NCBI GenBank assembly: GCA_964459635.1 | Contig: CAYWMQ010000002.1 | Coordinates: forward strand, 6,776 to 70,775 | DNA: 64,000 bases | DNA from: an uncultured Candidatus Saccharibacteria bacterium | GTDB taxonomy: Bacteria > Patescibacteriota > Minisyncoccia > Phycocordibacterales > UBA12088 | Direction: 5' to 3' | In this document: piece by piece, positions 1 through 64,000 of the stretch | How the letters are laid out: the number at the start of each line of letters is the position of its first letter | How positions within the stretch are numbered: position 1 is the first letter of the stretch | Translations under genes and position numbers: made by a program | The notes under the pieces: generated by a model | The model's input: only the letters and a program-made list of their open reading frames with translations | Told to the model about the DNA's origin: nothing | The model's database searches: none

Positions 1-1060
1 TCGGATCAAAACTTGTGGTAAAGGCGTTCTCAACAGTGATCTCTCCCGCGCGAATGAGCTCTGTGAGCGATGCATTCATACTTATCATACCGTCCTGTGA
101 GCCGGTCTCGATCATGGTATTTATCTCGTGGGTACGTCTCTCGCGAATCATGTTGGCAACAGCTTTCGTGTTCACGAGAAGCTCGTACGCGGGCACAAGG
201 CCGCCTGCAATACGGGGAACCAGACGCATCGAGAATATGCCTGCAAGCGAACTTGCGAGCTGCACACGTATCTGATCTTGCTGGTAGCCGGGGAACGAGT
301 CAATGATACGGTCGATGGTCTGGGCCGCGTTATTGGTATGAAGTGTTGAAAATACGAGGTGGCCCGTTTCTGCGGCGGTCACCGCTGCGCCTATTGTTTC
401 GTTGCCACGCATCTCTCCAAGCATAATGACGTCAACGTCCTGACGAAAAGCACTGATAAGTGCGCTTTGGAAGTCCGCCGTGTCCAAGCGCACCTCTCGC
501 TGGTCGATGAGGCACTGTTTCGGGGTGAAAATGTACTCGATCGGATCCTCGATAGTCACAATATGCTCGGCGCGCGTTTGATTGATGTGTTCCACGAGTG
601 TGGCGAGCGTGGTGGACTTTCCCTGCCCCACAGGACCAACCACAAGGAAGAATCCCTGGTTGCGGTTGGCAAATTCAATAAGCTGCGGCGGTAGGCCGAG
701 CTCTTCAAGGGTCAAGATCTGATTGGGTATAAGGCGCATGGCGACCGATACCGCACCACGTTGGATAGAACCGTTGCCGCGAAAGCGAGCTTTTTTTGCG
801 GCATTATAGTAGCTGAAATCTATCTCTTGTGTCTCATCGAAACGCTTACGCTGTTCGGGGTTCAACATGAGCGCAAGCAGCGTGGCTGTCTCCTCCGGCG
901 TGAATTCGGGGTATTGGGTGAGAGGAATAAGCGAGCCCGATACGCGAATCATCGGCTTGTAGTACGCGTTGATGTGCAAGTCGCTCGCACGCTCATCCAT
1001 GAGAATTTGCACGAGCTCGTCCAGAAACTGTGCCTTCGCTGTGTGTTTCGCTTCTGTCAT
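1..1060 (-). CDS. pilT: Type IV pilus retraction ATPase PilT (3' end of gene runs off the window)
   Basis: Hand reverse translation gives MTEAKHTAKAQF...GPVGQGKSTTL...ETGHLVFSTLHTNNAAQTIDRIIDSF: Walker A, Asp box and His box of PilT/GspE-family ATPases. No minus-strand ORF is listed because the gene is truncated by the window edge. Confidence 0.8.
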   Translation of the reverse strand, partial: MTEAKHTAKAQFLDELVQILMDERASDLHINAYYKPMIRVSGSLIPLTQYPEFTPEETATLLALMLNPEQRKRFDETQEIDFSYYNAAKKARFRGNGSIQRGAVSVAMRLIPNQILTLEELGLPPQLIEFANRNQGFFLVVGPVGQGKSTTLATLVEHINQTRAEHIVTIEDPIEYIFTPKQCLIDQREVRLDTADFQSALISAFRQDVDVIMLGEMRGNETIGAAVTAAETGHLVFSTLHTNNAAQTIDRIIDSFPGYQQDQIRVQLASSLAGIFSMRLVPRIAGGLVPAYELLVNTKAVANMIRERRTHEINTMIETGSQDGMISMNASLTELIRAGEITVENAFTTSFDP

Positions 1061-1072
1061 ATAGCAACTCAC

Positions 1073-1480
1073 TTAACGCTGTTTATTGCGTATTGCGGCG
1101 AGCACGTTAGTGAGCACCTCCGAAGGCACCGTGCTCGCTTTGATAAGGTATGCATCCACACTATACTGACGCGCCGCTTCCATATCACCGTCCTGGCTCT
1201 GATTGGACAGCACAACAAGTACTGTCTTCTCACCCACAAGCGCTTCACTGCGTATTGCAGCAAGCAGTTCCAAACCATTCATGCCGGGCATGACAAGGTC
1301 AAGCAGCACGGCATCCGGCTTCGCTCCCCCTTTCAAATGTTCCAGGAGCGCCTTGCTTTCAGTAAAGCCTTGCACGTCGCAGCCGGCTTCTTTGAACTTG
1401 AGCATATACATGTCAAGCAAAAACTGGTCGTCGTCGACGATGCACACGGTATAGTTATTCTCTTTTGGTGATACGGACAT
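1073..1480 (-). CDS. Response regulator receiver-domain protein (CheY/PilH-like, no output domain)
   Basis: 135 aa; IVDDD...LLDLVMPGMNGLELL...K motif pattern of REC domains; sits inside the pilus cluster. Confidence 0.7.
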   Translation of the reverse strand: MSVSPKENNYTVCIVDDDQFLLDMYMLKFKEAGCDVQGFTESKALLEHLKGGAKPDAVLLDLVMPGMNGLELLAAIRSEALVGEKTVLVVLSNQSQDGDMEAARQYSVDAYLIKASTVPSEVLTNVLAAIRNKQR

Positions 1481-1507
1481 GTCTTAGGAAACAAACGTAT
1501 AGCAACA

Positions 1508-3433
1508 TTATACCAAGTCGCGCCTAATGAGACTATCTGGCTCCTGTGGGGAAGGTACTTCTTCCGCAACCACTTCAACGACCGGCGCTACGGACGTGTC
1601 AGGCTCCGCAAAATCAGCTCCGCCGAGCGCACCGATCTCTTCATACGGCACTACGGCTTTATACGCTTTACGGATGGCATCTTCTTTCATGGTCAGCATG
1701 CCATTCTTCCGTGCTATCTGGTACACCTTTGCCTCGTCTGCGCTTTCCAGTATGGCTTGCTCCAAGACTTGATCCACGGACAACATTTCGTATACACCGA
1801 CGCGGCCGCGTGTTCCCGTAGGACACGTGGGGGAAGGCTGTATGCCCATAAATTGCTCACCGCGCGGCAGCTTTGCCCTATGCTCGGGAGGCAAGTCGGC
1901 AAACTGCGCCGTGAGCATTTGCGCCACAGCGCCCGTGATCGGAATGGGTTTGCCTGACCCCTCGGGGAGCCGACGCACAAGGCGCTGCGCTATCACAAGC
2001 TCAAGCGTGGGTGCAATAAGGTATGGGTCAACACCCATGTCTATGAGGCGCGGAATGGCACCCGCAGCATTGTTTGTGTGAAGTGTCGAAAGCACGAGGT
2101 GCCCCGTAAGCGCCGCCTGCACGGCAAGCTGTGCGGTTTCTTTGTCGCGTATTTCACCGACCATGATGATGTCCGGGTCCTGCCGCAGCACGCTGCGGAG
2201 GCCCGATGCGAAGGTGTACCCTATTTCGGGACGTACTTGGCTTTGACTCACCCCGGCCATGTTGTACTCCACCGGATCCTCCAGCGACAAGACGTTCTGC
2301 GTGTCCTTATCCACTTCGTTCAGCATTGCATAGAGCGTAGTCGATTTACCTGAGCCGGTCGGACCTGTGATAAGTATGAGGCCGTAGGGAGCCTTGATGG
2401 CATTACGTACCATGGCGAGGTGATCCTCCTCCATCCCAAGCTGCGACAGCGAGACAATGCCGTTTTCCGAGTCCAGAATACGCATCACGACCTTTTCACC
2501 GAAATGTGTTGGAAATGTGGAAACGCGAAAATCAATCTTTCGGCCACCTATGGTTGCGGAAAAGCGACCATCTTGCGGCTTGCGCCGCTCATCCAGCTTT
2601 ATCCCTGCGAGGATCTTCACACGCGCGGCAACAGCCCGCTGCACCTTCGGTGGCAACACGATAGAGGTATGAAGGACGCCATCCACACGAAATCGTACGC
2701 GGACACGCTCACGCTCCGGCTCAATGTGAATGTCCGATGCCCGGCCCTCCACCGCGCTTCGTAGAACCGTTGCAACGATCTTCGTGACAGGTGCTTCCTC
2801 GTGCAGATCAGAGTCTTTACTAGCCCGCTTTACCGTCTCATCCAAGTCATCACCGCCTCCGGCCCCTGTTGAGAGGTCGAAGCTGGTAGTGACTGTCTCT
2901 TCCTGTGCCGTGCCACCCAGCTCCTCAAGAGCCTTACCCACTTCACCTGAAAGGCCTTGGTACAGGGACATGACCTTCCGATAATCGCCGGGGGAAATGA
3001 GAAATACCTTGAACGGAATGTTCTTCTTTGCTGAGATGAAGTTGAGAGCATCAAGCGCCTCTATGTTGTCCGGGTCAACAATACCCACCTCCAAAGCTCC
3101 ATCCACCACCGCAATAGGCACCACCTGGTAGTGCACAGCGGACTCCTCGGGAATATACTCAAGCGTGGAAAAGGGTACAGTTACGCCCTCAAGACTGCGT
3201 GTGGGTATCTCCCAGTGCTCCCCCTTTGCGGCGAGAATGTCACGTGCTGAAACACCATGCTCTGACAGCACTTCATCCAGAGGTCGCCCGCTTGATGCCA
3301 CCTCTTCGTTTATGGTACTCACATCCTTCTCTTCGAGGAGCCCTTTTTGTACTAGTAGCGGAAGTAAGTCAATCACAGGCGTATGTGTTAACGCCTCGTG
3401 TGCTCGGGCAAGTGCGACTGTGCACGACAACAC
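1508..3433 (-). CDS. pilB: Type IV pilus assembly ATPase PilB (GspE family)
   Basis: 641 aa; GPTGSGKSTTLYAML Walker A, DPVEY, GEIRD, TGHLVLSTLHTNNA motifs; N-terminal GSPII_E-like region. Confidence 0.85.
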   Translation of the reverse strand: MLSCTVALARAHEALTHTPVIDLLPLLVQKGLLEEKDVSTINEEVASSGRPLDEVLSEHGVSARDILAAKGEHWEIPTRSLEGVTVPFSTLEYIPEESAVHYQVVPIAVVDGALEVGIVDPDNIEALDALNFISAKKNIPFKVFLISPGDYRKVMSLYQGLSGEVGKALEELGGTAQEETVTTSFDLSTGAGGGDDLDETVKRASKDSDLHEEAPVTKIVATVLRSAVEGRASDIHIEPERERVRVRFRVDGVLHTSIVLPPKVQRAVAARVKILAGIKLDERRKPQDGRFSATIGGRKIDFRVSTFPTHFGEKVVMRILDSENGIVSLSQLGMEEDHLAMVRNAIKAPYGLILITGPTGSGKSTTLYAMLNEVDKDTQNVLSLEDPVEYNMAGVSQSQVRPEIGYTFASGLRSVLRQDPDIIMVGEIRDKETAQLAVQAALTGHLVLSTLHTNNAAGAIPRLIDMGVDPYLIAPTLELVIAQRLVRRLPEGSGKPIPITGAVAQMLTAQFADLPPEHRAKLPRGEQFMGIQPSPTCPTGTRGRVGVYEMLSVDQVLEQAILESADEAKVYQIARKNGMLTMKEDAIRKAYKAVVPYEEIGALGGADFAEPDTSVAPVVEVVAEEVPSPQEPDSLIRRDLV

Positions 3434-3435
3434 TC

Positions 3436-3750
3436 CTACCGGCCCACGAGTGGTGCAAACGGGTCAGGCCTTCCCAGCACAGGCTGTTCGAGCGGCTTGC
3501 TGTGGTCTTGAAGCGCCTTGTACGTTTCATGCGCGAATAGCTGCTCATCCAGCTGTACCCTGCTTAAGCGGTCAAGCTGCATCAGCAGCTCCGTTTCTAT
3601 CTCCTGCGTAGAAGCTGCAATGGAAGCGGCGTCATTCTTTCCGCCGCCCACGACATCAACACCGGTACTTACCACGTACACGAGATACAACAATACAAGA
3701 CCCAGCAAGCCGAGCAATATGGGTTTGAATTTGGACAGCGTACTGAGCAT
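3436..3750 (-). CDS. Small single-TM protein, possible PilP-like pilus assembly component
   Basis: 104 aa with an N-terminal hydrophobic helix; position downstream of the pilM/N/O-like genes. Confidence 0.35.
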   Translation of the reverse strand: MLSTLSKFKPILLGLLGLVLLYLVYVVSTGVDVVGGGKNDAASIAASTQEIETELLMQLDRLSRVQLDEQLFAHETYKALQDHSKPLEQPVLGRPDPFAPLVGR

Positions 3751-3761
3751 GGTGAGATGTG

Positions 3762-4319
3762 TTAGCGAAGCCAGTATGTTTGGAGCGACACGTTAAACTG
3801 GTGTGTACCGGTGGACTGGCCGGCCTCGGACCCTGCGGTAATGTGGACCGAACGTACATCCAAGAGGCGGAGACTGCGCTCAAGGTCATACAAGAAAGCG
3901 CTGAAGTCTGCGTACGTGCCCGATGTGACAAAGGTGATCTCGGCAACTCCGACCGGACCCTGCGGCACCTCTTGTGTGGCGCCGCCGACATCGTCGACGG
4001 ATACGGGGAACGCGAAGTTCTTTATGCGCATACCGTACCGTGACGCGACATTGTCGATATCTATGATAAGGCGTACGTTGTCGACGGAATCGGGCAACAG
4101 CTTTTTTAGGCGAGCCAGATCGGCATCAGCAATGGAACTGTACCGCTGTAAAAGTGCCTCGCGCACTTCCGTAAGCTCCTTGGAGCGGGTGAGCGCGTTG
4201 TCCAACCGTGCATCAAGCGCCCTGAGCGCCTGCAGCTGCTTATATGCAGGGTCGATGTACGTGAAGAACAACCCTACGGCAACAACGATAAAGAAAAATG
4301 GTGCGATGACTTTGCTCAT
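3762..4319 (-). CDS. PilO-like pilus assembly protein
   Basis: 185 aa; N-terminal TM helix followed by a coiled-coil-like region; gene order M-N-O. Confidence 0.45.
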   Translation of the reverse strand: MSKVIAPFFFIVVAVGLFFTYIDPAYKQLQALRALDARLDNALTRSKELTEVREALLQRYSSIADADLARLKKLLPDSVDNVRLIIDIDNVASRYGMRIKNFAFPVSVDDVGGATQEVPQGPVGVAEITFVTSGTYADFSAFLYDLERSLRLLDVRSVHITAGSEAGQSTGTHQFNVSLQTYWLR

Positions 4320-4322
4320 ATG

Positions 4323-5099
4323 TTACCTGCGGCCTGCACTACTTGTAGCGGAAGATGTCGCGGTACTGGTGGAAGAGACAGCGGCGGGGGCCGGTGCTGC
4401 GGGGCGGGGGCGGGCCGCCGCACCGATGGTCCGGTCAAAACGAAGGATACGCGGCTCAAGACTCATGGATGCGCTAAACACTGCCTGATCCGTCTCGGAT
4501 ACGTTGAGGTTTGAAAAAAGCGGTTCACGCACAAGTTCATGCGACGAAAATACGTCGCTTTGCTGGGCAACGCTCTTAAAGTCGGGCGCGGTACCCTGAA
4601 GCGAAAGGAGTACTTGCTTCTCCGGCACATCGGTGGGAGCGTTGCGGTACCGCAGGGACAGATAGCGCACACTACGTGTGGTGTTCTGCTCAAGGAATCG
4701 CAATACTTCCGAAGGAGCAACGTGCGTTTCAAGAAGACGCTTAGCCGAGGTCATGCGGTCATCAAGACGCACCAGCTCTTCAATGAGCGCAGGCTGGAAC
4801 GCGTCACGATTTGCCTTTAGTTGTGCGATCTTGTCACTTATGGCACCGGTGATGTACTGCGTGTACAAAAAGAGGCCTGCTGAAACCAAGCAAGCGATAA
4901 AGAACAAGAGAAACGTCCCGTAGAATCCGGGCCCACGTGTCGACCGGCGAGCAACGTACTCGTGTACCGCCGGGCCCGGGGCCGCGCTCTGAAGCGACTG
5001 CTTCGGAATGAATGAGGTGTTGAACTTGGGCTCCATGTGATGCGTGTGGCGCAAACGTACCTCAAGTATACGGCACGGTGCGTTCAAGAAGCGAAACAC
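4323..5099 (-). CDS. PilN-like pilus assembly protein (the start may be the internal Met near 5036)
   Basis: 258-aa ORF; TM segment FLLFFIACLVSAGLFLY followed by a coiled coil; immediately downstream of pilM. Confidence 0.45.
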   Translation of the reverse strand: MFRFLNAPCRILEVRLRHTHHMEPKFNTSFIPKQSLQSAAPGPAVHEYVARRSTRGPGFYGTFLLFFIACLVSAGLFLYTQYITGAISDKIAQLKANRDAFQPALIEELVRLDDRMTSAKRLLETHVAPSEVLRFLEQNTTRSVRYLSLRYRNAPTDVPEKQVLLSLQGTAPDFKSVAQQSDVFSSHELVREPLFSNLNVSETDQAVFSASMSLEPRILRFDRTIGAAARPRPAAPAPAAVSSTSTATSSATSSAGRR

Positions 5100-5128
5100 T
5101 TATCCACCGACTCGTGATGGCGACCGTA

Positions 5129-6277
5129 CTACAGCCCGCGCAACGCAAGACCCGTCGCTACCGCAAAATCCGGCCCGGCTTCCTTAAGTACGTGCTCCAA
5201 GAATGCCGGGGTCTGCGTATGTGCGAACGGATCGGCGAGCTCGACCTCAAGCTCAAGCTGCGCCTGCACGAATTCGCGCACGCCTTTCATGGTGCTGCCG
5301 CCTCCTGTGAGGATGACCTTTGAAATGACCTTGTTGTGCGTTTTCTGGAAGTTTAGGAGCACTCGCCGGGCTTCTATCATTATGTGTTCCATGCTAAGCG
5401 TGGCCGCGTGCGAGACCATGGCAGAACGGCTCTGTTCGCTCAGACCCGTAACGAGGCCGTTCGCACGCTTCATTTCCTCAGCCTTTCCTACCGACAGGTG
5501 GCTTGAGTTGGCGAGTGCGAGTGTAATGTCCTGCGAGCCTTTGGATATCACGTGCGACGCAAGCACGATACCGAGACCGACCACGTACACCTTGCTCGTG
5601 GCTGCGCCGATGTCGATGATGGCAACGGGAGCCAGGCCGCGCTCGACGGTGCTGCGAATGGTGGAAAATATCTCTATCTCGTAGAAACTCGGAGCGAGAC
5701 CCGCAAGCTTAAGCGTATCGCTGTACTTCCGCAGGACTTCATTGTGAATGGCAACCACGAGTACGAGCTTTTTTTGGAGCGGCTGCTCTGCAGCTTCGCT
5801 CACCGACTGCGCCCCCTCAAAGAATTTCTGCTCGGATTCGGGCACAATAAAGTAATCAAGCTGCACCTCGGCGATAGGCACAGGGATATACTTGCGCGCC
5901 TCGATAGGTATCATTTGCGCAAGCTTTTGAGCCGAAACGGGCGGCATTTCGATAAGCTTCACAAGGCTTGCCGCAAACGGCACCGACGCGCCACAGCGTG
6001 TGGTGGTGACATTTGCCTCCTTCATGAGGCTCTTGAGCGCCTCGGCGAGCTTCTCGGGCGGAAGGTTGGTCGCCCGCCCCACCTCAAGGTCGTTGTACGG
6101 ACCGAGCGCTATCTCTCCATACGTCTCAAGCACGGCTACGCCCTTTTCATTGCGTACCTGTACGAGCTTAATGGCGGATGTGCCTATGTCGATGCCCAGC
6201 ATACTTGTGCTGCTCGCGGAAAGTATCTTACTCTGGAGTAGCTGTTTTGCTTGATCAAAGATCGACATACGTTCCAT
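5129..6277 (-). CDS. pilM: Type IV pilus assembly protein PilM (actin-like ATPase)
   Basis: LGIDIGTSAIKLVQV actin/FtsA-like N-terminus; the start was moved to the MERMSIFDQ Met at 6277. Confidence 0.75.
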   Translation of the reverse strand: MERMSIFDQAKQLLQSKILSASSTSMLGIDIGTSAIKLVQVRNEKGVAVLETYGEIALGPYNDLEVGRATNLPPEKLAEALKSLMKEANVTTTRCGASVPFAASLVKLIEMPPVSAQKLAQMIPIEARKYIPVPIAEVQLDYFIVPESEQKFFEGAQSVSEAAEQPLQKKLVLVVAIHNEVLRKYSDTLKLAGLAPSFYEIEIFSTIRSTVERGLAPVAIIDIGAATSKVYVVGLGIVLASHVISKGSQDITLALANSSHLSVGKAEEMKRANGLVTGLSEQSRSAMVSHAATLSMEHIMIEARRVLLNFQKTHNKVISKVILTGGGSTMKGVREFVQAQLELEVELADPFAHTQTPAFLEHVLKEAGPDFAVATGLALRGL

Positions 6278-6327
6278 AAGTATACCACTTGTGTCGCGGA
6301 GTACAGCACTCGGGGTACACTGGAAGT

Positions 6328-6978
6328 ATGTATAAGTGGGCGACCCTGCTTCTCGAGGTGCTATTTCCCCTTCGCGGCGACGACGCGCTCCTCCTGCGCG
6401 TAGAGCCGCACGTGCTTGAGCGCGCCGCACTCACGCGGAATACTGTCGGCATTGCACGCGCACTTGCACCGCTACCGTACACCCACAAGCTGGTGTCATG
6501 CGCGGTACGCGCGGCAAAGTATCGCAACCACGAGCGGGCCGCATGGCTCTTAGGTACGGCTATAGCGCCCTTTGTGGGTGAGGAGATCGCGGACAAACGC
6601 AACTTTGGCACATTTTACGAAGCTCTCGTGGTTCCAATACCGCTCCATAAGAAACGTCGCAGAGAGCGCGGGTACAATCAAGCCGAGCGTATTGCACAGG
6701 CCGTTGTGGATGCTCTGCCGGAAAGCGGGCTCCTGCTCGCGCCCCAGGTGCTCGTGCGAACGCGCAATACCCCATCACAGGTACGCATACAGAAGCGCAA
6801 GGAACGGCTTGCAAACGTACGAGGTGCGTTTGCGGTGCCGGACCCGGCAGGCGTGCACGGTAGAGATATTATTGTGCTCGACGATGTGACCACCACGGGC
6901 GCGACCCTTGCCGGTGCGGCGCAGGCGTTGAAAAAGGCCGGGGCACGTGAAGTGCTTTGCGTGGCAGCGGCACATTGA
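6328..6978 (+). CDS. comFC: ComF-family phosphoribosyltransferase-domain competence protein
   Basis: C-terminal IIVLDDVTTTGATL PRTase motif; the N-terminal region is typical of ComFC. The start was placed at MYKWATLL, which has an upstream GGAAG. Confidence 0.7.
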   Translation: MYKWATLLLEVLFPLRGDDALLLRVEPHVLERAALTRNTVGIARALAPLPYTHKLVSCAVRAAKYRNHERAAWLLGTAIAPFVGEEIADKRNFGTFYEALVVPIPLHKKRRRERGYNQAERIAQAVVDALPESGLLLAPQVLVRTRNTPSQVRIQKRKERLANVRGAFAVPDPAGVHGRDIIVLDDVTTTGATLAGAAQALKKAGAREVLCVAAAH

Positions 6979-7086
6979 CGGACACGATACCAATCTGCGA
7001 ATGATACGAATGCAACGAATGTACTACGCGTTACGCGACTCGAACCCGCAACAAGCAGCGGAGTTGGCCAAGCTAGGGTGTGCAGC

Positions 7087-7359
7087 TCACTCGTACACTT
7101 CTTTGCGATGTTTTATGCGCAGCACGGTAAGGACGTGGACGACCTTACCGTGCTCAAACTCAAAAATAGCGCGATACTCTCCCACTCGATACCGATACAA
7201 ACCCGTAAGCGGTCCTGTAAGCGCTTTTGCTCGCGCGAGCGGGTCGGGCATGCTGCTGTTCTCCTTCACCTTCAACACAATGCGGCGTGCAAGCGGCTTG
7301 TCGAGCGCAAGCAAATCTTTACGTGCATGCGCCGTATAGAACAACGCGGTGGTAGCCAT
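7087..7359 (-). CDS. RelE/ParE-family type II toxin
   Basis: 90 aa; fold-typical RelE/ParE sequence; 6 bp downstream of the antitoxin gene. Confidence 0.6.
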   Translation of the reverse strand: MATTALFYTAHARKDLLALDKPLARRIVLKVKENSSMPDPLARAKALTGPLTGLYRYRVGEYRAIFEFEHGKVVHVLTVLRIKHRKEVYE

Positions 7360-7365
7360 ATATAC

Positions 7366-7608
7366 TCAGGAAAGCTCCGCAAGAATATCATCATGCGTGT
7401 AAAGCTTACCCTCACGTATGTCCCGTTTTGCGGCAAGTATGTCGCTGAAGAGCGTATCGAGCGTTACGTCCTCAGCAAAAGGGGTCAGCTCGAAAAGCGG
7501 CTTGTTGCGGTTGACTACGATATACCGCGCGTTCTTTTTCCGCGCGCGAGTCACGTAATCGGATATGTTGGCGCGAAAATCCTTAATGCCGACAAACTTT
7601 GTGTTCAT
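7366..7608 (-). CDS. Phd/YefM-family antitoxin
   Basis: 80 aa; Phd/YefM-like N-terminus (FVGIKDFRANISDYV...); operon partner of the RelE-like gene. Confidence 0.6.
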   Translation of the reverse strand: MNTKFVGIKDFRANISDYVTRARKKNARYIVVNRNKPLFELTPFAEDVTLDTLFSDILAAKRDIREGKLYTHDDILAELS

Positions 7609-7778
7609 ACCTGAAGTGTACCAGAAGTGTACACTTTGTCAACGACACGCAAACCTCCCCACATACTTCCCTTCGCGAACAAGGCAGCGCTGCAGCACAG
7701 CCACCATCAGTTGGGGTGAGAAAATGGGGAAAGTATGGTACAGTAGCTCCGTTCGGAGTTGTGAATTGCAGTGTTCTC

Positions 7779-7994
7779 GGGTTGCACCTTGCCCCAAGCT
7801 TCGCAAGGAGCACGGCATGAACAGATCAAGGTACGTGTAGGCATTCGGGACAAGTAGGACATTGGACGAAAGTGAATATTGGAGGGTTGCACCTTGCCCC
7901 AAGCTTCGCAAGGAGCACGGCATGAACAGATCAAGGTACGTGTAGGCATTCGGGACAAGTAGGACATTGGACGAAAGTGAATATTGGAGGGTTG
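7779..7994. repeat. Perfect tandem duplication, 2 x 105 bp, ending inside the 5' end of tRNA-Ser
   Basis: The unit beginning caccttgccccaagcttcgcaagg... is repeated at 7785 and 7890 (period 105) with identical copies. A 6-bp GGGTTG microhomology sits at the junctions. Confidence 0.85.
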
Positions 7995-8074
7995 GCCGAG
8001 TGGTCGAAGGCGCATCACTGCTAACGATGTAGGGGGTAAAACCCCTCAAGGGTTCGAATCCCTTACCCTCCGCC
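7986..8074 (+). tRNA. tRNA-Ser (anticodon GCT), class II with long variable arm
   Basis: Hand-folded: acceptor GGAGGGT/ACCCTCC, anticodon loop CTGCTAA, GGGGG-TAAAA-CCCC variable arm, T-loop TTCGAAT. Very similar in outline to E. coli tRNA-Ser(GCU). Confidence 0.85.
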
Positions 8075-8324
8075 TTCGGTCCGCCGAAGCAGACCTATGG
8101 CGTGACGAAGTCCGCCGGAAGGTGTGCGTAGGCGACCTTCGCCTCGCTGAAGCGTGGCTACGGCGTGACGAAGTCCACAAGGAGCTAGGCGAAAGCGGGG
8201 TTCGCTTGCGTAGACCTTCGCTGTGGCAGAGTCCGCAGAAACCGAGCGAGCGAAGGTGACCAGTGAGATGCCCTTACCGTCCACACAAACGTGTGCAGAA
8301 AAATACCATCAGCTGTTGACTGTG

Positions 8325-8333
8325 TGGTATAAT
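8325..8333 (+). promoter_or_regulatory. Extended -10 promoter element TGgTATAAT
   Basis: Perfect extended -10 about 100 nt upstream of the first island ORF. The nearby TTGACT is too close to serve as the -35. Confidence 0.4.
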
Positions 8334-8439
8334 AGGGAAGGTTCAGCTCGAATGTCCTCTTTCAAATGGGCATCCACCAGATTTTAGGAAGTGGCTCCGA
8401 AGCCTCCAGGGAGGGGTTAACACCTTCCAAAGAGATGTC

Positions 8440-8895
8440 ATGACATCTCCAGTACCGGCCGGTACGCCCACTGGGTTCTTCCTACACTTCTCACGATGCC
8501 CACTTGAGCGCGGGGATTCATGCCGCGACCTATGCAGAACAGAAGAATGGTCAACTTGCACTTGTAACAAGCAATGCAACATGAACAGTGAAAAACCCTC
8601 TAATGAGTCGGAAAAAGAAATTGCGGAAGATGCGTTAGATATGTTACCGCCGATGCTTGAGCATAAGGGAGGAACATATTCAGAAACGGTGGCATTGCTG
8701 GAGAATGGCGAATTTGACCCTATCAATCGAACGGATGGCAGTCCACGTTACCTGATGTTCTACACTCCGCAAGAGCTGTACAAGCTTGCGTATGCCGTCG
8801 AACAAAAGTATCCAGAATATCATTTTACGTTTGAGACTGATCCATACGGGCAGTGGATGAAGTACACTGTTACGCGTGAAGCAAGTAAAAATTAG
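8440..8895 (+). CDS. Hypothetical protein, first gene of the low-GC island (alternative start at 8581, MNSEK)
   Basis: ORF with AT-richer codon usage from about 8570 onward; no recognizable family. Confidence 0.4.
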   Translation: MTSPVPAGTPTGFFLHFSRCPLERGDSCRDLCRTEEWSTCTCNKQCNMNSEKPSNESEKEIAEDALDMLPPMLEHKGGTYSETVALLENGEFDPINRTDGSPRYLMFYTPQELYKLAYAVEQKYPEYHFTFETDPYGQWMKYTVTREASKN

Positions 8896-8960
8896 AAGCT
8901 AGTTATGAAGCGTATGCGCTACTTATTTATTGTCGTGTTACTCGCCCTCGTGGGTGCCGT

Positions 8961-9479
8961 ATGAGTATCGAACAACCAAATACACAACCGCAAACCGAGA
9001 GCCTTGAAGAAAAGCTGAAGGATAGCAAAGTACGAGACGAAAACGGCAATTTGCTCATAGTGTACCACTTCTCCGACCAGGATTTTGATAATTTTTCTTT
9101 GGATCATGTTGGGCAAAACTTCGATGGAGACAAGGGGTTCTTTGGCGCGGGCGTCTATTTTACAGGGTTTGCTGATGCTTCTGCATACGGCTCAAAGAGG
9201 TATGCTGCATATCTTAATCTAAGAAACCCACTCATCTTGCATAATCCCAGCCTCGAAGACATTCAGAAGTTGCACGGCAAGAGAGAAGCGCTCCTTGCTG
9301 AGGGATATGACGGCGTTATGGTGTGGAGCGACGCTCTAGAAGGAAAAACGGTCGCCACTGGAAAGCTGCGAGCCACTGTGCCGCCACGGCCAGCGGGGTG
9401 GAGCGAAATATGCGTACTAAACACAGGAGATATTTACCCTCTCAGGAAGGAGGAGGTGCGGTCCACATCACAGGAATAG
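8961..9479 (+). CDS. Putative H-Y-E class (PARP-like) ADP-ribosyltransferase domain protein
   Basis: 172 aa. The patterns LLIVYHFS, GFFGAGVYFTGFADASAYGS and a downstream SEICVL line up with the PARP catalytic H-G-S / G-x-G-I-Y-F-A / Y-E motifs. AT-richer than the surrounding genome. Confidence 0.45.
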   Translation: MSIEQPNTQPQTESLEEKLKDSKVRDENGNLLIVYHFSDQDFDNFSLDHVGQNFDGDKGFFGAGVYFTGFADASAYGSKRYAAYLNLRNPLILHNPSLEDIQKLHGKREALLAEGYDGVMVWSDALEGKTVATGKLRATVPPRPAGWSEICVLNTGDIYPLRKEEVRSTSQE

Positions 9480-9665
9480 CACCTACCTATCCCTAATGAT
9501 TGCCTGTAACATATTTCGCCCATCTGGTAATTAACACACACTGCCCGCTCACCCACTCCATACTTCACACTCTCGTCTGAGGTGCGGGCTGCACACCTCG
9601 CACTCACTAAAACGCACGAATGACGTATACTGTAGGTACTTATCCAAATAGCGTTCTTGTTGCTT

Positions 9666-9980
9666 ATGCGGTACCTATACATATTCCTTGCCGTCGCCAT
9701 TCTGGGCGCTGTCGGCTACTGGTACGCCGAACGAAATGACTGGTGGGGCTTTTTTGAAGCACCACTCCCAAGCGCGCCGCCAACCGCCGAGGAGCGCGAA
9801 CGTATGGCCGAAGTGGAGCGCACGAGCCAAACACAAGCGGAGAACCCTAAACCCGGCGCAGGCGTGTTGCCGCCGGGCTCACGTCCACCGGTACAGCCCG
9901 CAACTAGCACAGAGGCCACAACTACCGAAGAGTCTGACGCAATAGCGAGTACTACTGACACAGAGGCAACTTCACGCTAG
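9666..9980 (+). CDS. Small membrane-anchored Pro/Thr-rich hypothetical protein
   Basis: N-terminal TM helix followed by a low-complexity P/T/E-rich tail; the start codon is ambiguous (TTG at 9657 or ATG at 9666). Confidence 0.4.
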   Translation: MRYLYIFLAVAILGAVGYWYAERNDWWGFFEAPLPSAPPTAEERERMAEVERTSQTQAENPKPGAGVLPPGSRPPVQPATSTEATTTEESDAIASTTDTEATSR

Positions 9981-10030
9981 CCTCCGTACCCGTTGCCGCA
10001 TCCGCATACGATTCCCCCATACGCACGCCC

Positions 10031-11458
10031 CTACCTATACGATCGCTCCGCAAAGCTGAGCATCGCATTCATGTCGGCGGCAAGATCTGCCGAATCCAGC
10101 ACAATGAGCGCCAGGCGTCGGCGTGTCCGGCCGATGTTGACCTCCACTACGGCAAGACCGTCTCGCAGTGAGCCATCGTGTGGCGCGCGCAGCTCTGTCC
10201 CCGTGGCAAACGCCATCATGACCGCCGCCGTGTCGTCCTTGCGTGAACGCGCTACTTGCTCCGTGGCACCACCCAAAAAGCGTGCATCCTCCGCAAGCGG
10301 ATGCGCGGGCGTAAGGCCCGTGATGCGCGGCTCCCCATACGTGCGCGTGTTCGCGCGCCCCGCGCTCATCGACAAAATGAACGAGCGGTTTTGCTCCAAG
10401 TAGCGCAAGAGCAAGAAAATATCTTCCGCTGTCGTCTTTGCGTGATAGGACCCATCTTCGGCGCGGTTAAAGGTCGTAGCGCGCAAACCGAGTGAGCGAG
10501 CTTTATTGGAAAGAAGCGTCTCAAAGCGCCGCTCTCCAAAGTAGGCCGCGAGCGAGCGAGCGGCGTCGGGCGAGCTTTTAAGCAAAAGCGGGAAAAAGAG
10601 CTCATAGATACTGTACGAGGTTCCGGATGTAAAGCCCGCGTCCGGATCTACGTCGCCTTCCACACGCACCGACCGCTCAATGTTCTCATACTCACTCGCC
10701 ACCACCGCGGTCAAAAGCGTGGGGAGTGTTTGCGTTTCATGCGTATCAGTCGGCGCACCCGCAAGCAACACGAAGTTGTTGGCAAGATCGGCCACAAGGT
10801 ACCGCTTGGCGCTCACCGCAGGTGCAGCGAGCGTATAGCTCGGCCCCTCCGGCTGTGCGTCGGCCTCGTGCACGAGTATCGGCATACCGACCTTGACTCG
10901 CTCGTACACTTGCGCCGCATACGCATCTTCGAGGCGTATGCAGCCGCCTGAGTACCGCGAATCCACCGGCGTACCGTCGTCGTAGTGCGGCCAGCCATGG
11001 ATAAAAAAGTTCCCTTGGAACGGTATGGAGTACGGCATGTGCACACGACCGAACGACGAGAAGTGTGAGCGCTCCTTGCCCTCCGCCCGGTAGAGACCGG
11101 ACGGTGTTTCCCACCAACTCCCCTCTTTGCCTTTGCTCTTGATAGGCACGCGTAAGGTGCTGGTACCCTTCTCGTACACCGTGAGGGTCATGGCTTCCAG
11201 ATCCGCTTCAATAAAGCTCGCGCTGTCGCGTATAAACTCCTCCTTGACCTCATTGAAGAAGTCAGCGCGCGCAAGCTCGGGCCAAATGCCATACTCAAGC
11301 ACGGTGCTGGAGGCCGCTGCCGCCCCAAGCGTGATGCGATAGTTGTCCACCTTGTCGCGCGCAAGGAGCGCCGCCGTCCCCGCTCCAAGAAGGGTACCCG
11401 CCACCACGCACACAAGCGCGAGGGCAAAGTTGACGTGGCTTTCGAGAAGGAAACGCAT
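10031..11458 (-). CDS. L,D-transpeptidase (YkuD) domain fused to a DD-carboxypeptidase-like (S11/PBP5-like) domain; the active-site SxxK appears replaced
   Basis: HGWP...GTPVDSRYSGGCIRL matches the YkuD catalytic motif. The C-terminal half is homologous to the DacA-like paralog at 59716..61113, but the paralog's SITK corresponds here to TLPT. Confidence 0.6.
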   Translation of the reverse strand: MRFLLESHVNFALALVCVVAGTLLGAGTAALLARDKVDNYRITLGAAAASSTVLEYGIWPELARADFFNEVKEEFIRDSASFIEADLEAMTLTVYEKGTSTLRVPIKSKGKEGSWWETPSGLYRAEGKERSHFSSFGRVHMPYSIPFQGNFFIHGWPHYDDGTPVDSRYSGGCIRLEDAYAAQVYERVKVGMPILVHEADAQPEGPSYTLAAPAVSAKRYLVADLANNFVLLAGAPTDTHETQTLPTLLTAVVASEYENIERSVRVEGDVDPDAGFTSGTSYSIYELFFPLLLKSSPDAARSLAAYFGERRFETLLSNKARSLGLRATTFNRAEDGSYHAKTTAEDIFLLLRYLEQNRSFILSMSAGRANTRTYGEPRITGLTPAHPLAEDARFLGGATEQVARSRKDDTAAVMMAFATGTELRAPHDGSLRDGLAVVEVNIGRTRRRLALIVLDSADLAADMNAMLSFAERSYR

Positions 11459-11627
11459 ACGGAGTACAGAGTGTGGAGTTTAGAGATCAGAGATTCAAGG
11501 CAGCGGGATGCGAGGACATATGCATATAGCGATAGGGGAACACAAGCGGCAAGGGTACGCGGGTTGGGAAAAACATGCACCTGCTCAGATAGTTAGTGTA
11601 CTATATACACTAACTATTTAATACTGC

Positions 11628-12197
11628 TTAGCGGTACTTCGGCGGCTCCTCGGCCACACCCTCCGCAAAGTTGGCGTAGCGGGCGAGCGCAAAGAGGACC
11701 GACGAAAGCCTGTTGAGGTATGCGAGCGTGTGCTTGGAAAGCTTCCGGATGCCGGCCTCATGCAAGCCCACCGCCCGCCGCTCCGCGCGCCGCGCCAGGG
11801 TGCGCACCACATCAAGGATGGCCGAAAGCTCCGTACCGCCCGCGAGTGCGAATGTCTTCAAAGGCGGTATCGCGTGCTCTACGGTGTCCGTAATACGCTC
11901 TGCGCGCAGCACTTTCGCACGCGTGAGCTTTTTCGGTGCGCCGGCAAGCTCGGCCTGCACGATGAACAAGTTTTGCTGCACCTCATAGAGAAGCGCCTCA
12001 ATGCTCGCGGCTTTTGTGCCGAGCGCGAGCGGCCGCGGTGCACTGCGGCGTGCCACGGCACGGGCGAGCCCCACGAACGAATTCACCTCGTCAAAGGTGC
12101 CCAGTGCCTCCGGCAGCGCAGACGCTTTCGAGATACGCTCCGGCCCCGAGTCAAACACCCGGGTCGTGCCCGCATCACCTTTTCGTGTGTACAGCAT
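11628..12197 (-). CDS. PduO-type ATP:cob(I)alamin adenosyltransferase
   Basis: MLYTRKGDAGTT N-terminal signature of PduO/MMAB-type adenosyltransferases. Confidence 0.7.
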   Translation of the reverse strand: MLYTRKGDAGTTRVFDSGPERISKASALPEALGTFDEVNSFVGLARAVARRSAPRPLALGTKAASIEALLYEVQQNLFIVQAELAGAPKKLTRAKVLRAERITDTVEHAIPPLKTFALAGGTELSAILDVVRTLARRAERRAVGLHEAGIRKLSKHTLAYLNRLSSVLFALARYANFAEGVAEEPPKYR

Positions 12198-12239
12198 AGC
12201 TCCAGTATACCGCACCGCATGGACAAAAAAGAAACGGCA

Positions 12240-12548
12240 TCAAGATGATGCCGTTTCTGCGATAGGCTCTACCGCCAAGGTGCGCTTTTCCTTCGCACTA
12301 CGGTATTCAAGAACCTTCTGCACCGCGTACCTTATGGTATTTTCAGATACTCGTGCCGGTACGACAATGCGAGGACTAACCGCTACCCTGCCTGGGAACT
12401 CCTCCTGATCGGACACCATATACGTACGGTATGCACACAACGCCACGGCAGTGCCGCGTTCGACATGGCGGCGAACTTCTGCCACAAGTACTTCCTCTTC
12501 ATGGTCGTGGCGACCGAGAGAGCTTGCGACAGGCTTCCGAAAAAACAT
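12240..12548 (-). CDS. Hypothetical protein (102 aa)
   Basis: ORF with an AGGAG SD 5 nt upstream of the ATG; no family recognized. Confidence 0.3.
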   Translation of the reverse strand: MFFRKPVASSLGRHDHEEEVLVAEVRRHVERGTAVALCAYRTYMVSDQEEFPGRVAVSPRIVVPARVSENTIRYAVQKVLEYRSAKEKRTLAVEPIAETASS

Positions 12549-12859
12549 GTCTGCTCCTAAGTGAGAAGATGGACAGCGAGCACGTACACGCCTGTGCACG
12601 CAACGATGGGGCCAAGAGGCCTGCACGGCCACGGGGCCTTTTCCCAGATGTAGAGATGGGTTTGATGCAACATATCGGTCGCATCGCGCGCTATGCGTCG
12701 CGCCGCATACCACCGGGCTTCCCACTGGTATGGGCGGCATGCGTCAATTAGGTCATGCATTGGATCTTTCCTTGATGCTCCCCCTTTGGTCTACCTTTAT
12801 GAAAACACGCTTCATTTTGTGGGTCAAGACGCGCACACGTTCATGGTATACTGCGCCTC

Positions 12860-14998
12860 ATGAACCCTGAGCAGCCGCTCGCGGATATCATGCGCATACC
12901 AGACGCAGAAGCGCGGGCACTCAAGCGCCTCGGCATAGCAACCGCGCGCGACCTCCTCTACCACCTCCCCGCTCGCTACGAACGCGCGGGCGATGTGCGC
13001 ACCATAGGCGGTATCGCGACCGGCACCGAAGCCATACTCTACGGGACTTTGCGCAAACCGGAGACGAGAAAAACATGGAAAACGAAGCGGCCCATTGCTG
13101 AGGCATGGCTTGAGGACGGCACGGGCAAGCTGAAACTCATGTGGTTCAACCAGCCGTACATTGCAAAGATGTACCCCGACGGACTCACGGTGAAAGTGTC
13201 AGGCCGCATAGACGGCACGCCCCCGTACATGGCAAACCCAGAGATAGAGCGCATTGAGCGTATACCGGTAGGTGGCACCGGGCCGCTCTTTAAGGAGACG
13301 AGCGATGAGCTCCTCGCGGTATACCCGGAGTCACAGGGCGTGTCTTCACGCTGGATGCGGCATGCGATAGCGCGGCTTTTGCGTGAGGGAGCACACGAGG
13401 CTCTGCCCGATCCGATACCTGAGCCGATACGCACACGCTACCGCTTGCCCTCACTTGCTGCGGCACTCGTGTACATACACACACCCAAGCGCGACAAGGA
13501 CGCCGCCGCCGCACGCAAGCGCTTTGCATTCGAGGAAGTGTTTACGATACAGGTGGCCGCACAACAGGAGCGTGCCGGGCTCGCGAAGCTCCCCACACCC
13601 GCTATACCGGACGGGCCGGGCCGTGCCAGGGAGCTTGAGGCACGACTGCCTTTTCGTCTCACACGGGGCCAAGAGCGTGCCGTGGCGGCAATACTCTCCG
13701 ACATGAGCGCACCACCCGCCATGAGCCGCTTGCTTGAGGGCGACGTCGGGAGCGGTAAAACGGCCGTTGCCGCGCTCACCTCGTATGCGGTCGTGACGAG
13801 CGCGCCCAAAGGCCGACCGTCCGCCAACTACCAGGTAGCGTACATGGCGCCCACTGAGGTATTGGCGCAGCAGCATTTTGAGTCTTTCATTTCATTATTC
13901 AAGCACCTCCCCATACAGCTGGGGCTACTTACCGGAAGCGTGTGCCGTAGGTTTCCGTCGAAGGTGCGCGCAAGCGAGAGCACGCCTGTGTCGCGTGCTC
14001 AGCTCTTGAAGCAAGTCGCGAGCGGCGAGATATCCATGCTCATAGGCACGCATGCGCTCATACAAAAGAGCGTGGCCTTTCGCGACCTCGCGTATGTGAT
14101 AGTGGACGAGCAGCACCGCTTCGGGGTCAACCAGCGCCGCACACTCGTACGTAAAGATGGGACACTGCCTCACTTTCTTTCTATGACCGCCACGCCGATA
14201 CCACGTACGCTCGCCCTTACCCTGTACGGTGACCTAGACCTGACGGTGCTCGATGAAATGCCCGCAGGCAGGAAGCCCGTACATACCGAGGTGGTGCCAA
14301 AAGGCGGGCGCGCGGCCATGTACACCGCGCTCCGTGCCGAGCTCACCGCGGGCAGGCAAGCGTACGTGATATGCCCGCGCATAGACGAGGCGGACCCAAG
14401 CAAAGCTGCTGCGCTCGTGACGAAGTCCGTGACGGCGGAGGCGGCACGGCTTGCGGCGGGCGAACTTAAGGGATTTCGTGTGGCGCTGCTCCACGGCCAG
14501 ATGAAACCGAACGAGAAAGATGTGGTCATGCGCGCGTTCCTCGCACACGAGGCAGACGTGCTCGTGGCTACATCGGTGGTGGAAGTGGGGGTCAACGTAC
14601 CGAACGCCACGGTCATCATCATTGAAGGCGCGGAGCGTTTTGGGCTGGCACAGCTCCACCAGCTGCGCGGCCGCGTCGTACGGTCTACCCATCAAGCCTA
14701 CTGCTACCTCCTCACGAGCGAGGGTCAACACAACAGCCGCCTCACCGCGCTCGCGAAAGCGAAGAGCGGCTTTGAGCTGGCGGAGCTTGACCTCAAGCTC
14801 CGAGGCCCGGGCGAGCTCTACGGGCGAAGCCAGTCCGGACTTTCCGACATCGGCATGGAGGCGCTCAAAAACCTGAAGCTCGTGGAAGCCGCACGCGATG
14901 AAGCACGCGCGCTTGTGGCTCTGGACAGCGCGCTTTCACATTACCCCGCGCTCGCCCACGCGGTCGCTCGCCGCCGCGAGCGCTTGCACTTTGAGTAA
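12860..14998 (+). CDS. recG: ATP-dependent DNA helicase RecG
   Basis: 712 aa; GDVGSGKT Walker A, DEQHRFGV, helicase C-terminal motifs, and an N-terminal wedge-domain region. Confidence 0.9.
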   Translation: MNPEQPLADIMRIPDAEARALKRLGIATARDLLYHLPARYERAGDVRTIGGIATGTEAILYGTLRKPETRKTWKTKRPIAEAWLEDGTGKLKLMWFNQPYIAKMYPDGLTVKVSGRIDGTPPYMANPEIERIERIPVGGTGPLFKETSDELLAVYPESQGVSSRWMRHAIARLLREGAHEALPDPIPEPIRTRYRLPSLAAALVYIHTPKRDKDAAAARKRFAFEEVFTIQVAAQQERAGLAKLPTPAIPDGPGRARELEARLPFRLTRGQERAVAAILSDMSAPPAMSRLLEGDVGSGKTAVAALTSYAVVTSAPKGRPSANYQVAYMAPTEVLAQQHFESFISLFKHLPIQLGLLTGSVCRRFPSKVRASESTPVSRAQLLKQVASGEISMLIGTHALIQKSVAFRDLAYVIVDEQHRFGVNQRRTLVRKDGTLPHFLSMTATPIPRTLALTLYGDLDLTVLDEMPAGRKPVHTEVVPKGGRAAMYTALRAELTAGRQAYVICPRIDEADPSKAAALVTKSVTAEAARLAAGELKGFRVALLHGQMKPNEKDVVMRAFLAHEADVLVATSVVEVGVNVPNATVIIIEGAERFGLAQLHQLRGRVVRSTHQAYCYLLTSEGQHNSRLTALAKAKSGFELAELDLKLRGPGELYGRSQSGLSDIGMEALKNLKLVEAARDEARALVALDSALSHYPALAHAVARRRERLHFE

Positions 14999-15000
14999 CA

Positions 15001-15076
15001 GGTGCGCGTGCCAGGGCTCGAACCTGGGACCGCCGAGGTATAAGCTCGGAGCTACTACCAACTGAGCTACACGCGC
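15001..15076 (-). tRNA. tRNA with anticodon UAU (reads AUA; tRNA-Ile2-like)
   Basis: Hand-folded from the reverse complement: acceptor GCGCGTG/CACGCGC, anticodon stem CCGAG/CTCGG, loop CTTATAC, T-loop TTCGAGC, discriminator A. Confidence 0.7.
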
Positions 15077-15253
15077 AATACTTGTTGTCAAACGTACTCC
15101 CCACCTATTCGCGCACAGAACCGTTACCTGCCACGACAGCTATGCGCGCGTACGGGTACTATATAGCGCACAGGCACAAAACGCAAAACACCGACGTGGG
15201 GCCGGTGTTTTGCGCATCGCTGTGATGCTAAGGCGCTGCGCTATCATCCTGCG

Positions 15254-16699
15254 CTACTCACCGGGAGTGGGTGCAGACGTGGTCGCCCAGCTTGGGGCGG
15301 TGCCGGTGCTTGTGTTCATGTTCGTACGGTATATGGCCTCGCCAGCGCGTGCTTCAGGGGCAACCGGTGCGGAAGTGGTGCTTGTGCCCCAGCGTACGGA
15401 GTCGGAAAGCGTGCCATCGCTACGGTACAGACGCACGCTATCGCCGTCGTTGTCGAGTCCGTTACCAATGCTCATACTCAGTACCAACCACGCCGTACCT
15501 GTTGGTAGCGTCCAGAATTCATCCGTTGAGGTCGCGGGCGTGATGAGCGCATATGCTCCGGGCGCAAGGAGTCGCGTAGTTGTAGCGAGCGTGCGCGTGG
15601 CCGTGTCATCGCGCAGAGTCCAGCCCATCAGGTCTACGGTGGTGGAGCCGCTGTTCCAAAGCTCCACCCATTCGTTTTCCGGTTCTTCACCCCATGCACT
15701 GGTGGTGCCACTCCGGTACAACACCTCCGTGATACTTACGGTACCTGTTGCAGCAGTGGTCGTCGCGGGTGTCGTGGTCGCGGGTGTTGTTGTAGCAGGC
15801 GTGGTCGTGGCAGGTGTGGTTGTCGCCGGAGTAGTCGTCGCGGTCGTAGTCGTGGCAGATGTCGTGGTAGCGGAGCCTGAAGTTGCCATGCGCGAGAATC
15901 CGACGGTTACCGAGTCGGTGGTCGTACCCCTCTCATTTGCACAGGCGAGCGCGTACGTACTTGTCGCGTTTACCGTGACCGTACTGCTGCCCGTCGTAGC
16001 CCTGGACCCGCTCCATGCATTTGTGGCGATACAGCTATTTGCGTTTGTGCTGCTCCACGTGAGCGTGGTACTCGCCGGTGCGGTACCTGTGGCAGTCACC
16101 GTTTGAGGATCTGCACTGAGGTCAACAGTCGGAAGCGCCATAGTGGAGGTAGAGGTGGTACCTGTCGAGGTGCCAGTTGTGGTACCTGTCACTGTGAGCA
16201 TGATCGTGCGGGATGTTGTGCCCCGCTCATTCGCACACGCGAGGCTATACTCGGTGCTCGTCGCCGGCGATACGGCTGCCGTACCGGACGCGACGCGTGT
16301 GCCTGTCCAGCCTCCTGACGCAAGACACGTGTCCGCATACAGCGCGTTCCACATAAGGGTGCTGGTCGCTCCCGTAGCTATCGTTCCCGGGTTTGCGGAG
16401 AAAGTAAGCGCAACCGGCCGCGCCGGAGTACCGCTCCCCTCCTCACAAAACGCGGGGAGCTCTATGCCATACCTGTCTTGGAGTCCCGCGTACCGCGTAC
16501 ATATGCGCTCTTCGGCACGCGCAAGTCGCTCTTCAATACGCTGCAGGGCGCGCTCTATCCGCGCGTCTATCCGCTCTTGTATGCGCTCAAACAGGAGGTA
16601 TGTGTTGTCTGTCGTGGTTGCCTGCGCCTGCACCGTGTGCGGAAGCACGGAAGCGCACAAAGCTACAAGCAGAAGCGCAACGCTGGTTTGTATCTTCAT
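15254..16699 (-). CDS. Secreted surface protein with two Ig-like repeat modules, a Thr/Pro-rich linker and a C-terminal lamin-tail (LTD) domain
   Basis: Signal peptide MKIQTSVALLLVALCASVLPHTVQA; an internal ~95-aa repeat (...LACANERGTT... twice); (TTPAT)n linker; EWVELWN...VDLMGWTL LTD signature. Confidence 0.65.
   Translation of the reverse strand: MKIQTSVALLLVALCASVLPHTVQAQATTTDNTYLLFERIQERIDARIERALQRIEERLARAEERICTRYAGLQDRYGIELPAFCEEGSGTPARPVALTFSANPGTIATGATSTLMWNALYADTCLASGGWTGTRVASGTAAVSPATSTEYSLACANERGTTSRTIMLTVTGTTTGTSTGTTSTSTMALPTVDLSADPQTVTATGTAPASTTLTWSSTNANSCIATNAWSGSRATTGSSTVTVNATSTYALACANERGTTTDSVTVGFSRMATSGSATTTSATTTTATTTPATTTPATTTPATTTPATTTPATTTAATGTVSITEVLYRSGTTSAWGEEPENEWVELWNSGSTTVDLMGWTLRDDTATRTLATTTRLLAPGAYALITPATSTDEFWTLPTGTAWLVLSMSIGNGLDNDGDSVRLYRSDGTLSDSVRWGTSTTSAPVAPEARAGEAIYRTNMNTSTGTAPSWATTSAPTPGE
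15757..15872. repeat. 15-bp tandem repeat (about 7 copies) encoding the TTPAT linker
   Basis: ggtcgtNgcNggtgt-like units seen directly in the sequence. Confidence 0.7.
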
Positions 16700-16893
16700 G
16701 GTAGGTAATGCAGAGTAGCATGGTTACCTGATAAGTCTTACCGTATAAGGTGCGGTGCGCGTTGTGACGCCGCTGTGTCAGAGCACGCACCTGCTGCATA
16801 CTCTATGGTACGCATTGGACATGAAAGAGCAGTGACGCCGCGCTCTAGCGTGTTCTGCTCAGCGTGAACATGTGCCATATAGAACAGGCCGCG

Positions 16894-17190
16894 TTACACG
16901 GCCTGTTCTTTGTCTTCTTGAGTAGAGTCTTTGGGTATCGCGCCAAGCGCAGCGAGACGTTCCAGCACCGGTACAGGCGCGGCTCCGTCTCGCGGTATCT
17001 TTTCGCGTATCGGGACCGCGTGCACCTCCGTGCCCACCTTCACCAAAAAATACTCTGCGTCATGCGGGTCATCCGTATCGAGCGTTACCGTATCCCCATA
17101 TTTTTCTTGCACGCGCGCAATGAGCTCATGCTTCGCTGCATGCATCGCTTCGCCCGCATCAGGAGATTGCTCTGCACTATTTTTTGTCAT
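16894..17190 (-). CDS. Hypothetical small protein co-transcribed downstream of ftsH
   Basis: 98-aa ORF that starts 2 bp after the ftsH stop. Confidence 0.4.
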   Translation of the reverse strand: MTKNSAEQSPDAGEAMHAAKHELIARVQEKYGDTVTLDTDDPHDAEYFLVKVGTEVHAVPIREKIPRDGAAPVPVLERLAALGAIPKDSTQEDKEQAV

Positions 17191-17192
17191 AG

Positions 17193-19157
17193 TTAGACGA
17201 TATGGTTGCCCACCCGCACCTCTTCCGGGTCGCGCTTCTTCGGCTCTATGCCGTGGAGAATGAGTATCTTCTCAAAATCGTCGCGCTCAAGCGTTTCCAC
17301 CTCTATGAGCTTTGCCGCTATAGCGTCAAGTGCCTTGCGGTTGTCCACGATAGCGGTGCGCGCACGGTCATAGGCTTCACGCACAATACGCGCCACCTCC
17401 ACGTCTATCTCGGCGGCCACCTTGTCGCTATACTCACGCTCACCAAGCCCCATCCCGAACATGGTACGGCCACCATCAGACTCGTATGCCATCGGCCCCA
17501 TCTTTTCGCTCATACCCCAGCGCGCGACCATGTTGCGTGCGAGCGCGGTCAACACCTGCAAGTCGTTGGACGCACCTGTGGTGAGATCGCCGAACACAAG
17601 CTCCTCCGCCACGTACCCGCCCAGCGACTTTGCAATGTCGTCCAAAAACTCCTTGCGAGACTGCATACGCCTGTCCTCGAACGGCAGTGTGAGCGTGTAG
17701 CCGGCCGCACGACCACGGCTGATAATGGATATCTTGTGGACCGGATCAGAATGCGGAAGCACCGACCCCACAAGTGCATGTCCCGCCTCATGGTAAGCGG
17801 TAATCTCTTTTTCACGCCTTGAGAGAACATGGCTCTTGCGTTCGGGACCGAGCATGACCTTCTCGATCGAACGAATAAGGTCATACTGCGTGATCTTTTT
17901 ACGGTCCTCGCGCGCGGCAAGGATGGCCGCCTCATTCATGAGGTTCATGAGATCGGCACCTGAAAAGCCCACGGTACGCTCCGCTATGGTCGCCATGTTC
18001 ACATCTTCGCCCAAAGGCTTCTTGCGCGCATGCACCTCAAGTATCGCCTCCCGATCACCGCGATCGGGAAGGTCTATGGTCACGCGCCTGTCGAAGCGAC
18101 CGGGGCGCATGAGCGCAGGGTCCAGCACATCCGGCCTGTTGCTCGCGGCCATGATGATTATTTTTTCGTTCGGCTCAAAACCGTCCATCTCCACGAGTAT
18201 CTGATTGAGCGTTTGTTCACGTTCATCATTGCCACCGCCTACACCGGTGCCGCGTACGCGTCCCACCGCGTCTATCTCGTCAATAAATATTATTGCCGGG
18301 GCGGCCTTTTTCGCCATCCGAAAGAGGTCGCGCACCCGCGACGCGCCCACACCCACGAAGAGCTCGACAAACTCCGACCCCGAGATGGAGAAGAACGGCA
18401 CGTTCGCTTCGCCCGACACTGCACGTGCAAGCAGCGTCTTTCCTGTACCGGGCGCCCCCATAAGTAGGACACCCTTCGGGATACGCGCGCCAATATCCAG
18501 GAACTTCTTCGGGTTCTTCAAGAAGTCCACTATTTCGGTAAGCTCTTCTTTTGCCTCTTTCGCACCCGCCACATCCTTAAACGTGATGCGCTGATGCTTG
18601 TCAGCGGGGTCTATCATGCGCGCCTTGCTCTGGCCGAACGTAAAGGCTTGCATGCCGGCACCCTTCACCTGCCGCATCAAGAACCACAGCAGGATGAGTA
18701 TGAATATGAGCGGGAAGAGAAATGGCGCAAGCGTCAAGAACCAAAAGCGCACGCCGTTCTCGTCCGCCACCTCGATAGGTACGTTACGCAGCACTTCTCC
18801 CGATACGCCGTAGTTGTTGAGTGTGTCGGATAGTGCGGTGCCCGCCTCTTTCTTGGCCTTTTTCTCTACGCGCTGCTCGCCCTCACCTGTGTCGTAGGTC
18901 GCCAGTACCTGGTCCCCTTCCACGCGTATGCCTTCGACGGAACCCGCCAGGATGTCTGTCGCAAGCTCAGAGAGCGAGATCTCCGCCGGCGCTTCGCCCC
19001 GGTCGGCGAAGTACGAGAATACGCCCGTAAGGGCAAGCAGGATCAAAAACGTGAGGACGAGGTTGACCCAAAACTGGCGTCCGGGCTGAAAACTGCCGCC
19101 CTCTTGCTTGTCCGGCCGCTTTCCGGTTTGCGACCGCTTGTCGTGTTCGTGTTCCAT
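17193..19157 (-). CDS. ftsH: ATP-dependent zinc metalloprotease FtsH
   Basis: AAA+ Walker [23 protein letters not shown] zinc motif, and two N-terminal TM helices. The start was taken at MEHEHDKR; the longer ORF extends to 19262. Confidence 0.9.
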
Positions 19158-19216
19158 ACAGGAGAGTATAGCGCGTTTGTCGCCTCGCGTCACGTATGGT
19201 ATAGTCTCGTGACGGT

Positions 19217-19837
19217 TTGCGCGTCTTTGCGCAGTACCACCAAAGAATACCCGTGCAAACACCTGACGACAGAGTACGCATAAATAGTGACATCCGCGCC
19301 GCTGAGCTGCGGGTGATGGGACCCGAGGGTGAAAACTTGGGCATTTTGACGCTTGGCGAAGCTCTGCGGAAAGCCGCCGAGTACGAACTCGACCTTATAG
19401 AAGTCTCCGCGCGGGCCGTGCCGCCTGTTGCAAAGATCATGGATTATGGTAAATTCACGTACGAGCAAAAGAAGCGCGACAAGGAAGTGCGGGCAAAGGC
19501 TCACACTACTGAAACCAAGTCCGTGCAAGTAAAGATCGGCACCGGCGAACATGACAAGGCCCTCAAGGCAAACCGCACGGCCGAATGGCTTACGGAGGGC
19601 CATCGGGTGAAGGTGGACCTCTTTCTATGGGGCCGATACAAATATATGGAAGAAGCGTTTCTTAAGGAGCGCCTGATGCGTTTCTTGGAGATGGTGCAGG
19701 TCCCGTGGAAGCTCGCGGAGGAGGTAAAGCGCAGCCCGAAAGGTTTCACCTGCACGATAGAGCGCGACCGCAGCAAGTCGGCGTCCAAAGAGCAGAAGGT
19801 GACTCCGCCGACAAAAGATGCCCCCAAGGAAGCATAA
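19217..19837 (+). CDS. infC: Translation initiation factor IF-3
   Basis: RINSDIRAAELRVMGPEGENLGIL...VAKIMDYGKF matches the IF3 N- and C-domains. The true start is uncertain (TTG at 19217, ATA at 19244 or GTG at 19250) and may be non-AUG, as in other infC genes. Confidence 0.8.
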   Translation: MRVFAQYHQRIPVQTPDDRVRINSDIRAAELRVMGPEGENLGILTLGEALRKAAEYELDLIEVSARAVPPVAKIMDYGKFTYEQKKRDKEVRAKAHTTETKSVQVKIGTGEHDKALKANRTAEWLTEGHRVKVDLFLWGRYKYMEEAFLKERLMRFLEMVQVPWKLAEEVKRSPKGFTCTIERDRSKSASKEQKVTPPTKDAPKEA

Positions 19838-19871
19838 CCATACCCATTGTTACTAACGCGTCCGTTCCATT

Positions 19872-20054
19872 ATGGCAAACAAAGCATACACAAAGCGTGT
19901 ACGGGTAAGCCCAAAGGGTAAGCTTCTCGTGCGAAAGCCCGGCGGCAACCACTTCAACGGCGCGGAAAAACGAAGCAAGCAGCTCGACCGCAAGCGCACC
20001 GGCCGCACACTCACACTTAACGCGAAAAAGACGGGGCGCTACCTCAAAGGATAG
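19872..20054 (+). CDS. rpmI: 50S ribosomal protein L35
   Basis: 60-aa basic protein immediately after infC. Confidence 0.85.
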   Translation: MANKAYTKRVRVSPKGKLLVRKPGGNHFNGAEKRSKQLDRKRTGRTLTLNAKKTGRYLKG

Positions 20055-20084
20055 TAGTTTTTACCAAAATCTCATTACTCCACC

Positions 20085-20432
20085 ATGGCACGCGTCAAAC
20101 GAGGCACCACAAAGCTCAAGCACCGCCGCAATGTCCTTGCGCGCACGAAAGGCATGCGCGGCAACATCCGCAAAAAGGAGCGACAGGCTCATGAGGTATT
20201 GCTCCATGCGGGCAACCACGCGTTCCAACACCGCAAGAAGAAGAAGGCTGACTTCCGTGCACTTTGGAATGTGCGCATAAACGCCGGTATTCGCCCGCTC
20301 GGCATGACCTATGCCACTTTTATCGCCGCTCTTAAGGTAAAAGGCATCGCACTCAACCGTAAGATGCTCGCAGAACTCGCCTCGGAGCACCCGGAAAGCT
20401 TCGCACGCCTCGTGAAGCAGGTACAAGGCTAA
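20085..20432 (+). CDS. rplT: 50S ribosomal protein L20
   Basis: MARVKRG...RR N-terminus, 115 aa; infC-rpmI-rplT operon order. Confidence 0.9.
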   Translation: MARVKRGTTKLKHRRNVLARTKGMRGNIRKKERQAHEVLLHAGNHAFQHRKKKKADFRALWNVRINAGIRPLGMTYATFIAALKVKGIALNRKMLAELASEHPESFARLVKQVQG

Positions 20433-20441
20433 GCTCAACAC

Positions 20442-20482
20442 TCATACATAAAAGGCCGGTATGTGCCGGCCTTTTATGTATG
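20442..20482. terminator. Bidirectional rho-independent terminator after rplT
   Basis: ggccgg-tatgtg-ccggcc hairpin inside a larger palindrome, followed by a T-run. Confidence 0.7.
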
Positions 20483-20496
20483 AGTGCGCATGAACT

Positions 20497-20925
20497 CTAC
20501 GTACGCACACGCGCACGGCGCGCATATGTAAAAAGAAGTGCGCCCAACGAAGCGCCAAGGAGATCCATCCCGAGATCGCCCAGCGCGTCAAGCATAAACG
20601 CATCCGGGACACCATAGTGAGAAAACACCCAGATGCCGTACTCATAGAGCTCCCAAAGAACACCCACCCCAAGCGCTGCAGATAGCGACAGCTCAAAGGG
20701 CACTCGAAACCCGGTCGGACGTGCCATAGCCCGCGCGTAGCCGGACCTGTACCAAAACCACAGCACCGCAAGACCCACCCAGAGACCCCCCAGAAAATGT
20801 GTCACCAGATCAAACCAATCGAAAAGCCAGTACAGCGCCAGATACTGCGCGAGCACATCGAGCGCAAGAATGCCCCATATGAGAACAAACAGTACCTTGA
20901 GACCTGTGTGGCGTGCGTCACTCAT
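20497..20925 (-). CDS. Hypothetical polytopic membrane protein
   Basis: 142 aa, Trp-rich, about 4 TM helices. Confidence 0.45.
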   Translation of the reverse strand: MSDARHTGLKVLFVLIWGILALDVLAQYLALYWLFDWFDLVTHFLGGLWVGLAVLWFWYRSGYARAMARPTGFRVPFELSLSAALGVGVLWELYEYGIWVFSHYGVPDAFMLDALGDLGMDLLGASLGALLFTYARRARVRT

Positions 20926-21225
20926 GAGCTCACTCAGTATAGCGCATCATGGAGCGCGACGCTGGCTCGACGCACACAAGCCGCCTTGTGGGCGGCTTGT
21001 GTGCGGGGCGCGAAACGTACTGCCCTGGTAAAACCAGGTGGGTCACTAGTGTCACGCTCCCTTTGAGCGGAAAGCTCAGCGGTTGCGCGTATGCCGCGAC
21101 CCTTGCAGTGTGTTTAAGAGGACAATATCGTTCCGTCACCCGACTTCAGTGTAGCACATTTTGCACTTGCTATACATCGTAACTCTCTGGTATGGTGCGA
21201 TAAGACCAAAAGAAAGGACGCGTCG

Positions 21226-22176
21226 ATGATAGTGGCACATGTCAAAGCTACCGTGATGCTACGAGAAGGCACACGGGTACTTGTTGAACTGCCCGGGCAT
21301 AACGATTACAACTCCTACAAGTTCTATCAACAATACAACGGGCGCACCGGAACAGTCGTAGACTGCAGCGTGGAATATGCTCAGGTGCTCGATAAACATG
21401 GGCGCCTGCCGGGCTGCTACCGAGACCCTGAATGGCTCGTAGTGGTGTTCGAGGACGGCTCAAGGCAAACAATAAGCACCCGGGGGCTACGGCTTCTCGA
21501 CGCCCCAACCGCTATTGCAGCAGAGGGTGAGCAGGACGTTTGGACACGCCTACCGAAGATGTACCCTGGTGACCTCGTTTCGTTCACGACCGAGCGTTTC
21601 CCGCAGTCACCCCCTGAATATCTGTTTCCGCTTTCAGAGGCGTTTGCGGCTGCGATCGATCGCAGTGCTGAAAAAGGTACGCTCCGCATCGTCGATCAAG
21701 TTCACTTGGAGGAGTCCGGCTTTTACGCGGGCTGGCGTGATGCGCAGGGTTCCCATTTTGCCCACGAGGACGACATAGCGGTTATCCACCCGGGCCCTGT
21801 CCACGCCGCTTACAAGGACCAACCGATTGTGTTCGCGAAGCTGGACGACATGTTCGCTTTTTGGGAGCATGACGGGTTTTCTGTGCATGTGCCGCGGCCT
21901 GCACAGGCAGGACTGGACCCGATGCTTGCGGAACTTTTTGACGAGACTGAGCGCCAACTTGATCCGCAAAAGAACCCAAGGAGCGAGTACGCGGCCGCTA
22001 TCGCGCGCATTGAAAGCGGCGCTGTAGACTTTGTCCGTATCCATGAAGAAGTGGAGCCCAAGACAGGGCGCACCCTTCGGTATCTTAGTGCGCGCAAAGT
22101 GCACACGTGGGTGGGAGCGCATATAGCTCACAAGCTACGCGAACTCAGTCTCACTGAGCTACGTGCGCGTACCTAA
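21226..22176 (+). CDS. Hypothetical protein (316 aa)
   Basis: Long ORF with SD-like AAAGAAAGGA upstream; no family recognized. Confidence 0.5.
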   Translation: MIVAHVKATVMLREGTRVLVELPGHNDYNSYKFYQQYNGRTGTVVDCSVEYAQVLDKHGRLPGCYRDPEWLVVVFEDGSRQTISTRGLRLLDAPTAIAAEGEQDVWTRLPKMYPGDLVSFTTERFPQSPPEYLFPLSEAFAAAIDRSAEKGTLRIVDQVHLEESGFYAGWRDAQGSHFAHEDDIAVIHPGPVHAAYKDQPIVFAKLDDMFAFWEHDGFSVHVPRPAQAGLDPMLAELFDETERQLDPQKNPRSEYAAAIARIESGAVDFVRIHEEVEPKTGRTLRYLSARKVHTWVGAHIAHKLRELSLTELRART

Positions 22177-22183
22177 GCACAGT

Positions 22184-22207
22184 AACACCTGAAAAGGGTC
22201 TCTCACG
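22184..22207. terminator. Bidirectional terminator between the hypothetical gene and ndk
   Basis: aaagggtctc-tcac-gagaccctttc hairpin. Confidence 0.7.
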
Positions 22208-22225
22208 AGACCCTTTCACTTATTT

Positions 22226-22831
22226 CTACTCAAGAATGCCGTCCAGATTTATGTCGTAGAGTATCTGCTCCTGCACAAGACGGTAACCAACGAGCTCCTC
22301 CGCGCTAAACCAGTGTGCAAGCTCTTTCTCGGCTTCTTCCACCGACCCTGAGGCATGTATGAGATTCCGGATAGCCCTATCGTCGGCATCAGCCATCGAG
22401 TACGAGTCGAGCACAAAATCGCCGCGAATGGTACCTACATCCGAGCTGCGCGGTTCGGTCCCACCGACCAGTTTGCGGATAAGCTCAACCGCGTGCGCGC
22501 CCTGCCACGCCATTACAACGGTAGGACCGCTCGTCATATACTTTTTGAGTCGCTCCACTACAGCATTGCCCACCTCCTCTGGGTTGTCGGACGGTGGCGT
22601 CTCACCCTTTTTCTTGTATGACTCTATGGCCTTCTCTCCCACCTTGCGTTTCCAGGACGGGTCGATGGTGTAGTGCGCTTCCACTGCCTCGGCGGTGGGC
22701 ACCAAAAACTTCATACCGATGAGTTTGAGCCCTACACGCTCGAAACGGCCCACTATTTCTCCGATGAGCGAGCGCTGCACGCCATCCGGCTTGATAATAA
22801 CGAGGGTACGCTCCTTGTGATAGTCCGACAT
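22226..22831 (-). CDS. ndk: Nucleoside diphosphate kinase (with insertion)
   Basis: TLVIIKPDGVQR...NLIHASGS (catalytic His) ...; 201 aa, longer than the canonical protein. Confidence 0.8.
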   Translation of the reverse strand: MSDYHKERTLVIIKPDGVQRSLIGEIVGRFERVGLKLIGMKFLVPTAEAVEAHYTIDPSWKRKVGEKAIESYKKKGETPPSDNPEEVGNAVVERLKKYMTSGPTVVMAWQGAHAVELIRKLVGGTEPRSSDVGTIRGDFVLDSYSMADADDRAIRNLIHASGSVEEAEKELAHWFSAEELVGYRLVQEQILYDINLDGILE

Positions 22832-22989
22832 AGGTACTGAGTGTTAGTGAGTAGTGAATTGGTACCGCAACACCGGGCACCGTACCGGGGCTCAGGTGCG
22901 TGGCTGTAGTATACATAGCGACGGGCAAAAGTGAAACCTCGAGCACACATGACGCGTTACAGTGTAAAGGCTGGACAAAGGAAAAACAC

Positions 22990-23115
22990 ATGAACACGGA
23001 AGAGTCAGAAGACATGGACGTTCACGCGCCGGAAGCGACCCCACAGCACGACGCCGCGACAGACACGGGAGACGCACTGTTGCGCGAAATTGTCCGCGAT
23101 GTATGCGCACTCTGA
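22990..23115 (+). CDS. Small acidic hypothetical protein (41 aa)
   Basis: Short ORF followed by a strong intrinsic terminator at 23121..23153. Confidence 0.3.
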   Translation: MNTEESEDMDVHAPEATPQHDAATDTGDALLREIVRDVCAL

Positions 23116-23221
23116 AGCGAAACCGCCCCAACACAAGGGGCGGTGCTCTTTTTCGGTCGCTGTTGTGTATTTACACAAAAGTAGTATAGTCGCACGTAAA
23201 CCAGCCAGAAAGGAGGAAGAA

Positions 23222-23386
23222 ATGGCCTGGCGAAAGTGCGACTGTGAGGGCAACTGCAAATGGCCCTACACAGACCCCTGCAAAATCGACACGGCACGGG
23301 AGCGTAGCAAAGCGGACGTGCGTGCGACACGCACGAGACGCGTCAAAGCGGAACAGGCAGCTGCAACAAAAGAGGAGCCGAAGTAA
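23222..23386 (+). CDS. Small Cys-rich (CxCx3C...C) hypothetical protein (54 aa)
   Basis: Strong SD AAAGGAGG 6 nt upstream; terminator hairpin at 23415..23448. Confidence 0.35.
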   Translation: MAWRKCDCEGNCKWPYTDPCKIDTARERSKADVRATRTRRVKAEQAAATKEEPK

Positions 23387-23446
23387 GGCTCATGAGTGTT
23401 GACCCACATACGTGACGGCGCGTCTTCGGACGCGCTGTTTGCTCTT

Positions 23447-24217
23447 TTACAGCTCCGTCAGTATTTCGGGCCCGTCCCTCGTGATGAGTATGTCGTGTTC
23501 AAAGTGTGCGCTGCGGGAATGGTCGCGCGTGCGCACGGTGTACCCGTCCGACTCAAACACCACCGCCCCCTTGCCCTCGTTTATCATCGGCTCTATTGCC
23601 AGCACCATACCCGGCTCCAGGCGTTCGCCGCGGCCGGCGTCGCCAAAATTGGGCACCTGCGGTGCCTCATGTACTGCGGTGCCCACACCGTGCCCGCAGA
23701 GGTCACGCACGAGGCCAAAACCCTCACTGCGTACGTGTGTTTCTATCGCATTCCCGATATCACCCACACGACCTCCCGCCCGTGCTGCCGCGATACCCCG
23801 CATGAGCGCCTCTTCGCACACTGTGAGCATTTTTTGAGCTGCGGCATCTATGCCTCCCACCGCGTACGTGCGCCCCGCATCTGTAATGACGCCGTCTTTT
23901 CGTAATCCGATATCCAGCCCGATGATGTCGCCCTCCATGAGCGTGTATCGCAGCTCGGTAGGGATACCATGCACCACCACATCATTCGGGGCTACGCAGA
24001 GTGCGCACGGGTATGCACGCGGCGCACCGGGCGGCGTATAGCCCAAAAATGCGGGCTGCGCACCCGCTTCGGCAATGTACGCCCTCGCAAGGTGCTCAAG
24101 CTCCTCTGTTGTAACGCCGGGCGCGATCTTTTCTGCGAGCCGCGCAAGCACGTCAGCATGCCGCTTACCCAAGTCTCGAAGCGCCGCTATCTGTTTGTCG
24201 GTCTTTATGCGGCTCAT
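23447..24217 (-). CDS. map: Methionine aminopeptidase type I
   Basis: Metal-ligand pattern D..D..H..E..E within a pita-bread-fold sequence; 256 aa. Confidence 0.9.
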   Translation of the reverse strand: MSRIKTDKQIAALRDLGKRHADVLARLAEKIAPGVTTEELEHLARAYIAEAGAQPAFLGYTPPGAPRAYPCALCVAPNDVVVHGIPTELRYTLMEGDIIGLDIGLRKDGVITDAGRTYAVGGIDAAAQKMLTVCEEALMRGIAAARAGGRVGDIGNAIETHVRSEGFGLVRDLCGHGVGTAVHEAPQVPNFGDAGRGERLEPGMVLAIEPMINEGKGAVVFESDGYTVRTRDHSRSAHFEHDILITRDGPEILTEL

Positions 24218-24810
24218 GCAAGGCCAAGACGTGCACGTATGTCAGCCTGAATATCCTCAATGGATCTGTTGCCGTCAAGCTCTTCGATACGGTATGCGGG
24301 ACTGTTCCGAAAGTACGCAATGGTGGGCACCACCTCGTCGTGATACCACGCGATGCGGCGACGCATGAGCTCCTCCGAGTCATCCGCACGCCTCCGTACC
24401 TCTATGGCACGCCGCATGAGCTCCGACTCTTCAACATCAAGCACAAACACCACGGGGTTGGTGCGCTGGTAAAACGTCATCGCACTGTCAAAGACAGACG
24501 CTTCCTCCGGCCTGCGCGGAAAGCCGTCGATAAGCAAGTGTTCATTGCCGGCCAAATGGTCGACAAAGTAACTCGCCCATAGCCATATCGGCAAGAAGGC
24601 CGGCTGAAGCGCGCCCCGCTCCTGAATATCCCGTATGAGCCGCCCCGTGTACGAATCTTGCTCGCTCGCTCTGCGAAACATATCGCCGGTCACCACATGG
24701 AGCGCTGTGCGCTCCGGGTCTATGCTCGCAAGATGGTCTCGTAATAGCGCGGCCTGCGTACCCTTGCCGCTTCCGGCCGGGCCATAAAATAGTACGGTGT
24801 GGAGTTGCAT
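24214..24810 (-). CDS. adk: Adenylate kinase
   Basis: GPAGSGKGTQA P-loop; 198 aa. Confidence 0.85.
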   Translation of the reverse strand: MQLHTVLFYGPAGSGKGTQAALLRDHLASIDPERTALHVVTGDMFRRASEQDSYTGRLIRDIQERGALQPAFLPIWLWASYFVDHLAGNEHLLIDGFPRRPEEASVFDSAMTFYQRTNPVVFVLDVEESELMRRAIEVRRRADDSEELMRRRIAWYHDEVVPTIAYFRNSPAYRIEELDGNRSIEDIQADIRARLGLA

Positions 24811-24854
24811 GACGCTTAGTGTAGCACAAACCAGCGGGCGGACAAAAACTCTAC

Positions 24855-26129
24855 CTAATACTCCCGGATGGAGATTTGTGCGTCTATCTTGCGTACGAGG
24901 TCGAGCACGACCGACACGACAATGAGAAGAGCGGTGCCGCCTATGGCATAGGCCTGAGAGCCCGTAATAGCCTGCATACCGAGCGGCAACACTGCGATAG
25001 CCCCGAGGAAGAGTGCGCCCACGAGAGTGATGCGTGTAAGGATGTTCGCAAGATACGCTGCGGTGGCACCGCCGGGCCGTACGCCGGGAATGAACGCGCC
25101 CGACTTCTGCAGATTCGTGCTGATAGACTGCGGATCAAAGGTGACAGCGGTGTAGAAGTAGGTGAATAGCACCACAAATATGAAGTACAGGCCGGCATAG
25201 AGCCACTGTATCTGGAAATACGTGAGCGCCTGCTGCGCAAAGGCGGCCACCTGCGGCTGGTCCACGGTAACGAGGAAGTTCAGGAGCATCTGCGGAAACA
25301 GCAGTATGGAAAGCGCAAAGATGATGGGAATGACACCGGCTTGGTTGACCCGGAGCGGCAGGTATGTGGACACGCCACCATAGCTCTTGCCTCCGCGCAC
25401 CTGCTTGGCGTAGGTGATAGGTACGGGACGCTCCGCTTCCGTGATGGTCACCACCGCGGCGGTGACCGCAATAGCTGCCACAACAACGCCCAGGTAGAGG
25501 GGTATCTGTGACGGATCGTAATTGAAAAGCACCTGGCTTGCGGTGGTTGGAAGCGCCGCAACGATACCCGCAAAGATGAGTACGGACACGCCGTTCCCTA
25601 TGCCAAACTCACTGATGAGCTCACCTATCCACATGAGGAGTATCGAGCCGGCCGCAACCACAGTGACGTTAACGACAAAGGAGAAGAGCGTGAGGTCGGT
25701 CACGATACCCTGACGGGAAAGGAGCATAAGGAAGCCGAACGCCTGCACGAACGCGAGCGGCACGGTGAGATACCGCGCGTACTGGGTAAATTTCTGGCGT
25801 CCCGCTTCACCTTCTTCCGTGTAGAGCGCCTTCACCTGCGGTGACATGATGGTGAGGAGCTGCATGATGATGGACGCCGTGATGTACGGACCCACACCAA
25901 GCATGACGATCGACAAATTGGAAAGGCCGCCACCCGAGAATATGTTCAGGAGGCCAAGGAACTGGTTGTTTGCAAAAAAAGCTTCAAGCTGTGTGACGTC
26001 CACGCCCGGAATCGGTATGGTAGCGAGCGCGCGGAAGACTACGAGCGCGCCGAGCAAAAAAAGAATGCGCATCCGCAGATTGGAATCCGCAAGTATGAGC
26101 CTGATGCGCTGCATGAACGTACTGAACAT
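24855..26129 (-). CDS. secY: Preprotein translocase subunit SecY
   Basis: 424 aa, 10 TM helices, SecY signature regions. Confidence 0.9.
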   Translation of the reverse strand: MFSTFMQRIRLILADSNLRMRILFLLGALVVFRALATIPIPGVDVTQLEAFFANNQFLGLLNIFSGGGLSNLSIVMLGVGPYITASIIMQLLTIMSPQVKALYTEEGEAGRQKFTQYARYLTVPLAFVQAFGFLMLLSRQGIVTDLTLFSFVVNVTVVAAGSILLMWIGELISEFGIGNGVSVLIFAGIVAALPTTASQVLFNYDPSQIPLYLGVVVAAIAVTAAVVTITEAERPVPITYAKQVRGGKSYGGVSTYLPLRVNQAGVIPIIFALSILLFPQMLLNFLVTVDQPQVAAFAQQALTYFQIQWLYAGLYFIFVVLFTYFYTAVTFDPQSISTNLQKSGAFIPGVRPGGATAAYLANILTRITLVGALFLGAIAVLPLGMQAITGSQAYAIGGTALLIVVSVVLDLVRKIDAQISIREY

Positions 26130-26182
26130 AAATTGCTGGATGTGGCGCTCACACGTCGGGCACCGGAATACTCACACAAAAA

Positions 26183-26632
26183 CTATAACACGTCACCGCC
26201 CGCTTTGCGTACCGCTTCGCCCGCCGCAGCGGAAAGGGAGCAGCCTGCGACAGTGAGCCGCTTTGTGAGTGCGCCTGTGGCAAGTATTTTCACTTCGGGA
26301 AGTACACCGGATGCACGCGAGATGAGCCCCTTGGACGCGAGGGTCTTCGGATCCACACGGTCGCCCGCCGCAAACACACGCTCAAGCGCCGCAAGCGAAA
26401 CGGGCGTAGGCTTCACGCGGCCACTATGCACCGTACGTGCGCGATTTTTTCCGTGACCGCGACGCTTCGGGATCTTCTTGATAATGTCGCGCTCCACGGG
26501 ACGTATCTTGCGCCCTGCACGAGCCTTCTGGCCTTTATGCCCGCGACCGGATGTTTTGCCACGCTTTCCGCCACGCCCGATGCGGCGCGCTCCTTTGTTC
26601 GTGGCTGGTTTGGTGATGTCGTGCTGTTGCAT
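26183..26632 (-). CDS. rplO: 50S ribosomal protein L15
   Basis: GRGxxxGxGKTxGRGxKGQ motif. Confidence 0.9.
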   Translation of the reverse strand: MQQHDITKPATNKGARRIGRGGKRGKTSGRGHKGQKARAGRKIRPVERDIIKKIPKRRGHGKNRARTVHSGRVKPTPVSLAALERVFAAGDRVDPKTLASKGLISRASGVLPEVKILATGALTKRLTVAGCSLSAAAGEAVRKAGGDVL

Positions 26633-26643
26633 GGTAGTGGGCT

Positions 26644-27252
26644 TTACTGCACCTCTTTACGAGCAGCCTTGGCTTCGGGGGCTGCCGCCTTGCGACGGCG
26701 CGGCGTAAGTCGCGACAGCGCAAGAGTGGTCGCACGCGCGTTGTTCAGATGATTCTTGCTGCGCGAGAGGATCTTGCCGGAAACATTGCGCAGGCCCGCA
26801 AGCTCAAGTACGGTGCGTACGGCAGACCCGGCCTTGAGGCCCTTCCCGGGCGCAGGCATAAGCAGCACCTGAGACGCTGCATACTTGGCAGCCGACTCGT
26901 GCGGTATGGAGCCCTCATCGGTAATAGGTACGCGCACCAAATGCTTCTTTGCATCGCGCGTTGCCTTTTCAATGGCGAGCGCCGTGTCCATGGCCTTACC
27001 GAGCCCCACGCCCACCTGACCGCGACCATTGCCTATGACCACCGCCACACTGAACGCGAAGCGACGACCTCCCGCGACCACGCGTGTGACACGACGGATG
27101 GAGAGGAGTTTGTTGTCAAACTCGCTGCGTGCGCGCGGCTCACGCGCCCTGCGTGGTCGGCGCGGCATGCGCTCACCGCCGCGGCCACCGCGTGGCGCTT
27201 CCGCCGGGCTCTCCCCTTGTCGCGCTTTCGTCTGTACAGGTGTGTCTGTCAT
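26644..27252 (-). CDS. rpsE: 30S ribosomal protein S5 (with N-terminal basic extension)
   Basis: RVTRVVAGGRRFAFSVAVVIGNGRGQVGVGLGKA core. It abuts rplO directly, with no L30 gene between them. Confidence 0.9.
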   Translation of the reverse strand: MTDTPVQTKARQGESPAEAPRGGRGGERMPRRPRRAREPRARSEFDNKLLSIRRVTRVVAGGRRFAFSVAVVIGNGRGQVGVGLGKAMDTALAIEKATRDAKKHLVRVPITDEGSIPHESAAKYAASQVLLMPAPGKGLKAGSAVRTVLELAGLRNVSGKILSRSKNHLNNARATTLALSRLTPRRRKAAAPEAKAARKEVQ

Positions 27253-27263
27253 GGTGAGTATGT

Positions 27264-27614
27264 TTAAAGCTGCAGGCCGCCCTCGCGTGCACCCTCCGCC
27301 ACTTCACGTATCGCGCCCGCGTACAGGAAGCCGCCTCGGTCAAAGACCACACACTCAATGCCGGCCTTCTTTGCGCGTGACGCTATCTCTTCACCCACCG
27401 CACGTGCGCGTGCGCGCAAACCTTCCGCCTTGACCGTCCGCGTGTTTGCCGCCGCCAGGGTGCGACCGGCTGCATCGTCAATAAGCTGCGCGTAGAGTGC
27501 CGTGTTGCTCCTGAAGACCGCCAGACGCGGGCGCTCCGCCGTACCTGCAATGTTCGCGCGTATGCGTGCGTGACGACGTGTCCTTTTTTCTGTTTTTGGA
27601 TTGCCGGTGGCCAT
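27264..27614 (-). CDS. rplR: 50S ribosomal protein L18
   Basis: RLAVFRSN..., 116 aa. Confidence 0.9.
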
Positions 27615-27620
27615 AGTACG

Positions 27621-28154
27621 CTATGAAGCTTTCTTACCCTGCTTACGGCGGATAACCTCGTCGCTGTAGCGGAAGCCCTTGCCCTTGTACGGCTCAGGCT
27701 TCTTGATAGCGCGAATGTTCGCTGCAAACTGGCCGAGTGCGTCCTTGTCAATGGAGGTCATGGTGAGCTCGTTCTTCTCTGCAGCTGCGGTAATGCCGGC
27801 GGGAATAGCGACCTTGACTTGGTGTGAAAAACCCACGTTCAAGGTAAGCTCGCTTCCCGCGACAGCCATACGGTAGCCTACACCCTCGAGAATGAGCTTC
27901 TTTGTGTACGGCGTACGGACACCGGTGAGCATGTTGCGCACATGCGCCGCATAGGTACCCCAAAGCGCGCGGGCAAGCTTCGTCTCGTTCTTCGGGCTCA
28001 CCTGCACCTCACTGCCGGAGACCACCACCTCCACGTACGGATGGATGGGCTTGGAAAGCTCACCCTTCGGTCCTTTCACGCTCAAGACACCGTCCGAGAC
28101 GCGCACTTCGGTACCTGAAGGAATGGTTGTTGGTCGTTTACCTATTCTGCTCAT
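27621..28154 (-). CDS. rplF: 50S ribosomal protein L6
   Basis: MSRIGKRP start chosen inside the longer ORF; 177 aa. Confidence 0.9.
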   Translation of the reverse strand: MSRIGKRPTTIPSGTEVRVSDGVLSVKGPKGELSKPIHPYVEVVVSGSEVQVSPKNETKLARALWGTYAAHVRNMLTGVRTPYTKKLILEGVGYRMAVAGSELTLNVGFSHQVKVAIPAGITAAAEKNELTMTSIDKDALGQFAANIRAIKKPEPYKGKGFRYSDEVIRRKQGKKAS

Positions 28155-28176
28155 ACTAGTAGTGAAGCGTGTCGTG

Positions 28177-28566
28177 TTACCAGATCTCAAACAAAAGCTC
28201 TCCGCCAACCTTTTCGCGTTTTGCCTCCTCGCCTGAAAGCACACCTTTCGGGGTTGAGACATAGAGCGTACCTGTACCGCCTCGTACGGACTGTATATCG
28301 GTAGCCCCCGCGTAGACGCGACACCCGGGCTTGGACACGCGGCGCACGTCATTAAAGCGGTACTTCCCCGAGTCCGACCGTGCGAGCGTAAGCTCAAGCG
28401 TACGATGTGCCTTCTTTCCGCGCTTGGCTACCTCGCTCACAATACCGCGTTCGCGCAGCTTCTCCGCTATAGCGGCCTTTATGTTCGAAAGAGGTACTAC
28501 GACCACGTCCTTTCCGGCAAGGCGGGCGGTCTTGAGGCGATTGATCATGTCTGCGATGGGATCCAT
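28177..28566 (-). CDS. rpsH: 30S ribosomal protein S8
   Basis: MDPIADMINRLKTA start chosen inside the longer ORF. Confidence 0.9.
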   Translation of the reverse strand: MDPIADMINRLKTARLAGKDVVVVPLSNIKAAIAEKLRERGIVSEVAKRGKKAHRTLELTLARSDSGKYRFNDVRRVSKPGCRVYAGATDIQSVRGGTGTLYVSTPKGVLSGEEAKREKVGGELLFEIW

Positions 28567-28618
28567 GGTGAGGTGAAGTATGAGGTACTGGTATGGGAAT
28601 AGGCAATGTGTCGGCGAA

Positions 28619-28804
28619 CTACCAGCTGCTTTTCTTAACGCCCGGAAGGAAGCCTTCGTTGGCGAGTTCGCGGAAACAGATGCGGCACATATCGAAGTCG
28701 CGCATAAAACCACGGCCGCGGCCACAGCGGAAGCAGCGATTGGTAGCCCGTGTCGTAAACTTGGGCTTCTTTTGCGAACGGGCGATGACTGATTTCTTTG
28801 CCAT
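28619..28804 (-). CDS. rpsZ: 30S ribosomal protein S14 type Z (zinc-ribbon form)
   Basis: MAKKS...CxxC...CxxC, 61 aa. Confidence 0.85.
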
Positions 28805-28949
28805 GTGATTCTCTGTGGTGTATGTGGTACGTAGCCTGTGTACCTTCTCCTCACGTACGGATATCGAAATAAAAACGCTCACCTCCGAGCTTGGCGCATA
28901 GTAGCAGTATCGTTCCAGACTGTCAACGCGACAGCCGGCACGACATACC

Positions 28950-29486
28950 CTATCGCTCACGCAAGGGCAAACCGATATGTCGCAGGTATGCCTCCGCCTC
29001 GCCTCGCGTCTTTGCGGTGGTCACGAGGGTCACCGCAAAACCGAACACATCGCGCTGCTCCTCGTCGGCCGTCTCCGGGAAAATGGTGTGCTCACTCACG
29101 CCTATCGTGACGTTCCCCACCTCATCGATGGCTTTGGGAGAAAGGCCGCGGAAGTCGCGCGTGCGCGGAAAGGCGATGTGTATGAGCTTGTCTACAAAGT
29201 CGCGCATGCGTGCGCCGCGCAAGGTGATCTGGTACCCCACCACGTCACCCTGGCGCACCTTGAAAGACGCGATGGACTTCTTCGCACCGCGTGCAGCGGG
29301 CTTCTGTCCGGTAATACGCGCCAGTCTGTCTTGTATGAGCTCGATCTTTTTCGGGTCCGCCACTTTGCCCACCCCCACCGAGATTACCGCCTTTACGAGC
29401 TTGGGTGTTTGCATGGTGTTCTTGTACCCGTGCGTTTCGCGGAGCGCATCGTACACCGTCTTTTGTTTTTCGATGAGTGAAGCCAT
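28950..29486 (-). CDS. rplE: 50S ribosomal protein L5
   Basis: 178 aa; L5 signature. Confidence 0.9.
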
Positions 29487-29489
29487 GGT

Positions 29490-29804
29490 TTATGAGGAAA
29501 GTTTCGCGCCGCTCTTTTTTGCGATGCGTACACGTTTATCGTTTTCTTTGGACACTCCAACGCGCGTGGCTTTGCCGGACTTTGGGTCGCGGAGCCCCAC
29601 GTTTGACACATGAATGGGCGCAGCAAACTCAATAATGCCCCCGCCCTGCTTTGTTTGCTTGTTGGTCTTGCGGTGGCGCTTGTGGACATTGACGCCCTCC
29701 ACCACCACCTGATCGGTGGCAGGCAGTGCGCGGAGCACAGTACCGCTCTTCCCGCGGTCCTTGCCTGCTCGTATGATGACTGTGTCTCCTTTTCTTATTT
29801 TCAT
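29490..29804 (-). CDS. rplX: 50S ribosomal protein L24
   Basis: MKIRKGDTVII KOW-motif start chosen inside the longer ORF. Confidence 0.85.
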   Translation of the reverse strand: MKIRKGDTVIIRAGKDRGKSGTVLRALPATDQVVVEGVNVHKRHRKTNKQTKQGGGIIEFAAPIHVSNVGLRDPKSGKATRVGVSKENDKRVRIAKKSGAKLSS

Positions 29805-29848
29805 ACTGTAGTGATACAAATGCGACTCCTCGTTACCCGATACCAATC

Positions 29849-29980
29849 AACGAATGTGTACTTGTCCCGCCGTAGCTCGTTTGCGAAGGGGGGGGCGAAT
29901 GCTGCGAATAGATCCACCTATCTTGCTCTGACGCTGTGATCCATTCGTTGCATTCGTACCGTACTCGTGTAATTCGTATT
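29849..29980. repeat. ACGAATG ... CATTCGT inverted heptad array in the rplX-rplN spacer (180-bp intergenic gap inside the spc cluster)
   Basis: caacgaatg, ggcgaatgctgcgaatag, then ccattcgttgcattcgtaccgtactcgtgtaattcgtattg. It also contains the 16-nt block cccgccgtagctcgt shared with 36517..36535. Confidence 0.65.
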
Positions 29981-29983
29981 GTG

Positions 29984-30355
29984 TTATAGAACTTCCGGTG
30001 CCATGCTCGCTATCTTCTGGTACCCCATCTCGCCAAGCTCGCGCGGGACGGGGCCGAACACGCGGTTGGCGCGGGGCTCTTTCTTTGCCTTGTCCACGAT
30101 AACTACGGCGTTCTCATCAAAGCGGATGTAGCTTCCGTCCTTGCGGCGGAACGGCTGCGCACTGCGCACCACCACCGCTGTGAGGACGTCCTTTTTCTTC
30201 ACCGCCTTGCGCGGCTCTGCCACCTGCACGGAAAGAATAAGCAGATCACCAATGCGCGCGTAGCGTCTTTTGCTGCCGCCAAGTATCTTAAAGACGCGTC
30301 CGACCTTTGCGCCGGTGTTGTCTGCTATTTTGACGATGGATTGTGGCTGGATCAT
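29984..30355 (-). CDS. rplN: 50S ribosomal protein L14
   Basis: MIQPQS...AKVG..., 123 aa. Confidence 0.9.
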   Translation of the reverse strand: MIQPQSIVKIADNTGAKVGRVFKILGGSKRRYARIGDLLILSVQVAEPRKAVKKKDVLTAVVVRSAQPFRRKDGSYIRFDENAVVIVDKAKKEPRANRVFGPVPRELGEMGYQKIASMAPEVL

Positions 30356-30420
30356 GGATGAGTTTTGAGTGTAGAGTGGTCAGTGTAGAGCGCTCTGTCC
30401 TGTTGCGTGGTGCAAGCGAC

Positions 30421-30684
30421 TTATCGAACAACAGTGAAGTGCTTCAGCTTACTCATCGGACGGCACTCGCGGATGGTGACCTTGTCGCCCTCTTTTGCGG
30501 TGTTGCCCGCATCGTGTACATGGTAGCGCTTCACGCGCGAAATAAACTTGCGGTACTTCGGGTGCTTCACAAAGCGTGTCACCGCCACCACCACGGTATC
30601 TTTCATCTTTGCGGACACCACCACGCCCGTAAGCGTGCGGGGTGTCGTAGGTGCGGCGGTGCTTTGTGTGTTGGGAGTATTCAT
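30421..30684 (-). CDS. rpsQ: 30S ribosomal protein S17
   Basis: 87 aa; S17 fold sequence. Confidence 0.9.
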   Translation of the reverse strand: MNTPNTQSTAAPTTPRTLTGVVVSAKMKDTVVVAVTRFVKHPKYRKFISRVKRYHVHDAGNTAKEGDKVTIRECRPMSKLKHFTVVR

Positions 30685-30701
30685 GGGAAATGATACGAGA
30701 G

Positions 30702-30926
30702 CTATGCTACCTCTTCGGCCACCTCAGGTGCCGTGGCAGGCGTAGTGGCTTTTTTGGTCAAGATGCGCGCGATCGTCCTGCGGAGTATGCGGCCTTCTTT
30801 TGTGTTACGCACGCGACTGCCCGCCTGACCAAAACGAAACTGACGCAATGCCTCGCGCTTTTCAGCCAAAAGCTTGCCAAGGTCGTCGGCGCTCATCTTT
30901 TCCAGCTCTTTCATGTGCTTGTTCAT
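30702..30926 (-). CDS. rpmC: 50S ribosomal protein L29
   Basis: MNKHMKELEKMSADDLGKLLAEKREAL...; the start is ambiguous (30914 or 30926). Confidence 0.8.
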   Translation of the reverse strand: MNKHMKELEKMSADDLGKLLAEKREALRQFRFGQAGSRVRNTKEGRILRRTIARILTKKATTPATAPEVAEEVA

Positions 30927-30989
30927 ATGTTCTACAGGTGAGTGCTTGAATGGTATAGCACGCGCGCGCCTTTGCTGCAACGTGTCACA

Positions 30990-31409
30990 CTATGCACGGC
31001 TCGCGAAGCGTACGGCAACAGGCAGCTTTGCGCCCGCTTTCCGCAGGGCTTCCTTCGCTACGGCTTCGGAAACGCCGTCCACTTCAAACAGTACGCGCCC
31101 GGGAAGCACTTCAACCTCGTACGCCTCGACATCGCCCTTGCCCTTACCCATACCAACCTCGGCAGCCTTCTGCGTATATGGGCGGTCAGGGAAAATGCGA
31201 ATCCATGTGCGGCCGTTCTTTCCCAGTGCGCGACTGATGGTGCGACGGGCGGCCTCTATCTGATTGCTGCGGATGCGGCCCTGCTCGGTGGCCTTGATGG
31301 CAAAAGAGCCGAACGAAACCTCCGTGCCGCGCGTGGCCGCGTGACGGTACTGCAAGGCGTTGCGCCCGCGGTGCCATTTACGAAACTTTACTTTTTTGGG
31401 AAGCAGCAT
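30990..31409 (-). CDS. rplP: 50S ribosomal protein L16
   Basis: MLLPKKVKFRKWHRG... Confidence 0.9.
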   Translation of the reverse strand: MLLPKKVKFRKWHRGRNALQYRHAATRGTEVSFGSFAIKATEQGRIRSNQIEAARRTISRALGKNGRTWIRIFPDRPYTQKAAEVGMGKGKGDVEAYEVEVLPGRVLFEVDGVSEAVAKEALRKAGAKLPVAVRFASRA

Positions 31410-31419
31410 GGTGGTGGTG

Positions 31420-32094
31420 TTACGCGTTTTCTTCGCCCTCGAATATCTCGCCCTTGTATATCCAAACTTTCACCCCAATGAGACCGGTGTATGCGATGTA
31501 TGCCTCCGCGCGCGCAAAGTCTACGTCCGCGCGAAGCGTCTGGAGCGGCACGCGCCCGCGCTTGATCTCTTCGCTTCGGCTCATTTCGCTGCCGCCGATG
31601 CGGCCGGAAATGCCGATGCGCACGCCCAATACACCCCTGTTGGCCATCACCTTGTCGACCGTCTGCTTGAGGACGCGGCGAAACGGCATGCGCTTTTCAA
31701 GACCCTCAGCCACCATTTCGGCGACTATCTGCGCGTTTGCCTCGGGATTGCGCACCTCTTCGATATCAAACTTAACCTCTGCCGTATCGCCCGGTGAGAG
31801 CGTCGCCAGTTTCTTTGCTATTTCCTTTCGTATACGCTGAGCACCTTCGCCTGAGCGACCGATGATGAGGCCCGGACGCGCCGTCTTCACGATGATGCGC
31901 AGTATGCCGGCGTTGCGCTCTATCTCGATAGACGCAACGTACATGCCCTTGAGGCGCTTTTTGAGCCACTCACGGAGGAGTGTATCAGCACGAAGGTACT
32001 GCTTGTACTGCTTGCCGTCACGCACAAACCAGCGGCTCTTCCAGTCGCGTATGATGCCGATGCGTATGCCGTATGGATGTGCGATGTGAGTCAT
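31420..32094 (-). CDS. rpsC: 30S ribosomal protein S3
   Basis: KH and S3-C domains; 224 aa. Confidence 0.9.
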   Translation of the reverse strand: MTHIAHPYGIRIGIIRDWKSRWFVRDGKQYKQYLRADTLLREWLKKRLKGMYVASIEIERNAGILRIIVKTARPGLIIGRSGEGAQRIRKEIAKKLATLSPGDTAEVKFDIEEVRNPEANAQIVAEMVAEGLEKRMPFRRVLKQTVDKVMANRGVLGVRIGISGRIGGSEMSRSEEIKRGRVPLQTLRADVDFARAEAYIAYTGLIGVKVWIYKGEIFEGEENA

Positions 32095-32100
32095 AGAAGC

Positions 32101-32135
32101 GAGTAGAAAGTAGGAAGTAGCAAGTAGTAAGCAGC
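32101..32135. repeat. Five tandem AAGTAGn heptads (mRNA sense CTACTTn) filling the rplV-rpsC spacer
   Basis: gagtagaaagtaggaagtagcaagtagtaagcagc, read directly. Confidence 0.6.
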
Positions 32136-32141
32136 GCGGGA

Positions 32142-32486
32142 TTAACGATTTACCGGTTCGCGGTCGCGAAGCTCCACCTTCACATGCGAAGACTCGCGGT
32201 TGATGGGGGCGGCGCGACCGAACGCGCGAGGCATGTAGCGCGTAAAGGTCAGCCCCTTGTCGGCGGTAATGGTGGACACCACAAGCGACTCGTCCGTGCG
32301 GCTCGTGTCTTTCTGTCGTGCATTTGCAGCGGCGGATGCGATGAGCTTCTTGATGGGAAGCGCGGCCTTCTGCGGCATGTGCGTGAGGAGCGTGAGCGCT
32401 TCGTCCACCGTCTTACCGCGCACCACGTCTATGACGAGGCGCACCTTGCGCGGAGCTTGTCGATAGTTTTTTAGTGATGCTTTCAT
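32142..32486 (-). CDS. rplV: 50S ribosomal protein L22
   Basis: MKASLKNYRQAPRKVRLV start chosen inside the longer ORF. Confidence 0.85.
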   Translation of the reverse strand: MKASLKNYRQAPRKVRLVIDVVRGKTVDEALTLLTHMPQKAALPIKKLIASAAANARQKDTSRTDESLVVSTITADKGLTFTRYMPRAFGRAAPINRESSHVKVELRDREPVNR

Positions 32487-32535
32487 GTGATGATGTATTC
32501 GCGGCATTCGTACTCATTCGCAGATTCGTATCGTG

Positions 32536-32880
32536 CTATTTCTTACCGGTCGTCGTGGCTGCCTTGGCGGCCTTGGCTGCCTGTATCTCGGCGTCCTTGC
32601 GCTTCTGCTCAAGCTCCTTCTGGATCTTACCGCCGTGCCGTAGGAACTTCGTCGTCGGAGAAAACTCGCCAAGCTTGTGGCCCACCATGTCCTCCGTGCA
32701 GAGCACCTCCACGTGCGACTTGCCGTTGTGGACGCCAAACGTGAAGCCGACCATTTCGGGGCTGATGGTGCACGCGCGCGACCACGTGCGAATAACCCCG
32801 GTCGTTTGCGGCTTCTTGCCCTCTATCTTTTTCAAGACACGGGGGTCAACGTATGGTCCTTTCTTGAGTGAGCGTGACAT
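32536..32880 (-). CDS. rpsS: 30S ribosomal protein S19
   Basis: [12 protein letters not shown]... Confidence 0.9.
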
Positions 32881-32942
32881 GGTGTGTGATGACTGTGTGA
32901 GGTGCGCCTATACTACGCAACACCCCGAGTATTGTCAACGAA

Positions 32943-33788
32943 TTACGAACGTTTCTTACCAACCTTCCGCCGCGAGACGATGAGGGCGTTGCTGTACTTT
33001 TTCGGTGCGCGCGTCTTGTGCCCCTTGCCTGTGGGCTTGCCGAAGATGGATCGAGCTCGACGATGGCCGCGCCCTTGCCTGCCTTCACCGCCACCATGCG
33101 GGTGATCTACAGGGTTCATGACGGTACCGCGTACGGTCGGGCGCTTGCCGAGCCAGCGGCTGCGGCCGGCCTTGCCGAGCTTCACGAGCTGATGTTCATC
33201 GTTTGACACCACCCCGAGCGTAGCCCATGCCGCGCTGTTTACCTTGCGCACTTCTCCCGATGGCATCTTGAGGTGCGTATGGACGCCGTCCTGCGCTATC
33301 ACATCCGCACTGTTGCCCGCCGAGCGTGCAAAGCGTGCGCCTGCTCCCGGCTTGGTCTCGATGTTGTGAACCTGGGCACCGATGGGTACCGTACGAAGGG
33401 GCATACGTACGCCCGGTGCGGGCTTCGCCGTTTCGGACGCCACAAAGGTGTCGCCCACGCGCGCGTCCTTGTGTGCAAGAATATAGCGCCACTCGCCATC
33501 GGCATATACCACGAGGGCAATGTACGCGCTGCGGTTCGGATCGTACTCAATAGCGGTGATGCGTGCCGGAATATCCTTCTTTTCAAAGGTAAAGTCAACC
33601 GTGCGAAGCACGCGCTTGTGCCCGCCGCCCATGTGCCTGCTCGTAATGCGGCCCTGGCTGTTGCGGCCCGTGGCGCGCTTGCCGCCCTTGGTGAGCGCCT
33701 TCTTGGGCTTGGCGGAAGTCACCACGCTCTTGTACGAGCGAGTGGTCATGTGACGGCGCGACTGTGTTGTGGGACGATACTTTTTCAT
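32943..33788 (-). CDS. rplB: 50S ribosomal protein L2
   Basis: 281 aa, ...VMNPVDHPHGGGEGR... Confidence 0.9.
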   Translation of the reverse strand: MKKYRPTTQSRRHMTTRSYKSVVTSAKPKKALTKGGKRATGRNSQGRITSRHMGGGHKRVLRTVDFTFEKKDIPARITAIEYDPNRSAYIALVVYADGEWRYILAHKDARVGDTFVASETAKPAPGVRMPLRTVPIGAQVHNIETKPGAGARFARSAGNSADVIAQDGVHTHLKMPSGEVRKVNSAAWATLGVVSNDEHQLVKLGKAGRSRWLGKRPTVRGTVMNPVDHPHGGGEGRQGRGHRRARSIFGKPTGKGHKTRAPKKYSNALIVSRRKVGKKRS

Positions 33789-33806
33789 GGTATGAGACTG
33801 GTGCTT

Positions 33807-34202
33807 TTACAGGAGGTCTATCTTATCACCTTCCTTGAGGTACACGTGCGCTTTCTTGTACCCGCTTACCGTACCGCGACGACGGCGCGTGCGCGATATC
33901 TTGACGCGCGGCTGCACGCGGACCGTGTTGACCTTGACAGGCACGACGCCATACACCGCCTGCACTGCGTTCATGATGTCGCGCTTTGTCGCATCCACCG
34001 CCACATCAAATACATATACGCGGCGCTCAATGGCATACGTGGCCTTTTCGGTGATGCGCGGCGCGCGGAGGATGCGCTCAGGCGTTTTGGTGAGAGCGGC
34101 TGTCAGCTTGCCCTGCTTTGTGACGGCCTTTTTGCGCGCAGGCTTAGCCGCTGTACCCGCGTGCTTCTTCGCCTTTGTGTCTGATCTAGAAAAAATAGCC
34201 AT
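33807..34202 (-). CDS. rplW: 50S ribosomal protein L23
   Basis: MAIFSR... start chosen inside the longer ORF; a Lys/Ala-rich N-terminus followed by the L23 core. Confidence 0.85.
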   Translation of the reverse strand: MAIFSRSDTKAKKHAGTAAKPARKKAVTKQGKLTAALTKTPERILRAPRITEKATYAIERRVYVFDVAVDATKRDIMNAVQAVYGVVPVKVNTVRVQPRVKISRTRRRRGTVSGYKKAHVYLKEGDKIDLL

Positions 34203-34209
34203 GGTGGTG

Positions 34210-34893
34210 TTATTTAGCGGTGCGGGCGCGCTTTTCAAGCACTTCCACCGACTCTGCGGGCGATGCAATGATGAGGTACTTGTGGCGCAAGACTTCTACC
34301 GGATTGAGATTGCGTGCATCCTCAAGCATGATGTGGCCGAAGTTACGGAAGCTCTTCTTTGTTGCCTCGCCCGGCGCTGCGACCGCTACAAGGGCTGCAT
34401 TTTTGCGCTTGGTTGCAAGCGGCGCGAAACCGTCGACCTTCGCAAGCGCCATGAGCGTCTTATTCGCCTCGGCGGCCTTGGGCTCCGCAAATGCAAGCTC
34501 GTCCAGGAAGAGCACCTCGCCATCGGCAAGCTTGCGCGAAAGCACCGCATAGAGAGCCTGTACGCGCATCTTCTTGTTTATCTTCTGCGCGTATGAGCGC
34601 TCGTTGCGCGGGCCATGCGCCACGCCTCCCTTGGTCCAGATAGGGCTGCGGCGGCTGCCGTGGCGGGCGTTGCCCGTACCCTTCTGTTTCCATGGTTTCT
34701 TGCCCGTGCCGGACACTTCCGCGCGGTTCTTCGTGTGTGCGATGGGCGTACGAGCATTGGCCTGCATAGCGGTCACCACCTGGTGTACCAGATCTGCGTT
34801 CCACGCGGCACCGAATACAGCCTCGGGAAGATTGATCTCTCCCGCCTTAGTGCCTGCCGTGTTGTAGATAGTTGCTTTCATGGTGTGGGTCAC
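34210..34893 (-). CDS. rplD: 50S ribosomal protein L4
   Basis: 227 aa; L4 signature region. Confidence 0.9.
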   Translation of the reverse strand: MTHTMKATIYNTAGTKAGEINLPEAVFGAAWNADLVHQVVTAMQANARTPIAHTKNRAEVSGTGKKPWKQKGTGNARHGSRRSPIWTKGGVAHGPRNERSYAQKINKKMRVQALYAVLSRKLADGEVLFLDELAFAEPKAAEANKTLMALAKVDGFAPLATKRKNAALVAVAAPGEATKKSFRNFGHIMLEDARNLNPVEVLRHKYLIIASPAESVEVLEKRARTAK

Positions 34894-35016
34894 GATGCGA
34901 ATCTACGAATGGGTGCGAATGCTACGAATAAATGCTCTACCGGCGATACATTAAGAGTGTTGCATACGTTAGTAATTCATTCGCTGCATTCGTAACATTC
35001 GTTGATTAGTATCGTG
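34894..35016. repeat. Inverted array of ACGAATG / CATTCGT heptad-like repeats in the rplC-rplD spacer
   Basis: Four ACGAATG-type units face three to four CATTCGT units across a ~40-nt centre. It can fold as a long imperfect hairpin in the mRNA. Confidence 0.7.
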
Positions 35017-35625
35017 CTATTTTCCGCGTACCTCCACCAGCGAGCCGCGCCGCCCGGGCACCGCGCCGCGAATGTATAGGAGGTTCTTTTCGGGATCGAC
35101 GGCCACAACTGTCAAATTTTTCGTCGTTACGCGGTCACTGCCCATGCGTCCCGCCATGCGCATGCCCTTGGGAACGCGCCGGCGAAGACCGCCACCGATG
35201 GATCCGGGCTGACGCTCGTTGTGTTTCTGGCCGTGGCTACGGGGACCGCCCGAGAAATCGTGGCGCTTCACCACGCCTTGGTAGCCCTTGCCTTTCGACG
35301 TACCGGACACCATGACGACGTCGCCAACCGCAAACATATCGGCAACGGTCAAAACCGTACCGATCTCTTGGCTTACTGACTCGCCTGGAGCGGCCCGGTA
35401 TTCCTTGAAGTGCCTGAAAAGACCCTTCGGGCGCTGCGCCTTGTTGATGTGCTTCTCCTTAGCCTCGCCAAACGCAAGCTGTACAGCCGCGTAGCCATCC
35501 TTTTCGGGCGTTTTGAGCTGCGTTACGGTATTCGGGGTAGCCAAAAGCACCGTGGCAGGGTGTACGCGCCCGTCTGCATCGAATATTTGGGTCATATGCT
35601 GCTTGGTGGCGAGAATGAATTTCAT
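35017..35625 (-). CDS. rplC: 50S ribosomal protein L3
   Basis: 202 aa, L3 signature. Confidence 0.9.
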   Translation of the reverse strand: MKFILATKQHMTQIFDADGRVHPATVLLATPNTVTQLKTPEKDGYAAVQLAFGEAKEKHINKAQRPKGLFRHFKEYRAAPGESVSQEIGTVLTVADMFAVGDVVMVSGTSKGKGYQGVVKRHDFSGGPRSHGQKHNERQPGSIGGGLRRRVPKGMRMAGRMGSDRVTTKNLTVVAVDPEKNLLYIRGAVPGRRGSLVEVRGK

Positions 35626-35676
35626 GACGCGATACGAATCAACGAATGGGTACGAATGCTACGAATGTGGTACGTA

Positions 35677-35697
35677 CAAAAAAGCCCGCACCGGGCC
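35677..35697 (-). terminator. Intrinsic terminator / attenuator-like hairpin in the rplC 5' leader
   Basis: Minus-sense ggcccggtgcgggc followed by TTTTTT, located between a candidate minus-strand promoter (about 35785..35795) and the rplC start. A CATTCGT array follows it. Confidence 0.55.
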
Positions 35698-35815
35698 AAG
35701 CGCCGGTAGGGCGAAAGGTCCAGTGGTTCCCGCCTCTCAGCTTGGGAACATGGAAGCAGCGTGAAGCTGCGTATAGGCTCATGCACTATACACGAAGGGC
35801 TTTGGGAATGCAAAT

Positions 35816-35844
35816 TTGACTTTTTCTCTGATATTTGCTATAAT
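35816..35844 (+). promoter_or_regulatory. Near-consensus sigma70-type promoter (TTGACT-17-TATAAT)
   Basis: Read directly in the sequence; it drives the small membrane-protein ORF at 35892. Confidence 0.6.
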
Positions 35845-35891
35845 ATTAAATTGAAGTGTCCCGCACTTTTCCACATAAGTAGGAGGACAAA

Positions 35892-36143
35892 ATGATGGTA
35901 GTCCTATGGTTGGCGTTGGTCACTGTTGCTGGGACGGTCCTGGGCGCCTTCGTTACGGTGCCGGTGCTGCTCATCGTCACAGTGATTGCTATGTCCGTAG
36001 TGCTTTGGTGCTATCTCAAAAATCCTTCGGCCATTTACGGACCATCGGCGGCCGGCCTCATTGCTGGTATGTGGTTCATGTATTTCCTCACCACCCACGA
36101 TGCGGCAGCGCGAACGTTCGTCGACACGTACATCTTGCGGTAG
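35892..36143 (+). CDS. Small hydrophobic membrane protein (83 aa), hypothetical
   Basis: Strong SD TAGGAGGAC; two to three TM helices. Confidence 0.45.
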   Translation: MMVVLWLALVTVAGTVLGAFVTVPVLLIVTVIAMSVVLWCYLKNPSAIYGPSAAGLIAGMWFMYFLTTHDAAARTFVDTYILR

Positions 36144-36179
36144 ATCGAGCAAGCGAAAGAAGAAGGAGTAGGAGCGGCC

Positions 36180-36374
36180 ATGTTCATTTTGCGTAGCCTC
36201 GACAAGAACGGCAAGCGTGTATACCGCACACGCAACGGCGGTTGGAGCACGCATCGGAACGATGCGTGCAGATACGAATCCCACGAGTTTGCGCAACGCG
36301 TAGCTCGACGGACGACGCCGCCGGCGCGCAACGCGCGTGTTGAGATTGAGTCTGTGCGCGAGAAGGAAAAGTAA
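36180..36374 (+). CDS. Small basic hypothetical protein (64 aa)
   Basis: SD GAAGGAG upstream; a hairpin follows at 36431..36456. Confidence 0.35.
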   Translation: MFILRSLDKNGKRVYRTRNGGWSTHRNDACRYESHEFAQRVARRTTPPARNARVEIESVREKEK

Positions 36375-36674
36375 GCGAAGAGTTGCAGATTCCTAGATCA
36401 GACCGATTCGAGTAAGCAAACGCGTCTCGCATCACGGCTCACCTTCGGGTGAGCCGTGAACTGTTTGTAGCTACCTGAAATTGTTGATAGTCTCCATTTT
36501 CGCTGATATCCGCGCGTGTCCGCCGTAGCTCGTGGGGACAACGAATGCGGGTGGTATCCGCGTCTAGCATCCAGCCTCCGCTAGAGCTACCTGCCTACCG
36601 GCAGGTAGGCGGATTACGTGGGATCTAAGTCGCCCCCACCCTGCTACGCCGGAGGCGACGCAGGTTCTAAAAAA

Positions 36675-37664
36675 CTGTGAATTACGAAACTCCTCCCCAC
36701 CCCTTTGCACCATACACCCCAAACACACCCGTTAGGGTGTAGCACGTACGCTTGATTGTCACACACACGAAGGAAATTGATTGTGCCTACGCGAGCACGA
36801 ATGAAAGAAGTGCGTAGAGATAGTTTGCGAAGTACCCATTCACTGAGCGCGGAAGTGAGGTAACGAGACCGTGGAACAGCTTCAGGTTGCGGAAGTCGAA
36901 CTCGATGTCAAAGCGTTTCTTGTAGAGGTGGAGCTGCCAAGCCTCGGCGAGCTTCTTCATGTTTTTGTACGGCTTGATGAGCACCCACCGCCGGTCGTTG
37001 TTCATGTCGCGCTCAAGTTGCTTTGACACGTACCCCGCATCCGCAACGATGATGCCCTCGATGTATTCGTTGATCTTGCGGAAGATGTCGCGGTCATCCG
37101 CGTTGGCGGGCGTGAAGCGGAGCGCGAGGAGACGTCCCGCAGCATCCCGTGTCATGGTCATTTTAAGGCCGAAATAGAAGCCTTTTCCAGAGTGGCCCCA
37201 TGCGGCGAGTCCGGCCATGGTCTTGTGGTGTTTACCGTTCTTGGTGAGACACACGGGTATATCGGTCGCATCGGTGTACTTCACGATGTGCTGGTCCTTG
37301 TGCCCGAGCCGCATGAGGTATGCAAGGATCAGGAACACCAGACGGGCTGCACGATTGATCGCCTCCACAAACGTCTTGTACGAGCAAGGTATCGCTTCCT
37401 TGAAGTCGTCATATACGGACTTCTTAGTAGCGCGTGTTGACTGATGCCAGTACAGGCCCCAAATGACCGCGTCCAAGGGATTGATGGCTAATGGTCGACC
37501 CACCCTCTTTCCTTCGGGGAGGATGTGGAGTTTTTGTGCTATGTGTGTGACAATGTGCGTGAGGTTGTCCCATATCTTTGGGAACATACAATACAAGAGG
37601 CTCCATACGGAGCCTTTTGTATTGTATCGAAATGCAGTGCGGGAGGGAGTTTCGTAATTCACAG
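36675..37664. mobile_element. IS982-like insertion sequence (990 bp) with 24-bp imperfect terminal inverted repeats and a 7-bp TAAAAAA target-site duplication
   Basis: IRL ctgtgaattacgaaactcctcccc matches IRR (reverse complement ctgtgaattacgaaactccctccc). Direct repeats TAAAAAA at 36668..36674 and 37665..37671. A single DDE transposase ORF lies inside. Confidence 0.75.
36787..37587 (-). CDS. DDE transposase (IS4/IS5 superfamily, IS982-like)
   Basis: 267 aa from MFPKIWDNL; the length and single-ORF organisation are typical of IS982-family elements. The DDE catalytic triad was not identified. Confidence 0.7.
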   Translation of the reverse strand: MFPKIWDNLTHIVTHIAQKLHILPEGKRVGRPLAINPLDAVIWGLYWHQSTRATKKSVYDDFKEAIPCSYKTFVEAINRAARLVFLILAYLMRLGHKDQHIVKYTDATDIPVCLTKNGKHHKTMAGLAAWGHSGKGFYFGLKMTMTRDAAGRLLALRFTPANADDRDIFRKINEYIEGIIVADAGYVSKQLERDMNNDRRWVLIKPYKNMKKLAEAWQLHLYKKRFDIEFDFRNLKLFHGLVTSLPRSVNGYFANYLYALLSFVLA

Positions 37665-37681
37665 TAAAAAAGGCTACAACC

Positions 37682-37709
37682 AAAACGCCGGCCTTGCGGC
37701 CGGCGTTTT
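37682..37709 (-). terminator. Intrinsic terminator downstream of rpsJ
   Basis: aaaacgccggcc-ttgc-ggccggcgtttt hairpin. Confidence 0.7.
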
Positions 37710-37720
37710 GGTAAGTCTTT

Positions 37721-38095
37721 CTAAGACATTTTCACATCAATGTTCACACCTGAGGGAAGGGAGAGGTTCGTGAGAGCCTCAATGACTTTCCCCGATGGGT
37801 TCATGATGTCGATAACCCGCTTGTGCACCCTCATCTCGAACTGTTCTCGCGCATCTTTGTCGATGAAGGCCGCGCGGTTTACCGTGTATTTCTTTATTTC
37901 CGTGGGCAGGGGCACCGGGCCGACCACCTCCGCATCGTACCGCATGGCCGTATCCATGATCTGCTTGATGCTCGCGTCGAGTATCTTGTGCTCGTACGCG
38001 CGGATGCGGATGCGGAGCTTCGTTGCGGGCGCCTCTCCCTGCTTGGCCTTCGGGGCCCTTTTGGCGGTCTTGGGTGCGGTAGGAGCTGCTGCCAT
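37721..38095 (-). CDS. rpsJ: 30S ribosomal protein S10 (with an Ala/Pro/Lys-rich N-terminal extension)
   Basis: ...LRIRIRAYEHKILD... S10 core. Confidence 0.9.
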   Translation of the reverse strand: MAAAPTAPKTAKRAPKAKQGEAPATKLRIRIRAYEHKILDASIKQIMDTAMRYDAEVVGPVPLPTEIKKYTVNRAAFIDKDAREQFEMRVHKRVIDIMNPSGKVIEALTNLSLPSGVNIDVKMS

Positions 38096-38116
38096 GGTGG
38101 TGGGAAGCCGCGCCGG

Positions 38117-39322
38117 TTAGGCGACGACCTTTGTTACGACACCTGCGCCAACGGTCTTGCCGCCTTCGCGAATAGCGAAACGCTGCTGTTCCTCAAGCGC
38201 GACAGGAGCCACGAGCTTCACCTTGAAGGTGACGGTGTCACCCGGCATCACCATTTCCACGCCCTCGGCGAGTGTCACCTCACCTGTCACGTCTGTCGTG
38301 CGCACGTAGAACTGGGGCTTGTAACCCGAGAAGAACGGCGTATGGCGGCCACCCTCTTCCTTCTTGAGGATGTATACCTCGGCCTCAAACTCGGTGTGCG
38401 GGGTCACGGAGCCTGTCTTTGCAAGCACCTGGCCGCGATGCACATCATCCTTCTTGGTGCCGCGTAGCAGCACGCCCGCGTTGTCGCCCGCGCGGCCCTC
38501 GTTGAGCTGCTTGTTGAACATTTCAATACCGGTCACCGTGGTCTTGGTGGTGTCCTTGATACCGACGATCTCCACTTCCTCTCCCACCTTCACGATACCG
38601 CGCTCGATGCGGCCCGTGACCACCGTACCGCGGCCTTCAATGGAGAATATGTCCTCGATAGGCATGAGGAAGGGCTTCTCCACATCGCGCACCGGCTCGG
38701 GAATGTAGGTGTCGAGCGTATCAATGAGCTCGATGATCTTCTTCGCCCACTCATCGTCCGCGCTCGTAGCCTCAAGCGCCTTAAGGCCGGAACCGCGAAT
38801 GATAGGCGCGTTCTTGCCGTCAAAGTTGTTCTTGTCGAGAAGCTCGCGGAGCTCTTCTTCAACGAGGTCGAGCATGTCGGGATCGTCCACCATGTCGCAC
38901 TTGTTGAGGAACACGATGATCTTCGGCACACCGACCTGGCGTGCAAGGAGTACGTGCTCACGAGTCTGCGGCATCGCGCCGTCCGTGGCCGCCACCACCA
39001 AGACCGCGCCGTCCATCTGGGCTGCGCCGGTGATCATGTTCTTAATGTAGTCGGCGTGGCCGGGCGCGTCGATGTGCGCGTAGTGCCTGTTCGGCGACTC
39101 GTACTCGCTGTGGTGGAGCGCAATGGTAATACCGCGCGCCTTTTCCTCGGGCGCGTTGTCGATACCGTCAACGCCCTCAATGCGTGCGTTGTAGCCCTTG
39201 TCTTTCGCAAGGTTACCCAGCACATGGAGGATCGCTGCGGTCGTGGTCGTCTTGCCGTGGTCAACGTGGCCGATGGTGCCTACGTTCACGTGCGGCTTGG
39301 ACCGATCGAATGCTTCTGCCAT
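38117..39322 (-). CDS. tuf: Elongation factor Tu
   Basis: [18 protein letters not shown] motifs; start chosen at [11 protein letters not shown] with a GGAAGGAG SD. Confidence 0.95.
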
Positions 39323-39514
39323 GGTCGTTCGCGTTATGCTCCTTCCGAAGTTCAGGGCGCGAGAACGGTGCCTCAACACCGGAAGGTGCGGATAATAATT
39401 CGCCCGGGTGTCGCTGCCTGCCGGGTACGTTCGCGTACGCGCTCGATCCGGCTGTGCTCCGCGCCTTCCGCAGAGAGCACAATGACAAAAAACACACGCA
39501 GTGCGGTACACGGC

Positions 39515-39542
39515 ATAATACCGCACAGGCGCTGCAAGTCAA
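39515..39542 (-). promoter_or_regulatory. Candidate tuf promoter (minus-sense TTGACT-16-TATTAT)
   Basis: Seen in the reverse complement of the tuf leader, about 190 nt upstream of the start codon. Confidence 0.5.
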
Positions 39543-39595
39543 GGAAAAGTGAAGTGAGAAGTGGGCAGTGGTTAGTGAAAAGTGAAAAGACTCAT
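39541..39595. repeat. Seven to eight tandem heptad repeats (plus strand AAGTGAn; mRNA sense CACTTnn) directly upstream of the tuf -35
   Basis: gtgaagtgagaagtgggcagtggttagtgaaaagtgaaaag, read directly. Confidence 0.65.
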
Positions 39596-39747
39596 CCTGG
39601 GATATATACGCGTTCCTGCAAAGCACCAAATACAAAATCACAAGCTCCAAGTAAACCACCACGAGCTGACGCTCGCGGTGGTTTACGGTAATTAAACAAA
39701 TCCGCCGGATGCACGAGGCACCCGGCGAATACGAAGATCTGCTGTGG

Positions 39748-41274
39748 CTATAGGCACCGTTCGCACATATCTGCAACGGGGCTTCGCTCCCCATGCTGTA
39801 AGATGACGTGCCCGTAGAGGGGGTTGCCATACAGTTTGACCGCTACGTGGGCGAGACCGCAGTTGCTTGGCGAGAGATATTTATTGTCCAACTGAGCGAA
39901 GTTGCCCAGGACGACAATTTTAGATCCCAGTCCAATGCGGGTTCCAATGGTCTTCGCCTGATGTGGCGTGAGGTTTTGTACCTCATCCACAGTCACAAAC
40001 GCCCGTGTATAGCTGCGCCCACGCACAAACGCGAATAAGTTGACCTCGAATAGGCCCGCCAGCGTCCGCTCCATTTGTTGCTGTTGGGCGCGCTTGGTGT
40101 TTTCAGTACCGGCGGTGGGTCCGTCACTCTTGCCACGACGCCCGTTCCCTTGCCTATGTACCTGCTCCGTCAAGGCTTCTGCTATGATCTCAAGGTTGTC
40201 GTACAGCGCCTTGTGCCACGGTGTGCCCTTCCCAGGCTCATCCCCCGGAAGTGCACCCGGATCAGTATCAACCGGGACCATGGCACGAGTGACAACAGCC
40301 TTGCGATACCGTCCGACAGCATGCGGTGGCTTAGACGAATGCATATCAAAGGCGACGTTCTGCGCGACCGCGGCGGCTGCCGTCATGAGGCTTTTACCTG
40401 TCCCCGCCCTTCCTATTAAGGTTACGAACGGGATGGTGGGGTCCATGAGCAAGTTCAACGCAGCTATTTGCTCGGCACTTCTTGCACAAATACCGGCCAC
40501 GTTGTTCTGCGGAAGCGAGTAGTCTACGGACCGCTCCAGAAGAACGTGGTCGTCGTGGATTTGACGCACAATGAAGTGCCGGCCGTCGCCGTATAGGAAG
40601 TTGTTAATCTGCACAGGCGCAGGAAGTGCTAGCTCATCCGTCTTGAGCCGAAAAAGCTTGCGTGGGTTTCCTTCACCACCCGCAGCCACCAGATGCTCCC
40701 AATACGCACTGTGTAACTTCACAAGGCCGGTCTCAAGCACGTCCGTGTCTTTGATTACCATGTCGCTCTGGTAATCCTCGACATGCACCCCCAGCGCATC
40801 TGCTTGGATGCGCATATTATTATCGTTTGATACCAGCACCACATCGCGGTACGCGTGGCCCAGGTACTCATTCGACAGAAGCTTTGCTCCGGCGATGATC
40901 CTGTCGTCTGCACTTGCTTCGTCAAGCGCCAGCATGCGGACCATCTCACACACGGGAGCGGTGATGATAATCAACTGACTCTCCGTGGAAGAGTCTCCCC
41001 CGTTGGTCGGGTACCGCTTCCCAATGTTGGGCAGTACCACGGTGCCCTTCGCTTGGGCGTTGCGCCCGGTAATGTTCGTAATAATACGCGACACCTCGCG
41101 CGCATTCTGCGCAACATCGCTATCCCCAAGCTTGACCCCCGTTTTTTTTCGATCAAGCTCTTTAAGAACCGTGATCGAAATGGCCACGTCGTGAGGAGCA
41201 AACCTGTATATGGCCTGTGGATCGTGCAAAAGCACGCTCGTATCCAACACGAAAAGCTTCTTCGCGACGTCCAT
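39748..41274 (-). CDS. PhoH-like ATPase with N-terminal PIN domain (YlaK-like)
   Basis: N-terminal FVLDTSVLLHDP PIN motif; central GRAGTGKS Walker A of PhoH-family ATPases. Confidence 0.8.
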   Translation of the reverse strand: MDVAKKLFVLDTSVLLHDPQAIYRFAPHDVAISITVLKELDRKKTGVKLGDSDVAQNAREVSRIITNITGRNAQAKGTVVLPNIGKRYPTNGGDSSTESQLIIITAPVCEMVRMLALDEASADDRIIAGAKLLSNEYLGHAYRDVVLVSNDNNMRIQADALGVHVEDYQSDMVIKDTDVLETGLVKLHSAYWEHLVAAGGEGNPRKLFRLKTDELALPAPVQINNFLYGDGRHFIVRQIHDDHVLLERSVDYSLPQNNVAGICARSAEQIAALNLLMDPTIPFVTLIGRAGTGKSLMTAAAAVAQNVAFDMHSSKPPHAVGRYRKAVVTRAMVPVDTDPGALPGDEPGKGTPWHKALYDNLEIIAEALTEQVHRQGNGRRGKSDGPTAGTENTKRAQQQQMERTLAGLFEVNLFAFVRGRSYTRAFVTVDEVQNLTPHQAKTIGTRIGLGSKIVVLGNFAQLDNKYLSPSNCGLAHVAVKLYGNPLYGHVILQHGERSPVADMCERCL

Positions 41275-41416
41275 AGCCCACCTTTCTCAGTTTGTGATGA
41301 TCTACCTGCTCGAAGACTACCCCACCCGTGGCGATATGCAAGCTGCACGGGATGTCACCCGCACACAACCCGCTCAACGTAGAGCGGGCTTGTGAGATGT
41401 GACACCAGGACAGCAA

Positions 41417-43567
41417 CTATACGCCGCGCGCCTTCACGATATCCGCCGCAACGTTCGGCGGTACGACCGCATAGTGGTCGAACTCCATGGTCATTTGGCC
41501 GCGACCTTCCGTCATAGAGCGCAGTGTCGTTGTGTAGCCGAACATTTCCGACAGCGGCACCTTTGCGTGCACCGCCACCGCCATACCGCGCGGCTCCTGG
41601 CCCTCTATCTGCCCGCGCTTGCTCGCGAGGTGGCCGTTGATGTCGCCCATGAACTTATCGGGCACCACCACCTCGACCTTCATAATGGGCTCAAGGAGCA
41701 CGGCGCCCGCTTTCTTCGCGGCATCCTGGAATGCCTGACTGCCCGCTATTTTGAATGCTATTTCGCTTGAGTCCACCTCGTGGTACGAACCGTCGTACAG
41801 GTCGCAGGAAATGTCCACCATCTTGTAGCCCGCCACAACACCTCTATCCATCGCCTCGCGCACGCCCTTCTGCACCGCAGGGATGTACTCGTTGGGGATG
41901 ACACCGCCCTTGATGTTGTTGATAAACTCGAAGTGGTCTTCGCGTGTCGTGTTGTTCGGTATCTTGGCTCCCTCTTCAATGGCCACGAGCGGTTTGAGGC
42001 GCAGCTTCACATGGCCATACTGTCCGCGGCCGCCCGTCTGCTTGATGTACTTACACTCCGCCTCCGCCTCGCGCTGTATGGTCTCACGGTACGCCACCTG
42101 CGGCCGGCCTATGTTTGCTTCCACCTTGAACTCGCGCTTCATGCGGTCCACGAGTATTTCAAGGTGGAGCTCACCCATGCCCGAGATGATGGTTTCGCCG
42201 GTTTCTTCGTCCGAGGTGATGCGGAATGTCGGGTCTTCGTCGGCAAGCTTCTTAAGCGCAAGACCCATCTTCTCTTGGTCCGCCTTTGTTTTCGGCTCAA
42301 TGCGCACCGACACGACCGGCTCAGGGAAGACTATCTGCTCCAGCACGATAGGGTTTCCCTCGTCGCAGAGCGTGTGGCTCGTCTTCGTATCCTTGAGGCC
42401 CACTGCAGCGGCGATCTCTCCCGCAAAGACCTGCTTCACTTCCTCGCGCTTGTCGGCCTGCAGGCGCACGATACGGCCCAGGCGCTCCTTGTTGCCGGTC
42501 GTGCTGTTGTAGATGTAGGAGCCCGCCTCTACGGAGCCCGAGTACACGCGGAAGAAGGTGAGGCTGCCCACGAACGGGTCGGTCTGGATCTTGAACGCAA
42601 GCGCACAGAAAGGCTCGTCGTCGGTCGCGTGGCGCTCTATCTCGTCGCCCGTACGCGGGTCGGTGCCCTTCACGGCGGGTAGGTCGAGCGGCGAGGGCAG
42701 GTAGTCCACCACGCCGTCAAGTACGAGCTGCACGCCCTTGTTCTTGAGCGCAGAGCCCGTGTACACGGGGAAGATCTCGTTCTTGATGACCGCACTGCGC
42801 AGTATGCGCTGCAGCTCCTCTACAGACGGCTCGGTACCCTCAAAAAATGCGTTCATCGCCGCTTCGTCGTGCTCCACGATGCGCTCCACGAGCTCTGCGC
42901 GATACTTCTCCACATCCGCCTTGAGCGCCTCGGGAATATCAGCCGTCTTGCGCACCTCGTTGCCCATATTGCCCTCAAAGTACACCGCCTGCCGGGTGAG
43001 CAGGTCTACCACTCCCTCATGCGCGTCCTCTTCGCCTATCGGGATCTGCATGCGCACCGCTTTCTTCGAGAGCCGGTCCAAAATGGACGCGTACGAACGC
43101 TCGAACGATGCGCCGGTGCGGTCGAGCTTGTTGATGAAACAAATGCGCGGCACATTTGCCTCGTCGGCGTAGCGCCAGTTTGTCTCGCTCTGCGGCTCCA
43201 CACCCGCCACACCGTCAAAGACGACGACCGCACCGTCGAGGACGCGCATGGAGCGCTTCACCTCAGCGGTAAAGTCGATGTGTCCCGGTGTGTCGATGAT
43301 GTTGAAACGGCTCTTTTTGGCCTGGTCTTTCGCATCCTCGCCCGTCTTTGTCCAGAAGCACGTAATGGCGGCGGAGGTGATGGTAATGCCGCGCTCACGC
43401 TCCTGCTCCATCCAGTCGGTCACGGTCTCTCCCTCGTGCACCTCACCTATTTTGTGGCTCATGCCCGTGTAGAAGAGCACACGCTCACTCGTGGTGGTTT
43501 TGCCGGCATCGATGTGAGCGATGATGCCAAAGTTACGGACGCGCTCCAGGGGATAATCACGACTCAT
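41417..43567 (-). CDS. fusA: Elongation factor G
   Basis: MSRDYPLERVRNFGIIAHIDAGKTT start chosen; GTPase and domain IV/V sequences. Confidence 0.95.
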   Translation of the reverse strand: MSRDYPLERVRNFGIIAHIDAGKTTTSERVLFYTGMSHKIGEVHEGETVTDWMEQERERGITITSAAITCFWTKTGEDAKDQAKKSRFNIIDTPGHIDFTAEVKRSMRVLDGAVVVFDGVAGVEPQSETNWRYADEANVPRICFINKLDRTGASFERSYASILDRLSKKAVRMQIPIGEEDAHEGVVDLLTRQAVYFEGNMGNEVRKTADIPEALKADVEKYRAELVERIVEHDEAAMNAFFEGTEPSVEELQRILRSAVIKNEIFPVYTGSALKNKGVQLVLDGVVDYLPSPLDLPAVKGTDPRTGDEIERHATDDEPFCALAFKIQTDPFVGSLTFFRVYSGSVEAGSYIYNSTTGNKERLGRIVRLQADKREEVKQVFAGEIAAAVGLKDTKTSHTLCDEGNPIVLEQIVFPEPVVSVRIEPKTKADQEKMGLALKKLADEDPTFRITSDEETGETIISGMGELHLEILVDRMKREFKVEANIGRPQVAYRETIQREAEAECKYIKQTGGRGQYGHVKLRLKPLVAIEEGAKIPNNTTREDHFEFINNIKGGVIPNEYIPAVQKGVREAMDRGVVAGYKMVDISCDLYDGSYHEVDSSEIAFKIAGSQAFQDAAKKAGAVLLEPIMKVEVVVPDKFMGDINGHLASKRGQIEGQEPRGMAVAVHAKVPLSEMFGYTTTLRSMTEGRGQMTMEFDHYAVVPPNVAADIVKARGV

Positions 43568-43741
43568 ATGACAGGATGCTAATTTTACTAATGACGTACG
43601 AATGCAACGAATAATTGACCCGTACGGTATGAATAAAAATCCGCGCAACGCGGTAGGTGACGACACTATACCGTGCGTTGACGGAATACTCAAGAGGTGA
43701 TTAGGTGTGGGCAGACGCAACAGCTGGGAAGGACGTGCGTA

Positions 43742-44233
43742 ATGAACGTAATCTGTAGGGGCATCTTAACGCGCTGGCCTGTCGTCAAAACCAGAATCTA
43801 CGACGACCATGAGAACGGCATAATTTTTGCGCAGAACGACCCTGAATTACTCAAGTTCGTGGCAACAAGAAAAATGACGCAAATCGTCGCGCAATTGCTT
43901 GGCCTGCGACTCTATGCGGGCTCTGACGACACACGTGTGGATTGGACCGACCGGTACGCAATAGAAGTGCCCATCAGTACCTCGGGTATGGAAACGCGTG
44001 AGCCTGAGCGGTTTGCTCTAGTTGTACCGAACTATGATGCTCGTATTGAAACCTCGGAGACCATTGTCCGCGTGCCCATTGACGAAATCGATTCTACAGA
44101 CTTGCCGGCTGTCACACAGGCGATTTGTGACGCGGTTCAAAAGGCACGGGAACCGCACGAAGCACGAGCAAAAATATACGAAGCACGAGCAAAAATATAT
44201 CGTGTGGTTGAGGAACTCTTTGCATCTACCTAG
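43742..44233 (+). CDS. Hypothetical protein (164 aa) in lower-GC insert
   Basis: ORF carrying an internal 21-bp tandem duplication (44158..44199) that encodes EARAKIYEARAKIY; intrinsic terminator at 44266..44297. Confidence 0.4.
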   Translation: MNVICRGILTRWPVVKTRIYDDHENGIIFAQNDPELLKFVATRKMTQIVAQLLGLRLYAGSDDTRVDWTDRYAIEVPISTSGMETREPERFALVVPNYDARIETSETIVRVPIDEIDSTDLPAVTQAICDAVQKAREPHEARAKIYEARAKIYRVVEELFAST

Positions 44234-44487
44234 TCCGTTGCTAGATTCGACCACCTGATTTAAGAAGCGGAGCCGCACAGCAGCTCCGCTTTTTTTGGCG
44301 ACCCACAGCAAAGAAGTTCCGTGGAACAAAGAAGCGATGTGTTGGGATAAGCGTATGTTGGATTGGGGTGAGTGAGGGTGACAACGACCGCGTACACGCG
44401 AGCACGTGCGGCGAATTGAACGAACAACCGTTGACGCTGCGCCTATACGCAGATAGGCTCAAAATAGTCACAGGGAGCACGTATGCA

Positions 44488-44697
44488 ATGTGTTGTAACT
44501 CGTCACTTTTCGGACTCGGCTTTTGGGCGATCGGACGGTTTCCCACGGACACAGACGCACGCGGCACATTTTGGATGTCAGGCGGATACACCTTTGCGGT
44601 GCGACCCGATGGAATACGCATGCAGGCCAACGGCAACCGCTCCTGTGAACTCATGGGTTTGGGCTATGTGGAGCGTGAATTCAATCGTGCGGCATAG
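44488..44697 (+). CDS. Small hypothetical protein (about 69 aa; start uncertain)
   Basis: ORF ends 5 nt before a strong terminator (44703..44728). An overlapping alternative frame exists, so reading-frame choice is uncertain. Confidence 0.3.
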   Translation: MCCNSSLFGLGFWAIGRFPTDTDARGTFWMSGGYTFAVRPDGIRMQANGNRSCELMGLGYVEREFNRAA

Positions 44698-44807
44698 TGT
44701 CACGCGGCGCCTCGGCGCCGCTTTTTATATTTGACTTTTCTTCAGAGAAGTTGTATCATGAATTAGGCACACAAAACATACACGCAGTGGAAGTGGGAGC
44801 ACACACG

Positions 44808-45299
44808 ATGGAAGTTTTCGTTCGGGAAACCGGCAAAAAGCCGGTCATTGCTACGCTTGAGGGACAGTCTCTCAAGTACACATCGTCAGATGGTGCTACT
44901 CGCAGAGTTGAGGTCGCTGGCGAGGCGATTGTGGGGCTGAAGCGTTTGTCCGAACTTGGCAGCTTATATCCCGCCTCCCGTGATCTTATTCTCGTCGTCG
45001 ATCGCGCAGACGAGCCCGTCACCCATGTGCAGCCTGAAATATGGCTGATGGCATCAGAAACGCAGGTGCACATGCACTTTGCCTCATTGCCGGCGTGGTC
45101 CTTGCACTGGTACGGTGGCGAACGCACGCAGGAACAAGAACTGTGGCATCTTGCCGACACCTTAGCCGAAGGGGCATTAGATTTTGCGTCTGCTATTGCG
45201 ATGCTCGACGTACTCTGTGCGAACCTTCGCACACGTGCCCATGAGGTGCTGGTGTCTAAATGCCAGAAATTAGAACGGGGCGAAAACACAGCTGACTAA
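44808..45299 (+). CDS. Hypothetical protein (163 aa) in lower-GC insert
   Basis: SD GGAAGTGGGAG upstream of MEVFVRETG; terminator at 45331..45361. Confidence 0.4.
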   Translation: MEVFVRETGKKPVIATLEGQSLKYTSSDGATRRVEVAGEAIVGLKRLSELGSLYPASRDLILVVDRADEPVTHVQPEIWLMASETQVHMHFASLPAWSLHWYGGERTQEQELWHLADTLAEGALDFASAIAMLDVLCANLRTRAHEVLVSKCQKLERGENTAD

Positions 45300-45630
45300 G
45301 TATTACGTAGCAGATAAGCAAACGGTTGGACGCGGCACCGAAGTGCCGCGTTTCTTTTTTTTACTGCAACAGAAAAGGCGCTCCAAGCGCTGTCTCCGCG
45401 GTAATCCGCGTACAATCCGCGTTGCACCTGCGTCCCGTCCGCGACCACGCAAAGTGCGTATCCCACACCAGTTTTGTGGATGGGACGGCGGCAGCGCACT
45501 CGCCAAACTACGTAAGGCTCGGCCTATTCCGGCTCTGCGCTGCAAGACATGAACATGCGCTTGTGGTGCACTGGCTAAAGTAATGGCTACAGCGGCAAAA
45601 CTGATGCAGGACGCTGCACATGCTAGCTAA

Positions 45631-45660
45631 AAATAAAACCCTGTCGGGGTTCTATTTTTA
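45631..45660. terminator. Bidirectional intrinsic terminator at the end of the rpsL-rpsG transcript
   Basis: aaccc-tgtc-ggggtt hairpin flanked by A/T runs on both strands. Confidence 0.65.
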
Positions 45661-46128
45661 CCAAGCGAAGTGCGCGAATGCTCTGTTGGCCTCGGCCATC
45701 TTGTGTACGTTTTCGCGCTTCTTAATAGCCTCGCCTTCATTCTTGGCTGCCGCCACTATTTCTTGTGCAAGAAACTTCGACGCGGGGCCACCGCTCTTTG
45801 AGCGGGCTGCAAGGAGGATCCAGCGCATCGCGAGCGCCTGGCGACGCTCAGGGCGTACCTCACGCGGCACTTGGTAGTTGGCGCCTCCGACACGGCGGCT
45901 GCGCACCTCTACCGTAGGACCTACGTTCCGGATAGCATCCTCGAATATTGCGAGTGGGTCTTCCGTTTCAGCTATCTTCTTTATGTCTTCAAATGCATCG
46001 TACACCACCTTGCGCGCGGTCTCTTTTTTTCCGTCGAGCATGACGCAATTGATAAACTTCGAAACACGCTCGCTCTTGTAGCGCACATCCGGAGCAATGC
46101 TGAGTTTTTTCTTGATGGGTCGACGCAT
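45658..46128 (-). CDS. rpsG: 30S ribosomal protein S7
   Basis: 156 aa, S7 signature. Confidence 0.9.
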   Translation of the reverse strand: MRRPIKKKLSIAPDVRYKSERVSKFINCVMLDGKKETARKVVYDAFEDIKKIAETEDPLAIFEDAIRNVGPTVEVRSRRVGGANYQVPREVRPERRQALAMRWILLAARSKSGGPASKFLAQEIVAAAKNEGEAIKKRENVHKMAEANRAFAHFAW

Positions 46129-46174
46129 ATCTCGATACTAATCTACGAATTTCTACGAATACTGCGAATTAATG

Positions 46175-46591
46175 CTACTTTGCCGCCTTCGGGCGCTTTG
46201 CACCGTACATGGAGCGGCTCTTGCGGCGCTTGTCCACACCGGCGGCATCGAGCTTACCGCGCACCACCGTGTAGCGGATGTTGACGTCCTTCACACGGCC
46301 GCCGCGGATGAGCACCACCGAGTGCTCCTGCAAGTTGTGTCCTTCGCCGGGAATATACGCTGATACTTCCATGCCGTTACTGAGGCGCACGCGGGCGTAC
46401 TTACGTATAGCGGAGTTAGGCTTGCGGGGCGTCTTGGTCGTCACCTTCACACACACACCACGCTTGAAAGGCGCCGCGTAGTAGGTCGGCTTGTTTTTGA
46501 GCACGTTGAAACCGCGACCGAGTGCGGGCACTTTCGACTTCCGTGTCCTGTCCTGACGGGGCTTGCGTACAAGCTGGTTTATCGTTGCCAT
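46175..46591 (-). CDS. rpsL: 30S ribosomal protein S12
   Basis: [12 protein letters not shown]...PKKPNSA.RK..RV.L. Confidence 0.95.
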
Positions 46592-46689
46592 GTGAGTATA
46601 CCGCGCATCTCACGCAGTGCGCACTACTGTACTACAGTGCCCGCTACGATGCAAGCACATACACGGGGTCCGCTTGTCCTACACAAGGT

Positions 46690-47496
46690 TTACCGCATGC
46701 GGCCTCCCTTCCGAGCACTGCGCCATAGGTGGTCAAACTGTTGCGCCATAATCTCTGCCATATCCGCGCTTTCAACCGTCATGGCGTAATGCTCGCGATC
46801 AGAAGCTATGAACGTGACCTTTGTACCGTATACGCCGTACCCCATGGCCGCGGTGAGCTCGGGGGGCGCGATGCGAACTTCGCGCAGCGCCTCAGCATCT
46901 AAACGACGCGAGAGACGCGGGTCAGCAGGCTTCGGCATGTGCGATGCGGGCCATAGTACGCGAATGGAAATGTTCCTGCGTATGCGTTCCGACCGGTACT
47001 CCTCAAATATTTCGCCCGGAATAGCGTGGCGCATACTCCTCACCGGCCAGTACCAGCGCACAAGCGTGCCTGCTCGCAGTATGCCGGCAAAAACAGCACG
47101 GTATGCGCGCACACTGTCGGCAATGAAAAAACGGGGCGTGGCATGTGGCGTGGGCACCGCGCGCGTCAGTAACTCACCGAGCCCACGCGTAGCTGCAGCA
47201 AGGCTGCGCTGCCGCTCATCCGCCCAGCCACGTATTGCGGCTTGGTCCGCCGCAACGAACACCGGAGCTTCCCCTGTGTGTGCCTTGAGCACCAAACCCT
47301 GCTCTTCGAGCCAACGCAGGTGGTCGTACACGCTGGTACGGGGCATGTTGAGCATACGGGCTATATGCAGCGCGGTTGTGCCATTTTCACTGTGCAAAAT
47401 GGCACCAAATACGCGCGTCGCATGCCAGCTGCAGCCGAGCGGCGCCATATGCTCATGCAACGCGGCCACAAAGTCGGTGTCGCTTTTTGTCGACAT
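46690..47496 (-). CDS. TrmB-family HTH transcriptional regulator
   Basis: Winged-helix N-terminus TALHIARMLNMPRTSVYDHLRWLEEQGLV followed by a TrmB-like C-terminal domain. Confidence 0.55.
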   Translation of the reverse strand: MSTKSDTDFVAALHEHMAPLGCSWHATRVFGAILHSENGTTALHIARMLNMPRTSVYDHLRWLEEQGLVLKAHTGEAPVFVAADQAAIRGWADERQRSLAAATRGLGELLTRAVPTPHATPRFFIADSVRAYRAVFAGILRAGTLVRWYWPVRSMRHAIPGEIFEEYRSERIRRNISIRVLWPASHMPKPADPRLSRRLDAEALREVRIAPPELTAAMGYGVYGTKVTFIASDREHYAMTVESADMAEIMAQQFDHLWRSARKGGRMR

Positions 47497-47558
47497 ATGT
47501 ACAGTATAGCGACTCGCGCGTACGGTGCAAAGAGACACGTACATGGAGGGTCAGTACG

Positions 47559-47945
47559 ATGGACGACACCTATGATGCCTTTGTTACGCTCATCAAAGAT
47601 ATCGTCGCTAACGGAGACGCCAGCAAACTGGGACGGGAGCTCGGTGTAAACACGAGCACCGTGCTCCGCTGGGCGCGCGGCGAAAGCCGGCCATCCCGCG
47701 GAGTCGTTTTTCCTATCATGGAATTTGCCTCAGCACTTCAACAGGGCGATGCCGTCGTGAAGGCCGATTTTGTGCGCGCTATGGCTTGGGTTGTAGAACA
47801 CGGGCACGCGGGCGTGCTCGCGCGAGCATTTGGTGTAAACCCAAGCACGGTCGCGCGGTGGGCAACAGACAAAAATCTTCCTCATCCGGCCGTTTGGCCC
47901 ATACTCTGCAAATGGGTCAAAACGGTAGGGGAAGCACGCGGGTAG
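47559..47945 (+). CDS. Tandem-HTH DNA-binding protein (hypothetical regulator)
   Basis: Two internal repeats LG(V/N)...STV.RWA; SD GGAGGG upstream; divergent from the TrmB gene. Confidence 0.4.
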   Translation: MDDTYDAFVTLIKDIVANGDASKLGRELGVNTSTVLRWARGESRPSRGVVFPIMEFASALQQGDAVVKADFVRAMAWVVEHGHAGVLARAFGVNPSTVARWATDKNLPHPAVWPILCKWVKTVGEARG

Positions 47946-48011
47946 CACGCATGCGCAACGGGCGGCCATGGCCGCCCGTTTTTTTCGAGTCTGTGTGAAG
48001 CCTTGCTGCCC

Positions 48012-48662
48012 CTACAAAACACTATCAAGCGGCACGCCCGTAAGAAAACCGAATACGAGCGCCACAAATGCATGGAAGACGGGGCCGATAAAGGTTATGG
48101 CGAGGTACAGGAAGAGAAACACGCCTATGAGCCCGCCCTGCATCAAAAATGACTCAAAGCGTTGGAAGGTAAGCCCCGCGCGAAACGGAAGGAGCGACTT
48201 CAAGAGCTTGGAGCCGTCGAGCGGAGGGAGCGGCAGCAGATTGAAGAGCGCCAAGAGAATGTTGATGTACACCACTACCGCGGCAAGTGAAAGGAACGAG
48301 CCGGGGAGCTCGCCAAGCCCAAAGCGCACCAAGAGCGCAAACACGAGGGCAAGCGCAATGTTCACGGCCGGTCCCGCACCCGCCACGATAGCTTCACCCC
48401 AGCGCTGGTTGCGCAGGTTGTACGGGTTGTACGGCACGGGCTTCGCCCAGCCAAAGAGGAGCGGTGACTGCATGAGCACAAGCAGGCCCGGCAAGAGCAG
48501 TGAGCCTATAGGGTCTATATGTGGAAGAGGGTTGAGCGTGAGCCGCCCTTGAAGACGAGCCGTGGGGTCGCCCAAAAATTCGGCTGCATAGCCGTGCGAG
48601 ACCTCATGAATGATGATGGAAAAGATGAGGGCGAGAAAGAAGAAAATGATAGTGGGGTCCAT
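48012..48662 (-). CDS. Site-2 protease family (peptidase M50) membrane metalloprotease
   Basis: HEVSHG zinc motif within TM helix 1 and an LDG motif later; 216 aa. Confidence 0.75.
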   Translation of the reverse strand: MDPTIIFFFLALIFSIIIHEVSHGYAAEFLGDPTARLQGRLTLNPLPHIDPIGSLLLPGLLVLMQSPLLFGWAKPVPYNPYNLRNQRWGEAIVAGAGPAVNIALALVFALLVRFGLGELPGSFLSLAAVVVYINILLALFNLLPLPPLDGSKLLKSLLPFRAGLTFQRFESFLMQGGLIGVFLFLYLAITFIGPVFHAFVALVFGFLTGVPLDSVL

Positions 48663-48806
48663 GATGTACGAGAGAAGAGATAAAAGAGAAGATGCAAAAG
48701 ATAGCTGGACAGTAAAAGATATGGGGATGGATGCGAGATACTGGGATATTAAAGCGTTGATATACTTAGATATTTCGACCTTATGTTGTGTAAGAACTGA
48801 AAATGC

Positions 48807-48835
48807 TTGACAAAATATGCAGATGGGTGTATGAT
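48807..48835 (+). promoter_or_regulatory. Consensus-like promoter TTGACA-17-TATGAT
   Basis: Read directly; a structured transcript with its own terminator follows. Confidence 0.6.
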
Positions 48836-48841
48836 ATTAAG

Positions 48842-49002
48842 TAGGCTTGGTCGTCCGGCTTTCCGCGTGCCCGCCACCCCGCTCACACTAGGGTGGCCGG
48901 CGTGCAAGCTTTCCGCCCGACGAAAGCCAAGCGCGTACTTCGGCCGCTGATCTCGGCTGAAGCGAGGGGGATGTCATGCGGCGCCGCATGCTCCCCCTTT
49001 TC
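48842..49002 (+). ncRNA. Candidate structured leader RNA / sRNA upstream of rpmB (promoter to intrinsic terminator, about 160 nt)
   Basis: Several predicted hairpins (gcccgccaccc/gggtggccggc; cttcggccg/cggctgaag) and a terminal ggggga...tccccc + TTTT terminator about 80 nt before the rpmB ATG. Confidence 0.4.
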
Positions 49003-49082
49003 TATACATAAAAACATGGCACACATGCTGAAGCAGGAAGACAGTTGCATTCCGCTACACGTATGGTACCATGCCGTAACCT

Positions 49083-49325
49083 ATGGCGAAACAGTGCCCA
49101 ATAACAAAAAAGACATCGCAGGTGGGCGGAGGCTACAGCAACCGCACCCGCGCGACTCAGTTTAACCCTACCGGCACACGCCGGCGCCAGGTGAACCTCA
49201 TGAAGCGCCGCATTTACGTGCCTGAGCTAGGGAAGCACGTAACGCTCGCGCTTTCTGCGAAAGCGATCAAGACCATCAATAAAAACGGCGCGTACAAGAC
49301 GCTTCTCGCCGCGGGAATTATTTAG
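49083..49325 (+). CDS. rpmB: 50S ribosomal protein L28
   Basis: MAKQCPITKK...N.S....T.R...N; 80 aa. Confidence 0.85.
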   Translation: MAKQCPITKKTSQVGGGYSNRTRATQFNPTGTRRRQVNLMKRRIYVPELGKHVTLALSAKAIKTINKNGAYKTLLAAGII

Positions 49326-49365
49326 GCCGGCTTGCGCGGAGCGACTGCACCTTCCTTTTGAAACA

Positions 49366-49386
49366 CCCCCGCCGGGGGTTTTTTAT
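49366..49386. terminator. Bidirectional terminator after rpmB
   Basis: ccccc-gccg-ggggg followed by TTTTTTA. Confidence 0.65.
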
Positions 49387-49940
49387 TCCAAGCCCACCAC
49401 CGGTGCGGCTCGGCGTGAGCGCGCCACTATATTTTGTATCTCTTCTTTAACGAGGTCCGGGTTGGGCACCTGTCGCATAATAAAGTCGCTTGAAATGCTC
49501 GCTGTCTGAATGCGGACATTTCCGATATGAAGCCACGTGGGTATGAGCCCGGATACTTCATACGTAACGTCCTGGATGCGATCGTGCGAAAAGCTTGAGA
49601 CGTGCCGGCTGAAAAATCTCTTCTGTTCTATATCGATGATGCGCCGGTCGGTGATAACCCACACGTCAAGCCACTGGTCGGTCCACAACATAAAGAAGCG
49701 GATCCAAAAGAAGAGCGCCGCGAATGCAAGTACGAAGAGCCCGAGCGCAAGCGCGGGGCTCTGCGAAACGCCACTTGCGTGTGCAACGATCTCGCCCGCG
49801 CCGATGAGCGATGCAAGGAGCGACCATGCCAAAATGGCGCCCGCCCCCTCAAGCACCAGTCGCCACCAGTGCCTGCGCACGACCGTAAGCACCTGTTCGT
49901 CGGGACTTATGCCCAGCCTTTGTGCGGATGTTTTATCCAT
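49383..49940 (-). CDS. Membrane protein with bacterial PH-like (YdbS/YdbT-like) domain, hypothetical
   Basis: Two TM helices followed by a WLDVWVITDRRIIDIEQKRFF-type PH-like segment. Confidence 0.4.
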   Translation of the reverse strand: MDKTSAQRLGISPDEQVLTVVRRHWWRLVLEGAGAILAWSLLASLIGAGEIVAHASGVSQSPALALGLFVLAFAALFFWIRFFMLWTDQWLDVWVITDRRIIDIEQKRFFSRHVSSFSHDRIQDVTYEVSGLIPTWLHIGNVRIQTASISSDFIMRQVPNPDLVKEEIQNIVARSRRAAPVVGLE

Positions 49941-50265
49941 GTGAATACCAAAGCACCCCGAGCGCCATAAGGAAGAGGCAGGCGGCTACACCTGAAAGGT
50001 ACACGAGCAGCACGAAACGCGAAGTGTAGCGGCCCGTGCTGTAGAGGTGCCAGTGCCACACCATCACCGCACTCAGTACGATACTCACGACCGCCGCCAA
50101 TAGGAACATCCCCCATAGCACGAGCGGCATCGTGAGCGCGAGTGGCGCTAGATCATACACTGCCATACATGAAGTATACACCCGCGCGCGTTGCCCATCG
50201 CGCCGTATGCTATAGTGACGGTGCATAAAAGCAGGGTTATCGCCCCGCAGTAACCTTATGTACAT
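49933..50265 (-). CDS. Small membrane protein, hypothetical (start uncertain)
   Basis: Hydrophobic ORF; two TM helices. Confidence 0.3.
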   Translation of the reverse strand: MYIRLLRGDNPAFMHRHYSIRRDGQRARVYTSCMAVYDLAPLALTMPLVLWGMFLLAAVVSIVLSAVMVWHWHLYSTGRYTSRFVLLVYLSGVAACLFLMALGVLWYSHG

Positions 50266-51003
50266 ATGTATATATTCATTGTTCTTGTAGTGGCGGTGCT
50301 ATTGGCCATCGCTCTTATTAAGCAGATAGATCAGTACGAACGTGGCGTCATGCTCACGCTCGGCAAGTACTCGGGCACGAAAGAGCCCGGCTGGCGCATC
50401 GTGGTGCCTGTGTTTCAGCGCATCATTAAGGTAGACATGCGCGTGAAGGCTGTGGATGTGCCGGACCAGAAGGCTATCACGCGCGACAACGTATCGGTCA
50501 CGGTAAACGCGGTCATTTACTACCGCGTGTTCTCGGCGGACAAAGCGGTGCTCGAGGTCGAGGATTACCGGTACGCTATCTCACAGTACGCACAAACGAC
50601 GATGCGTAACATTGTGGGCGAGGTGACGCTTGATGAGCTTTTGGCGAACAGGGAGAAGCTCGCGGACCGTATACGCGAGATAGTGGATAAAGAAACGGAT
50701 GCATGGGGCTTGCGCGTGAACAACGTGGAGCTTAAAGACGTGAGCTTGCCCGCCGACATGGAACGCACCATAGCCAAGCAGGCCGAGGCGGAGCGCGAGA
50801 AGCGCGCGGTCATCATAAACTCGGAAGGCGAGCTCGCAGCTGCGCAAAACATGGCAAAAGCGGCTGAAATACTTGCCGCGACGCCGGGGGCACTGCACCT
50901 GCGTACACTCCAATCTATCAACGACATATCGAGCGACGACTCAAACACCATCGTGTTTGCGGTACCGCTTGAGGTGATGAAGGCGTATGCGGGGTTTCAG
51001 TAA
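50266..51003 (+). CDS. SPFH/band-7 (stomatin/prohibitin-like) membrane protein
   Basis: N-terminal TM helix followed by an SPFH-domain sequence (ERGV...LGK...GW...). Confidence 0.8.
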   Translation: MYIFIVLVVAVLLAIALIKQIDQYERGVMLTLGKYSGTKEPGWRIVVPVFQRIIKVDMRVKAVDVPDQKAITRDNVSVTVNAVIYYRVFSADKAVLEVEDYRYAISQYAQTTMRNIVGEVTLDELLANREKLADRIREIVDKETDAWGLRVNNVELKDVSLPADMERTIAKQAEAEREKRAVIINSEGELAAAQNMAKAAEILAATPGALHLRTLQSINDISSDDSNTIVFAVPLEVMKAYAGFQ

Positions 51004-51183
51004 CGCCATGGGGCAGTCAACACGTGTATACCACAGCGGAGACCATTGAGCATACGCATCCGGCTCGAGCATTAAGAACACGAACGAGACTGCTGCTTTG
51101 CTATTGAAACCAAGGTGCACATGCGAAAGATCTCATACTATGGTATGCTCGGGCGGGTATATATCTGGTTGGGGACATGACAG

Positions 51184-51597
51184 ATGCTGCGACTGGTTGG
51201 TGCGTGGTTAATACTGCTTAGCGCTTCGCTCCTAGCGGTGAGCGGTTACTCTGCAGGTACCGTGCTATGCGTGTTCTTGGGCATCGCACTGTTCGACATG
51301 GTCATGTACAGCTACTTCAGATGGGTCGTGACGCGTGCACTGTACGACCGAGGATTTCATGACGGCCCGCCACAGCTTGCCGTGCTGACAGGACCGGACA
51401 ACGTCACTCACTGGGTGAGCTGGCCTGGTGAACCGAACGCGTCTACGGTACATGAGTATTGGCAAGTCGCAATTCGGGACCTCAACATGGGACATCGTAT
51501 TTTGTGGTATGGCGTGCGATATGGGACGCGCATGCTGGATCCTGTGTGGCTTTTCTTCCCGAAAGAAGTTGGGGGCCGCAACGCATTCTACGACTGA
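51184..51597 (+). CDS. Hypothetical membrane protein (137 aa)
   Basis: Two N-terminal TM helices; extended -10 (TATGGTATGCT) upstream. Confidence 0.4.
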   Translation: MLRLVGAWLILLSASLLAVSGYSAGTVLCVFLGIALFDMVMYSYFRWVVTRALYDRGFHDGPPQLAVLTGPDNVTHWVSWPGEPNASTVHEYWQVAIRDLNMGHRILWYGVRYGTRMLDPVWLFFPKEVGGRNAFYD

Positions 51598-51631
51598 CGC
51601 CGTGAGCGCTGAGGGAAACCTCAGCGCTTTG

Positions 51632-52492
51632 CTATTCATATGCAACTTTGGCCCCATCACTTTCAAATACGATCGTCCCTTCCTCGCACGTACCGAGCAC
51701 GATAGCACCGGCGGCGCGCACGCGCTCCACCACCTCCGTATGCGGGTGCCCGTACCTGTTATCACAGCCTGCGGACACTACAGCGTACTCGGGGCGTACG
51801 GTGGACAGGAAGAGCGCACCACTTGAGGTGCGCGAGCCATGGTGTCCCAGCTTCAGTACCGTGCTCTTGAGAGCCGTACCGTGTACCCCTACCATATACT
51901 CTTCGATTGCCTCCGGTGAGTCACCTGTGAGCAAAAACGAAACGTCACCGTGTACGAGACGCAGCACCACCGAACCCATGTTCGCCTCCACCCCACGTAC
52001 GTCGCGGTCGGGGAAAAGCACATCCACGTACACATCTTCGTCAAGCGCTAACCGCTGTCCGGTTCTCGCCGCAATCGGCGTGAGCCCCTCATCGCGTACG
52101 GCCTCTTGGAGCGCGGCGTAGTCGGGCCCCGGGTCTTGCACGCCAGGCTCCATGAACGCCCCCACCTCGTAGCGCTTGAATACGTCAGGCAAGCTTCCTA
52201 TATGATCGAGGTCGGGATGAGTGACGAGCACGAGGTCTATCCTGCGATCGGAAAAAGGCAGCAGCATCCCAAGCTCCTGCAGTACCGCAAGCCCCATGCC
52301 GCCGTCTATGAGCATCTGCCTGCCACTCGGCGTTTCAATGAAGATCGAGTCGCCTTGGCCCACATCAAGAAACGAGACGGTCAATACATCTTTGGAGGCG
52401 GACACATCTGCGCGCTCAAAAAGAAAAAGTGCCATAGAGCACAACACGAGCACTATGAATACGTGCGCATGTTTTCGGACGCGCTTCAGCAT
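51632..52492 (-). CDS. ComEC C-terminal-type metallo-beta-lactamase domain protein (stand-alone)
   Basis: Signal/TM N-terminus, FLDVGQGDS, LVLVTHPDLDHIGSL, LKLGHHGS MBL motifs typical of the ComEC nuclease domain. Confidence 0.75.
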   Translation of the reverse strand: MLKRVRKHAHVFIVLVLCSMALFLFERADVSASKDVLTVSFLDVGQGDSIFIETPSGRQMLIDGGMGLAVLQELGMLLPFSDRRIDLVLVTHPDLDHIGSLPDVFKRYEVGAFMEPGVQDPGPDYAALQEAVRDEGLTPIAARTGQRLALDEDVYVDVLFPDRDVRGVEANMGSVVLRLVHGDVSFLLTGDSPEAIEEYMVGVHGTALKSTVLKLGHHGSRTSSGALFLSTVRPEYAVVSAGCDNRYGHPHTEVVERVRAAGAIVLGTCEEGTIVFESDGAKVAYE

Positions 52493-52806
52493 GGGAAAAG
52501 TATACCAAAACCCACCCGCGCCTATGCGACGCGGGTGGGGCATTTGCTACAGCGGCCAGAGCCATGAGGTGGGAGTTACGTGCTCCACCTGAAGAGCGAG
52601 GGTGAGCTTTTCGCGCTCACAACGCGACAAGTGTTCCAGAATGTCTTTGTCGAGCGCACGGACCATAACAAAGCCCTTGCAGGCTGTTCCTCGCAGCACT
52701 TCGACGCGCCTTCCATATAAGAGGGCTGCACTGTCAGCGAAGTCCCGAACGGCATTGGTCATCCTCATCTCACGCACCGCAGCCTCCTTTTCCTGAGCCG
52801 ATGAAA

Positions 52807-54024
52807 CTATCTCACCACAGACGCTACAGCTTTTGCCACCCTTTTGTCAAATACCGCAGGAATGATCTTCTGTGCCGTAGGTCGCGCCACAAGAGCAGCG
52901 AGCTTTTTTGCGGCGCGGAGTTTCATGTCGTCCGTGATGCGCCGTACGCCATTATCGAGCGCACCGCGGAATATCCCCGGAAACACGAGCACATTGTTTA
53001 TCTGGTTTGGAAAATCGCTTCGCCCCGTCGCAACAACCGCCGCGCCCGCCTTTTTCGCGTCTTCGGGCATTATCTCGGGAATGGGATTGGCGAGCGCAAA
53101 TACGATGGGCTTTTGTGCCATGACGCGCACATGCTCCTGATGAATGGTGCCCGGGCCCGACACCCCCACGACCGCATCTGCACCCGCCATTGCCTCCAGC
53201 ACCCCGCCCTGACGAAGTTCTCTATTGGTTATTTCCGCCAATGCACGCTTTGCACTGTTGAGGTCGCTTCTGCCGCTTTCTATGATGCCGCGGCTATCTG
53301 TTACTATCACATCACCTACGCCGTAGCGTACGAGGAGCCTCGCGATAGCGGTACCCGCCGCGCCTGCACCCACTATGGCTATGCGTGAGCGCGCCATGTT
53401 CTTGCGCACGACCTTGTGCGCATTGATGAGGCCGGCCAAGACCACAATGGCGGTGCCGTGCTGGTCATCATGCATGACCGGTATTGAAAGCTCGTTCTTG
53501 AGCCGCTCTTCTATCTCAAAACACTGCGGCGCAGCGATGTCTTCAAGATTGATGCCGCCAAAGGTGGGGGCGAGCGCTTTCACCGCGGCCACTATGTCGT
53601 CTGCGGAGTGCACATTGAGCACAATGGGCACAGCATCAACATTCGCAAACGCCTTGAAGAGGAGCGCCTTGCCCTCCATGACGGGTAGCGCAGCCTCCGG
53701 GCCTATGTTGCCGAGCCCCAACACGGCAGAGCCGTCAGAGACCACCGCGACGGTGCGCCCCGCGAGCGTGTATGCGCCCACCTCATCCTTGCGCTCGGCA
53801 AGGTACGAAGACACCGCACCTACGCCTGGTGTATAGAGAAGGGGCAGCGTGGATGGGTTTGTGCGCACGAGCGGGCGGACCTCAAGCTTGCCCTTGTGCT
53901 TCTTATGGAGCGCAAGCGCACGGGTCGCAGTGTCCGTGCCCGCGCGTGCACGTGGGTGTGTGTCTTTGCTTTTTGCCATATGCTTAGAAACAACCGTGTG
54001 CCGCCGCGCGAGCTCGCTCTCCAT
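52807..54024 (-). CDS. NAD(P)-dependent malic enzyme
   Basis: 405 aa; malic enzyme N-terminal and NAD-binding domain signatures (GxGxxG VGAGAAG). Confidence 0.85.
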   Translation of the reverse strand: MESELARRHTVVSKHMAKSKDTHPRARAGTDTATRALALHKKHKGKLEVRPLVRTNPSTLPLLYTPGVGAVSSYLAERKDEVGAYTLAGRTVAVVSDGSAVLGLGNIGPEAALPVMEGKALLFKAFANVDAVPIVLNVHSADDIVAAVKALAPTFGGINLEDIAAPQCFEIEERLKNELSIPVMHDDQHGTAIVVLAGLINAHKVVRKNMARSRIAIVGAGAAGTAIARLLVRYGVGDVIVTDSRGIIESGRSDLNSAKRALAEITNRELRQGGVLEAMAGADAVVGVSGPGTIHQEHVRVMAQKPIVFALANPIPEIMPEDAKKAGAAVVATGRSDFPNQINNVLVFPGIFRGALDNGVRRITDDMKLRAAKKLAALVARPTAQKIIPAVFDKRVAKAVASVVR

Positions 54025-54254
54025 AGCTCATATTGTACTCGGGCTGTGAGAGACGCTTCTCGTACTCCACACAGTACTCGCTTGGCTTACCGTCAAAAAA
54101 AGCCTCACGGTTGAGGTAGAGATACCCCAAGCCCACTATGGCTAGCACGGTCACGATAAAACGTACCATGTGGATAGTGTAGCACGGGCAACATGCCAGC
54201 TCTACAACGCGGTGTGTGGTACAGTGGGGATGCCTACCAGTAACATTTTCTCGT

Positions 54255-54839
54255 ATGTCCTACACACCACACACCTTCAGCTTCCCCGCCATAGCGGGTA
54301 TATCCGCAGAACAGCTGGCGCTCCATATCGGCCTCTACGAAGGGTACGTGAAACACGTAAACTTGCTCACCGATGAACTCGCTGCGCTTGGCGGGGACGC
54401 CTCACACACGTACGCAGCACAAGAGCTCCGACGTCGGCTTGGCTTCGAATGGAACGGCATGCGCCTTCACGAGCTCTACTTTGAGCCGCTCTCGGCAGGC
54501 GCGCTTCCGCTTCCTGAAGAAAGTGCGCTTGCACATGCGCTTGCGGCACAGTACGGGTCTTTCGACGCGTGGCGTGAGCGCTTTTCCAAGCTCTCCGCGC
54601 GCGGCCCCGGGTGGGCACTCCTTACGTACGATGCCGCGTCCACCGCGTTCCACGAGGTCTGGGTGGCCGACCACGAGATAGGACACCTGGCAGGTCTACC
54701 CGTCATACTCGCACTCGACCACTGGGAGCACGCGTACCTCAAAGACTACAAGCCAAGCGAGAAGGGTTCGTATGTAAACGCATACTTGGCTGCACTTAAC
54801 TGGCCGCTCCTGGCTCAGCGCTTTGAAGCTGCTCGGTAG
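54255..54839 (+). CDS. sodA: Fe/Mn superoxide dismutase
   Basis: DHWEHAY motif and conserved His ligands; start chosen at MSYTPHTF. Confidence 0.9.
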   Translation: MSYTPHTFSFPAIAGISAEQLALHIGLYEGYVKHVNLLTDELAALGGDASHTYAAQELRRRLGFEWNGMRLHELYFEPLSAGALPLPEESALAHALAAQYGSFDAWRERFSKLSARGPGWALLTYDAASTAFHEVWVADHEIGHLAGLPVILALDHWEHAYLKDYKPSEKGSYVNAYLAALNWPLLAQRFEAAR

Positions 54840-56301
54840 CACCCATCCTTCGCGTCAGAAGATACCACGCCCCGCCCGCCAAAGCGTAGAGCGCCAAGAC
54901 CCATACCGGGCTCATGGGCGGTACGGTGATGGACGCGTAAGGGAGCTCTGCGCCTGTGCGTACCACAAGAAATACGTATGAGAGCATGAGGTGGGCCAAA
55001 TACGCGAGCGGGAGTGCGAGTGCCGTGCTTAGAAGCGCAAGCGCCCCGGCAAGAAATCCGATAAGCATGAGTACCGGCACGAGCGGCAGCACGAGAAGGT
55101 TCGCCGCAAGCGCCACAAGTGAAAGCTCGCCCACTTGGTACCAAATGAGTGGAAGCACCGCGAGCTGTGTCGCGAACGTGGTCGCGACTATCTCGCGCAG
55201 TCCGACCATGTCCGGCACGTACGCAAACCGCGACATAAGCGCGGGCGTAAGGCCGATGAGTCCCGCTGTCGCCGCAACAGACAGCTGGAAGCCCGGATCG
55301 AAAAGGAGTACGTACGGGTTGTGCGCCACCATAGCCGCCGCCGCTACCATGAGCGCGCGCAGCACCGCATACGGCCGTGTGGTATAGACGGCCAACAAGC
55401 CCAAGAGTGCCATGATGGTCGCGCGTGCGACAGCCGCCCCCGCGCCCACCATGAGTGCAAATGCGACGATACCGCACGAGGCGGCGATGAAGCGCAAGCG
55501 AGGCGAAAAGGGAGCGCAGAGGGCATAGATGAGATAGGAGACAATGGTGAGGTTGAAGCCTGAGAGCACCACTATGTGCACCAACCCGACCGTTTGAAAG
55601 CGCTCAAGCCATGCTTCCCCAAGTGAACGCTTTACGCCCACTACGAGCCCACCAAGGAGTCCTGCGCCCGGCTCAGGCACGACGAATGCAACAGACGCAA
55701 GCCACGCGCGCTTGATCGTAAAAAGCGAGGCGAGTACGAGAGATGCATGGCCACCACTTACACGCTCGGCATTGGGGTACCGCATCACATAGTGAATGCC
55801 GTCTTTCTTTAGGAAACCCGGGTAATCAAACACGCGTCCCGCGTCTGTTTCAAACGCTTCGGGCACGCTCACGGCGCCGCGAAGAGCGAGCCGGTCGCCA
55901 TACGCATACGCGGGCCGGTGCGGCATGCGGGTAAGCACCGTGATACGCGCCGGTGCCCCTGCCACCGTATCGAGCTCGACTGTGTAGAGTGTATTGGCAT
56001 CGCGCACGTCCGGCTCGCGCACAACCACGCCCGACGCTTCGATGTGCGCACCATCCGGGAGCAAAGGGCTCGGCACCGATGCTCGCTCCGCAAACTCGAC
56101 GCGCACAATGCCGAGCGAGCAGGAGCCCACACACAGGACTACAAGAAGCGCTACAGAGTGCACGCGCACGCGAGGTATTAAGACCAAGAGGAGTGCGGAG
56201 CATACGAAGGTGGCGGCTATCCACCAGGGTACGGGAAAGAGCAGCGCAAACCCAACACCGAGCACAAACGCCGCAAGCGCACACATGAGCCCAAGACGCA
56301 T
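54796..56301 (-). CDS. comEC: ComEC/Rec2 DNA-uptake channel protein (membrane core, lacking the MBL domain)
   Basis: 501 aa; N-terminal DUF4131-like TM region and a polytopic competence-domain core. Convergent overlap with sodA. Confidence 0.7.
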   Translation of the reverse strand: MRLGLMCALAAFVLGVGFALLFPVPWWIAATFVCSALLLVLIPRVRVHSVALLVVLCVGSCSLGIVRVEFAERASVPSPLLPDGAHIEASGVVVREPDVRDANTLYTVELDTVAGAPARITVLTRMPHRPAYAYGDRLALRGAVSVPEAFETDAGRVFDYPGFLKKDGIHYVMRYPNAERVSGGHASLVLASLFTIKRAWLASVAFVVPEPGAGLLGGLVVGVKRSLGEAWLERFQTVGLVHIVVLSGFNLTIVSYLIYALCAPFSPRLRFIAASCGIVAFALMVGAGAAVARATIMALLGLLAVYTTRPYAVLRALMVAAAAMVAHNPYVLLFDPGFQLSVAATAGLIGLTPALMSRFAYVPDMVGLREIVATTFATQLAVLPLIWYQVGELSLVALAANLLVLPLVPVLMLIGFLAGALALLSTALALPLAYLAHLMLSYVFLVVRTGAELPYASITVPPMSPVWVLALYALAGGAWYLLTRRMGATEQLQSAEPGAAS

Positions 56302-56390
56302 GAGAGCAGTCTAGCAAGAACGCGCACGCGCTTCGCGCCAAACATGTGCATAGAGCAACGCCGCGGGGTAAACCGCGGCGTTAGGTGCGC

Positions 56391-56642
56391 TCACTGAAGT
56401 CTGAAGTCAGCCGAAGCATAGCGGAGCTCACGCTTGCTGACGAGGGGGCTGCACACGTAGTGGACATGGAACAGTTTGCCATCCAGGTGAGCTTGCCACC
56501 ATCCTAAAAAGCGATGCAGCTCGGGGAGCTCCGGCAGTATGTCCAAGAGTTCATACACAAACTCCTGCAAGATCCGCGGATGATCTGGCATACGGTAGTT
56601 GATTTGCGCCTTCACAATTACAAACGGGATGACGTTCATCAT
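56391..56642 (-). CDS. Hypothetical small protein (possibly Dabb/ABM-like alpha-beta barrel)
   Basis: 83-aa ORF; only weak resemblance. Confidence 0.3.
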   Translation of the reverse strand: MMNVIPFVIVKAQINYRMPDHPRILQEFVYELLDILPELPELHRFLGWWQAHLDGKLFHVHYVCSPLVSKRELRYASADFRLQ

Positions 56643-56798
56643 GGCTCACCTCCTCTCTCAAAAGTAGCAGAGCCTTAGATGGTGTCAATGGACACCAACC
56701 CCCGCATGTACGGAAAACAAGAGATGACAGACAAGAGACGAAAGAATACGTGCATCTGATCTGTGTGTTTGTTGTCTCTTTTCTTTTGTCTCCGTGTC

Positions 56799-57230
56799 TC
56801 ACGCCCGATCCATCGCCTCGTTCGCCATACGGTCCGCGCGTGAGTTCTCAGCGCGGGGAATGTGTGTAAAGGTAACGTGCGGAAAGGTCGACACGCGCAA
56901 ATTATGTACGGCGATGTAGAGCGGCCAAAGTGTCTCCTCCTTTACCTGGTACTCGCCATTGAGTTGCTTGCAGATGAGTTCCGAATCCATTTTTACGTTA
57001 ACCTGCAGCTCTTTGCACTGCGGCGCACCAAAATGTTTTTTTATAGTCTCAAGACCGAGAATGACGGCATGGTATTCCGCATAGTTGTTGGTCTGGTGCC
57101 CGAGGTACTTCGACACTTCCTTGATGGTCTTACCGTTCTCGTCGAGTATAACCGCTCCCGCTCCAGCCGGCCCGGGGTTTCCGCGCGCTCCGCCGTCAGT
57201 GTATAGGTACATGGTCTTTAGGTTTGACAT
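56799..57230 (-). CDS. rnhA: Ribonuclease HI
   Basis: MYLYTDGGARGNPGPAGAGAVI...E...D...D catalytic pattern; 143 aa. Confidence 0.85.
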   Translation of the reverse strand: MSNLKTMYLYTDGGARGNPGPAGAGAVILDENGKTIKEVSKYLGHQTNNYAEYHAVILGLETIKKHFGAPQCKELQVNVKMDSELICKQLNGEYQVKEETLWPLYIAVHNLRVSTFPHVTFTHIPRAENSRADRMANEAMDRA

Positions 57231-57241
57231 GGTCTGAAAGG

Positions 57242-57427
57242 TTAGGAGACACTGACGGCAAGCCTGGACGTGAGGGGGGTCAGGGGAACACCTGGACCCC
57301 CGTGGAGGAATGTCGTGAGGTCCGCGCGGTCGGTTGAGCGTCGGAAAACCGTGGGTTGCCCAGGAGACCTAGGATTCGCCCGCGTACCACCATCGGTGTG
57401 GAGTATGACTGTTCGCATGGGATTCAC
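57242..57427 (-). pseudogene. Degenerate duplicate of the rnhA 5' end (RNase H N-terminal fragment)
   Basis: Translates to VILHTDGGTRANPRSPG. This matches the TDGGxRGNPGPxG active-site motif of the intact rnhA 12 bp downstream. The rest shows no homology. Confidence 0.35.
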
Positions 57428-57483
57428 TATATCACGAAGAGAGGCCGTCCAAAGGACAGCCTCTACGCACTCGTTGCGCGTTG

Positions 57484-57654
57484 CTAGGTAACAATACGCG
57501 CATCAACCACCCTGGAGCCGTTTTTCGCGTACCATGCACGAACACGCTCAAGCTGCGCCCGCGCCTCTTCCATGCTCGTGTTTTCCGGAAGCTGGTACGC
57601 GACCGGAATTTTTTTACCAGTCGTTGCGATGTAGCTGAAGGTTAGCTGCATTGC
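57484..57654 (-). CDS. Small hypothetical protein (56 aa; below the ORF-track cutoff)
   Basis: Hand-translated MQLTFSYIATTGKKIPVAYQLPENTSMEEARAQLERVRAWYAKNGSRVVDARIVT; possibly co-transcribed with the ORF upstream. Confidence 0.25.
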   Translation of the reverse strand, partial: AMQLTFSYIATTGKKIPVAYQLPENTSMEEARAQLERVRAWYAKNGSRVVDARIVT

Positions 57655-57670
57655 ACTGCCTCCCCTTGCA

Positions 57671-57946
57671 CTAGTTCCGCAGACATGCCCGGTAGACCGC
57701 GCTGTCGCTCAGTGGCTCCACGTCCTCACGTCTAAAGCCGTGCGCACAAAGCGGGACGCTAGCAAACGCAATCCATGCTTTGCCTGCTTCATCGTACGCT
57801 ACTGTGAGGGCCAATTCTGCATCGCCCTCAAAGCGAACGACGAAGTACGTACCTGGAACGGGGGCATCTTGATCGGTGCCTCCGTGGCCGGTAGGCACGA
57901 ATTCGCGTTCGCGTAAGACTTTAGAATAGTTCATCATCGCCTCCAA
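57671..57946 (-). CDS. Hypothetical protein (91 aa)
   Basis: ORF only. Confidence 0.35.
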   Translation of the reverse strand: MEAMMNYSKVLREREFVPTGHGGTDQDAPVPGTYFVVRFEGDAELALTVAYDEAGKAWIAFASVPLCAHGFRREDVEPLSDSAVYRACLRN

Positions 57947-58000
57947 TCGCTAGGCCCAGCTCAGCAGCAGCAGCTGGGTGGATTGCTACCCGTCGCAATT

Positions 58001-59710
58001 TTACAACGTTGCGATAGATATGTCAACAATCCTCATCCGTAGCTCCGGCGTACGTTTGAAGTATGAAGCCTCAAGGTAGCCGGTGAGCGTCACATGGTCG
58101 CCGGCCTTACTACCCCACTTCTCCGGCTTCGTGAAAAAAGCGATGCCGTGTACAGGACCGCGCGCGCCTCTAAAGGAGACTTCGAGATGCTCGTTTGCTT
58201 TGCCGAATGTTCGCACCTGTTCGAGCGCGACGTCCGCGAGCTCCAGCAGGGGGCGCGGGTTGCCTTCGCCAAAAGGCGCAAAGCGCGCAAGCTCGCGATA
58301 GAGCGGCCAATCAAGCTCGCTCGGCTCTATACGGTAGGCCGTCTGTGACGCGGGCAGCTCGCTCGGAGCTGCCGTATCGAATGCAGCGTCGAGCGCGTCT
58401 TCGAGGGTAAAGAGCTGTTCCTCTGCGATACTGAAACCGCCTGAGAAAGCGTGCCCTCCGTACTCAATGAAGCGCGTGCTCACCTGCTGCATCAAACCAT
58501 GCACGTTTGCGCCGTTGTATGAGCGGCATGAGCCCTTAATGGTAACACCCTCCTCCCTTCCCCAGAGGAAGACCGGGCGCTCGTACTCCTCGGCGAGCGT
58601 GTTCGCCACGAGCCCTAAGAGCGAGGGCTTCCACATGACGTCGCCGAGTACCACCACGCGCGCCAAACTCGCGCGCGCCGCGAGCCTTGTGCGCGCCTCT
58701 TTCACCATAGCCGCTACGTACCCCTTGCGAGCCGCATTTATTTTTTCGAGCTCATCGGCAAGCTGCGCCGCAACGACCTCATCCGTGGTCGAAAGCAGGC
58801 GAAATGCATCCGCCGCGTGCCCCATGCGTGAAGCGGCATTGATGCGGGGCGCTATGGTAAAGCCGATGTCTTCTTCGGTGAGGTACTGTTGGCGTGCGCG
58901 CGCTTTCTTGAGTAATGCCTGTAGCCCCGGGCGGCGCGACTTCCGCAGCACCACCAGTCCGTAGTGTGCGAACGCTCTGTTCTCGCCCGTAAGCGGCACC
59001 ATGTCGGCTATGGTCGCCATGCCAACCATGTCCAAGAGCCACTTTTCCCACCCTGCGGGTGGAAGGTTTAAGGTTTCAGGTTCCAGGTTTGAGAGATGGC
59101 GGAGCAGGCCCTGGACAAGCTTAAAGGCGACACCGGCGCCACAGAGCATGGGCTCGGGGTACGCACAGTCCGCTTGTTTGGGGTTGAGTATCGCGTACGC
59201 CGGGGGCAGCGTCTCGCCCGGTATGTGGTGGTCCGTCACAATGACTTCAAGGCCGATGCTGTTCGCATAGGCGACGTGCTCATTGTCCGCTATGCCGCAG
59301 TCTATGGTGATCACGAGCGATACGCCGTCCTTCTTGAGCGCATCAAGACCGGGCGCGTTCAGCCCAAAGCCGTCTTTGTTGCGGTGCGGTGTGTGATGCA
59401 CTACGTGTGCATATCCGAACATGCGGAAGAGATCCCACAGCACCACCGCTCCCGGTATGCCGTCCATGTCGTAATCACTCCAGAGCGCTATGCGCTCGCC
59501 GCGCTCCATGGCATGCGTCACGCGCTCACACACGCGTGCCATGTCCTTCATGAGAAAAGGGTCGTGTGTGTCGCGCTCCCAGTCGGGCGCAAGAAAACGC
59601 TCCGCCGCCTCTGCGTCCTCAATACCGCGCGCCGCGAGCAGCCGCGCCGTCAAAGGCGGATATCCTGCCCGCGCGGCGTCGCGCACGAAGTCTGCTGCGG
59701 GCTCCTCCAT
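58001..59710 (-). CDS. recJ: Single-stranded-DNA-specific exonuclease RecJ
   Basis: DHH and DHHA1 motifs (DYDMDG, VTDHH, GGH). Start chosen at MEEPAADF to avoid overlap with the upstream gene. Confidence 0.85.
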   Translation of the reverse strand: MEEPAADFVRDAARAGYPPLTARLLAARGIEDAEAAERFLAPDWERDTHDPFLMKDMARVCERVTHAMERGERIALWSDYDMDGIPGAVVLWDLFRMFGYAHVVHHTPHRNKDGFGLNAPGLDALKKDGVSLVITIDCGIADNEHVAYANSIGLEVIVTDHHIPGETLPPAYAILNPKQADCAYPEPMLCGAGVAFKLVQGLLRHLSNLEPETLNLPPAGWEKWLLDMVGMATIADMVPLTGENRAFAHYGLVVLRKSRRPGLQALLKKARARQQYLTEEDIGFTIAPRINAASRMGHAADAFRLLSTTDEVVAAQLADELEKINAARKGYVAAMVKEARTRLAARASLARVVVLGDVMWKPSLLGLVANTLAEEYERPVFLWGREEGVTIKGSCRSYNGANVHGLMQQVSTRFIEYGGHAFSGGFSIAEEQLFTLEDALDAAFDTAAPSELPASQTAYRIEPSELDWPLYRELARFAPFGEGNPRPLLELADVALEQVRTFGKANEHLEVSFRGARGPVHGIAFFTKPEKWGSKAGDHVTLTGYLEASYFKRTPELRMRIVDISIATL

Positions 59711-59715
59711 ATTTA

Positions 59716-61113
59716 ACGCGCACGCGAATGCTCGGGACTCTCGCCGCGTGCATTTTCGCGAAACCACGTGAGGAGGGTACGCGTGTCTTGCTTCCAGTCA
59801 TCGGAGCCGAGCACCACCACACATACCACGCGCGTGCGCCCGTCTACCACTACCGTAAAAAGCCCGACGGATGTCTGTCGCGCCTCATCCGTAAAGCCGA
59901 GCTTTCCTCCCATGAAGTGCGGGTCCCGCGCGAGTTTGTTCTGGTTTTGCACCGGCCACTCTGTGCCGTCACTCGCGGTAATGGTCATGCTGTCGTCGCC
60001 TGAAATATCGAGCAGTCCCCGTTTGCTGTGGTAGAGATACCTGCCCAAGACGGTGAGATCTTCCGCGGTCGAAACATTGCGCGGTGATAGACCCGATGCA
60101 TCGGCAAAGCTTGTGTTATACATTCCAAGCGCGCGTGCTTTCGTGTTCATGCGCGCGATGAACTTCGCGGTACCGTGATGAGCAGCGAGACTCTCCGCTA
60201 CGCCGTTGTCGGACGCGAGAAAGAGCGGATAGTAGAGCTCACCCACTATGTACGCGCGCCCGCGCACATCTACCTCTTCATTAAGCCCGATGACTTCGGA
60301 TGCCACGAGCGCGGTCGTGAGCTTGGTAATGGATGCCACAGGATAGCGAAGCTCCGCATTTTTCGTGAGGTACATATCACCCGTCACCGCATCGCGTACC
60401 GCAAAGGCGCGCGCGGAGACAGCCGGGGCTGTGTCGTGACGCACAGACACGGCACCCACCGTGGCTGCAATGTCCGGTACCGGGGCGAGCACGTAGACTT
60501 GATCACCCACTTCGGTCTCCGCATAGAGCTCCGCAGCATCGCTCGCATGGAGCCGTACACCCGCGAGCGGCGATGGTGCGCTCGCCTCTTCCTCGTCCAT
60601 ATCGGCTGTGCCATATACCGAATAGCGTTCGTTGAAGCGTAAACGAAAAGGCATGTACCGCTTGTCCACCTCCGAGTACCCGAGCTCTTCCTTAGCCTCC
60701 ACGGTAAAAAGCCCTGCCGGGACTCTATCGGGCCCGCTCGGATCACTGTGCGCGAGCACCTCATACGTGGCCACCTCCTCGCCGTCTTCGTACACCGTGA
60801 GTTTCATGGCAGGCAGGTCGATACCAATGAAGCCTCCGCTCTCAGGAACATACTCGTCAACGGTGCGCGGAGCCTGGCCCACATCCGCCACAGCCTGTGT
60901 GGCGTTTGCCTCAAGCGCACCCCGCAGGCGCTCCATCGCTCGCGCCATGAGCGGACTGCTGTGAGACGCGGGCACCGTGGCCGGGGCGCCGTACACATGA
61001 CGACCTACCGCGGTGCCGCTCAGGTGCGCAAAACCGGCGAGCGCAAGCACCAGCACGCACAGCTTGATGAGAAAAAAGAAGCCCTGGCTGTCAAAGGAAA
61101 AGTTACGCGGCAT
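59716..61113 (-). CDS. D-alanyl-D-alanine carboxypeptidase (S11/PBP5-like) with an N-terminal L,D-transpeptidase-like domain
   Basis: SITK (SxxK), SDN-like YPLFLASDN and KTG-like motifs; signal peptide; paralog of 10031..11458. Confidence 0.7.
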
Positions 61114-61182
61114 ACGATATGCTGGGCTTGAAACTTCGCTCTATTTTAGCATATACTTGCAATCACTCGCACACGACCTATC

Positions 61183-61602
61183 ATGAACGCCACACTTTTC
61201 ACGAGGATCATACAACGCGAAATTCCAGCGGAGATAGTATACGAAGATGAGCATACCCTCGCGTTTCTAGACATCAAGCCCAACAACCCGGGCCACACCC
61301 TGGTGGTGCCAAAAACACCGTACCGAAACATATTCGACGTGCCCGAACAAGAGTGGCTCGCGGTGGCTCGCACCGTGCGACTGCTTGCACCGATACTCAT
61401 GCGCGCAGTAGGTGCGGAGGGTGTCAACATCAAGATGAACAACGGGGACGCGGCGGGCCAAGAGATCCCGCACCTACATGTGCATCTCATTCCCCGCTTT
61501 ACGAACGATGGCCATACGCACTGGGCGGGCAAAGAAACGCGCAAGGAAGAGCTCGCGCGCGTGAGAGAAGCGGTGCGCGCGGAACGTTCGCAGGCCGCAT
61601 AA
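61183..61602 (+). CDS. HIT-family (histidine triad) hydrolase
   Basis: HLHVHLIP histidine triad motif. Confidence 0.85.
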   Translation: MNATLFTRIIQREIPAEIVYEDEHTLAFLDIKPNNPGHTLVVPKTPYRNIFDVPEQEWLAVARTVRLLAPILMRAVGAEGVNIKMNNGDAAGQEIPHLHVHLIPRFTNDGHTHWAGKETRKEELARVREAVRAERSQAA

Positions 61603-61633
61603 AAGCACCGCCCCGGTTGGGGCGGTGTAGTGG

Positions 61634-62011
61634 TCACGGTGTCTGCATGAGCTCCAGCACCTTCTCTGCAGGAAGCACGCACAGGTGGCTTTTTGGGGAG
61701 TACTCTTCCAGCACTTTCCAACCGTACGGGTAGTGTCGCGCCAAGAGCCGATCGACCACAAAAGCATCTGCGCTGAACGCGCGCAGTGAATTGAAGTGGA
61801 TGCGCAACTTCCGCGCCACACACTTCGTAGTTGCCACATAGAGCCGTTCTTTGTAGTAGAACAGCACGAGTTTGGCTGTATTTCCGGTGAGCAGTTCTGC
61901 AATAGGCCGCCATGCGGCCCTACCGCATCGTGCGACAGGCTCACCTATAGCGACCGTCCAGCCACGTGCGGTCGCCACTTGCTGTATTTCCTCCAGAACG
62001 CTATTTGACAC
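61634..62011 (-). CDS. Hypothetical protein (125 aa)
   Basis: ORF only. Confidence 0.35.
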   Translation of the reverse strand: MSNSVLEEIQQVATARGWTVAIGEPVARCGRAAWRPIAELLTGNTAKLVLFYYKERLYVATTKCVARKLRIHFNSLRAFSADAFVVDRLLARHYPYGWKVLEEYSPKSHLCVLPAEKVLELMQTP

Positions 62012-62064
62012 AGCACCTCCTTACTATGGCTCTTTTATGTACGCTACTGTATTTGGCCACGCTG

Positions 62065-62685
62065 TCAACTGGCTGCAGGTGCGCTGGCGTGCCGAGGTCG
62101 TCTATACGCCAGGAAAATTGCCGCACATGCCGCACCGAGGCCGTTTGCCACCAAGTCGAGCGCCGTATTGAGGTAGCCACCGACACCTGTCGAGGGGAGT
62201 GCCGCGTACGCCGCAAACTCCACCACCTCATTGAGCGCACCAAAGCCCATGCCAGCCATCGCCGCAACGAACGCGACCACACCGAGGCGTGCGCCTGCGC
62301 GAAGCTGTGGCGCAAGGAGCTCGTACGAAGCAAGCGTGGCCACGAAGAAGCCGTAAAAATGCACAACTTGGTCGTACTTGAGGATGATATCGTCACCTGA
62401 GCGCCAGAGGTCGACAAGCACGAGCCGGTAGAGCACCTCACCGTTTGCCAGCACCACACCGCCGCCCGCCATGTGGAGGAGCGACCACACAGAGAGCATG
62501 ACCAGAAGCGGCACAGAAAAGCGCGTCCGGTGCAGCGTAGCAAAAATGAGCACCCCAAGCACTAAGACCTGCGCGGCGTATGCCACGAACTCGTAGTTGC
62601 CCTGCGCAACAAACGCCAGCGAAAAGGGCACCAGGTACGCGAGGTTGAGTGCCGTAAAGAGGAGGTGTGTGCGCGTGAAGGTCAT
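62065..62685 (-). CDS. Hypothetical polytopic membrane protein
   Basis: 206 aa, about 6 TM helices. Confidence 0.5.
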   Translation of the reverse strand: MTFTRTHLLFTALNLAYLVPFSLAFVAQGNYEFVAYAAQVLVLGVLIFATLHRTRFSVPLLVMLSVWSLLHMAGGGVVLANGEVLYRLVLVDLWRSGDDIILKYDQVVHFYGFFVATLASYELLAPQLRAGARLGVVAFVAAMAGMGFGALNEVVEFAAYAALPSTGVGGYLNTALDLVANGLGAACAAIFLAYRRPRHASAPAAS

Positions 62686-62697
62686 GGGTACAGGCGG

Positions 62698-63840
62698 CTA
62701 CGCAGCCGGTGATCGCTCAAGTGCGGTCACACCGGGGAGTGTGCCGTCCACCAGGTAGTCGAGCATCGCGCCGCCGCCTGTCGACATGAAGCTGAACTTT
62801 TCTTCAAGGTGCAACGTGCGTATTGCGGCCACAGTGTCTCCTCCCCCCACTATAGACTGCGCGGATGAGTCTGCCACAAGCTGCGCCACCGACTGAGTGC
62901 CCTGTGTGAAGCCGCCTTCGTAGAGGCCAAGCGGGCCGTTCCAAAGCACAAACGCCGCACGCGCAATATGGACACCGAGTGCAGTGACCGACTCGGGGCC
63001 GACATCTACGATGCGATCCTCCGGCCCCACGTTCTGTACCGCTTTCTGCTGTACACCTTGCGGTGTTTCCACCGTCACATCCACGGGAAGCAGGAGCTTG
63101 CCCGAGGCCAAGAGCTCCGCAAGCGCCGGGTCACCGTCGGACACGAGCGACTTGCCTATCGGCAGTCCCTGTGCGCGCAGAAAGTCATTTGCGAGCGCGC
63201 CGCCGATGAATATATGGTCGTACCGGGGCAGCGAAGACTTAAGCAGTGGCTCCTTTGTCTCAAACTTGGCGCCTCCCAGTATGAGTAGCGAGGGACTCTC
63301 GGGTGCCAGACCCTTTGCGAGCTTGGTAAGTTCACGCTCCAGGAGCAGCCCTGCAAAGCCCGGTATGCGCGCAGGCACACCCACGACCGATGCGGCCGGT
63401 CGGTGACACACGCCAAATGCGTCATTGACGTACAGGTCGGCAAGCGAGGCGAGTGATTCGCTGAGCGCATCGCCATTTTCCTGCTCACCGGCGTCGCGGC
63501 GCAGATTTTCAAGGAGAAGCACACCGCCCTCGGGGAGCTCCGCTATCGCGCGCCGGGCCTCTTCTCCGACAAGGTCACTCACAAAGCGTGCCTGCGGCAT
63601 GAGCTCACGCAACACCTCGTACACAGGCACAAGCGACTCCTCCGGCTTGCGGCCAAGGTGCGCGCATACGATCACTTTTGCGCCACGGTCAGAGAGATAT
63701 TGAAGCGTGGGCACTGCAGACTCGATACGAAAACGGTCGCCCGCCTTGCCGTCCTTGACGGGTACGTTAAACTCCGCCCGCACGAGCACGCGCTTGCCGC
63801 GCAGCTCCGGCATATCCTTCAGGGTACGAAATGTTGCCAT
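62698..63840 (-). CDS. pgk: Phosphoglycerate kinase
   Basis: 380 aa; PGK N- and C-domain signatures (RxDFNVP, GGGA). Confidence 0.9.
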   Translation of the reverse strand: MATFRTLKDMPELRGKRVLVRAEFNVPVKDGKAGDRFRIESAVPTLQYLSDRGAKVIVCAHLGRKPEESLVPVYEVLRELMPQARFVSDLVGEEARRAIAELPEGGVLLLENLRRDAGEQENGDALSESLASLADLYVNDAFGVCHRPAASVVGVPARIPGFAGLLLERELTKLAKGLAPESPSLLILGGAKFETKEPLLKSSLPRYDHIFIGGALANDFLRAQGLPIGKSLVSDGDPALAELLASGKLLLPVDVTVETPQGVQQKAVQNVGPEDRIVDVGPESVTALGVHIARAAFVLWNGPLGLYEGGFTQGTQSVAQLVADSSAQSIVGGGDTVAAIRTLHLEEKFSFMSTGGGAMLDYLVDGTLPGVTALERSPAA

Positions 63841-64000
63841 AGGTGGAAATGATTACAAAATAATGCGGTAATAATGAGAGGCGTAAACCCATGAGCTCTG
63901 CATGGGGACCAACGCGAAAAGGTATTGGAAAAATGATACTTAGTATTCTCACCCTACAATACTACGTATCATTTTTTTCCGAGCGCCTTTTCCGGCTTTC

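Follow-up and report, generated by a model that had tools for sequence, protein, structure and literature searches.

ADP-ribosyltransferases (ARTs) of the ART-PolyVal family were described in 2017 (PMC5512222). They belong to the H-Y-[E/D] branch of the ART superfamily, which is related to PARPs and diphtheria toxin. Phages and conjugative elements are predicted to deliver polyvalent proteins into cells together with their DNA (Iyer et al., PMC5512222), and among the giant proteins that they are predicted to inject, ART-PolyVal has been described as the commonest domain of the macromolecule-modifying kind (PMC5512222, PMC9503650). The T4 enzymes Alt, ModA and ModB, which ADP-ribosylate host proteins in favour of the invading genome, have been named as a functional analogy for these polyvalent-protein ARTs (Iyer et al., PMC5512222); they are phage-encoded and belong to the R-S-E clade rather than the H-Y-E clade (PMC5512222). 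We found no experimentally characterised ART-PolyVal member in the literature searched. Other small ARTs act as toxins beside a partner gene. In DarTG, a DarT-family ART is adjacent to a macrodomain antitoxin (DarG); in the RES-Xre systems (ParST, MbcTA), a RES toxin is adjacent to an Xre, COG5642 or MbcA antitoxin; RhsP2-RhsI2 is a further pair. Toxin-antitoxin and immunity systems in general are expected to have a partner gene that is conserved beside the toxin gene across homologues.

The DNA analysed here (the window) is a stretch of 64,000 nucleotides. It is chromosomal and carries FtsH, SecY, EF-G, RecJ and PGK genes, and also type IV pilus and competence genes (PilB, PilM, PilO and ComEC). 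Contigs identical to it occur in the sequencing runs SRR13617029-43. A first-pass annotation had suggested that a cassette of a PARP-like ART with an unknown partner at a tRNA gene would be new. This had to be reworded, since the enzyme family was already known; the novelty lies in its occurrence as a solo chromosomal gene, apparently mobile, in CPR bacteria.

The tRNA-Ser(GCT) gene is located at 7986..8074 on the + strand (ARAGORN; Rfam tRNA, 54.4 bits), as first annotated, approximately 210 nt upstream of a low-GC segment. A perfect 105-nt duplication, which may be an assembly artefact, is present at 7779–7994. It is followed by a trailer of about three degenerate copies of a ~63-nt unit (8066..8275, + strand), recognised by self-comparison and alignment; in a blastn self-match, 8073–8113 and 8136–8176 were 78% identical. 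The RNA fold of the trailer had a z-score of −3.1, and Rfam detected no known structured RNA beyond the tRNA over the trailer and the 240-nt leader. Because the GC content of the trailer is host-like, it lies outside the low-GC segment. Two-breakpoint likelihood segmentation placed this compositionally foreign segment at 8285..9690, with a GC of 0.477 within it and 0.592 around it. Nowhere else in the window is the GC so low: for stretches of 500, 900 and 1150 nt alike, the minimum is found here, and the lowest 900-nt stretch has a GC of 0.462 against a mean of 0.573 (sd 0.028), approximately 4 sd below. The GC3 was 0.457 and 0.514 in the segment, compared with 0.58–0.74 in resident genes. The GC drop of the first-pass annotation is therefore real and the most extreme of the window, but its onset is not immediately 3′ of the tRNA: the GC of 8075–8330 is 0.586, and it is low from 8285. 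The claim that the segment was horizontally acquired agrees with its foreign composition.

The low-GC segment contains a promoter-like motif, ORF1, a mini-ORF, the ART gene (ORF2) and the 3′ non-coding flank of the ART gene. The extended −10 motif TGGTATAAT (8325..8333, + strand) was read directly from the sequence, where the first-pass annotation had placed it, and may function as a promoter; a promoter scan that demanded a −35 element as well did not report it. ORF1 (8581..8895, + strand) encodes 104 aa, and an alternative start at 8440 gives 151 aa. A hydrophobic mini-ORF of 19 codons, MKRMRYLFIVVLLALVGAV (8905..8964, + strand), starts 9 nt past the stop of ORF1, and its stop overlaps the start of ORF2 (ATGA). 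ORF2 (8961..9479, + strand) encodes 172 aa. Two ORFs do stand behind the motif as annotated, but the statement that nothing else does fails on the mini-ORF between them. The 3′ flank of the ART gene (9480..9665, + strand) still has a low GC of 0.486, runs to the start of ORF3, and showed no similarity to the flanks of the other cassettes described below. ORF3 (9666..9980, + strand; GC 0.597) encodes a small membrane-anchored protein. Its orthologues (43–45% identical) lie in conserved CobAT-YkuD-ORF3 synteny in four related loci (L015, L016, L018 and L019), so ORF3 is a resident gene.

Translation of ORF2 gave the three annotated motifs in order: LLIVYHFS (aa 31–38), GFFGAGVYFTGFADASAYGS (aa 59–78) and SEICVL (aa 148–153). 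The catalytic codons on the + strand are H36 (9066–9068), Y66 (9156–9158) and E149 (9405–9407). ORF2 matched Pfam PF18760 (ART-PolyVal) above the gathering score (37.0 bits, cut-off 31.2; E 6.9e-9). This match spans only profile positions 1–74 of 140; for the C-terminal half, to which E149 belongs, the assignment is based on the structural model and the alignment of the family. The PHROG matches of ORF2 fall inside a 1664-position profile. The predicted model is confident and shows a full-length ART domain with H on strand 1, Y on strand 2 and the acidic residue on strand 5. Foldseek returned PARPs and tankyrases only, and profile-to-PDB alignment placed VYHFS / GAGVYF..Y of ORF2 onto LFHGS / GAGIYF..QY of tankyrase. 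Each of H36, Y66 and E149 maps to a predicted strand, and none of them varies among the full-length solo homologues. Among 469 domain instances, the catalytic H was found in 450 of 456 and E in 34 of 35 covering that column. ORF2 is a putative NAD+-dependent ADP-ribosyltransferase, apparently active, with an intact H-Y-E site. The annotation of ORF2 as a PARP-like H-Y-E ART holds for the family, the fold and the triad; there was no Pfam match to PARP PF00644 and no profile match to DarT, and RES and the antitoxins of both were likewise not matched at the locus.

ORF2 is of the same sequence family as the ART-PolyVal domain of phage and conjugative polyvalent proteins (a Tox-ART-HYD2-related clade, PMC5512222). 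They share the N-terminal F.[DE]SKV.D..G.L..VYH, the G.YF strand, the GYDG motif, the strand positions of the three catalytic residues and a tie to horizontally moving DNA. ART-PolyVal elsewhere is almost always a domain in large polypeptides, mostly of 1000–7300 aa and with up to 13 copies, whereas ORF2 is a single domain of 172 aa. ORF2 is a chromosomal gene of CPR bacteria, outside any virion or conjugation gene cluster, and its third catalytic residue is E, unlike the D of the ART-PolyVal prototype (PMC5512222). A β-hairpin of ~20 residues is inserted in ORF2 between GYDGVMVW and GWSEI. With the PARP and diphtheria-toxin-like ARTs, ORF2 shares the H-Y-E triad and a second tyrosine 10 residues on (Y66, Y76). 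Sequence identity is only 13–20%; ORF2 has no helical regulatory or accessory domains, and nothing indicates the formation of poly-ADP-ribose chains. T4 Alt, ModA and ModB gave no sequence match or top structural match to ORF2.

Approximately 16 solo homologues (clusters at 90% identity) were found among 5.8 billion proteins. Those with a named source come from Ca. Giovannonibacteria, Ca. Paceibacterota and the Parcubacteria group, and it is through these names that the window is attributed to an ultra-small bacterium of the Parcubacteria (CPR) type. The close homologues of ORF2 all carry a precomputed PF18760 assignment. Only one match was found among 185,579 species genomes. The solo homologues are 50–59% identical and have identical catalytic residues. 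Nearly all other relatives of ORF2 are domains of giant phage proteins. An exhaustive search gave 3737 clusters; the 148 newly found best matches had a median length of 2505 aa, 121 being longer than 1000 aa and 2 shorter than 300 aa. Two phage proteins serve as examples, one of 1362 aa whose gene lies among head and tail genes and one of 1649 aa. A scan of viral contigs gave distant, partial matches only (26–34% identity), and therefore no phage source was found for the solo clade.

Since this domain family occurs overwhelmingly in giant mobile-element proteins, ORF2 might be read as an inactive, decaying remnant of a prophage or conjugative-element polyvalent protein, with ORF1 as a spurious frame. 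ORF1 is an ORFan, and a truncated gene remnant (the mini-ORF) adjoins ORF2, as such a reading would have it. We consider it highly improbable. The ORF2 domain is full length with a confidently predicted fold, and the start and stop architecture recurs in the ~16 homologues. H, Y, E and 44 other positions are invariant at 50–59% identity (44 invariant positions among 8 solo sequences), which indicates purifying selection. Among the window ORFs scanned, Pfam revealed no further phage or conjugation genes.

The first-pass annotation had proposed a toxin with a cognate small neutralizer. In such a pair, ORF2 would arrest growth and ORF1 would bind it, neutralise it or reverse its modification. The tight packing of ORF1, mini-ORF and ORF2 (9 nt, then an overlap) within one low-GC segment is consistent with this. 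ORF1 is also small, acidic (pI 4.59) and predicted to fold, and the structurally related ARTs MbcT, ParT, DarT and RhsP2 are toxins with partners. The ORF2 locus resembles DarT-DarG, RES-Xre (ParT-ParS, MbcT-MbcA) and RhsP2-RhsI2 in small size and in its variable, toxin-antitoxin-rich surroundings; a small upstream gene like those of the ART toxin systems is present in this window only. The evidence on ORF1 itself does not support the proposal. As annotated, ORF1 has no recognizable family (no match in Pfam, PHROGs, NCBIfam or PADLOC), and it has no homologue in 5.8 billion proteins. It was similar to no part of 148 polyvalent proteins, so it is not a detached polyvalent-protein domain. Its model (pLDDT 74 from a single sequence) gave generic ferredoxin-like folds only and matched no macrodomain, ARH, Xre, MbcA, ParS or RhsI2 fold and no other known antitoxin or immunity fold. 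The locus has neither the DarT-family ART with adjacent macrodomain antitoxin of DarTG nor the RES toxin with adjacent Xre, COG5642 or MbcA antitoxin of the RES-Xre systems.

The related loci point the same way. None of the other seven independent contexts of the ART gene contains ORF1, and no other conserved partner gene was found across them. In several of these contexts, the ART gene has its own promoter-like motif and an intrinsic terminator and no small neighbour; the terminator directly follows the ART gene in L009, L013 and L014. Homologues with the same catalytic residues stand alone, so the enzyme is tolerated with no antidote encoded next to it. A toxin-antitoxin or toxin-immunity pair is unlikely on this evidence. 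ORF1 and the ART gene are probably co-transcribed, and ORF1 may be a lineage-specific passenger or modulator rather than a family-wide partner.

The ART gene was found in eight independent contexts, and its chromosomal position differs from lineage to lineage. Its GC was below that of the flanks in 10 of the 10 loci examined, by 0.047 to 0.138. The consistently low GC could partly reflect the amino-acid and codon make-up of the ART gene itself rather than recent transfer. In three of the eight contexts, the ART gene is co-oriented with a stable-RNA gene and starts within 60 nt of its 3′ end: 59 nt after 5S rRNA (L001), 4 nt after tRNA-Ile(TAT) (L011) and 15 nt after tRNA-Ser(TGA) (L101). The background frequency of such a position is ~0.7% of genes (P between 2e-5 and 6e-3). 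Toxin-antitoxin or nuclease-like genes occurred in the loci of all eight contexts, namely RelB/YafQ, Gp49/HTH, Fic, PemK-like (a weak match), ParE/Phd, SocA_Panacea, DUF559 and DUF2726.

An orthologous site was found both filled and empty. In L011, tRNA-Ile lies at 5922–5996, the ART gene at 6001–6501 and RecG at 6504–8672 on the − strand, so that the ART gene exactly fills the junction. In the window, this junction (14996..15003) is empty, with 2 nt separating the RecG stop from the 3′ end of tRNA-Ile(TAT). The two RecG proteins are 46% identical, and FtsH lies beyond the tRNA in both genomes. The difference between the two genomes could be an insertion or a precise loss. With 4 nt between the tRNA and the ART gene and 2 nt before the next gene, there is no room in L011 for a promoter of its own. 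For the tRNA-Ser site itself, which the first-pass annotation had proposed to check for an empty state in close relatives, a metagenome scan with YkuD returned 80 loci, the closest being 51% identical in YkuD. ORF1 and the ART gene are absent from L015, L016, L018 and L019, and of the relatives of the window locus, the five closest lack the ART gene. Synteny is lost beyond ORF3, and these loci were rejected as a true empty site.

The mini-ORF repeats the 5′ end of ORF3 in diverged form. The protein comparison scored 50, against 20.3 ± 4.2 for shuffled sequences (0 of 5000 reached it), and the DNA matched at 32/50 positions at an offset of 752, against a background of 24.9 ± 1.4 with a maximum of 29. 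A direct repeat therefore brackets ORF2, with the mini-ORF as its left copy and the first ~19 codons of ORF3 as its right copy; the first-pass annotation had missed it. This repeat is 57 nt long (10/19 aa, 32/50 nt), its copies are 752 nt apart, and its DNA match is weak (25/40, background fraction 0.014). In L001, 52 nt of the 5S 3′ end are duplicated beyond the insert with 51/52 identity, 600 nt apart. L098 has a 53-nt flanking duplication with 91% identity, 609 nt apart. Flanking repeats were found in only 2–3 of the eight contexts. The duplicated targets are mutually unrelated: a 5S 3′ end, a stop codon with a terminator hairpin, and the 5′ end of a protein gene. No repeat of the RNA-gene 3′ end was present at the far border for tRNA-Ser in the window or for the tRNAs in L011 and L101.

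These features recall tRNA-3′-end islands, which share the site just 3′ of stable-RNA genes and the foreign composition, and the 5S 3′-end duplicate of L001 resembles the attL/attR of such islands. The difference is that the cargo here is one gene of ~0.5 kb in an insert of ~0.6–0.75 kb with no integrase nearby. A classical tRNA-island signature was rejected for the window: neither an integrase or recombinase nor a macrodomain was found among the neighbouring genes scanned (761 to 16699), and no second copy of the tRNA-Ser 3′ arm exists anywhere in the 64-kb window, both as annotated. No integrase or recombinase was found among the called genes of the related loci, and the cassettes of different lineages have no conserved end sequence, att-like sequence or other non-coding element in common. 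The loci therefore show no mechanism for movement. An integron gene cassette is argued against by the lack of an array, an integrase or a shared 3′ element. Tentatively, the pattern may represent an undescribed minimal mobile unit in CPR: an integrase-less single-gene cassette of ~0.6 kb, targeted to RNA-gene 3′ ends or terminators, leaving a target duplication of ~52–57 nt and expressed by tRNA or rRNA read-through. We regard such a unit as possible rather than probable.

One lineage kept the gene in place. In L009, L013 and L014, the ART gene lies between an ABC-F-type ATPase and a DEAD-box helicase, and on the P0010 contig the DEAD-box neighbour is kept, with a Fic gene in place of the ATPase. 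This stable position suggests that the gene is inherited vertically in that lineage. A functional link to helicases (RecG and DEAD-box neighbours) was considered and rejected, being explicable by one-lineage synteny together with the tRNA-Ile/RecG insertion site. The stable position also fits a resident regulatory enzyme, a vertically inherited ART that would act on a component of its own cell (e.g., in translation or RNA metabolism), its low GC being a by-product of composition. The neighbours of the ART gene are often RNA-related (5S/23S rRNA, tRNAs, an aminoacyl-tRNA synthetase, RuvX and RecG), and the 44 invariant positions show strong conservation. Such an enzyme is nevertheless quite improbable. 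The distribution is extremely patchy, with ~16 solo clusters and the single match among species genomes, and the locus differs in each lineage. The filled and empty states of one orthologous site, the target duplications around the ART gene in L001 and L098 and its absence from the five closest relatives of the window locus also speak against it.

In another reading, the ART is an effector of episymbiosis that would be exported from the CPR cell into its bacterial host, or into a competitor, to modify host proteins or nucleic acids. Polyvalent-protein ARTs are predicted to act in another cell after delivery with DNA (PMC5512222), the window has type IV pilus and competence machinery, and one relative (P0041) has two C-terminal transmembrane helices. 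An enzyme harmless to its producer would need no immunity gene. Against this, the 172-aa ORF2 has no visible signal peptide and no known secretion or delivery domain, and no genomic link to a secretion system was seen in the eight contexts. The pilus genes of the window are ~2–7 kb away, beyond ComF, a ParE/Phd pair and the tRNA. We give this reading little credence.

We consider it fairly probable that ORF2 is a catalytically competent, stand-alone ART-PolyVal ADP-ribosyltransferase (predicted) carried by a horizontally moving single-gene cassette in CPR bacteria. Its family membership, fold and conserved catalytic residues are shown directly, as are its composition and contexts, the site found both filled and empty, and the repeats on its flanks; enzymatic activity, co-transcription and the direction and mechanism of movement are inferred. 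A module of giant proteins may have become a solo gene of ~0.5 kb in Parcubacteria-type (CPR) bacteria. The solo gene would then move horizontally between chromosomes as a cassette that is over-represented immediately 3′ of stable-RNA genes, settles among toxin-antitoxin-rich variable regions and is sometimes bracketed by a 52–57-nt target duplication. In the window, the ART gene may have arrived in the 1.4-kb low-GC segment (8285–9690), between the tRNA-Ser trailer and ORF3, together with ORF1 and the mini-ORF as a 19-codon relic of an ORF3-like 5′ end. The three frames, packed operon-like behind TGGTATAAT, would be transcribed together. As for target and biological role, the enzyme may transfer ADP-ribose from NAD+ onto a macromolecule in genetic conflict, either to defend the cell against invading DNA or phage or to manipulate them. 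It would need no dedicated neighbouring antidote.

If the minimal mobile unit suggested above exists, a phage-derived PARP-like enzyme would spread through it as a one-gene conflict module without an antidote. A free-standing ART of 172 aa with an intact H-Y-E site would be far easier to study than a polyvalent protein of 3000 aa and could offer a route to the substrate of ART-PolyVal. The flanking repeats could reveal an insertion mechanism that leaves target duplications of ~50 nt. If the gene is instead a vertically inherited regulator, it would join the small number of known candidates for regulation by ADP-ribosylation in CPR bacteria. The pattern of the ART gene bears on how reduced CPR genomes acquire conflict genes.

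The predicted protein of ORF2 (172 aa, 8961–9479) showed an ADP-ribosyltransferase (ART) fold; its H-Y-E site is intact and its sequence strongly conserved. ORF2 matched the Pfam family PF18760 (ART-PolyVal) with 37.0 bits (curated cut-off 31.2) over profile positions 1–74 of 140, and the PHROGs family phrog_21376 (E 7e-11) at positions 523–620 of its 1664-position profile. The AlphaFold2 model built from 24 homologues had a pLDDT of 84.5 and a pTM of 0.76. H36, Y66 and E149 were located on predicted strands (34–38, 65–68 and 146–152) and were invariant in all full-length solo homologues. The profile-to-PDB search, not significant alone (E ~0.2), matched almost only tankyrases and PARP13, aligning VYHFS and GAGVYF..Y of ORF2 with LFHGS and GAGIYF..QY. 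These results bear out the PARP-like H-Y-E motifs read by the first-pass annotation, but by profile ORF2 is not a PARP. The ART-PolyVal family was described in 2017 by Iyer et al. (PMC5512222) with an H-Y-D site and was placed with the Tox-ART-HYD2 clade, kin to PARPs and diphtheria toxin. Unlike in that prototype, the third catalytic residue was E in 34 of the 35 collected relatives whose alignment reaches this column.

The exhaustive profile search (1.84 billion representatives) yielded 3737 clusters. The 148 newly found best matches had a median length of 2505 aa (121 above 1000 aa, 2 below 300 aa), and some carried up to 13 copies of the ART domain. Tunturiibacter phage Tunturi_5 carries the domain in a 1362-aa protein whose gene lies among head-tail connector and tail genes, and Pseudomonas phage F116 carries it in a 1649-aa protein. 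Both examples agree with the published picture of giant polyvalent proteins. ORF2 shares the family membership without this usual architecture and setting. Its tight clade comprises approximately 16 stand-alone proteins of 159–177 aa with 48–59% identity to the ORF2 protein. The traceable sources were Ca. Giovannonibacteria, Ca. Paceibacterota and "Parcubacteria group" genomes, or environmental metagenomes, several of them from groundwater. No mention of this solo clade was found in the literature searched. The cassette had been proposed as new; the enzyme class has been known since 2017 (PMC5512222), and what is undescribed is the solo, CPR-chromosomal, apparently mobile single-gene form, which favours sites past stable-RNA genes. 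In P0041 (253 aa), a more distant stand-alone relative, two transmembrane helices are predicted C-terminal to the ART domain, which would make it a membrane-anchored version.

Going by gene content, the window is chromosome (PilB/M/O, ComF-like, ParE/Phd, CobAT, RecG, FtsH, SecY, EF-G, ComEC, RecJ and PGK). As the first-pass annotation had stated, no integrase or macrodomain was found among the scanned window ORFs, nor were phage genes, and the 3′ arm of tRNA-Ser(GCT) (7986–8074, +; ARAGORN and Rfam) has no second copy in the window. The motif TGGTATAAT at 8325–8333 is followed by ORF1 (104 aa, 8581–8895), a 19-codon mini-ORF (8905–8964) and ORF2. Motif and two ORFs had been recognized before, but the mini-ORF went unmentioned. 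It starts 9 nt past the ORF1 stop, and its stop overlaps the ORF2 start (ATGA), which suggests translational coupling of the two. ORF2 is probably expressed from the TGGTATAAT motif by reading through ORF1 and the mini-ORF. If this motif is the promoter and 8581 the ORF1 start, the leader is approximately 240 nt long (8341–8580); the search of it turned up neither a riboswitch nor any other known RNA. An upstream ATG at 8440 would give a 151-aa ORF1 whose N-terminal extension, Cys-rich and of higher GC, does not look native.

Across the 64 kb, the GC minimum at each segment size used (500, 900 and 1150 nt) lies at the ORF1/ORF2 locus, approximately 4 sd under the mean. Two-breakpoint likelihood segmentation placed the low-GC segment at 8285–9690 (GC 0.477 vs 0.592 outside). 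GC3 was 0.457 in ORF1, 0.514 in ORF2 and 0.58–0.74 in resident genes. The GC drop reported at tRNA-Ser is thus present, but it does not lie directly 3′ of the tRNA, because the first 210 nt past it are host-like (0.586). The locus resembles tRNA-targeting islands only partly.

Directly 5′ of tRNA-Ser is a ParE-toxin/Phd-YefM-antitoxin pair (7087–7608, −). The tRNA upstream region and the first 9 tRNA nt are spanned by a perfect 105-nt tandem duplication (7779–7994; 2.1 copies, 100% identity). Four independent public assemblies with an identical ART gene all stop at approximately 7965, inside this repeat. Thus, either the tRNA promoter region has genuinely been duplicated in recent times or the repeat arose during assembly. 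The tRNA trailer (8066–8275) contains approximately three degenerate copies of about 63 nt (78% identity between 8073–8113 and 8136–8176). Its predicted folding exceeds that of shuffled sequence (z −3.1), and it matched no Rfam family. The repeats may have been left as scars by recurrent events at the site, or the trailer may be a structured one.

The GC content of the ART gene was lower than that of its own flanks in all ten loci examined: 0.489 vs 0.577 in the window, 0.383 vs 0.467 in L001, 0.329 vs 0.467 in L009, 0.347 vs 0.407 in L011, 0.333 vs 0.457 in L013, 0.335 vs 0.445 in L014, 0.278 vs 0.354 in L098, 0.421 vs 0.524 in L100, 0.391 vs 0.438 in L101 and 0.320 vs 0.367 in L102 (L numbers denote related loci from other genomes). 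The gene occupies eight mutually unrelated contexts, the window included. In the others it lies between 5S rRNA and RelB/YafQ (L001-4), ABC-F or Fic and a convergent DEAD-box helicase (L009, L013, L014 and the contig of the ORF2 relative P0010), tRNA-Ile(TAT) and convergent RecG (L011-12), an aminoacyl-tRNA synthetase and DUF559 (L098-99), Gp49/HTH and 23S rRNA (L100), tRNA-Ser(TGA) and RuvX (L101), and HTH genes and Metallophos (L102). The ART start is at most 60 nt past a co-oriented stable-RNA gene in three contexts out of eight: 59 nt past 5S rRNA (L001), 4 nt past tRNA-Ile (L011) and 15 nt past tRNA-Ser(TGA) (L101). Approximately 0.7% of genes in 915 kb of Parcubacteria DNA hold such a position (P ~2e-5; 6e-3 with the background rate set to 5%). 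In the window, the distance from tRNA-Ser to the ART gene is 886 nt and includes ORF1. The loci of the other ART contexts, too, hold toxin-antitoxin or nuclease-like genes, a mark of variable regions. No recombinase was found near the ART gene, and no non-coding sequence was common to cassettes of different lineages. In L014, an HTH and Fic/Doc-like gene pair (9002–9677) lies between ART and the DEAD-box helicase and is not in the closely related L013 (both Parcubacteria), a further sign that small insertions are frequent at this spot.

One junction was seen both filled and empty. In L011, the ART gene sits between tRNA-Ile(TAT), 4 nt away, and convergent RecG, 2 nt away, and FtsH lies beyond the tRNA. 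The corresponding junction of the window is empty: just 2 nt separate tRNA-Ile(TAT) (15001–15076, −) from RecG (12860–14998; 46% identical to L011 RecG), and FtsH again lies beyond the tRNA. This pairing with FtsH nearby is common to the window and a distant Paceibacterota genome (L011). We infer the direction of the difference (insertion or loss) from low GC only. Within 5922–6506 of L011, the ART gene fills the space from 4 nt past tRNA-Ile to 2 nt before the RecG stop, which leaves no room for a promoter or terminator of its own. Because promoter space is lacking, it would be transcribed from the tRNA gene, implying that tRNA and mRNA share a transcript and that the message is almost leaderless.

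Duplications bracket the gene in some loci. In L001 (Giovannonibacteria), the 3′-terminal 38 nt of 5S rRNA together with 14 further nt (5904–5955) are repeated 600 nt downstream, just past ART (51/52 identity). The downstream copy is interrupted by a 96-nt AGTA-bounded insert with an internal inverted repeat (6528–6623), which looks MITE-like. At 5956–6000, a TGCTATAAT motif that stops 7 nt short of the ART start codon shares sequence with the rRNA-operon terminator hairpin; the message may be leaderless. The L001 23S rRNA gene holds LAGLIDADG ORFs. The repeat of L098, a "stop codon + hairpin" of 53 nt, recurs 609 nt downstream (91% identity), brackets the ART gene only and has no further copies in the locus. 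For the window, a gap-free alignment pairs the mini-ORF peptide MKRMRYLFIVVLLALVGAV with the first 19 residues of ORF3 (9666–9980, +), MLLMRYLYIFLAVAILGAV. The score was 50 vs 20.3 ± 4.2 for shuffled peptides (0/5000 shuffles reached 50). For DNA, the best 50-nt register gave 32/50 at an offset of 752 nt (background 24.9 ± 1.4, maximum 29), and a stricter 40-nt test was only marginal. Many differences are synonymous and A/T-ending codons are commoner in the mini-ORF, which suggests that its source was an ORF3-like gene in a donor of lower GC. ORF3 itself is resident, since its orthologues (43–45% identity) keep the CobAT-YkuD-ORF3 order in L015, L016, L018 and L019. These relatives all lack ORF1 and the ART gene. 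In two paralogous genes of the window (10031–11458 and 59713–61113, both −), a YkuD (L,D-transpeptidase) domain is joined with a Peptidase_S11 (D,D-carboxypeptidase) domain. No flanking repeats were found in the other five contexts.

The first-pass annotation had paired the ART, as a toxin, with ORF1 as its neutraliser. ORF1 is probably a real gene, because it is called in four assemblies and its single-sequence AlphaFold2 model reached a pLDDT of 74 (helix-helix-strand-strand-helix-strand-strand). Its lack of a recognizable family was confirmed: there was no match in Pfam, PHROGs or other family searches, no homologue besides itself in 5.8 billion proteins, no tblastn match in any related locus and no likeness to any part of the 148 polyvalent proteins. 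No equivalent neighbour accompanies the ART gene in the seven other independent contexts. An intrinsic terminator lies directly 3′ of the gene in L009, L013 and L014, and a promoter-like motif just upstream in L013 and L014. A toxin/neutraliser pair as a property of the enzyme is therefore unsupported, as ORF1 is unconserved and the ART gene stands alone elsewhere. ORF1 is possibly a lineage-specific modulator. With no partner of the required kind found, ORF2 falls outside DarTG, RES-Xre and generic toxin-antitoxin systems.

By analogy with PARP and diphtheria-toxin-type chemistry in the superfamily, the enzyme would bind NAD+ and move ADP-ribose onto a macromolecule. The family setting, the patchy and mobile distribution and the neighbourhoods rich in toxin-antitoxin or nuclease-like genes point to a role in genetic conflict, which may be defence against, or manipulation of, incoming phage or DNA. 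The carrier would tolerate the normal activity without an adjacent antidote, the harm presumably being too low to require one. The behaviour of the solo cassette was unexpected, and the ORF2 protein offers a tractable way into an uncharacterised, very widespread phage effector domain.

What the first reader, a model, noticed from the sequence alone, without database searches (positions are those of the whole stretch)
34894..35016. Dispersed family of ACGAATG/CATTCGT heptad arrays in intergenic spacers of the ribosomal-protein operons
Arrays of three to four imperfect heptads built on CGAATG, spaced 8-10 bp (one helical turn), occur at 6993..7030 (after comFC), 29849..29980 (rplX-rplN), 32494..32530 (rpsS-rplV), 32920..32942 (rplB-rpsS), 34894..35016 (rplC-rplD), 35626..35670 (rplC leader), 43595..43615 (fusA leader) and 46134..46175 (rpsG-rpsL). 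At 29849..29980 and 34894..35016 both orientations face each other, so the transcript can form a long imperfect hairpin. Other sites carry one orientation only. Flanking motifs recur (atcgtgctatt, gattagtatc / gatactaatc). Spc/S10 clusters normally have almost no intergenic DNA, so 100-180-bp spacers filled with a shared repeat are unexpected. Possible roles: RNase III-type processing sites, autogenous regulatory protein binding sites, a miniature repeat element derived from the IS ends, or binding sites for an unknown regulator coordinating r-protein expression.
Basis: seen in the sequence. Interest (0 to 1): 0.6.

Follow-up and report, generated by a model that had tools for sequence, protein, structure and literature searches.

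The report
Mobile heptad-repeat hairpin elements
The ACGAATG arrays are real, but they are copies of a small, apparently undescribed selfish repeat element that has inserted between genes of this ultra-small (CPR-type) bacterium's ribosomal operons, and into operon junctions and even protein-coding genes of many related lineages; they are not a control system built for ribosomal proteins.

Summary
Clusters of at least 3 CGAAT cores at 8-10 bp spacing occur 6 times against 0.13 expected, and a profile finds exactly nine ~40-nt "arms" in the window, all non-coding. One listed site (32920-32942) is instead a sigma70-type promoter. Each arm reads CACGATAC-nAATCt-(ACGAATGnn)x3-4. Two spacers hold inverted arm pairs that fold into long imperfect hairpins (rplC-rplD: -46.6 kcal/mol, z -6.1).

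The closest relatives (L2 77-82% identical) have empty sites: 11-13, 5-9 and 6-9 nt where the window has 135, 49 and 179 nt. The element sits 0-4 nt after the upstream stop codon.

The same ~45-nt arm, more than 80% identical, occurs in Saccharibacteria, Paceibacteria, Liptonbacteria, Sungiibacteria and Woesebacteria. There it lies at other operon junctions (ftsA-ftsZ, lemA-htpX, infC-rpmI, S15-pnp, L14-L24) and in frame inside gatA, leuS, another class I aaRS gene and murD.

Best reading: a REP/MITE/RPE-like foldback repeat family, co-transcribed and probably near-neutral. The mobilising enzyme is unknown. A dedicated r-protein regulator is not supported, although the copies do cluster in the str/S10/spc region (Fisher p=0.005).

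The parts
34977..35016 (-). Arm (reads CACGATACTAATCAACGAATGTTACGAATGCAGCGAATGA in mRNA sense). It starts on the base after the rplC stop codon and forms the 5' half of the rplC-rplD hairpin.
   Evidence: nhmmer E 2.3e-12; spacer read; fold
34932..34976 (.). Non-conserved loop between the two arms of the rplC-rplD pair. It is not homologous to the loop of the rplN-rplX pair.
34891..34931 (+). Arm (CACGATGCGAATCTACGAATGGGTGCGAATGCTACGAATAA on the + strand), forming the 3' half of the hairpin in the mRNA. It is followed by the retained ancestral ACCCACACC and the rplD ATG at 34881.
   Evidence: nhmmer E 6.6e-13; empty-site comparison
35628..35668 (+). Solo arm between the rplC leader hairpin/U-run (35697-35683) and the rplC ATG (35625).
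   Evidence: nhmmer E 1.4e-13
32496..32535 (-). Solo arm starting directly after the rpsS stop. The ancestral CATCATCAC precedes the rplV ATG (32486).
   Evidence: nhmmer E 4.8e-13; relatives have 5-9 nt here
29941..29983 (-). Arm starting directly after the rplN stop; 5' half of the rplN-rplX pair.
   Evidence: nhmmer E 2.9e-9
29836..29912 (+). Partner arm of the rplN-rplX pair, split and decayed. The outer part is 29836-29870 and the inner two-heptad fragment is 29896-29910, separated by about 25 unrelated bases (29871-29895); one search places the fragment's envelope at 29880-29912.
   Evidence: nhmmer E 1.1e-7 and 0.034; fold
46131..46171 (+). Solo arm filling the whole 46-nt rpsL-rpsG spacer.
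   Evidence: nhmmer E 6.3e-11
43575..43613 (+). Degenerate solo arm between the fusA leader hairpin/U-run (43653-43641) and the fusA ATG (43567).
   Evidence: nhmmer E 7.4e-9
6983..7022 (+). Solo arm 4 nt after the stop of a ComF-type gene (6289-6978), in a convergent spacer. It is the only copy outside the str/S10/spc region.
   Evidence: nhmmer E 9e-12
32910..32938 (-). NOT a member.
   Evidence: conserved in relatives

Best explanation
The arrays are copies of a small non-autonomous repeat element with a foldback or REP/MITE-like design. Its unit is a ~40-45-nt arm: a conserved outer end (CACGATAC-nAATCt; ATAATGC-nAATCT in low-GC lineages) followed by 3-4 ACGAATG heptads at 8-10 bp.

Arms occur alone or as inverted pairs. 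They were inserted into the short, transcribed junctions between co-directional genes, typically 0-4 nt after the upstream stop codon. This leaves the CA-rich bases before the next ATG intact.

The arms are co-transcribed with the operon. Paired copies fold into a long imperfect hairpin with no U-tract, so they do not terminate transcription. Their main property is self-propagation or horizontal spread among CPR/Patescibacteria. Any effect on mRNA processing, on stability, or on translation of the flanking cistrons is secondary.

Shown: family membership, insertion relative to relatives, wide and patchy distribution, in-frame copies in coding sequences, and hairpin potential.

Inferred: mobility as the cause, co-transcription, and near-neutrality.

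Unknown: the enzyme that moves the element.
For: 1. Empty orthologous sites. In the closest related operons (L123-L130, L2 77-82% identical) the spacers are 11-13 nt (L3-L4), 5-9 nt (S19-L22) and 6-9 nt (L14-L24), against 135, 49 and 179 nt in the window. The window keeps the ancestral pre-ATG bases to the right of the element.

2. Patchy occurrence at different junctions. ACGAAT arrays are absent from about 74 of 80 related operons (654 kb). They are present at L23-L2 in L122 (that junction is empty in the window), at L23-L2, S19-L22 and S3-L16 in L171, before L10 in L148, and at L24-L5 in L135. The distant L091 (L14 64%, L24 39% identical) also has a pair at L14-L24, while nearer relatives lack it.

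3. Sequence conservation across classes. The ~45-nt arm is more than 80% identical in Saccharibacteria, Paceibacteria, Liptonbacteria, Sungiibacteria and Woesebacteria MAGs, whatever the genome GC. Arm GC is 0.43 against 0.57 for the window.

4. Contexts are not specific to r-proteins. Copies lie at ftsA-ftsZ, lemA-M48 peptidase, infC-rpmI, S15-pnp, ABC-macB and before a glutaredoxin gene.

5. In-frame copies inside genes. These are gatA (L066, L322, L323; +8 aa relative to S. aureus GatA), leuS (L045), a class I aaRS gene (L038) and, in reverse orientation, murD (L325). The nearest GatA relatives (80-83% identical) lack the arm.

6. Whole-pair duplication and uncompensated decay. The two L171 copies share arms and loop. 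One has lost left-arm heptads with no matching change on the right (dG -32.9 against -20.7). Window copies at rplX and fusA are degraded.

7. The heptads are conserved but the linkers between them are not complementary between paired arms. This fits protein-recognised repeats better than a selected RNA helix.
Against: No transposase or other partner with matching ends was found, and no clear target-site duplication.

The loops of the two window pairs are unrelated, so the pairs may be assembled from separate arms rather than moved as one unit.

Copies cluster within the window: 6 of about 29 str/S10/spc junctions carry one, against 1 of about 58 elsewhere (Fisher p=0.005). About 20 other spacers of 100 nt or more are empty. 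A random selfish element does not predict this, though local hopping or a REP-like preference for transcribed junctions would.

Only 64 kb (+3 kb) of the source genome could be examined.

The 'close' relatives are only 77-82% identical in L2.
Confidence: 0.65

Rival explanations
1. The paired arms work at the RNA level. They would form an intercistronic hairpin that is cut by RNase III or protects the upstream mRNA. Alternatively, because the hairpin starts at the stop codon, it would stall or re-position terminating ribosomes and so tune the relative output of neighbouring cistrons in an organism without Shine-Dalgarno pairing. On this reading the element may have arrived as selfish DNA but is now kept for this effect.
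For: The hairpin is strong (dG -46.6, z -6.07). Its base brings the rplC stop and the rplD start to within about 9 nt of each other.

There is no U-run after it, so read-through is expected.

Pairs in other lineages fold equally well (L093 -74, L122 -51 kcal/mol).

Placement 0-4 nt after stop codons recurs.

Known parallels: RNase III cuts Correia elements (PMC10969869), and REPs close to stop codons depress upstream translation in E. coli (my own knowledge, not tested here).

No SD is visible in the window, and some Parcubacteria lack the anti-SD (PMC9297842).
Against: Five of the nine window arms are solo and cannot form the hairpin.

Arms occur in both orientations relative to transcription.

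Linkers are not complementary, and decay is uncompensated.

Relatives do without the elements.

The same arm sits inside coding sequences.
Confidence: 0.15
2. The heptad arrays are operator-like binding sites for an oligomerising DNA- or RNA-binding host protein that co-ordinates expression of translation genes.
For: The window shows local enrichment in str/S10/spc junctions (p=0.005).

About 6 of 15 contexts in the unbiased CPR hits are translation-related (binomial p about 0.017 under an assumed 15% background).

Several copies lie where classical autogenous control acts in model bacteria: the rpsL-rpsG spacer, the L10 leader, the rpmI leader, the pnp leader and the L24-L5 junction (the parallel is from general knowledge).

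Conserved heptads with free linkers at a regular ~9-bp period look like protein-binding repeats. Comparable arrays are the omega-protein heptads, MetJ boxes and MraZ repeats (recalled from general knowledge, not tested).
Against: The arrays are absent from orthologous spacers of the nearest relatives and from about 74 of 80 related operons.

They are present at ftsZ, htpX, macB and glutaredoxin junctions and in frame in gatA, leuS and murD.

Distance to the start codon varies from 2 to 31 nt.

Orientation is variable.

The arrays lie downstream of the promoters found, not over them.
Confidence: 0.12
3. The arrays are not transposed DNA. They would be templated additions made during break repair or by a reverse-transcriptase/primase-like activity that copies a fixed ~45-nt template from its start. 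This would give complete outer ends, variable inner ends, inverted pairs from two-sided priming and no target duplication.
For: The outer end is constant and the number of heptads varies (3-5).

Loops of pairs are unrelated in the window.

No target-site duplication and no partner transposase were seen.

Other CPR lineages carry the same architecture with other heptads: ATAAAGT in L171 and (G/C)TCAAAG in L133/L134.
Against: This is purely architectural inference with no enzyme candidate.

The L171 copies share the loop as well as the arms, which indicates movement or duplication of a whole unit.
Confidence: 0.05
4. The arrays reflect chance or simple compositional bias or slippage in AT-richer spacers.
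For: The single hexamer is not enriched. Other spacers show unrelated short-period arrays, for example CTACTTnC at 32095-32141.
Against: Clusters occur 6 times against 0.125 expected. The nine copies share 62-83% identity over ~45 nt, flanks included. Near-identical arms occur in other classes of bacteria.
Confidence: 0.01

Closest known systems
REP / BIME / REPIN elements of Enterobacteria and Pseudomonas (mobilised by RAYT tyrosine transposases)
   Same: Both are short (about 40 nt) units found alone or as inverted doublets that fold into a hairpin. Both are extragenic but lie inside transcription units, often just after stop codons and between genes of an operon. Copies are dispersed and diverged. 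Singlets look like remnants of doublets.
   Different: Each REP is itself an imperfect palindrome with a GTAG or CGTC tag (PMC3733652). The arm here is a direct-repeat array of heptads with no such tag. No RAYT gene was seen. REP families are lineage-specific and mostly vertically inherited, whereas this arm is more than 80% identical across CPR classes.
Correia elements (Neisseria MITEs) and ERIC
   Same: These are elements of about 100-150 bp with inverted ends, inserted in intergenic, co-transcribed positions. Their transcripts form hairpins that RNase III or RNase E can cut (PMC10969869).
   Different: Correia elements have 26-bp simple inverted ends, a conserved core and TA target duplication. 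Here the ends are heptad arrays, the core is not conserved in the window copies, and no duplication is evident.
Rickettsia palindromic elements (RPEs)
   Same: Both are palindromic repeats in a reduced genome that are found between genes and also in frame inside unrelated essential genes, adding a short peptide in a loop (here N-L-R-M-x-x-N-A-x-N in GatA, LeuRS and a class I aaRS; I-R-D-S-R-Y-S-H-K-F-A-D-S in MurD).
   Different: RPEs are about 100-150 bp, genus-specific and inserted as whole palindromes. Here the in-gene copies are single 36-45-nt arms. No in-gene copy occurs in this window.
Foldback (FB) transposons of eukaryotes
   Same: The inverted ends are built from tandem short sub-repeats, so the whole element can snap back into a hairpin. 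The middle is variable.
   Different: FB ends are hundreds of bases long and eukaryotic, and some carry transposase genes. No relationship is implied, only similar architecture (from general knowledge, not tested).
Operator arrays of short repeats (pSM19035 omega heptads, MetJ met-boxes, MraZ repeats)
   Same: These also have three to five copies of a 5-8-bp motif at a regular 7-10-bp period, in direct or inverted sets.
   Different: Those sit at promoters of a defined regulon. Here the arrays lie after stop codons or inside genes, in unrelated operons, and are absent from close relatives.

Membership tests
MITE (miniature inverted-repeat transposable element) | Terminal inverted repeats | tested here: met
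   Paired copies have ~40-nt inverted arms. Five of the nine window copies are solo arms.
MITE (miniature inverted-repeat transposable element) | Small size, no coding capacity, several dispersed copies | tested here: met
   Sizes are 40-180 nt. There are nine arms in 64 kb, and several copies per operon in L171.
MITE (miniature inverted-repeat transposable element) | Target-site duplication flanking the element | tested here: inconclusive
   Filled/empty comparisons and flanks of 12 non-CPR copies show no consistent direct repeat. A 'TA' cannot be told apart from the palindromic end.
MITE (miniature inverted-repeat transposable element) | A parent IS or transposon with the same ends | tested here: not met
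   The window IS (36674-37665, DDE_Tnp_1) has unrelated ends. The IS630 next to an element in L032 has its own ends. No arm pairs flank ORFs in about 2 Mb of fetched loci. Whole genomes were not searchable.
MITE (miniature inverted-repeat transposable element) | Presence/absence polymorphism at orthologous sites | tested here: met
REP/REPIN | The unit is a 20-40-nt imperfect palindrome with a GTAG or CGTC tag | tested here: not met
   The arm is a direct-repeat array. Its outer end is CACGATAC/ATAATGC.
REP/REPIN | Extragenic but transcribed location; inverted doublets plus singlets | tested here: met
   Transcription is inferred from operon position, not measured.
REP/REPIN | Cognate single-copy RAYT gene flanked by the repeats | not testable with these tools
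   Only 64 kb (+3 kb) of the source genome was available. The window ORFs were not all screened.
Rickettsia-type protein-coding palindromic elements | In-frame insertion in unrelated genes, tolerated in loops | tested here: met
   This holds for the family, not for the window. The genes are gatA, leuS, a class I aaRS gene and murD.
Autogenous r-protein operator / r-protein leader RNA | Conserved at the orthologous position in related genomes | tested here: not met
Autogenous r-protein operator / r-protein leader RNA | Match to a described r-protein leader family | tested here: not met
   Rfam found nothing at gathering or at E<=1 on 28700-36800, and nothing on 8 other loci with elements.
TIGR (tandem interspaced guide RNA) arrays | Box C / box D motifs flanking spacer pairs, next to a tas gene | tested here: not met
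   There is no RUGAUGA/CUGA in arms or loops (read against the description in bioRxiv 10.64898/2026.09.09.750476). No Nop-domain gene was noticed nearby.
Intrinsic terminator | GC-rich stem followed by a U-run | tested here: not met
   The terminator scan lists none at the arms. The hairpins are followed by ACCCACACC and similar sequences.

The most novel reading that the evidence does not exclude
The ~45-nt arm would be the recognition sequence of a conserved, still unidentified Patescibacteria protein or ribonucleoprotein. That factor would place the arm specifically at stop-codon/start-codon junctions and in surface loops of conserved, highly expressed genes. This would be a homing-type mobile element class without a known transposase, spreading between CPR lineages (and perhaps to and from Chloroflexi, Planctomycetes and ANME archaea, which carry CACGAAT versions). 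Its hairpins might have been co-opted to set cistron-to-cistron translation in Parcubacteria that have lost Shine-Dalgarno pairing.
Probability: 0.15. Interest if true: 0.8.

Novelty: new variant of a known kind. Interest (0 to 1): 0.5.

Why it matters
CPR/Patescibacteria genomes are regarded as extremely streamlined. A repeat family that expands the tight junctions of their most conserved operons from about 10 nt to 50-180 nt runs against that picture. It also adds peptides to GatA, LeuRS and MurD.

The family is a ready marker of DNA exchange between CPR lineages. It is also a source of mis-called gene starts: one public gene call starts rplV at the ATG of a CGAATG heptad.

It also offers a natural experiment. 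Operons translated without Shine-Dalgarno pairing evidently tolerate long hairpins placed between a stop codon and the next start codon.

I found no description of the family in four full-text searches. If that holds, it is a CPR counterpart of REP, Correia and RPE elements with an unusual heptad-array design and an unknown mobilising activity.

Tried and rejected
- **IS-derived MITE.** The window IS (IS5/IS4-type) and an IS630 abutting an element in L032 both have unrelated ends.

- **Promoter function.** Low-GC copies carry a TATAAT-like outer flank 7 nt before the first heptad. It faces inward from both ends of pairs, and the window has CACGAT in its place. The promoter scan puts the real promoters elsewhere.

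- **Leaderless-mRNA -10 box at the ATG-proximal end.** The A at position 2 is not conserved (TAGTAT, TCGTAT, TCGCAT, TGGTAT).

- **TIGR-Tas guide arrays.** There are no box C/D motifs.

- **Rfam families.** None matched.

- **tRNA T-arm origin (GATTCGAATC).** The flanks cannot form the T-stem, and the motif is not conserved among copies.

- **Phage origin.** The CPR-type arm has 0 hits in IMG/VR. The looser pattern hits viral contigs only as perfect 9-bp coding repeats, (NAT)n, (NAA)n and (PNA)n, in single orientation. That is a different phenomenon.

- **High-GC genome hits** (L007, L035, L095, L116, L120). These are plain 9-bp microsatellites.

- **Autonomous copy.** No inverted arms 0.3-5 kb apart enclose a transposase. 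The ANME repeat unit is only 110-175 bp.

- **Compensatory covariation between arms.** Linkers differ and one decaying copy shows no compensation, but the sample is too small for a formal test.

- **Protein-database census of the arm-encoded peptide.** The query was too short for the tool.

- **More of the source genome.** Only about 3 kb beyond the window was reachable, and it holds no further arms.

Full report

The r-protein genes lie on the minus strand. The gene map comes from public gene calls on identical contigs and from Pfam:

| Gene | Coordinates (minus strand) |
|---|---|
| rpsL | 46591-46175 |
| rpsG | 46128-45658 |
| fusA | 43567-41417 |
| PIN/PhoH gene | between fusA and tuf |
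| tuf | 39526-38117 |
| rpsJ | 38095-37721 |
| IS5/IS4-type IS | 36674-37665 |
| rplC | 35625-35017 |
| rplD | 34881-34210 |
| rest of S10/spc | down to secY |

There is no L30 gene.

The hexamer CGAATG alone is not enriched (48 against 40.8). Runs of at least 3 CGAAT at 8-10 bp are enriched: 6 against 0.125 expected, with a maximum of 2 in 200 shuffles.

The repeat finder joins the sites into one family. A profile of the copies recovers exactly nine members at E<=1e-7 and nothing else. All nine are non-coding.

It is a TTGACA-17-TAGTAT promoter that is conserved in relatives.

**2. Anatomy**

The unit is a 40-45-nt arm: CACGATAC-nAATCt-ACGAATG-n3-4-CGAATGC-nn-CGAAT. The nine arms are 62-83% identical to one another. 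They are AT-richer than the genome (GC 0.43 against 0.57).

The outer CACGATAC end always faces a gene boundary. In mRNA sense, four arms start 0-4 nt after a stop codon (comF-type gene, rplC, rpsS, rplN). Five arms end 2-31 nt before a start codon (rpsG, fusA, rplC, rplD, rplX).

Two spacers hold an inverted pair:

- The rplC-rplD pair folds into a 126-nt imperfect hairpin (dG -46.6 kcal/mol, z -6.07). Its base brings the rplC stop codon and the rplD start region close together.
- The rplN-rplX pair is split by unrelated sequence and folds less distinctly (z -2.2).

The heptads pair, but the linkers between them form internal loops. The loops of the two pairs are unrelated. No U-run follows either hairpin.

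**3. The arms are insertions**

A protein-guided scan with L2 fetched 80 related S10/spc loci (654 kb). ACGAAT arrays are absent from about 74 of them.

The closest loci (L2 77-82% identical) compare with the window as follows:

| Junction | Relatives | Window |
|---|---|---|
| L3-L4 | 11-13 nt | 135 nt |
| S19-L22 | 5-9 nt | 49 nt |
| L14-L24 | 6-9 nt | 179 nt |

The window keeps the ancestral CA-rich bases next to the ATG. For example, relatives read 'TAA CATACCATC ATG', and the window reads 'TAG [40-nt arm] CATCATCAC ATG'. The element therefore entered directly after the stop codon.

In the rplC and fusA leaders the arm sits between a promoter-proximal hairpin/U-run and the ATG. In relatives' rpsS leaders that same kind of hairpin/U-run abuts the ATG directly.

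Other lineages carry the family at other junctions:

- L122 (82% identical): L23-L2, which is empty in the window.
- L171: L23-L2, S19-L22 and S3-L16.
- L148: before L10.
- L135: L24-L5.

A distant Paceibacteria MAG (L091; L14 64%, L24 39% identical) has a pair at L14-L24, although nearer relatives do not. That junction is therefore a repeated target, or has seen repeated loss.

**4. The family is CPR-wide and not tied to r-proteins**

It still returned the same arm, flanks included, in Saccharibacteria, Paceibacteria, Liptonbacteria, Sungiibacteria, Woesebacteria and unclassified Patescibacteria MAGs with GC 0.38-0.54. The identity is more than 80% over about 45 nt.

Contexts confirmed by Pfam and by reading are:

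- ftsA-ftsZ
- lemA-M48 peptidase
- infC-rpmI
- S15-pnp
- ABC ATPase-macB permease
- upstream of a glutaredoxin gene
- L14-L24

Single arms also lie in frame inside genes:

- gatA in three lineages. L066 reads ..FDGVRYSRNPNLRMHPNAANRSGLDHLY.., which is +8 aa against S. aureus GatA.
- leuS (L045).
- A class I aaRS gene (L038).
- murD, in reverse orientation (L325).

The nearest GatA relatives (80-83% identical outside the loop) lack the arm.

**5. Wider picture**

Inverted CGAAT-heptad elements with a GAACA-CGAAT... end occur in Chloroflexi, Planctomycetota, Nitrospiraceae and Bacteroidota MAGs. A divergent arrangement occurs in ANME-2c archaea.

Other CPR lineages fill r-protein junctions with the same architecture built on other heptads: ATAAAGT in L171, and (G/C)TCAAAG at four junctions of L133/L134.

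Viral hits to the loose pattern are unrelated coding repeats.

**6. What the elements most likely are and do**

The evidence fits a non-autonomous, REP/MITE/RPE-like foldback repeat that spreads within and between CPR genomes and survives where it does least harm. Such places are transcribed junctions just after stop codons and surface loops of proteins.

Two L171 copies share both arms and loop, which indicates duplication of a whole unit. One of them has lost left-arm heptads without compensation. This argues against strong selection on the helix.

Conserved heptads with free linkers point to recognition by a protein. Its identity is unknown: no matching IS ends, no target duplication and no flanked ORF were found.

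Functional side effects are plausible for the paired copies but remain untested. They include RNase III cleavage, protection of the upstream mRNA, and interference with terminating ribosomes.

One point remains open. Within the window, copies are concentrated in str/S10/spc: 6 of about 29 junctions against 1 of about 58 elsewhere (p=0.005). About 20 other long spacers are empty. Local hopping, a REP-like bias for transcribed intercistronic DNA, or a real link to highly expressed operons could each explain this.

**7. Comparison and novelty**

The element works like REP/BIME/REPIN and Correia elements in location, doublets, singlets and hairpins. It works like RPEs in its in-frame copies.

It fails defining features of each. 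It is not a palindromic REP unit with a GTAG/CGTC tag. No RAYT, parent IS or target duplication was found.

Rfam has no match. Four literature searches found no description of such a family in Patescibacteria.

I therefore file it as a new variant of a known kind. The r-protein-regulator reading is not supported.

**8. Limits**

- Only 64 kb of the source genome was available, plus about 3 kb that holds no arms.
- The genome scan was truncated.
- The taxonomic label (CPR, Parcubacteria-like) is inferred from the missing L30, the absent SD and the related loci.
- Mobility is inferred from comparative patterns, not observed.

Noticed in passing
window 24855-46591 (all r-protein gene starts): No Shine-Dalgarno motif precedes any r-protein gene. 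Starts are preceded by G-poor CA-rich runs (CACCACC ATG, CATACC ATG, ACC ATG). This fits the report that a Parcubacteria subgroup lacks the anti-SD in 16S rRNA (PMC9297842).
   Followed up: partly
window 36674-37665: An IS5/IS4-type insertion sequence (DDE_Tnp_1, 298 aa, 25-nt inverted repeats) plus about 1 kb of unannotated DNA separates rpsJ (38095-37721) from rplC. rplC has its own promoter (35814-35785) and a ~110-nt leader ending in a hairpin and U-run (35697-35683). The leader has no Rfam match.
   Followed up: partly
window 32910-32938, 28898-28926, 43665-43693 (minus strand): There are internal sigma70-type promoters inside the S10/spc cluster and before fusA. In the L5-S14, fusA and rplC leaders each promoter is followed by a short GC hairpin and AUUUUUAUU before the ATG. 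The rpsS (L2-S19) version is conserved in relatives (L122-L130), where the hairpin/U-run is present; the window's own rpsS leader lacks it. This may be a standard 5'-UTR design rather than an attenuator.
   Followed up: partly
window 32095-32141 (rplV-rpsC spacer); L150, L170, L144 junctions: Single-orientation, G-poor short-period arrays lie just upstream of start codons: CTACTTnC in the window, TACTCGnn in L170, and ACTAACCTCCTAA in four junctions of L150. The L150 motif contains the anti-SD-like CCUCC in the mRNA sense.
   Followed up: no
GatA loop after FDGIRY in CPR (P0001-P0120; L322-L325): This loop is hypervariable between GatA proteins 80-90% identical elsewhere, and it is built from short DNA repeats. 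L325 has (AGAAATK)x5 with a 7-nt period. L324 has arrays of CGCGGATAAA/TCAGCGTAAA, giving ..PRKSASSPRKSAL.. in at least 8 lineages. The loop appears to be a hot spot for several repeat families.
   Followed up: partly
L133-L177 and others (L2-S19 junction): Many more distant CPR relatives have 0.4-4 kb inserted between rplB and rpsS, with extra genes splitting the S10 operon. The window and its close relatives have 62-74 nt there.
   Followed up: no
window 7779-7988: A perfect 105-bp tandem duplication ends at the 5' end of tRNA-Ser(GCU) (7986-8074).
   Followed up: no
window 15001-15076: A tRNA-Ile with anticodon UAU is present. This is uncommon in bacteria, which usually use lysidine-modified CAU.
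   Followed up: no
window 15746-15886: Seven copies of a 15-bp-period repeat (GT-rich on the + strand) lie inside a long minus-strand ORF (15254-16699), probably encoding a pentapeptide repeat.
   Followed up: no
window 39748-41274: A PIN-PhoH fusion gene sits between fusA and tuf inside the str operon.
   Followed up: no
L202-L321 (IMG/VR contigs): Perfect 9-bp tandem repeats (ACGAATGCN)n of 3-15 copies encode (NAT)n, (NAA)n or (PNA)n runs in phage and giant-virus proteins. They are unrelated to the dispersed arms but are caught by the same pattern.
   Followed up: partly
L002 4197-4562 versus L001 4989-5333 (window 32507 versus 32486): One public gene call starts rplV at the ATG of a CGAATG heptad inside the arm (121 aa instead of 114 aa). 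This shows how the element misleads start-codon prediction.
   Followed up: yes
L093 152-1243: An SSU rRNA hit spans model positions 1-1533 in only about 1.09 kb, next to element copies. It may be a strongly reduced or broken 16S gene in that MAG.
   Followed up: no

Follow-up and report, generated by a model that had tools for sequence, protein, structure and literature searches.

The S10 operon of E. coli starts with a structured leader through which L4-mediated attenuation takes place. In IS10 and IS50, fold-back inhibition relies on a stem-loop that forms only in transcripts begun outside the element and that sequesters the transposase start, and phage "morons" are self-contained modules composed of promoter, gene and terminator. 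Elements of the IS982 family are 845–1282 bp in length (mean 996) and carry a single transposase ORF of about 257–326 aa (mean ~290), with inverted repeats containing 11–32 identical bp and direct target repeats of 2–10 bp; "AC" tips occur in 57/69 family members, and the repeat consensus is AC(N)6T(N)5TT (PMC7335449).

The window analysed here (the whole stretch of DNA, 64 kb) contains a locus in which the ribosomal protein genes rpsJ and rplC are separated by 2095 bp. rpsJ (ribosomal protein S10; 37721..38095, minus strand; Pfam Ribosomal_S10, E = 7e-31) is the last gene of a tuf-rpsJ unit, with tuf located 21 nt upstream of it, and rplC (L3; 35017..35625, minus strand; Pfam Ribosomal_L3) is the first gene of an rplC-rplD-rplW-rplB... 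block. We consider it quite probable that the gap between them was built in three layers: an old split between the two transcription units, then the arrival of a cassette of about 850 bp, and then the insertion of an insertion sequence (IS).

The insertion sequence and its empty site

A bidirectional hairpin was found 3' of rpsJ (37679..37712), with a perfect 15-bp stem that contains 10 GC pairs (core CGCCGGCC/GGCCGGCG) and with U-rich tails on both strands, the core stem being followed downstream by UUUUGGUUGU on the rpsJ strand and by UUUUGGUAAGUC on the opposite strand. This GC-rich stem-loop followed by a U-run corresponds to an intrinsic (rho-independent) terminator, in agreement with an earlier note on this DNA that ended the tuf-rpsJ unit at this point. 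The 990-bp IS that the same note had located directly after the terminator was also confirmed: it occupies positions 36675..37664 (minus strand; tips CTGTG...CACAG) and is bounded by inverted repeats matching at 22/24 bp (36675..36698 and 37641..37664; CTGTGAATTACGAAACTCCTCCCC and CTGTGAATTACGAAACTCCCTCCC, respectively). Two occurrences of a 19-mer from the repeat were counted in the window, and none in 100 shuffles.

The element is flanked by two copies of TAAAAAA, on the spacer side (36668..36674) and on the rpsJ side (37665..37671). In Logan contig L009, which derives from a strain 98.3–99.4 % identical, both flanks are joined by exactly one TAAAAAA. This empty site fixed the length of the IS to the base and established that the duplication is real and not coincidental. 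The filled site was independently assembled in SRR13617028 (contig L003). Since filled and empty alleles occur in strains that are 98–99 % identical, the insertion is recent and polymorphic, and the comparison of both alleles supports the mobility of the element; the recent transposition proposed from the sequence thus held, and it also agrees with the intact DDE transposase and with assemblies that break at the IS ends (see below). The L009 allele could in principle be the product of precise excision instead of the ancestral state.

The IS (a DDE element) was inserted into an A/T run, 8 bp past the rpsJ terminator hairpin, with duplication of 7 bp, and the terminator was left untouched. The insertion is flanked by two transcription units that converge on it and interrupts neither a gene nor a signal, which makes it probably near-neutral. 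The empty-site strain already has the structured spacer described below, which makes the IS the most recent of at least three layers. The locus provides, for an uncultured CPR-like lineage, an example of an active IS that is defined to the base and verified by comparison.

Family membership, copy number and start-codon stem-loop

The transposase gene (36787..37587, minus strand) encodes a 266-aa DDE protein (D106, D183, E229) that matched Pfam DDE_Tnp_1_3 (E = 6e-25; PF13612 score 88.5 bits, cut-off 27). The best-scoring NCBIfam family was NF033520 (IS982; E = 4e-31), with 108.4 bits, below the curated cut-off of 130. The protein has more than 1400 homologues, mostly of 264–270 aa among the 120 matches listed, and its three catalytic-type residues D106, D183 and E229 are invariant across 19 clade members (alignment A1). 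Members of the IS982 family include IS1592, ISAba825 and IS982B. D183, E229 and K236 align with both IS1592 and a Vibrio IS982 transposase, and D106 aligns with D in the former and with G in the latter. By tblastn, 281 plasmid records were matched at 28–33 % identity, and the best annotated plasmid records among the matches listed are labelled "IS982 family transposase".

In several respects the element resembles IS982. Its 990 bp with a single 266-aa ORF fall within the family length ranges, as do its 22/24-bp inverted repeats and 7-bp direct repeat, and its transposase aligns end to end with that of IS1592 at 30 % identity. It differs from the family in its short transposase (266 aa vs a mean of ~290), without the extensions that IS1592 has at both the N- and the C-terminus, in its CTGTG tips instead of AC, in a repeat that deviates from AC(N)6T(N)5TT, and in a conserved stem-loop over the transposase start codon. 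The NCBIfam score below cut-off and the absence of "AC" tips indicate a divergent clade, and by these sequence comparisons the element is IS982-like, closest to IS982. The earlier label "IS982-like" therefore stands as far as the nearest family by Pfam and NCBIfam is concerned, and plain "IS982" would be an overstatement (108 vs 130 bits; tips CT, not AC).

Six other insertions of the same clade have identical CTGTG...CACAG tips and 6–7-bp duplications. Across these seven independent insertions the duplications are AT-rich and the tips read CTGTGAAT(T/A)ACGAAACTCC; repeat mismatches like those in the 22/24 pair studied here are typical of the clade. An alternative boundary, ACTGTG...CACAGT, would give a 4–5-bp duplication and bring the tips into line with the IS982 "AC" rule. 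It was rejected: the base flanking CTGTG is T in one of the insertions (L190), which places the A outside the IS, and this boundary would also spoil the repeat symmetry in another (L096). The earlier note had further likened the IS repeat to an ACGAATG family of spacer repeats. This was not borne out, as the common part is merely ACGAA, and the repeat sequence is kept in IS copies from unrelated metagenomes, which indicates that it belongs to the IS.

Further copies and solo inverted repeats, which the note had suggested searching for, were not found within the 64-kb window; exact-sequence look-ups of the transposase in its 266-aa and 298-aa versions gave nothing on record, and the IS repeat pattern had 0 matches in viral contigs. 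The single copy in the window, the lack of an exact transposase elsewhere and the imperfect inverted repeats would be expected if the IS were a fixed, inactive relic and the L009 allele a precise excision or a mis-assembly. We regard this as very unlikely, since the transposase ORF is unbroken and its DDE residues are invariant, the mismatches are those usual for the clade, and the L009 junction is base-exact with one duplication copy. Moreover, 11 contigs from ten sequencing runs end 28–29 nt into an IS end, at both ends of the element, and two contigs break within the IS. Contigs that stop at this distance inside IS ends in a k=31 graph are expected of a multi-copy repeat. An active element is therefore preferred, and its presence in several copies is suggested by the assembly break points.

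A 19-bp stem-loop (37586..37627, minus strand; z = -4.8) buries the transposase start codon. An equivalent stem of 13–19 bp and different sequence was found elsewhere in the clade (L095, L096, L184 and L194), and in two of these cases (L096 and L194) it ends 6–7 nt ahead of the AUG. This evidence consists of individual folds; the MAFFT/RNAalifold consensus was poor owing to a shift in alignment register. The transposase is read in the same direction as rpsJ, and the stem-loop would probably block its translation from read-through transcripts. As in IS10/IS50, the stem-loop lies near an IS end, would form solely in transcripts begun outside the element and is predicted to sequester the transposase start; in contrast to those elements, there is no Shine-Dalgarno (SD) sequence to occlude here, just the AUG itself. 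Together with the CTGTG ends and the AT-rich 6–7-bp duplication of the clade, the start-codon stem may aid annotation of the more than 1400 metagenomic homologues.

The small-ORF cassette

The second layer would be a cassette of ~850 bp (35816..~36667) that entered the gap on the opposite strand. Its sigma-70 promoter is close to consensus and precedes two orphan ORFs with SD sites, after which come a UUCG hairpin terminator and a rod-like structured tail. The two ORFs would encode a membrane protein (83 aa) and a basic protein with an alpha/beta fold (64 aa). The predicted sigma-70-type promoter (TTGACT-17-(TGc)TATAAT; 35816..35844, plus strand) is the best sigma-70 consensus match in the window, being one of three 11/12 matches in 64 kb and the sole one of the three with a TGn. 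It is followed on the same strand by the SD sequence TAGGAGG (35880..35886), by orf83 (35892..36143), for which two long hydrophobic helices are predicted, and by orf64 (36180..36374), with a single-sequence AF2 pLDDT of 90.5. Both ORFs, the textbook promoter with its SD and the hairpin-rich 300-bp region next to them were thus found as the earlier note had described them.

SD sites were confined to orf83 and orf64 among the 19 genes checked, the host anti-SD lying outside the window, and the neighbouring ribosomal genes have none. This difference in translation signals between the cassette and the host ribosomal genes suggests a foreign origin of the cassette. Its GC content is not deviant, and the GC of orf83 by codon position (0.54/0.43/0.70) is host-gene-like. 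SD-less ribosomal genes next to an SD-led cassette offer a small testable hint on foreign gene expression in such hosts.

No homologues of orf83 or orf64 were found in 5.8 billion clusters and 1.84 billion representatives, orf64 matching itself alone among 5.8 billion proteins, and searches of both against Pfam, NCBIfam, PHROGs, PADLOC and PDB sequences gave nothing usable. A weak DUF2849 match (E = 0.0013) was discarded for being below cut-off, and two exhaustive HMMER matches (P0123 and P0124) for being translations of tandem-repeat DNA. The predicted fold of orf64 was similar to those of small uncharacterised phage proteins at TM 0.6–0.7, with E >= 0.014 and hence not significant. By blastn the cassette had no match in phages and plasmids. 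This lack of homologues and of Pfam, PHROG or PADLOC matches, together with a 130-aa antisense ORF that is also open across orf83 and orf64, would agree with both ORFs being chance frames in a long non-coding spacer or a regulatory RNA. We consider such an origin improbable: promoter, SD sites, tandem ORFs and hairpin terminator are correctly ordered and spaced, GC3 is higher than GC2, a pattern also seen in host genes, orf64 reached its pLDDT from a single sequence, the two helices predicted for orf83 are clean, and both ORFs are included in Logan contig gene calls.

The transcript of orf83 and orf64 is likely terminated at a hairpin (36432..36459, plus strand) that pairs perfectly over 12 bp around a C(UUCG)G loop and in which an L009 SNP at 36452 preserves a G-U pair on the plus strand only. 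The hairpin-rich spacer as a whole (36375..36674) had fold z-scores of -4.9 (plus) and -5.7 (minus) over 200 shuffles each. Within it, the structured part 36466..36667 (z = -3.0 on the plus strand and -4.4 on the minus strand) folds on the minus strand into a rod-like imperfect hairpin of ~160 nt whose MFE and centroid structures are about the same. Positions 36495..36667 are identical in the empty-site strain, whose contig L009 reaches 36433, short of both ORFs. Rfam searches, at the gathering threshold over the window and at E <= 10 over 35500..37800, returned only chance-level matches in the region. The possibility that the rod-like element is a MITE derived from the present IS was rejected, its ends being unlike the IS repeats and no second copy being present in the window, and chance was taken to explain a 13-nt repeat that occurs both in the promoter spacer and at 36497..36509.

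The cassette resembles phage morons in having its own promoter, a terminator hairpin and translation signals unlike those of its neighbours, as well as in the orf64 fold, whose resemblance to small phage proteins comes from the non-significant matches mentioned above. It differs from them in lacking a prophage context, a phage or plasmid DNA match and a deviant GC content.

The split between rpsJ and rplC

According to the earlier note, the IS and the small ORFs broke the S10 operon. In most bacteria sampled rpsJ and rplC are 0–130 bp apart, and in the ~75 fetched loci with both genes the gap ranges from 0 to 643 bp, without a match to the IS, orf83 or orf64 in any of these gaps. These short distances, and the 2095-bp gap filled with foreign-looking DNA found here, favour a continuous S10 operon that was cut by the IS and the small-ORF module, after which rplC gained a new promoter. 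However, the closest CPR relatives that have no insertion (L015, L016, L017, L105 and L107) show a terminator hairpin 3' of rpsJ and, ahead of rplC, a promoter-like site, and so are already split at this point; hence neither the IS nor the ORFs caused the break in the operon. The rpsJ terminator is intact upstream of the IS, the empty-site allele places the IS last, and the rplC promoter sequence is common to L016. We therefore regard a cut operon as highly improbable and already largely refuted.

The preferred reading is that the split is the oldest layer: by comparison with these relatives, the tuf-rpsJ unit would have ended at an intrinsic terminator, and the rplC block would have started from its own promoter and structured leader, before the cassette and the IS arrived. 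The tuf-rpsJ | rplC split would be a lineage trait and not damage caused by the IS, and the gap between terminator and promoter a safe landing pad. Current understanding of IS biology and of operon evolution is left unchanged, and the insertion is an ordinary, well-documented mobile-element event. The nearest relatives are distant (rpsJ up to 82 %, rplC 55–58 % identity), and an rplC scan gave no relative above 58 % in genome contigs or above 57 % in metagenome contigs; as a consequence, both when the cassette arrived and where it came from are only loosely constrained.

The earlier claim of a separate, divergent promoter and a leader for rplC was upheld. The putative promoter (TTGCAT-17-TATAGT; 35785..35813, minus strand) lies back-to-back with the plus-strand promoter of the cassette; its motif TTGCATT...TGTATAGTGCATG is conserved in L016, with which it has a 13-mer and a 7-mer in common. 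The rplC leader (35626..35778, minus strand; fold z-score = -1.5) contains two hairpins and four ATTCGT repeats, and no SD. An attenuator-like hairpin (35684..35712) is followed by a U6 run (35678..35683) and then by the four repeats.

Like the E. coli S10 leader, that of rplC has a hairpin and a U-run immediately before the gene that opens an L4-encoding ribosomal protein block. It differs from the E. coli leader in preceding rplC and not rpsJ, and in the absence of sequence or Rfam similarity, no Rfam match to the rplC leader having been found. In a wider proposal, the ~850-bp module would be a horizontally acquired, self-contained cassette in a host that uses no SD sites for its own highly expressed genes, and the rod, perfectly conserved between strains, a new ncRNA or a mobility or attachment structure of the cassette; separately, the rplC leader could be a CPR-specific L4-type attenuator moved from rpsJ. 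As a whole we consider this unlikely. Qualitatively, a similar leader with a hairpin and a U-run precedes rplC in L015 and L019, and it is less clear in L016.

Gene order and the gap between rpsJ and rplC

The ribosomal genes of the window lie on the minus strand in the order tuf (38117..39322), rpsJ (37721..38095), a gap of 2095 bp, rplC (35017..35625), rplD, rplW, rplB and onward. The best protein matches of rplC, rpsJ and tuf in representative genomes were Patescibacteria/CPR MAGs (identities of 55-58 %, up to 82 % and up to 85 %, respectively), and a metagenome scan with rplC detected no relative above 57 % identity. These distant matches indicate that the host, whose GC content in the window is 57 %, is an isolated CPR-like lineage. 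A promoter-like TTGACT-16-TATTAT lies ~220 nt 5' of tuf, at ~39542(-). Its presence suggests that tuf and rpsJ form an independent unit of two genes, bounded by a promoter and a terminator of its own. The str/S10 super-cluster is also interrupted elsewhere (39748..41274 and 43697..45299): fusA and tuf are separated by a PIN+PhoH gene, and rpsG and fusA by two unannotated ORFs of 178 and 200 aa on the opposite strand. Another feature of the window, at 15001..15076(-), is a tRNA-Ile whose anticodon, TAT (UAU), is seldom seen in bacteria.

The earlier note had proposed that the S10 operon was broken between rpsJ and rplC by an insertion sequence (IS) and two small ORFs (orf83 and orf64). The distance between both genes was 0-643 bp in ~75 fetched genome loci holding them, and no match to the IS, orf83 or orf64 was found in any of 80 fetched loci. 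However, in insertion-free CPR relatives, rpsJ is already followed by a hairpin and rplC preceded by a promoter-like site. Locus L016 contains a perfect bidirectional hairpin 3' of rpsJ, and L105 and L107 contain AAAAACCACCTTT...AAAGGTGGTTTTT followed by TTGAAA-17-TAATCT, an arrangement similar to that of L015 and L017. L016 and the window (35813..35778, minus strand) have in common TTGCATT, 15-16 nt and TGTATAGTGCATG; the chance expectation of a common 13-mer at this position was estimated at ~0.001. This common motif argues that the rplC promoter is older than the cassette, the ~850-bp stretch bearing both small ORFs, and implies the same of the transcriptional break. The IS and the cassette would then occupy an older terminator-promoter gap that they did not create, and the proposed breakage of the operon by them could not be sustained.

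The claim that rplC has its own promoter and leader did stand. The leader (35626..35778) is structured, with two hairpins and no SD, and comprises a terminator-like hairpin with U6 (35678..35712) and an unstructured tract of 50 nt with four ATTCGT repeats; L015 and L019 also contain a strong hairpin and U-run directly 5' of rplC. It has an attenuator-like look, as the E. coli S10 leader does, a resemblance that we regard only as a lead; its fold z-score was -1.5, and Rfam gave no match to it. ACGAAT/ATTCGT repeats are clustered in spacers of the r-protein cluster. They occur as short TACGAAT(G)/ATTCGTA repeats just upstream of rplC, rplD, rpsG and others (35630..35670, 34893..35003, 32504..32533, 29838..29972, 46144..46160, 43596..43612 and 7005..7022), with ATTCGT on the sense strand, and may represent a lineage-specific translation or spacer signal. 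Kinship of these repeats with the IS inverted repeat, which had been suggested from their resemblance, was rejected: only ACGAA is common to both, and the IS repeat sequence is kept in IS copies from unrelated samples.

Insertion and affiliation of the IS

All structural details reported for the IS were present at the locus. It spans 990 bp (36675..37664) with 22/24-bp inverted repeats at both ends and TAAAAAA on either side, and the window contains exactly two copies of a 19-mer of the inverted repeat, versus none in 100 shuffles. The exact rpsJ protein look-up retrieved 15 contigs, and the places of ten of them were examined. Nine (L005-L008 and L010-L014) were 100 % identical to the window and ended at 37637, 28 nt into the IS. 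The tenth, L009 (Logan SRR14126295), gave the decisive result. It aligns to 39551..37665 at 99.4 % and next directly to 36674..36433 at 98.3 %, both alignments overlapping by 7 bases, and its junction reads ...GGTTGTAGCC TTTTTTA GAACCTGCG..., with the heptamer in single copy. This uninterrupted site is the comparison by which the earlier note had proposed to refute its claim; it indicates that the IS is real, that the duplication is not coincidental and that the insertion is probably recent. On the rplC side, L002 ended 29 nt into the opposite IS end, L001 and L004 ended within the IS, and L003 covered it whole. In a k=31 graph, a repeat sequence shared by several copies makes contigs stop after nearly k-1 nt of it (28-29 of 30). 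Since the observed breaks lie 28-29 nt inside the IS ends, as such a graph predicts, the IS would be multi-copy in the samples of the broken contigs. No further complete copy of the exact IS came up, either in the window search or in exact transposase look-ups.

The IS carries a single ORF, coding for a protein of 266 aa from the ATG at 37587. This start was backed by >1400 metagenomic homologues, the best 120 of which were mostly 264-270 aa, with query coverage of 89-100 % (98-100 % for nearly all). The transposase matched DDE_Tnp_1_3 in Pfam (E = 6e-25) and IS982 best in NCBIfam (E = 4e-31), with IS5 far behind (7e-12). A tblastn search against plasmids retrieved 281 records at 28-33 % identity; among the top matches listed, the annotated ones were 'IS982 family transposase'. 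D106, D183 and E229 were invariant in an alignment of 19 clade members; of these, D183 and E229 are matched in alignments with the transposases of IS1592 and Vibrio IS982 (30 % identity) as well, the counterpart of D106 being D in the former and G in the latter. IS982 members are 845-1282 bp long, with inverted repeats of 11-32 bp, direct repeats of 2-10 bp, transposases of about 257-326 aa and 'AC' tips in 57/69 members (PMC7335449). The IS falls within all these ranges, but its tips are CTGTG, without the usual 'AC', and its NCBIfam score of 108 bits is under the curated cut-off of 130 bits. IS982 is therefore the nearest family, but canonical membership was not supported, and we file the element as a probable divergent IS982-like clade.

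Related IS copies (transposase identity 74-94 %), read within their own contigs, all had the tips CTGTG...CA(C/A)AG and AT-rich target sites. Six of them have duplications of 6 bp (TTGGTA in L095, AATCTA in L096 and GTTGTA in L191) or 7 bp (AAAATCA in L184, TCATATT in L190 and TCTATCA in L194), which makes a duplication of 7 bp, as seen in the window, typical of the clade. Four metagenome contigs of a 77 %-identical relative (L186, L188, L189 and L193) join the left flank of one insertion to the right flank of another. Such mixed flanks point to chimeric assembly or to recombination between copies, and they confirm that this relative is multi-copy.

A 19-bp stem (37586..37627; z = -4.8) includes in its 3' arm the AU of the transposase AUG. 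In L095, L096, L184 and L194, a 13-19-bp stem of different sequence occupies the equivalent position, ending at the AUG or 6-7 nt ahead of it. The IS has the same orientation as the tuf-rpsJ unit, which is highly expressed; on the model of IS10 and IS50, the stem would therefore block translation of the transposase from read-through transcripts.

The cassette on the opposite strand

Homology of the window with L016 stops at the -35 element of the rplC promoter. The strong promoter and SD attributed to the small ORFs were confirmed: 2 bp beyond this element, on the other strand, lies TTGACT-17-TGcTATAAT (35816..35844), one of three consensus matches at 11/12 in 64 kb and the sole one with a TGn extension. 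It is followed by TAGGAGG, orf83 (35892..36143), GAAGGAGTAGGAG, orf64 (36180..36374), a perfect 12-bp C(UUCG)G hairpin (36432..36459) and a folded tract of ~200 nt, forming on the minus strand a predicted ~160-nt rod (z = -4.4) with nearly the same MFE and centroid folds.

Among 19 genes checked, a canonical, normally spaced SD precedes only orf83 and orf64 (35880..36179). SD-like motifs were found in none of 14 r-protein genes (rpsJ, rplC..rplE) nor in fusA, and in tuf and PIN-PhoH the only such motif is a weak one of AAGG type, GGAAGGAG of tuf lying ~16 nt upstream. The r-protein gene starts (29017..39322) show ...CACC ATG, a context poor in G. In rpsL, the ORF at 12860 and others, a TATACT box lies 4-7 nt ahead of the ATG, which suggests leaderless mRNAs for these genes.

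Both ORFs are orphans, an exhaustive search giving only two tandem-repeat DNA translations. They nevertheless look coding, judging from GC by codon position as in host genes, the single-sequence prediction of a beta-beta-alpha-beta fold for orf64 (pLDDT 90.5, pTM 0.73) and the two long hydrophobic helices predicted for orf83. A PDB structure search with the orf64 model found no neighbour. The model aligned full-length with dozens of uncharacterised phage proteins of 55-80 aa (TM 0.6-0.7, E >= 0.014), a hint, not proof, of mobile origin; DNA searches of the cassette against phages and plasmids gave no match.

The window and the L009 spacer differ by four SNPs, all in 36452..36494, and are identical in 36495..36667. 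The SNP in the UUCG hairpin changes U-A to U-G on the plus strand, whereas the minus strand is left with an A-C mismatch; since pairing is kept on the plus strand only, the hairpin fits a plus-strand terminator. Contig L200 (SRR13617039) ends in non-repetitive sequence at ~36168, between orf83 and orf64, which could reflect strain variation.
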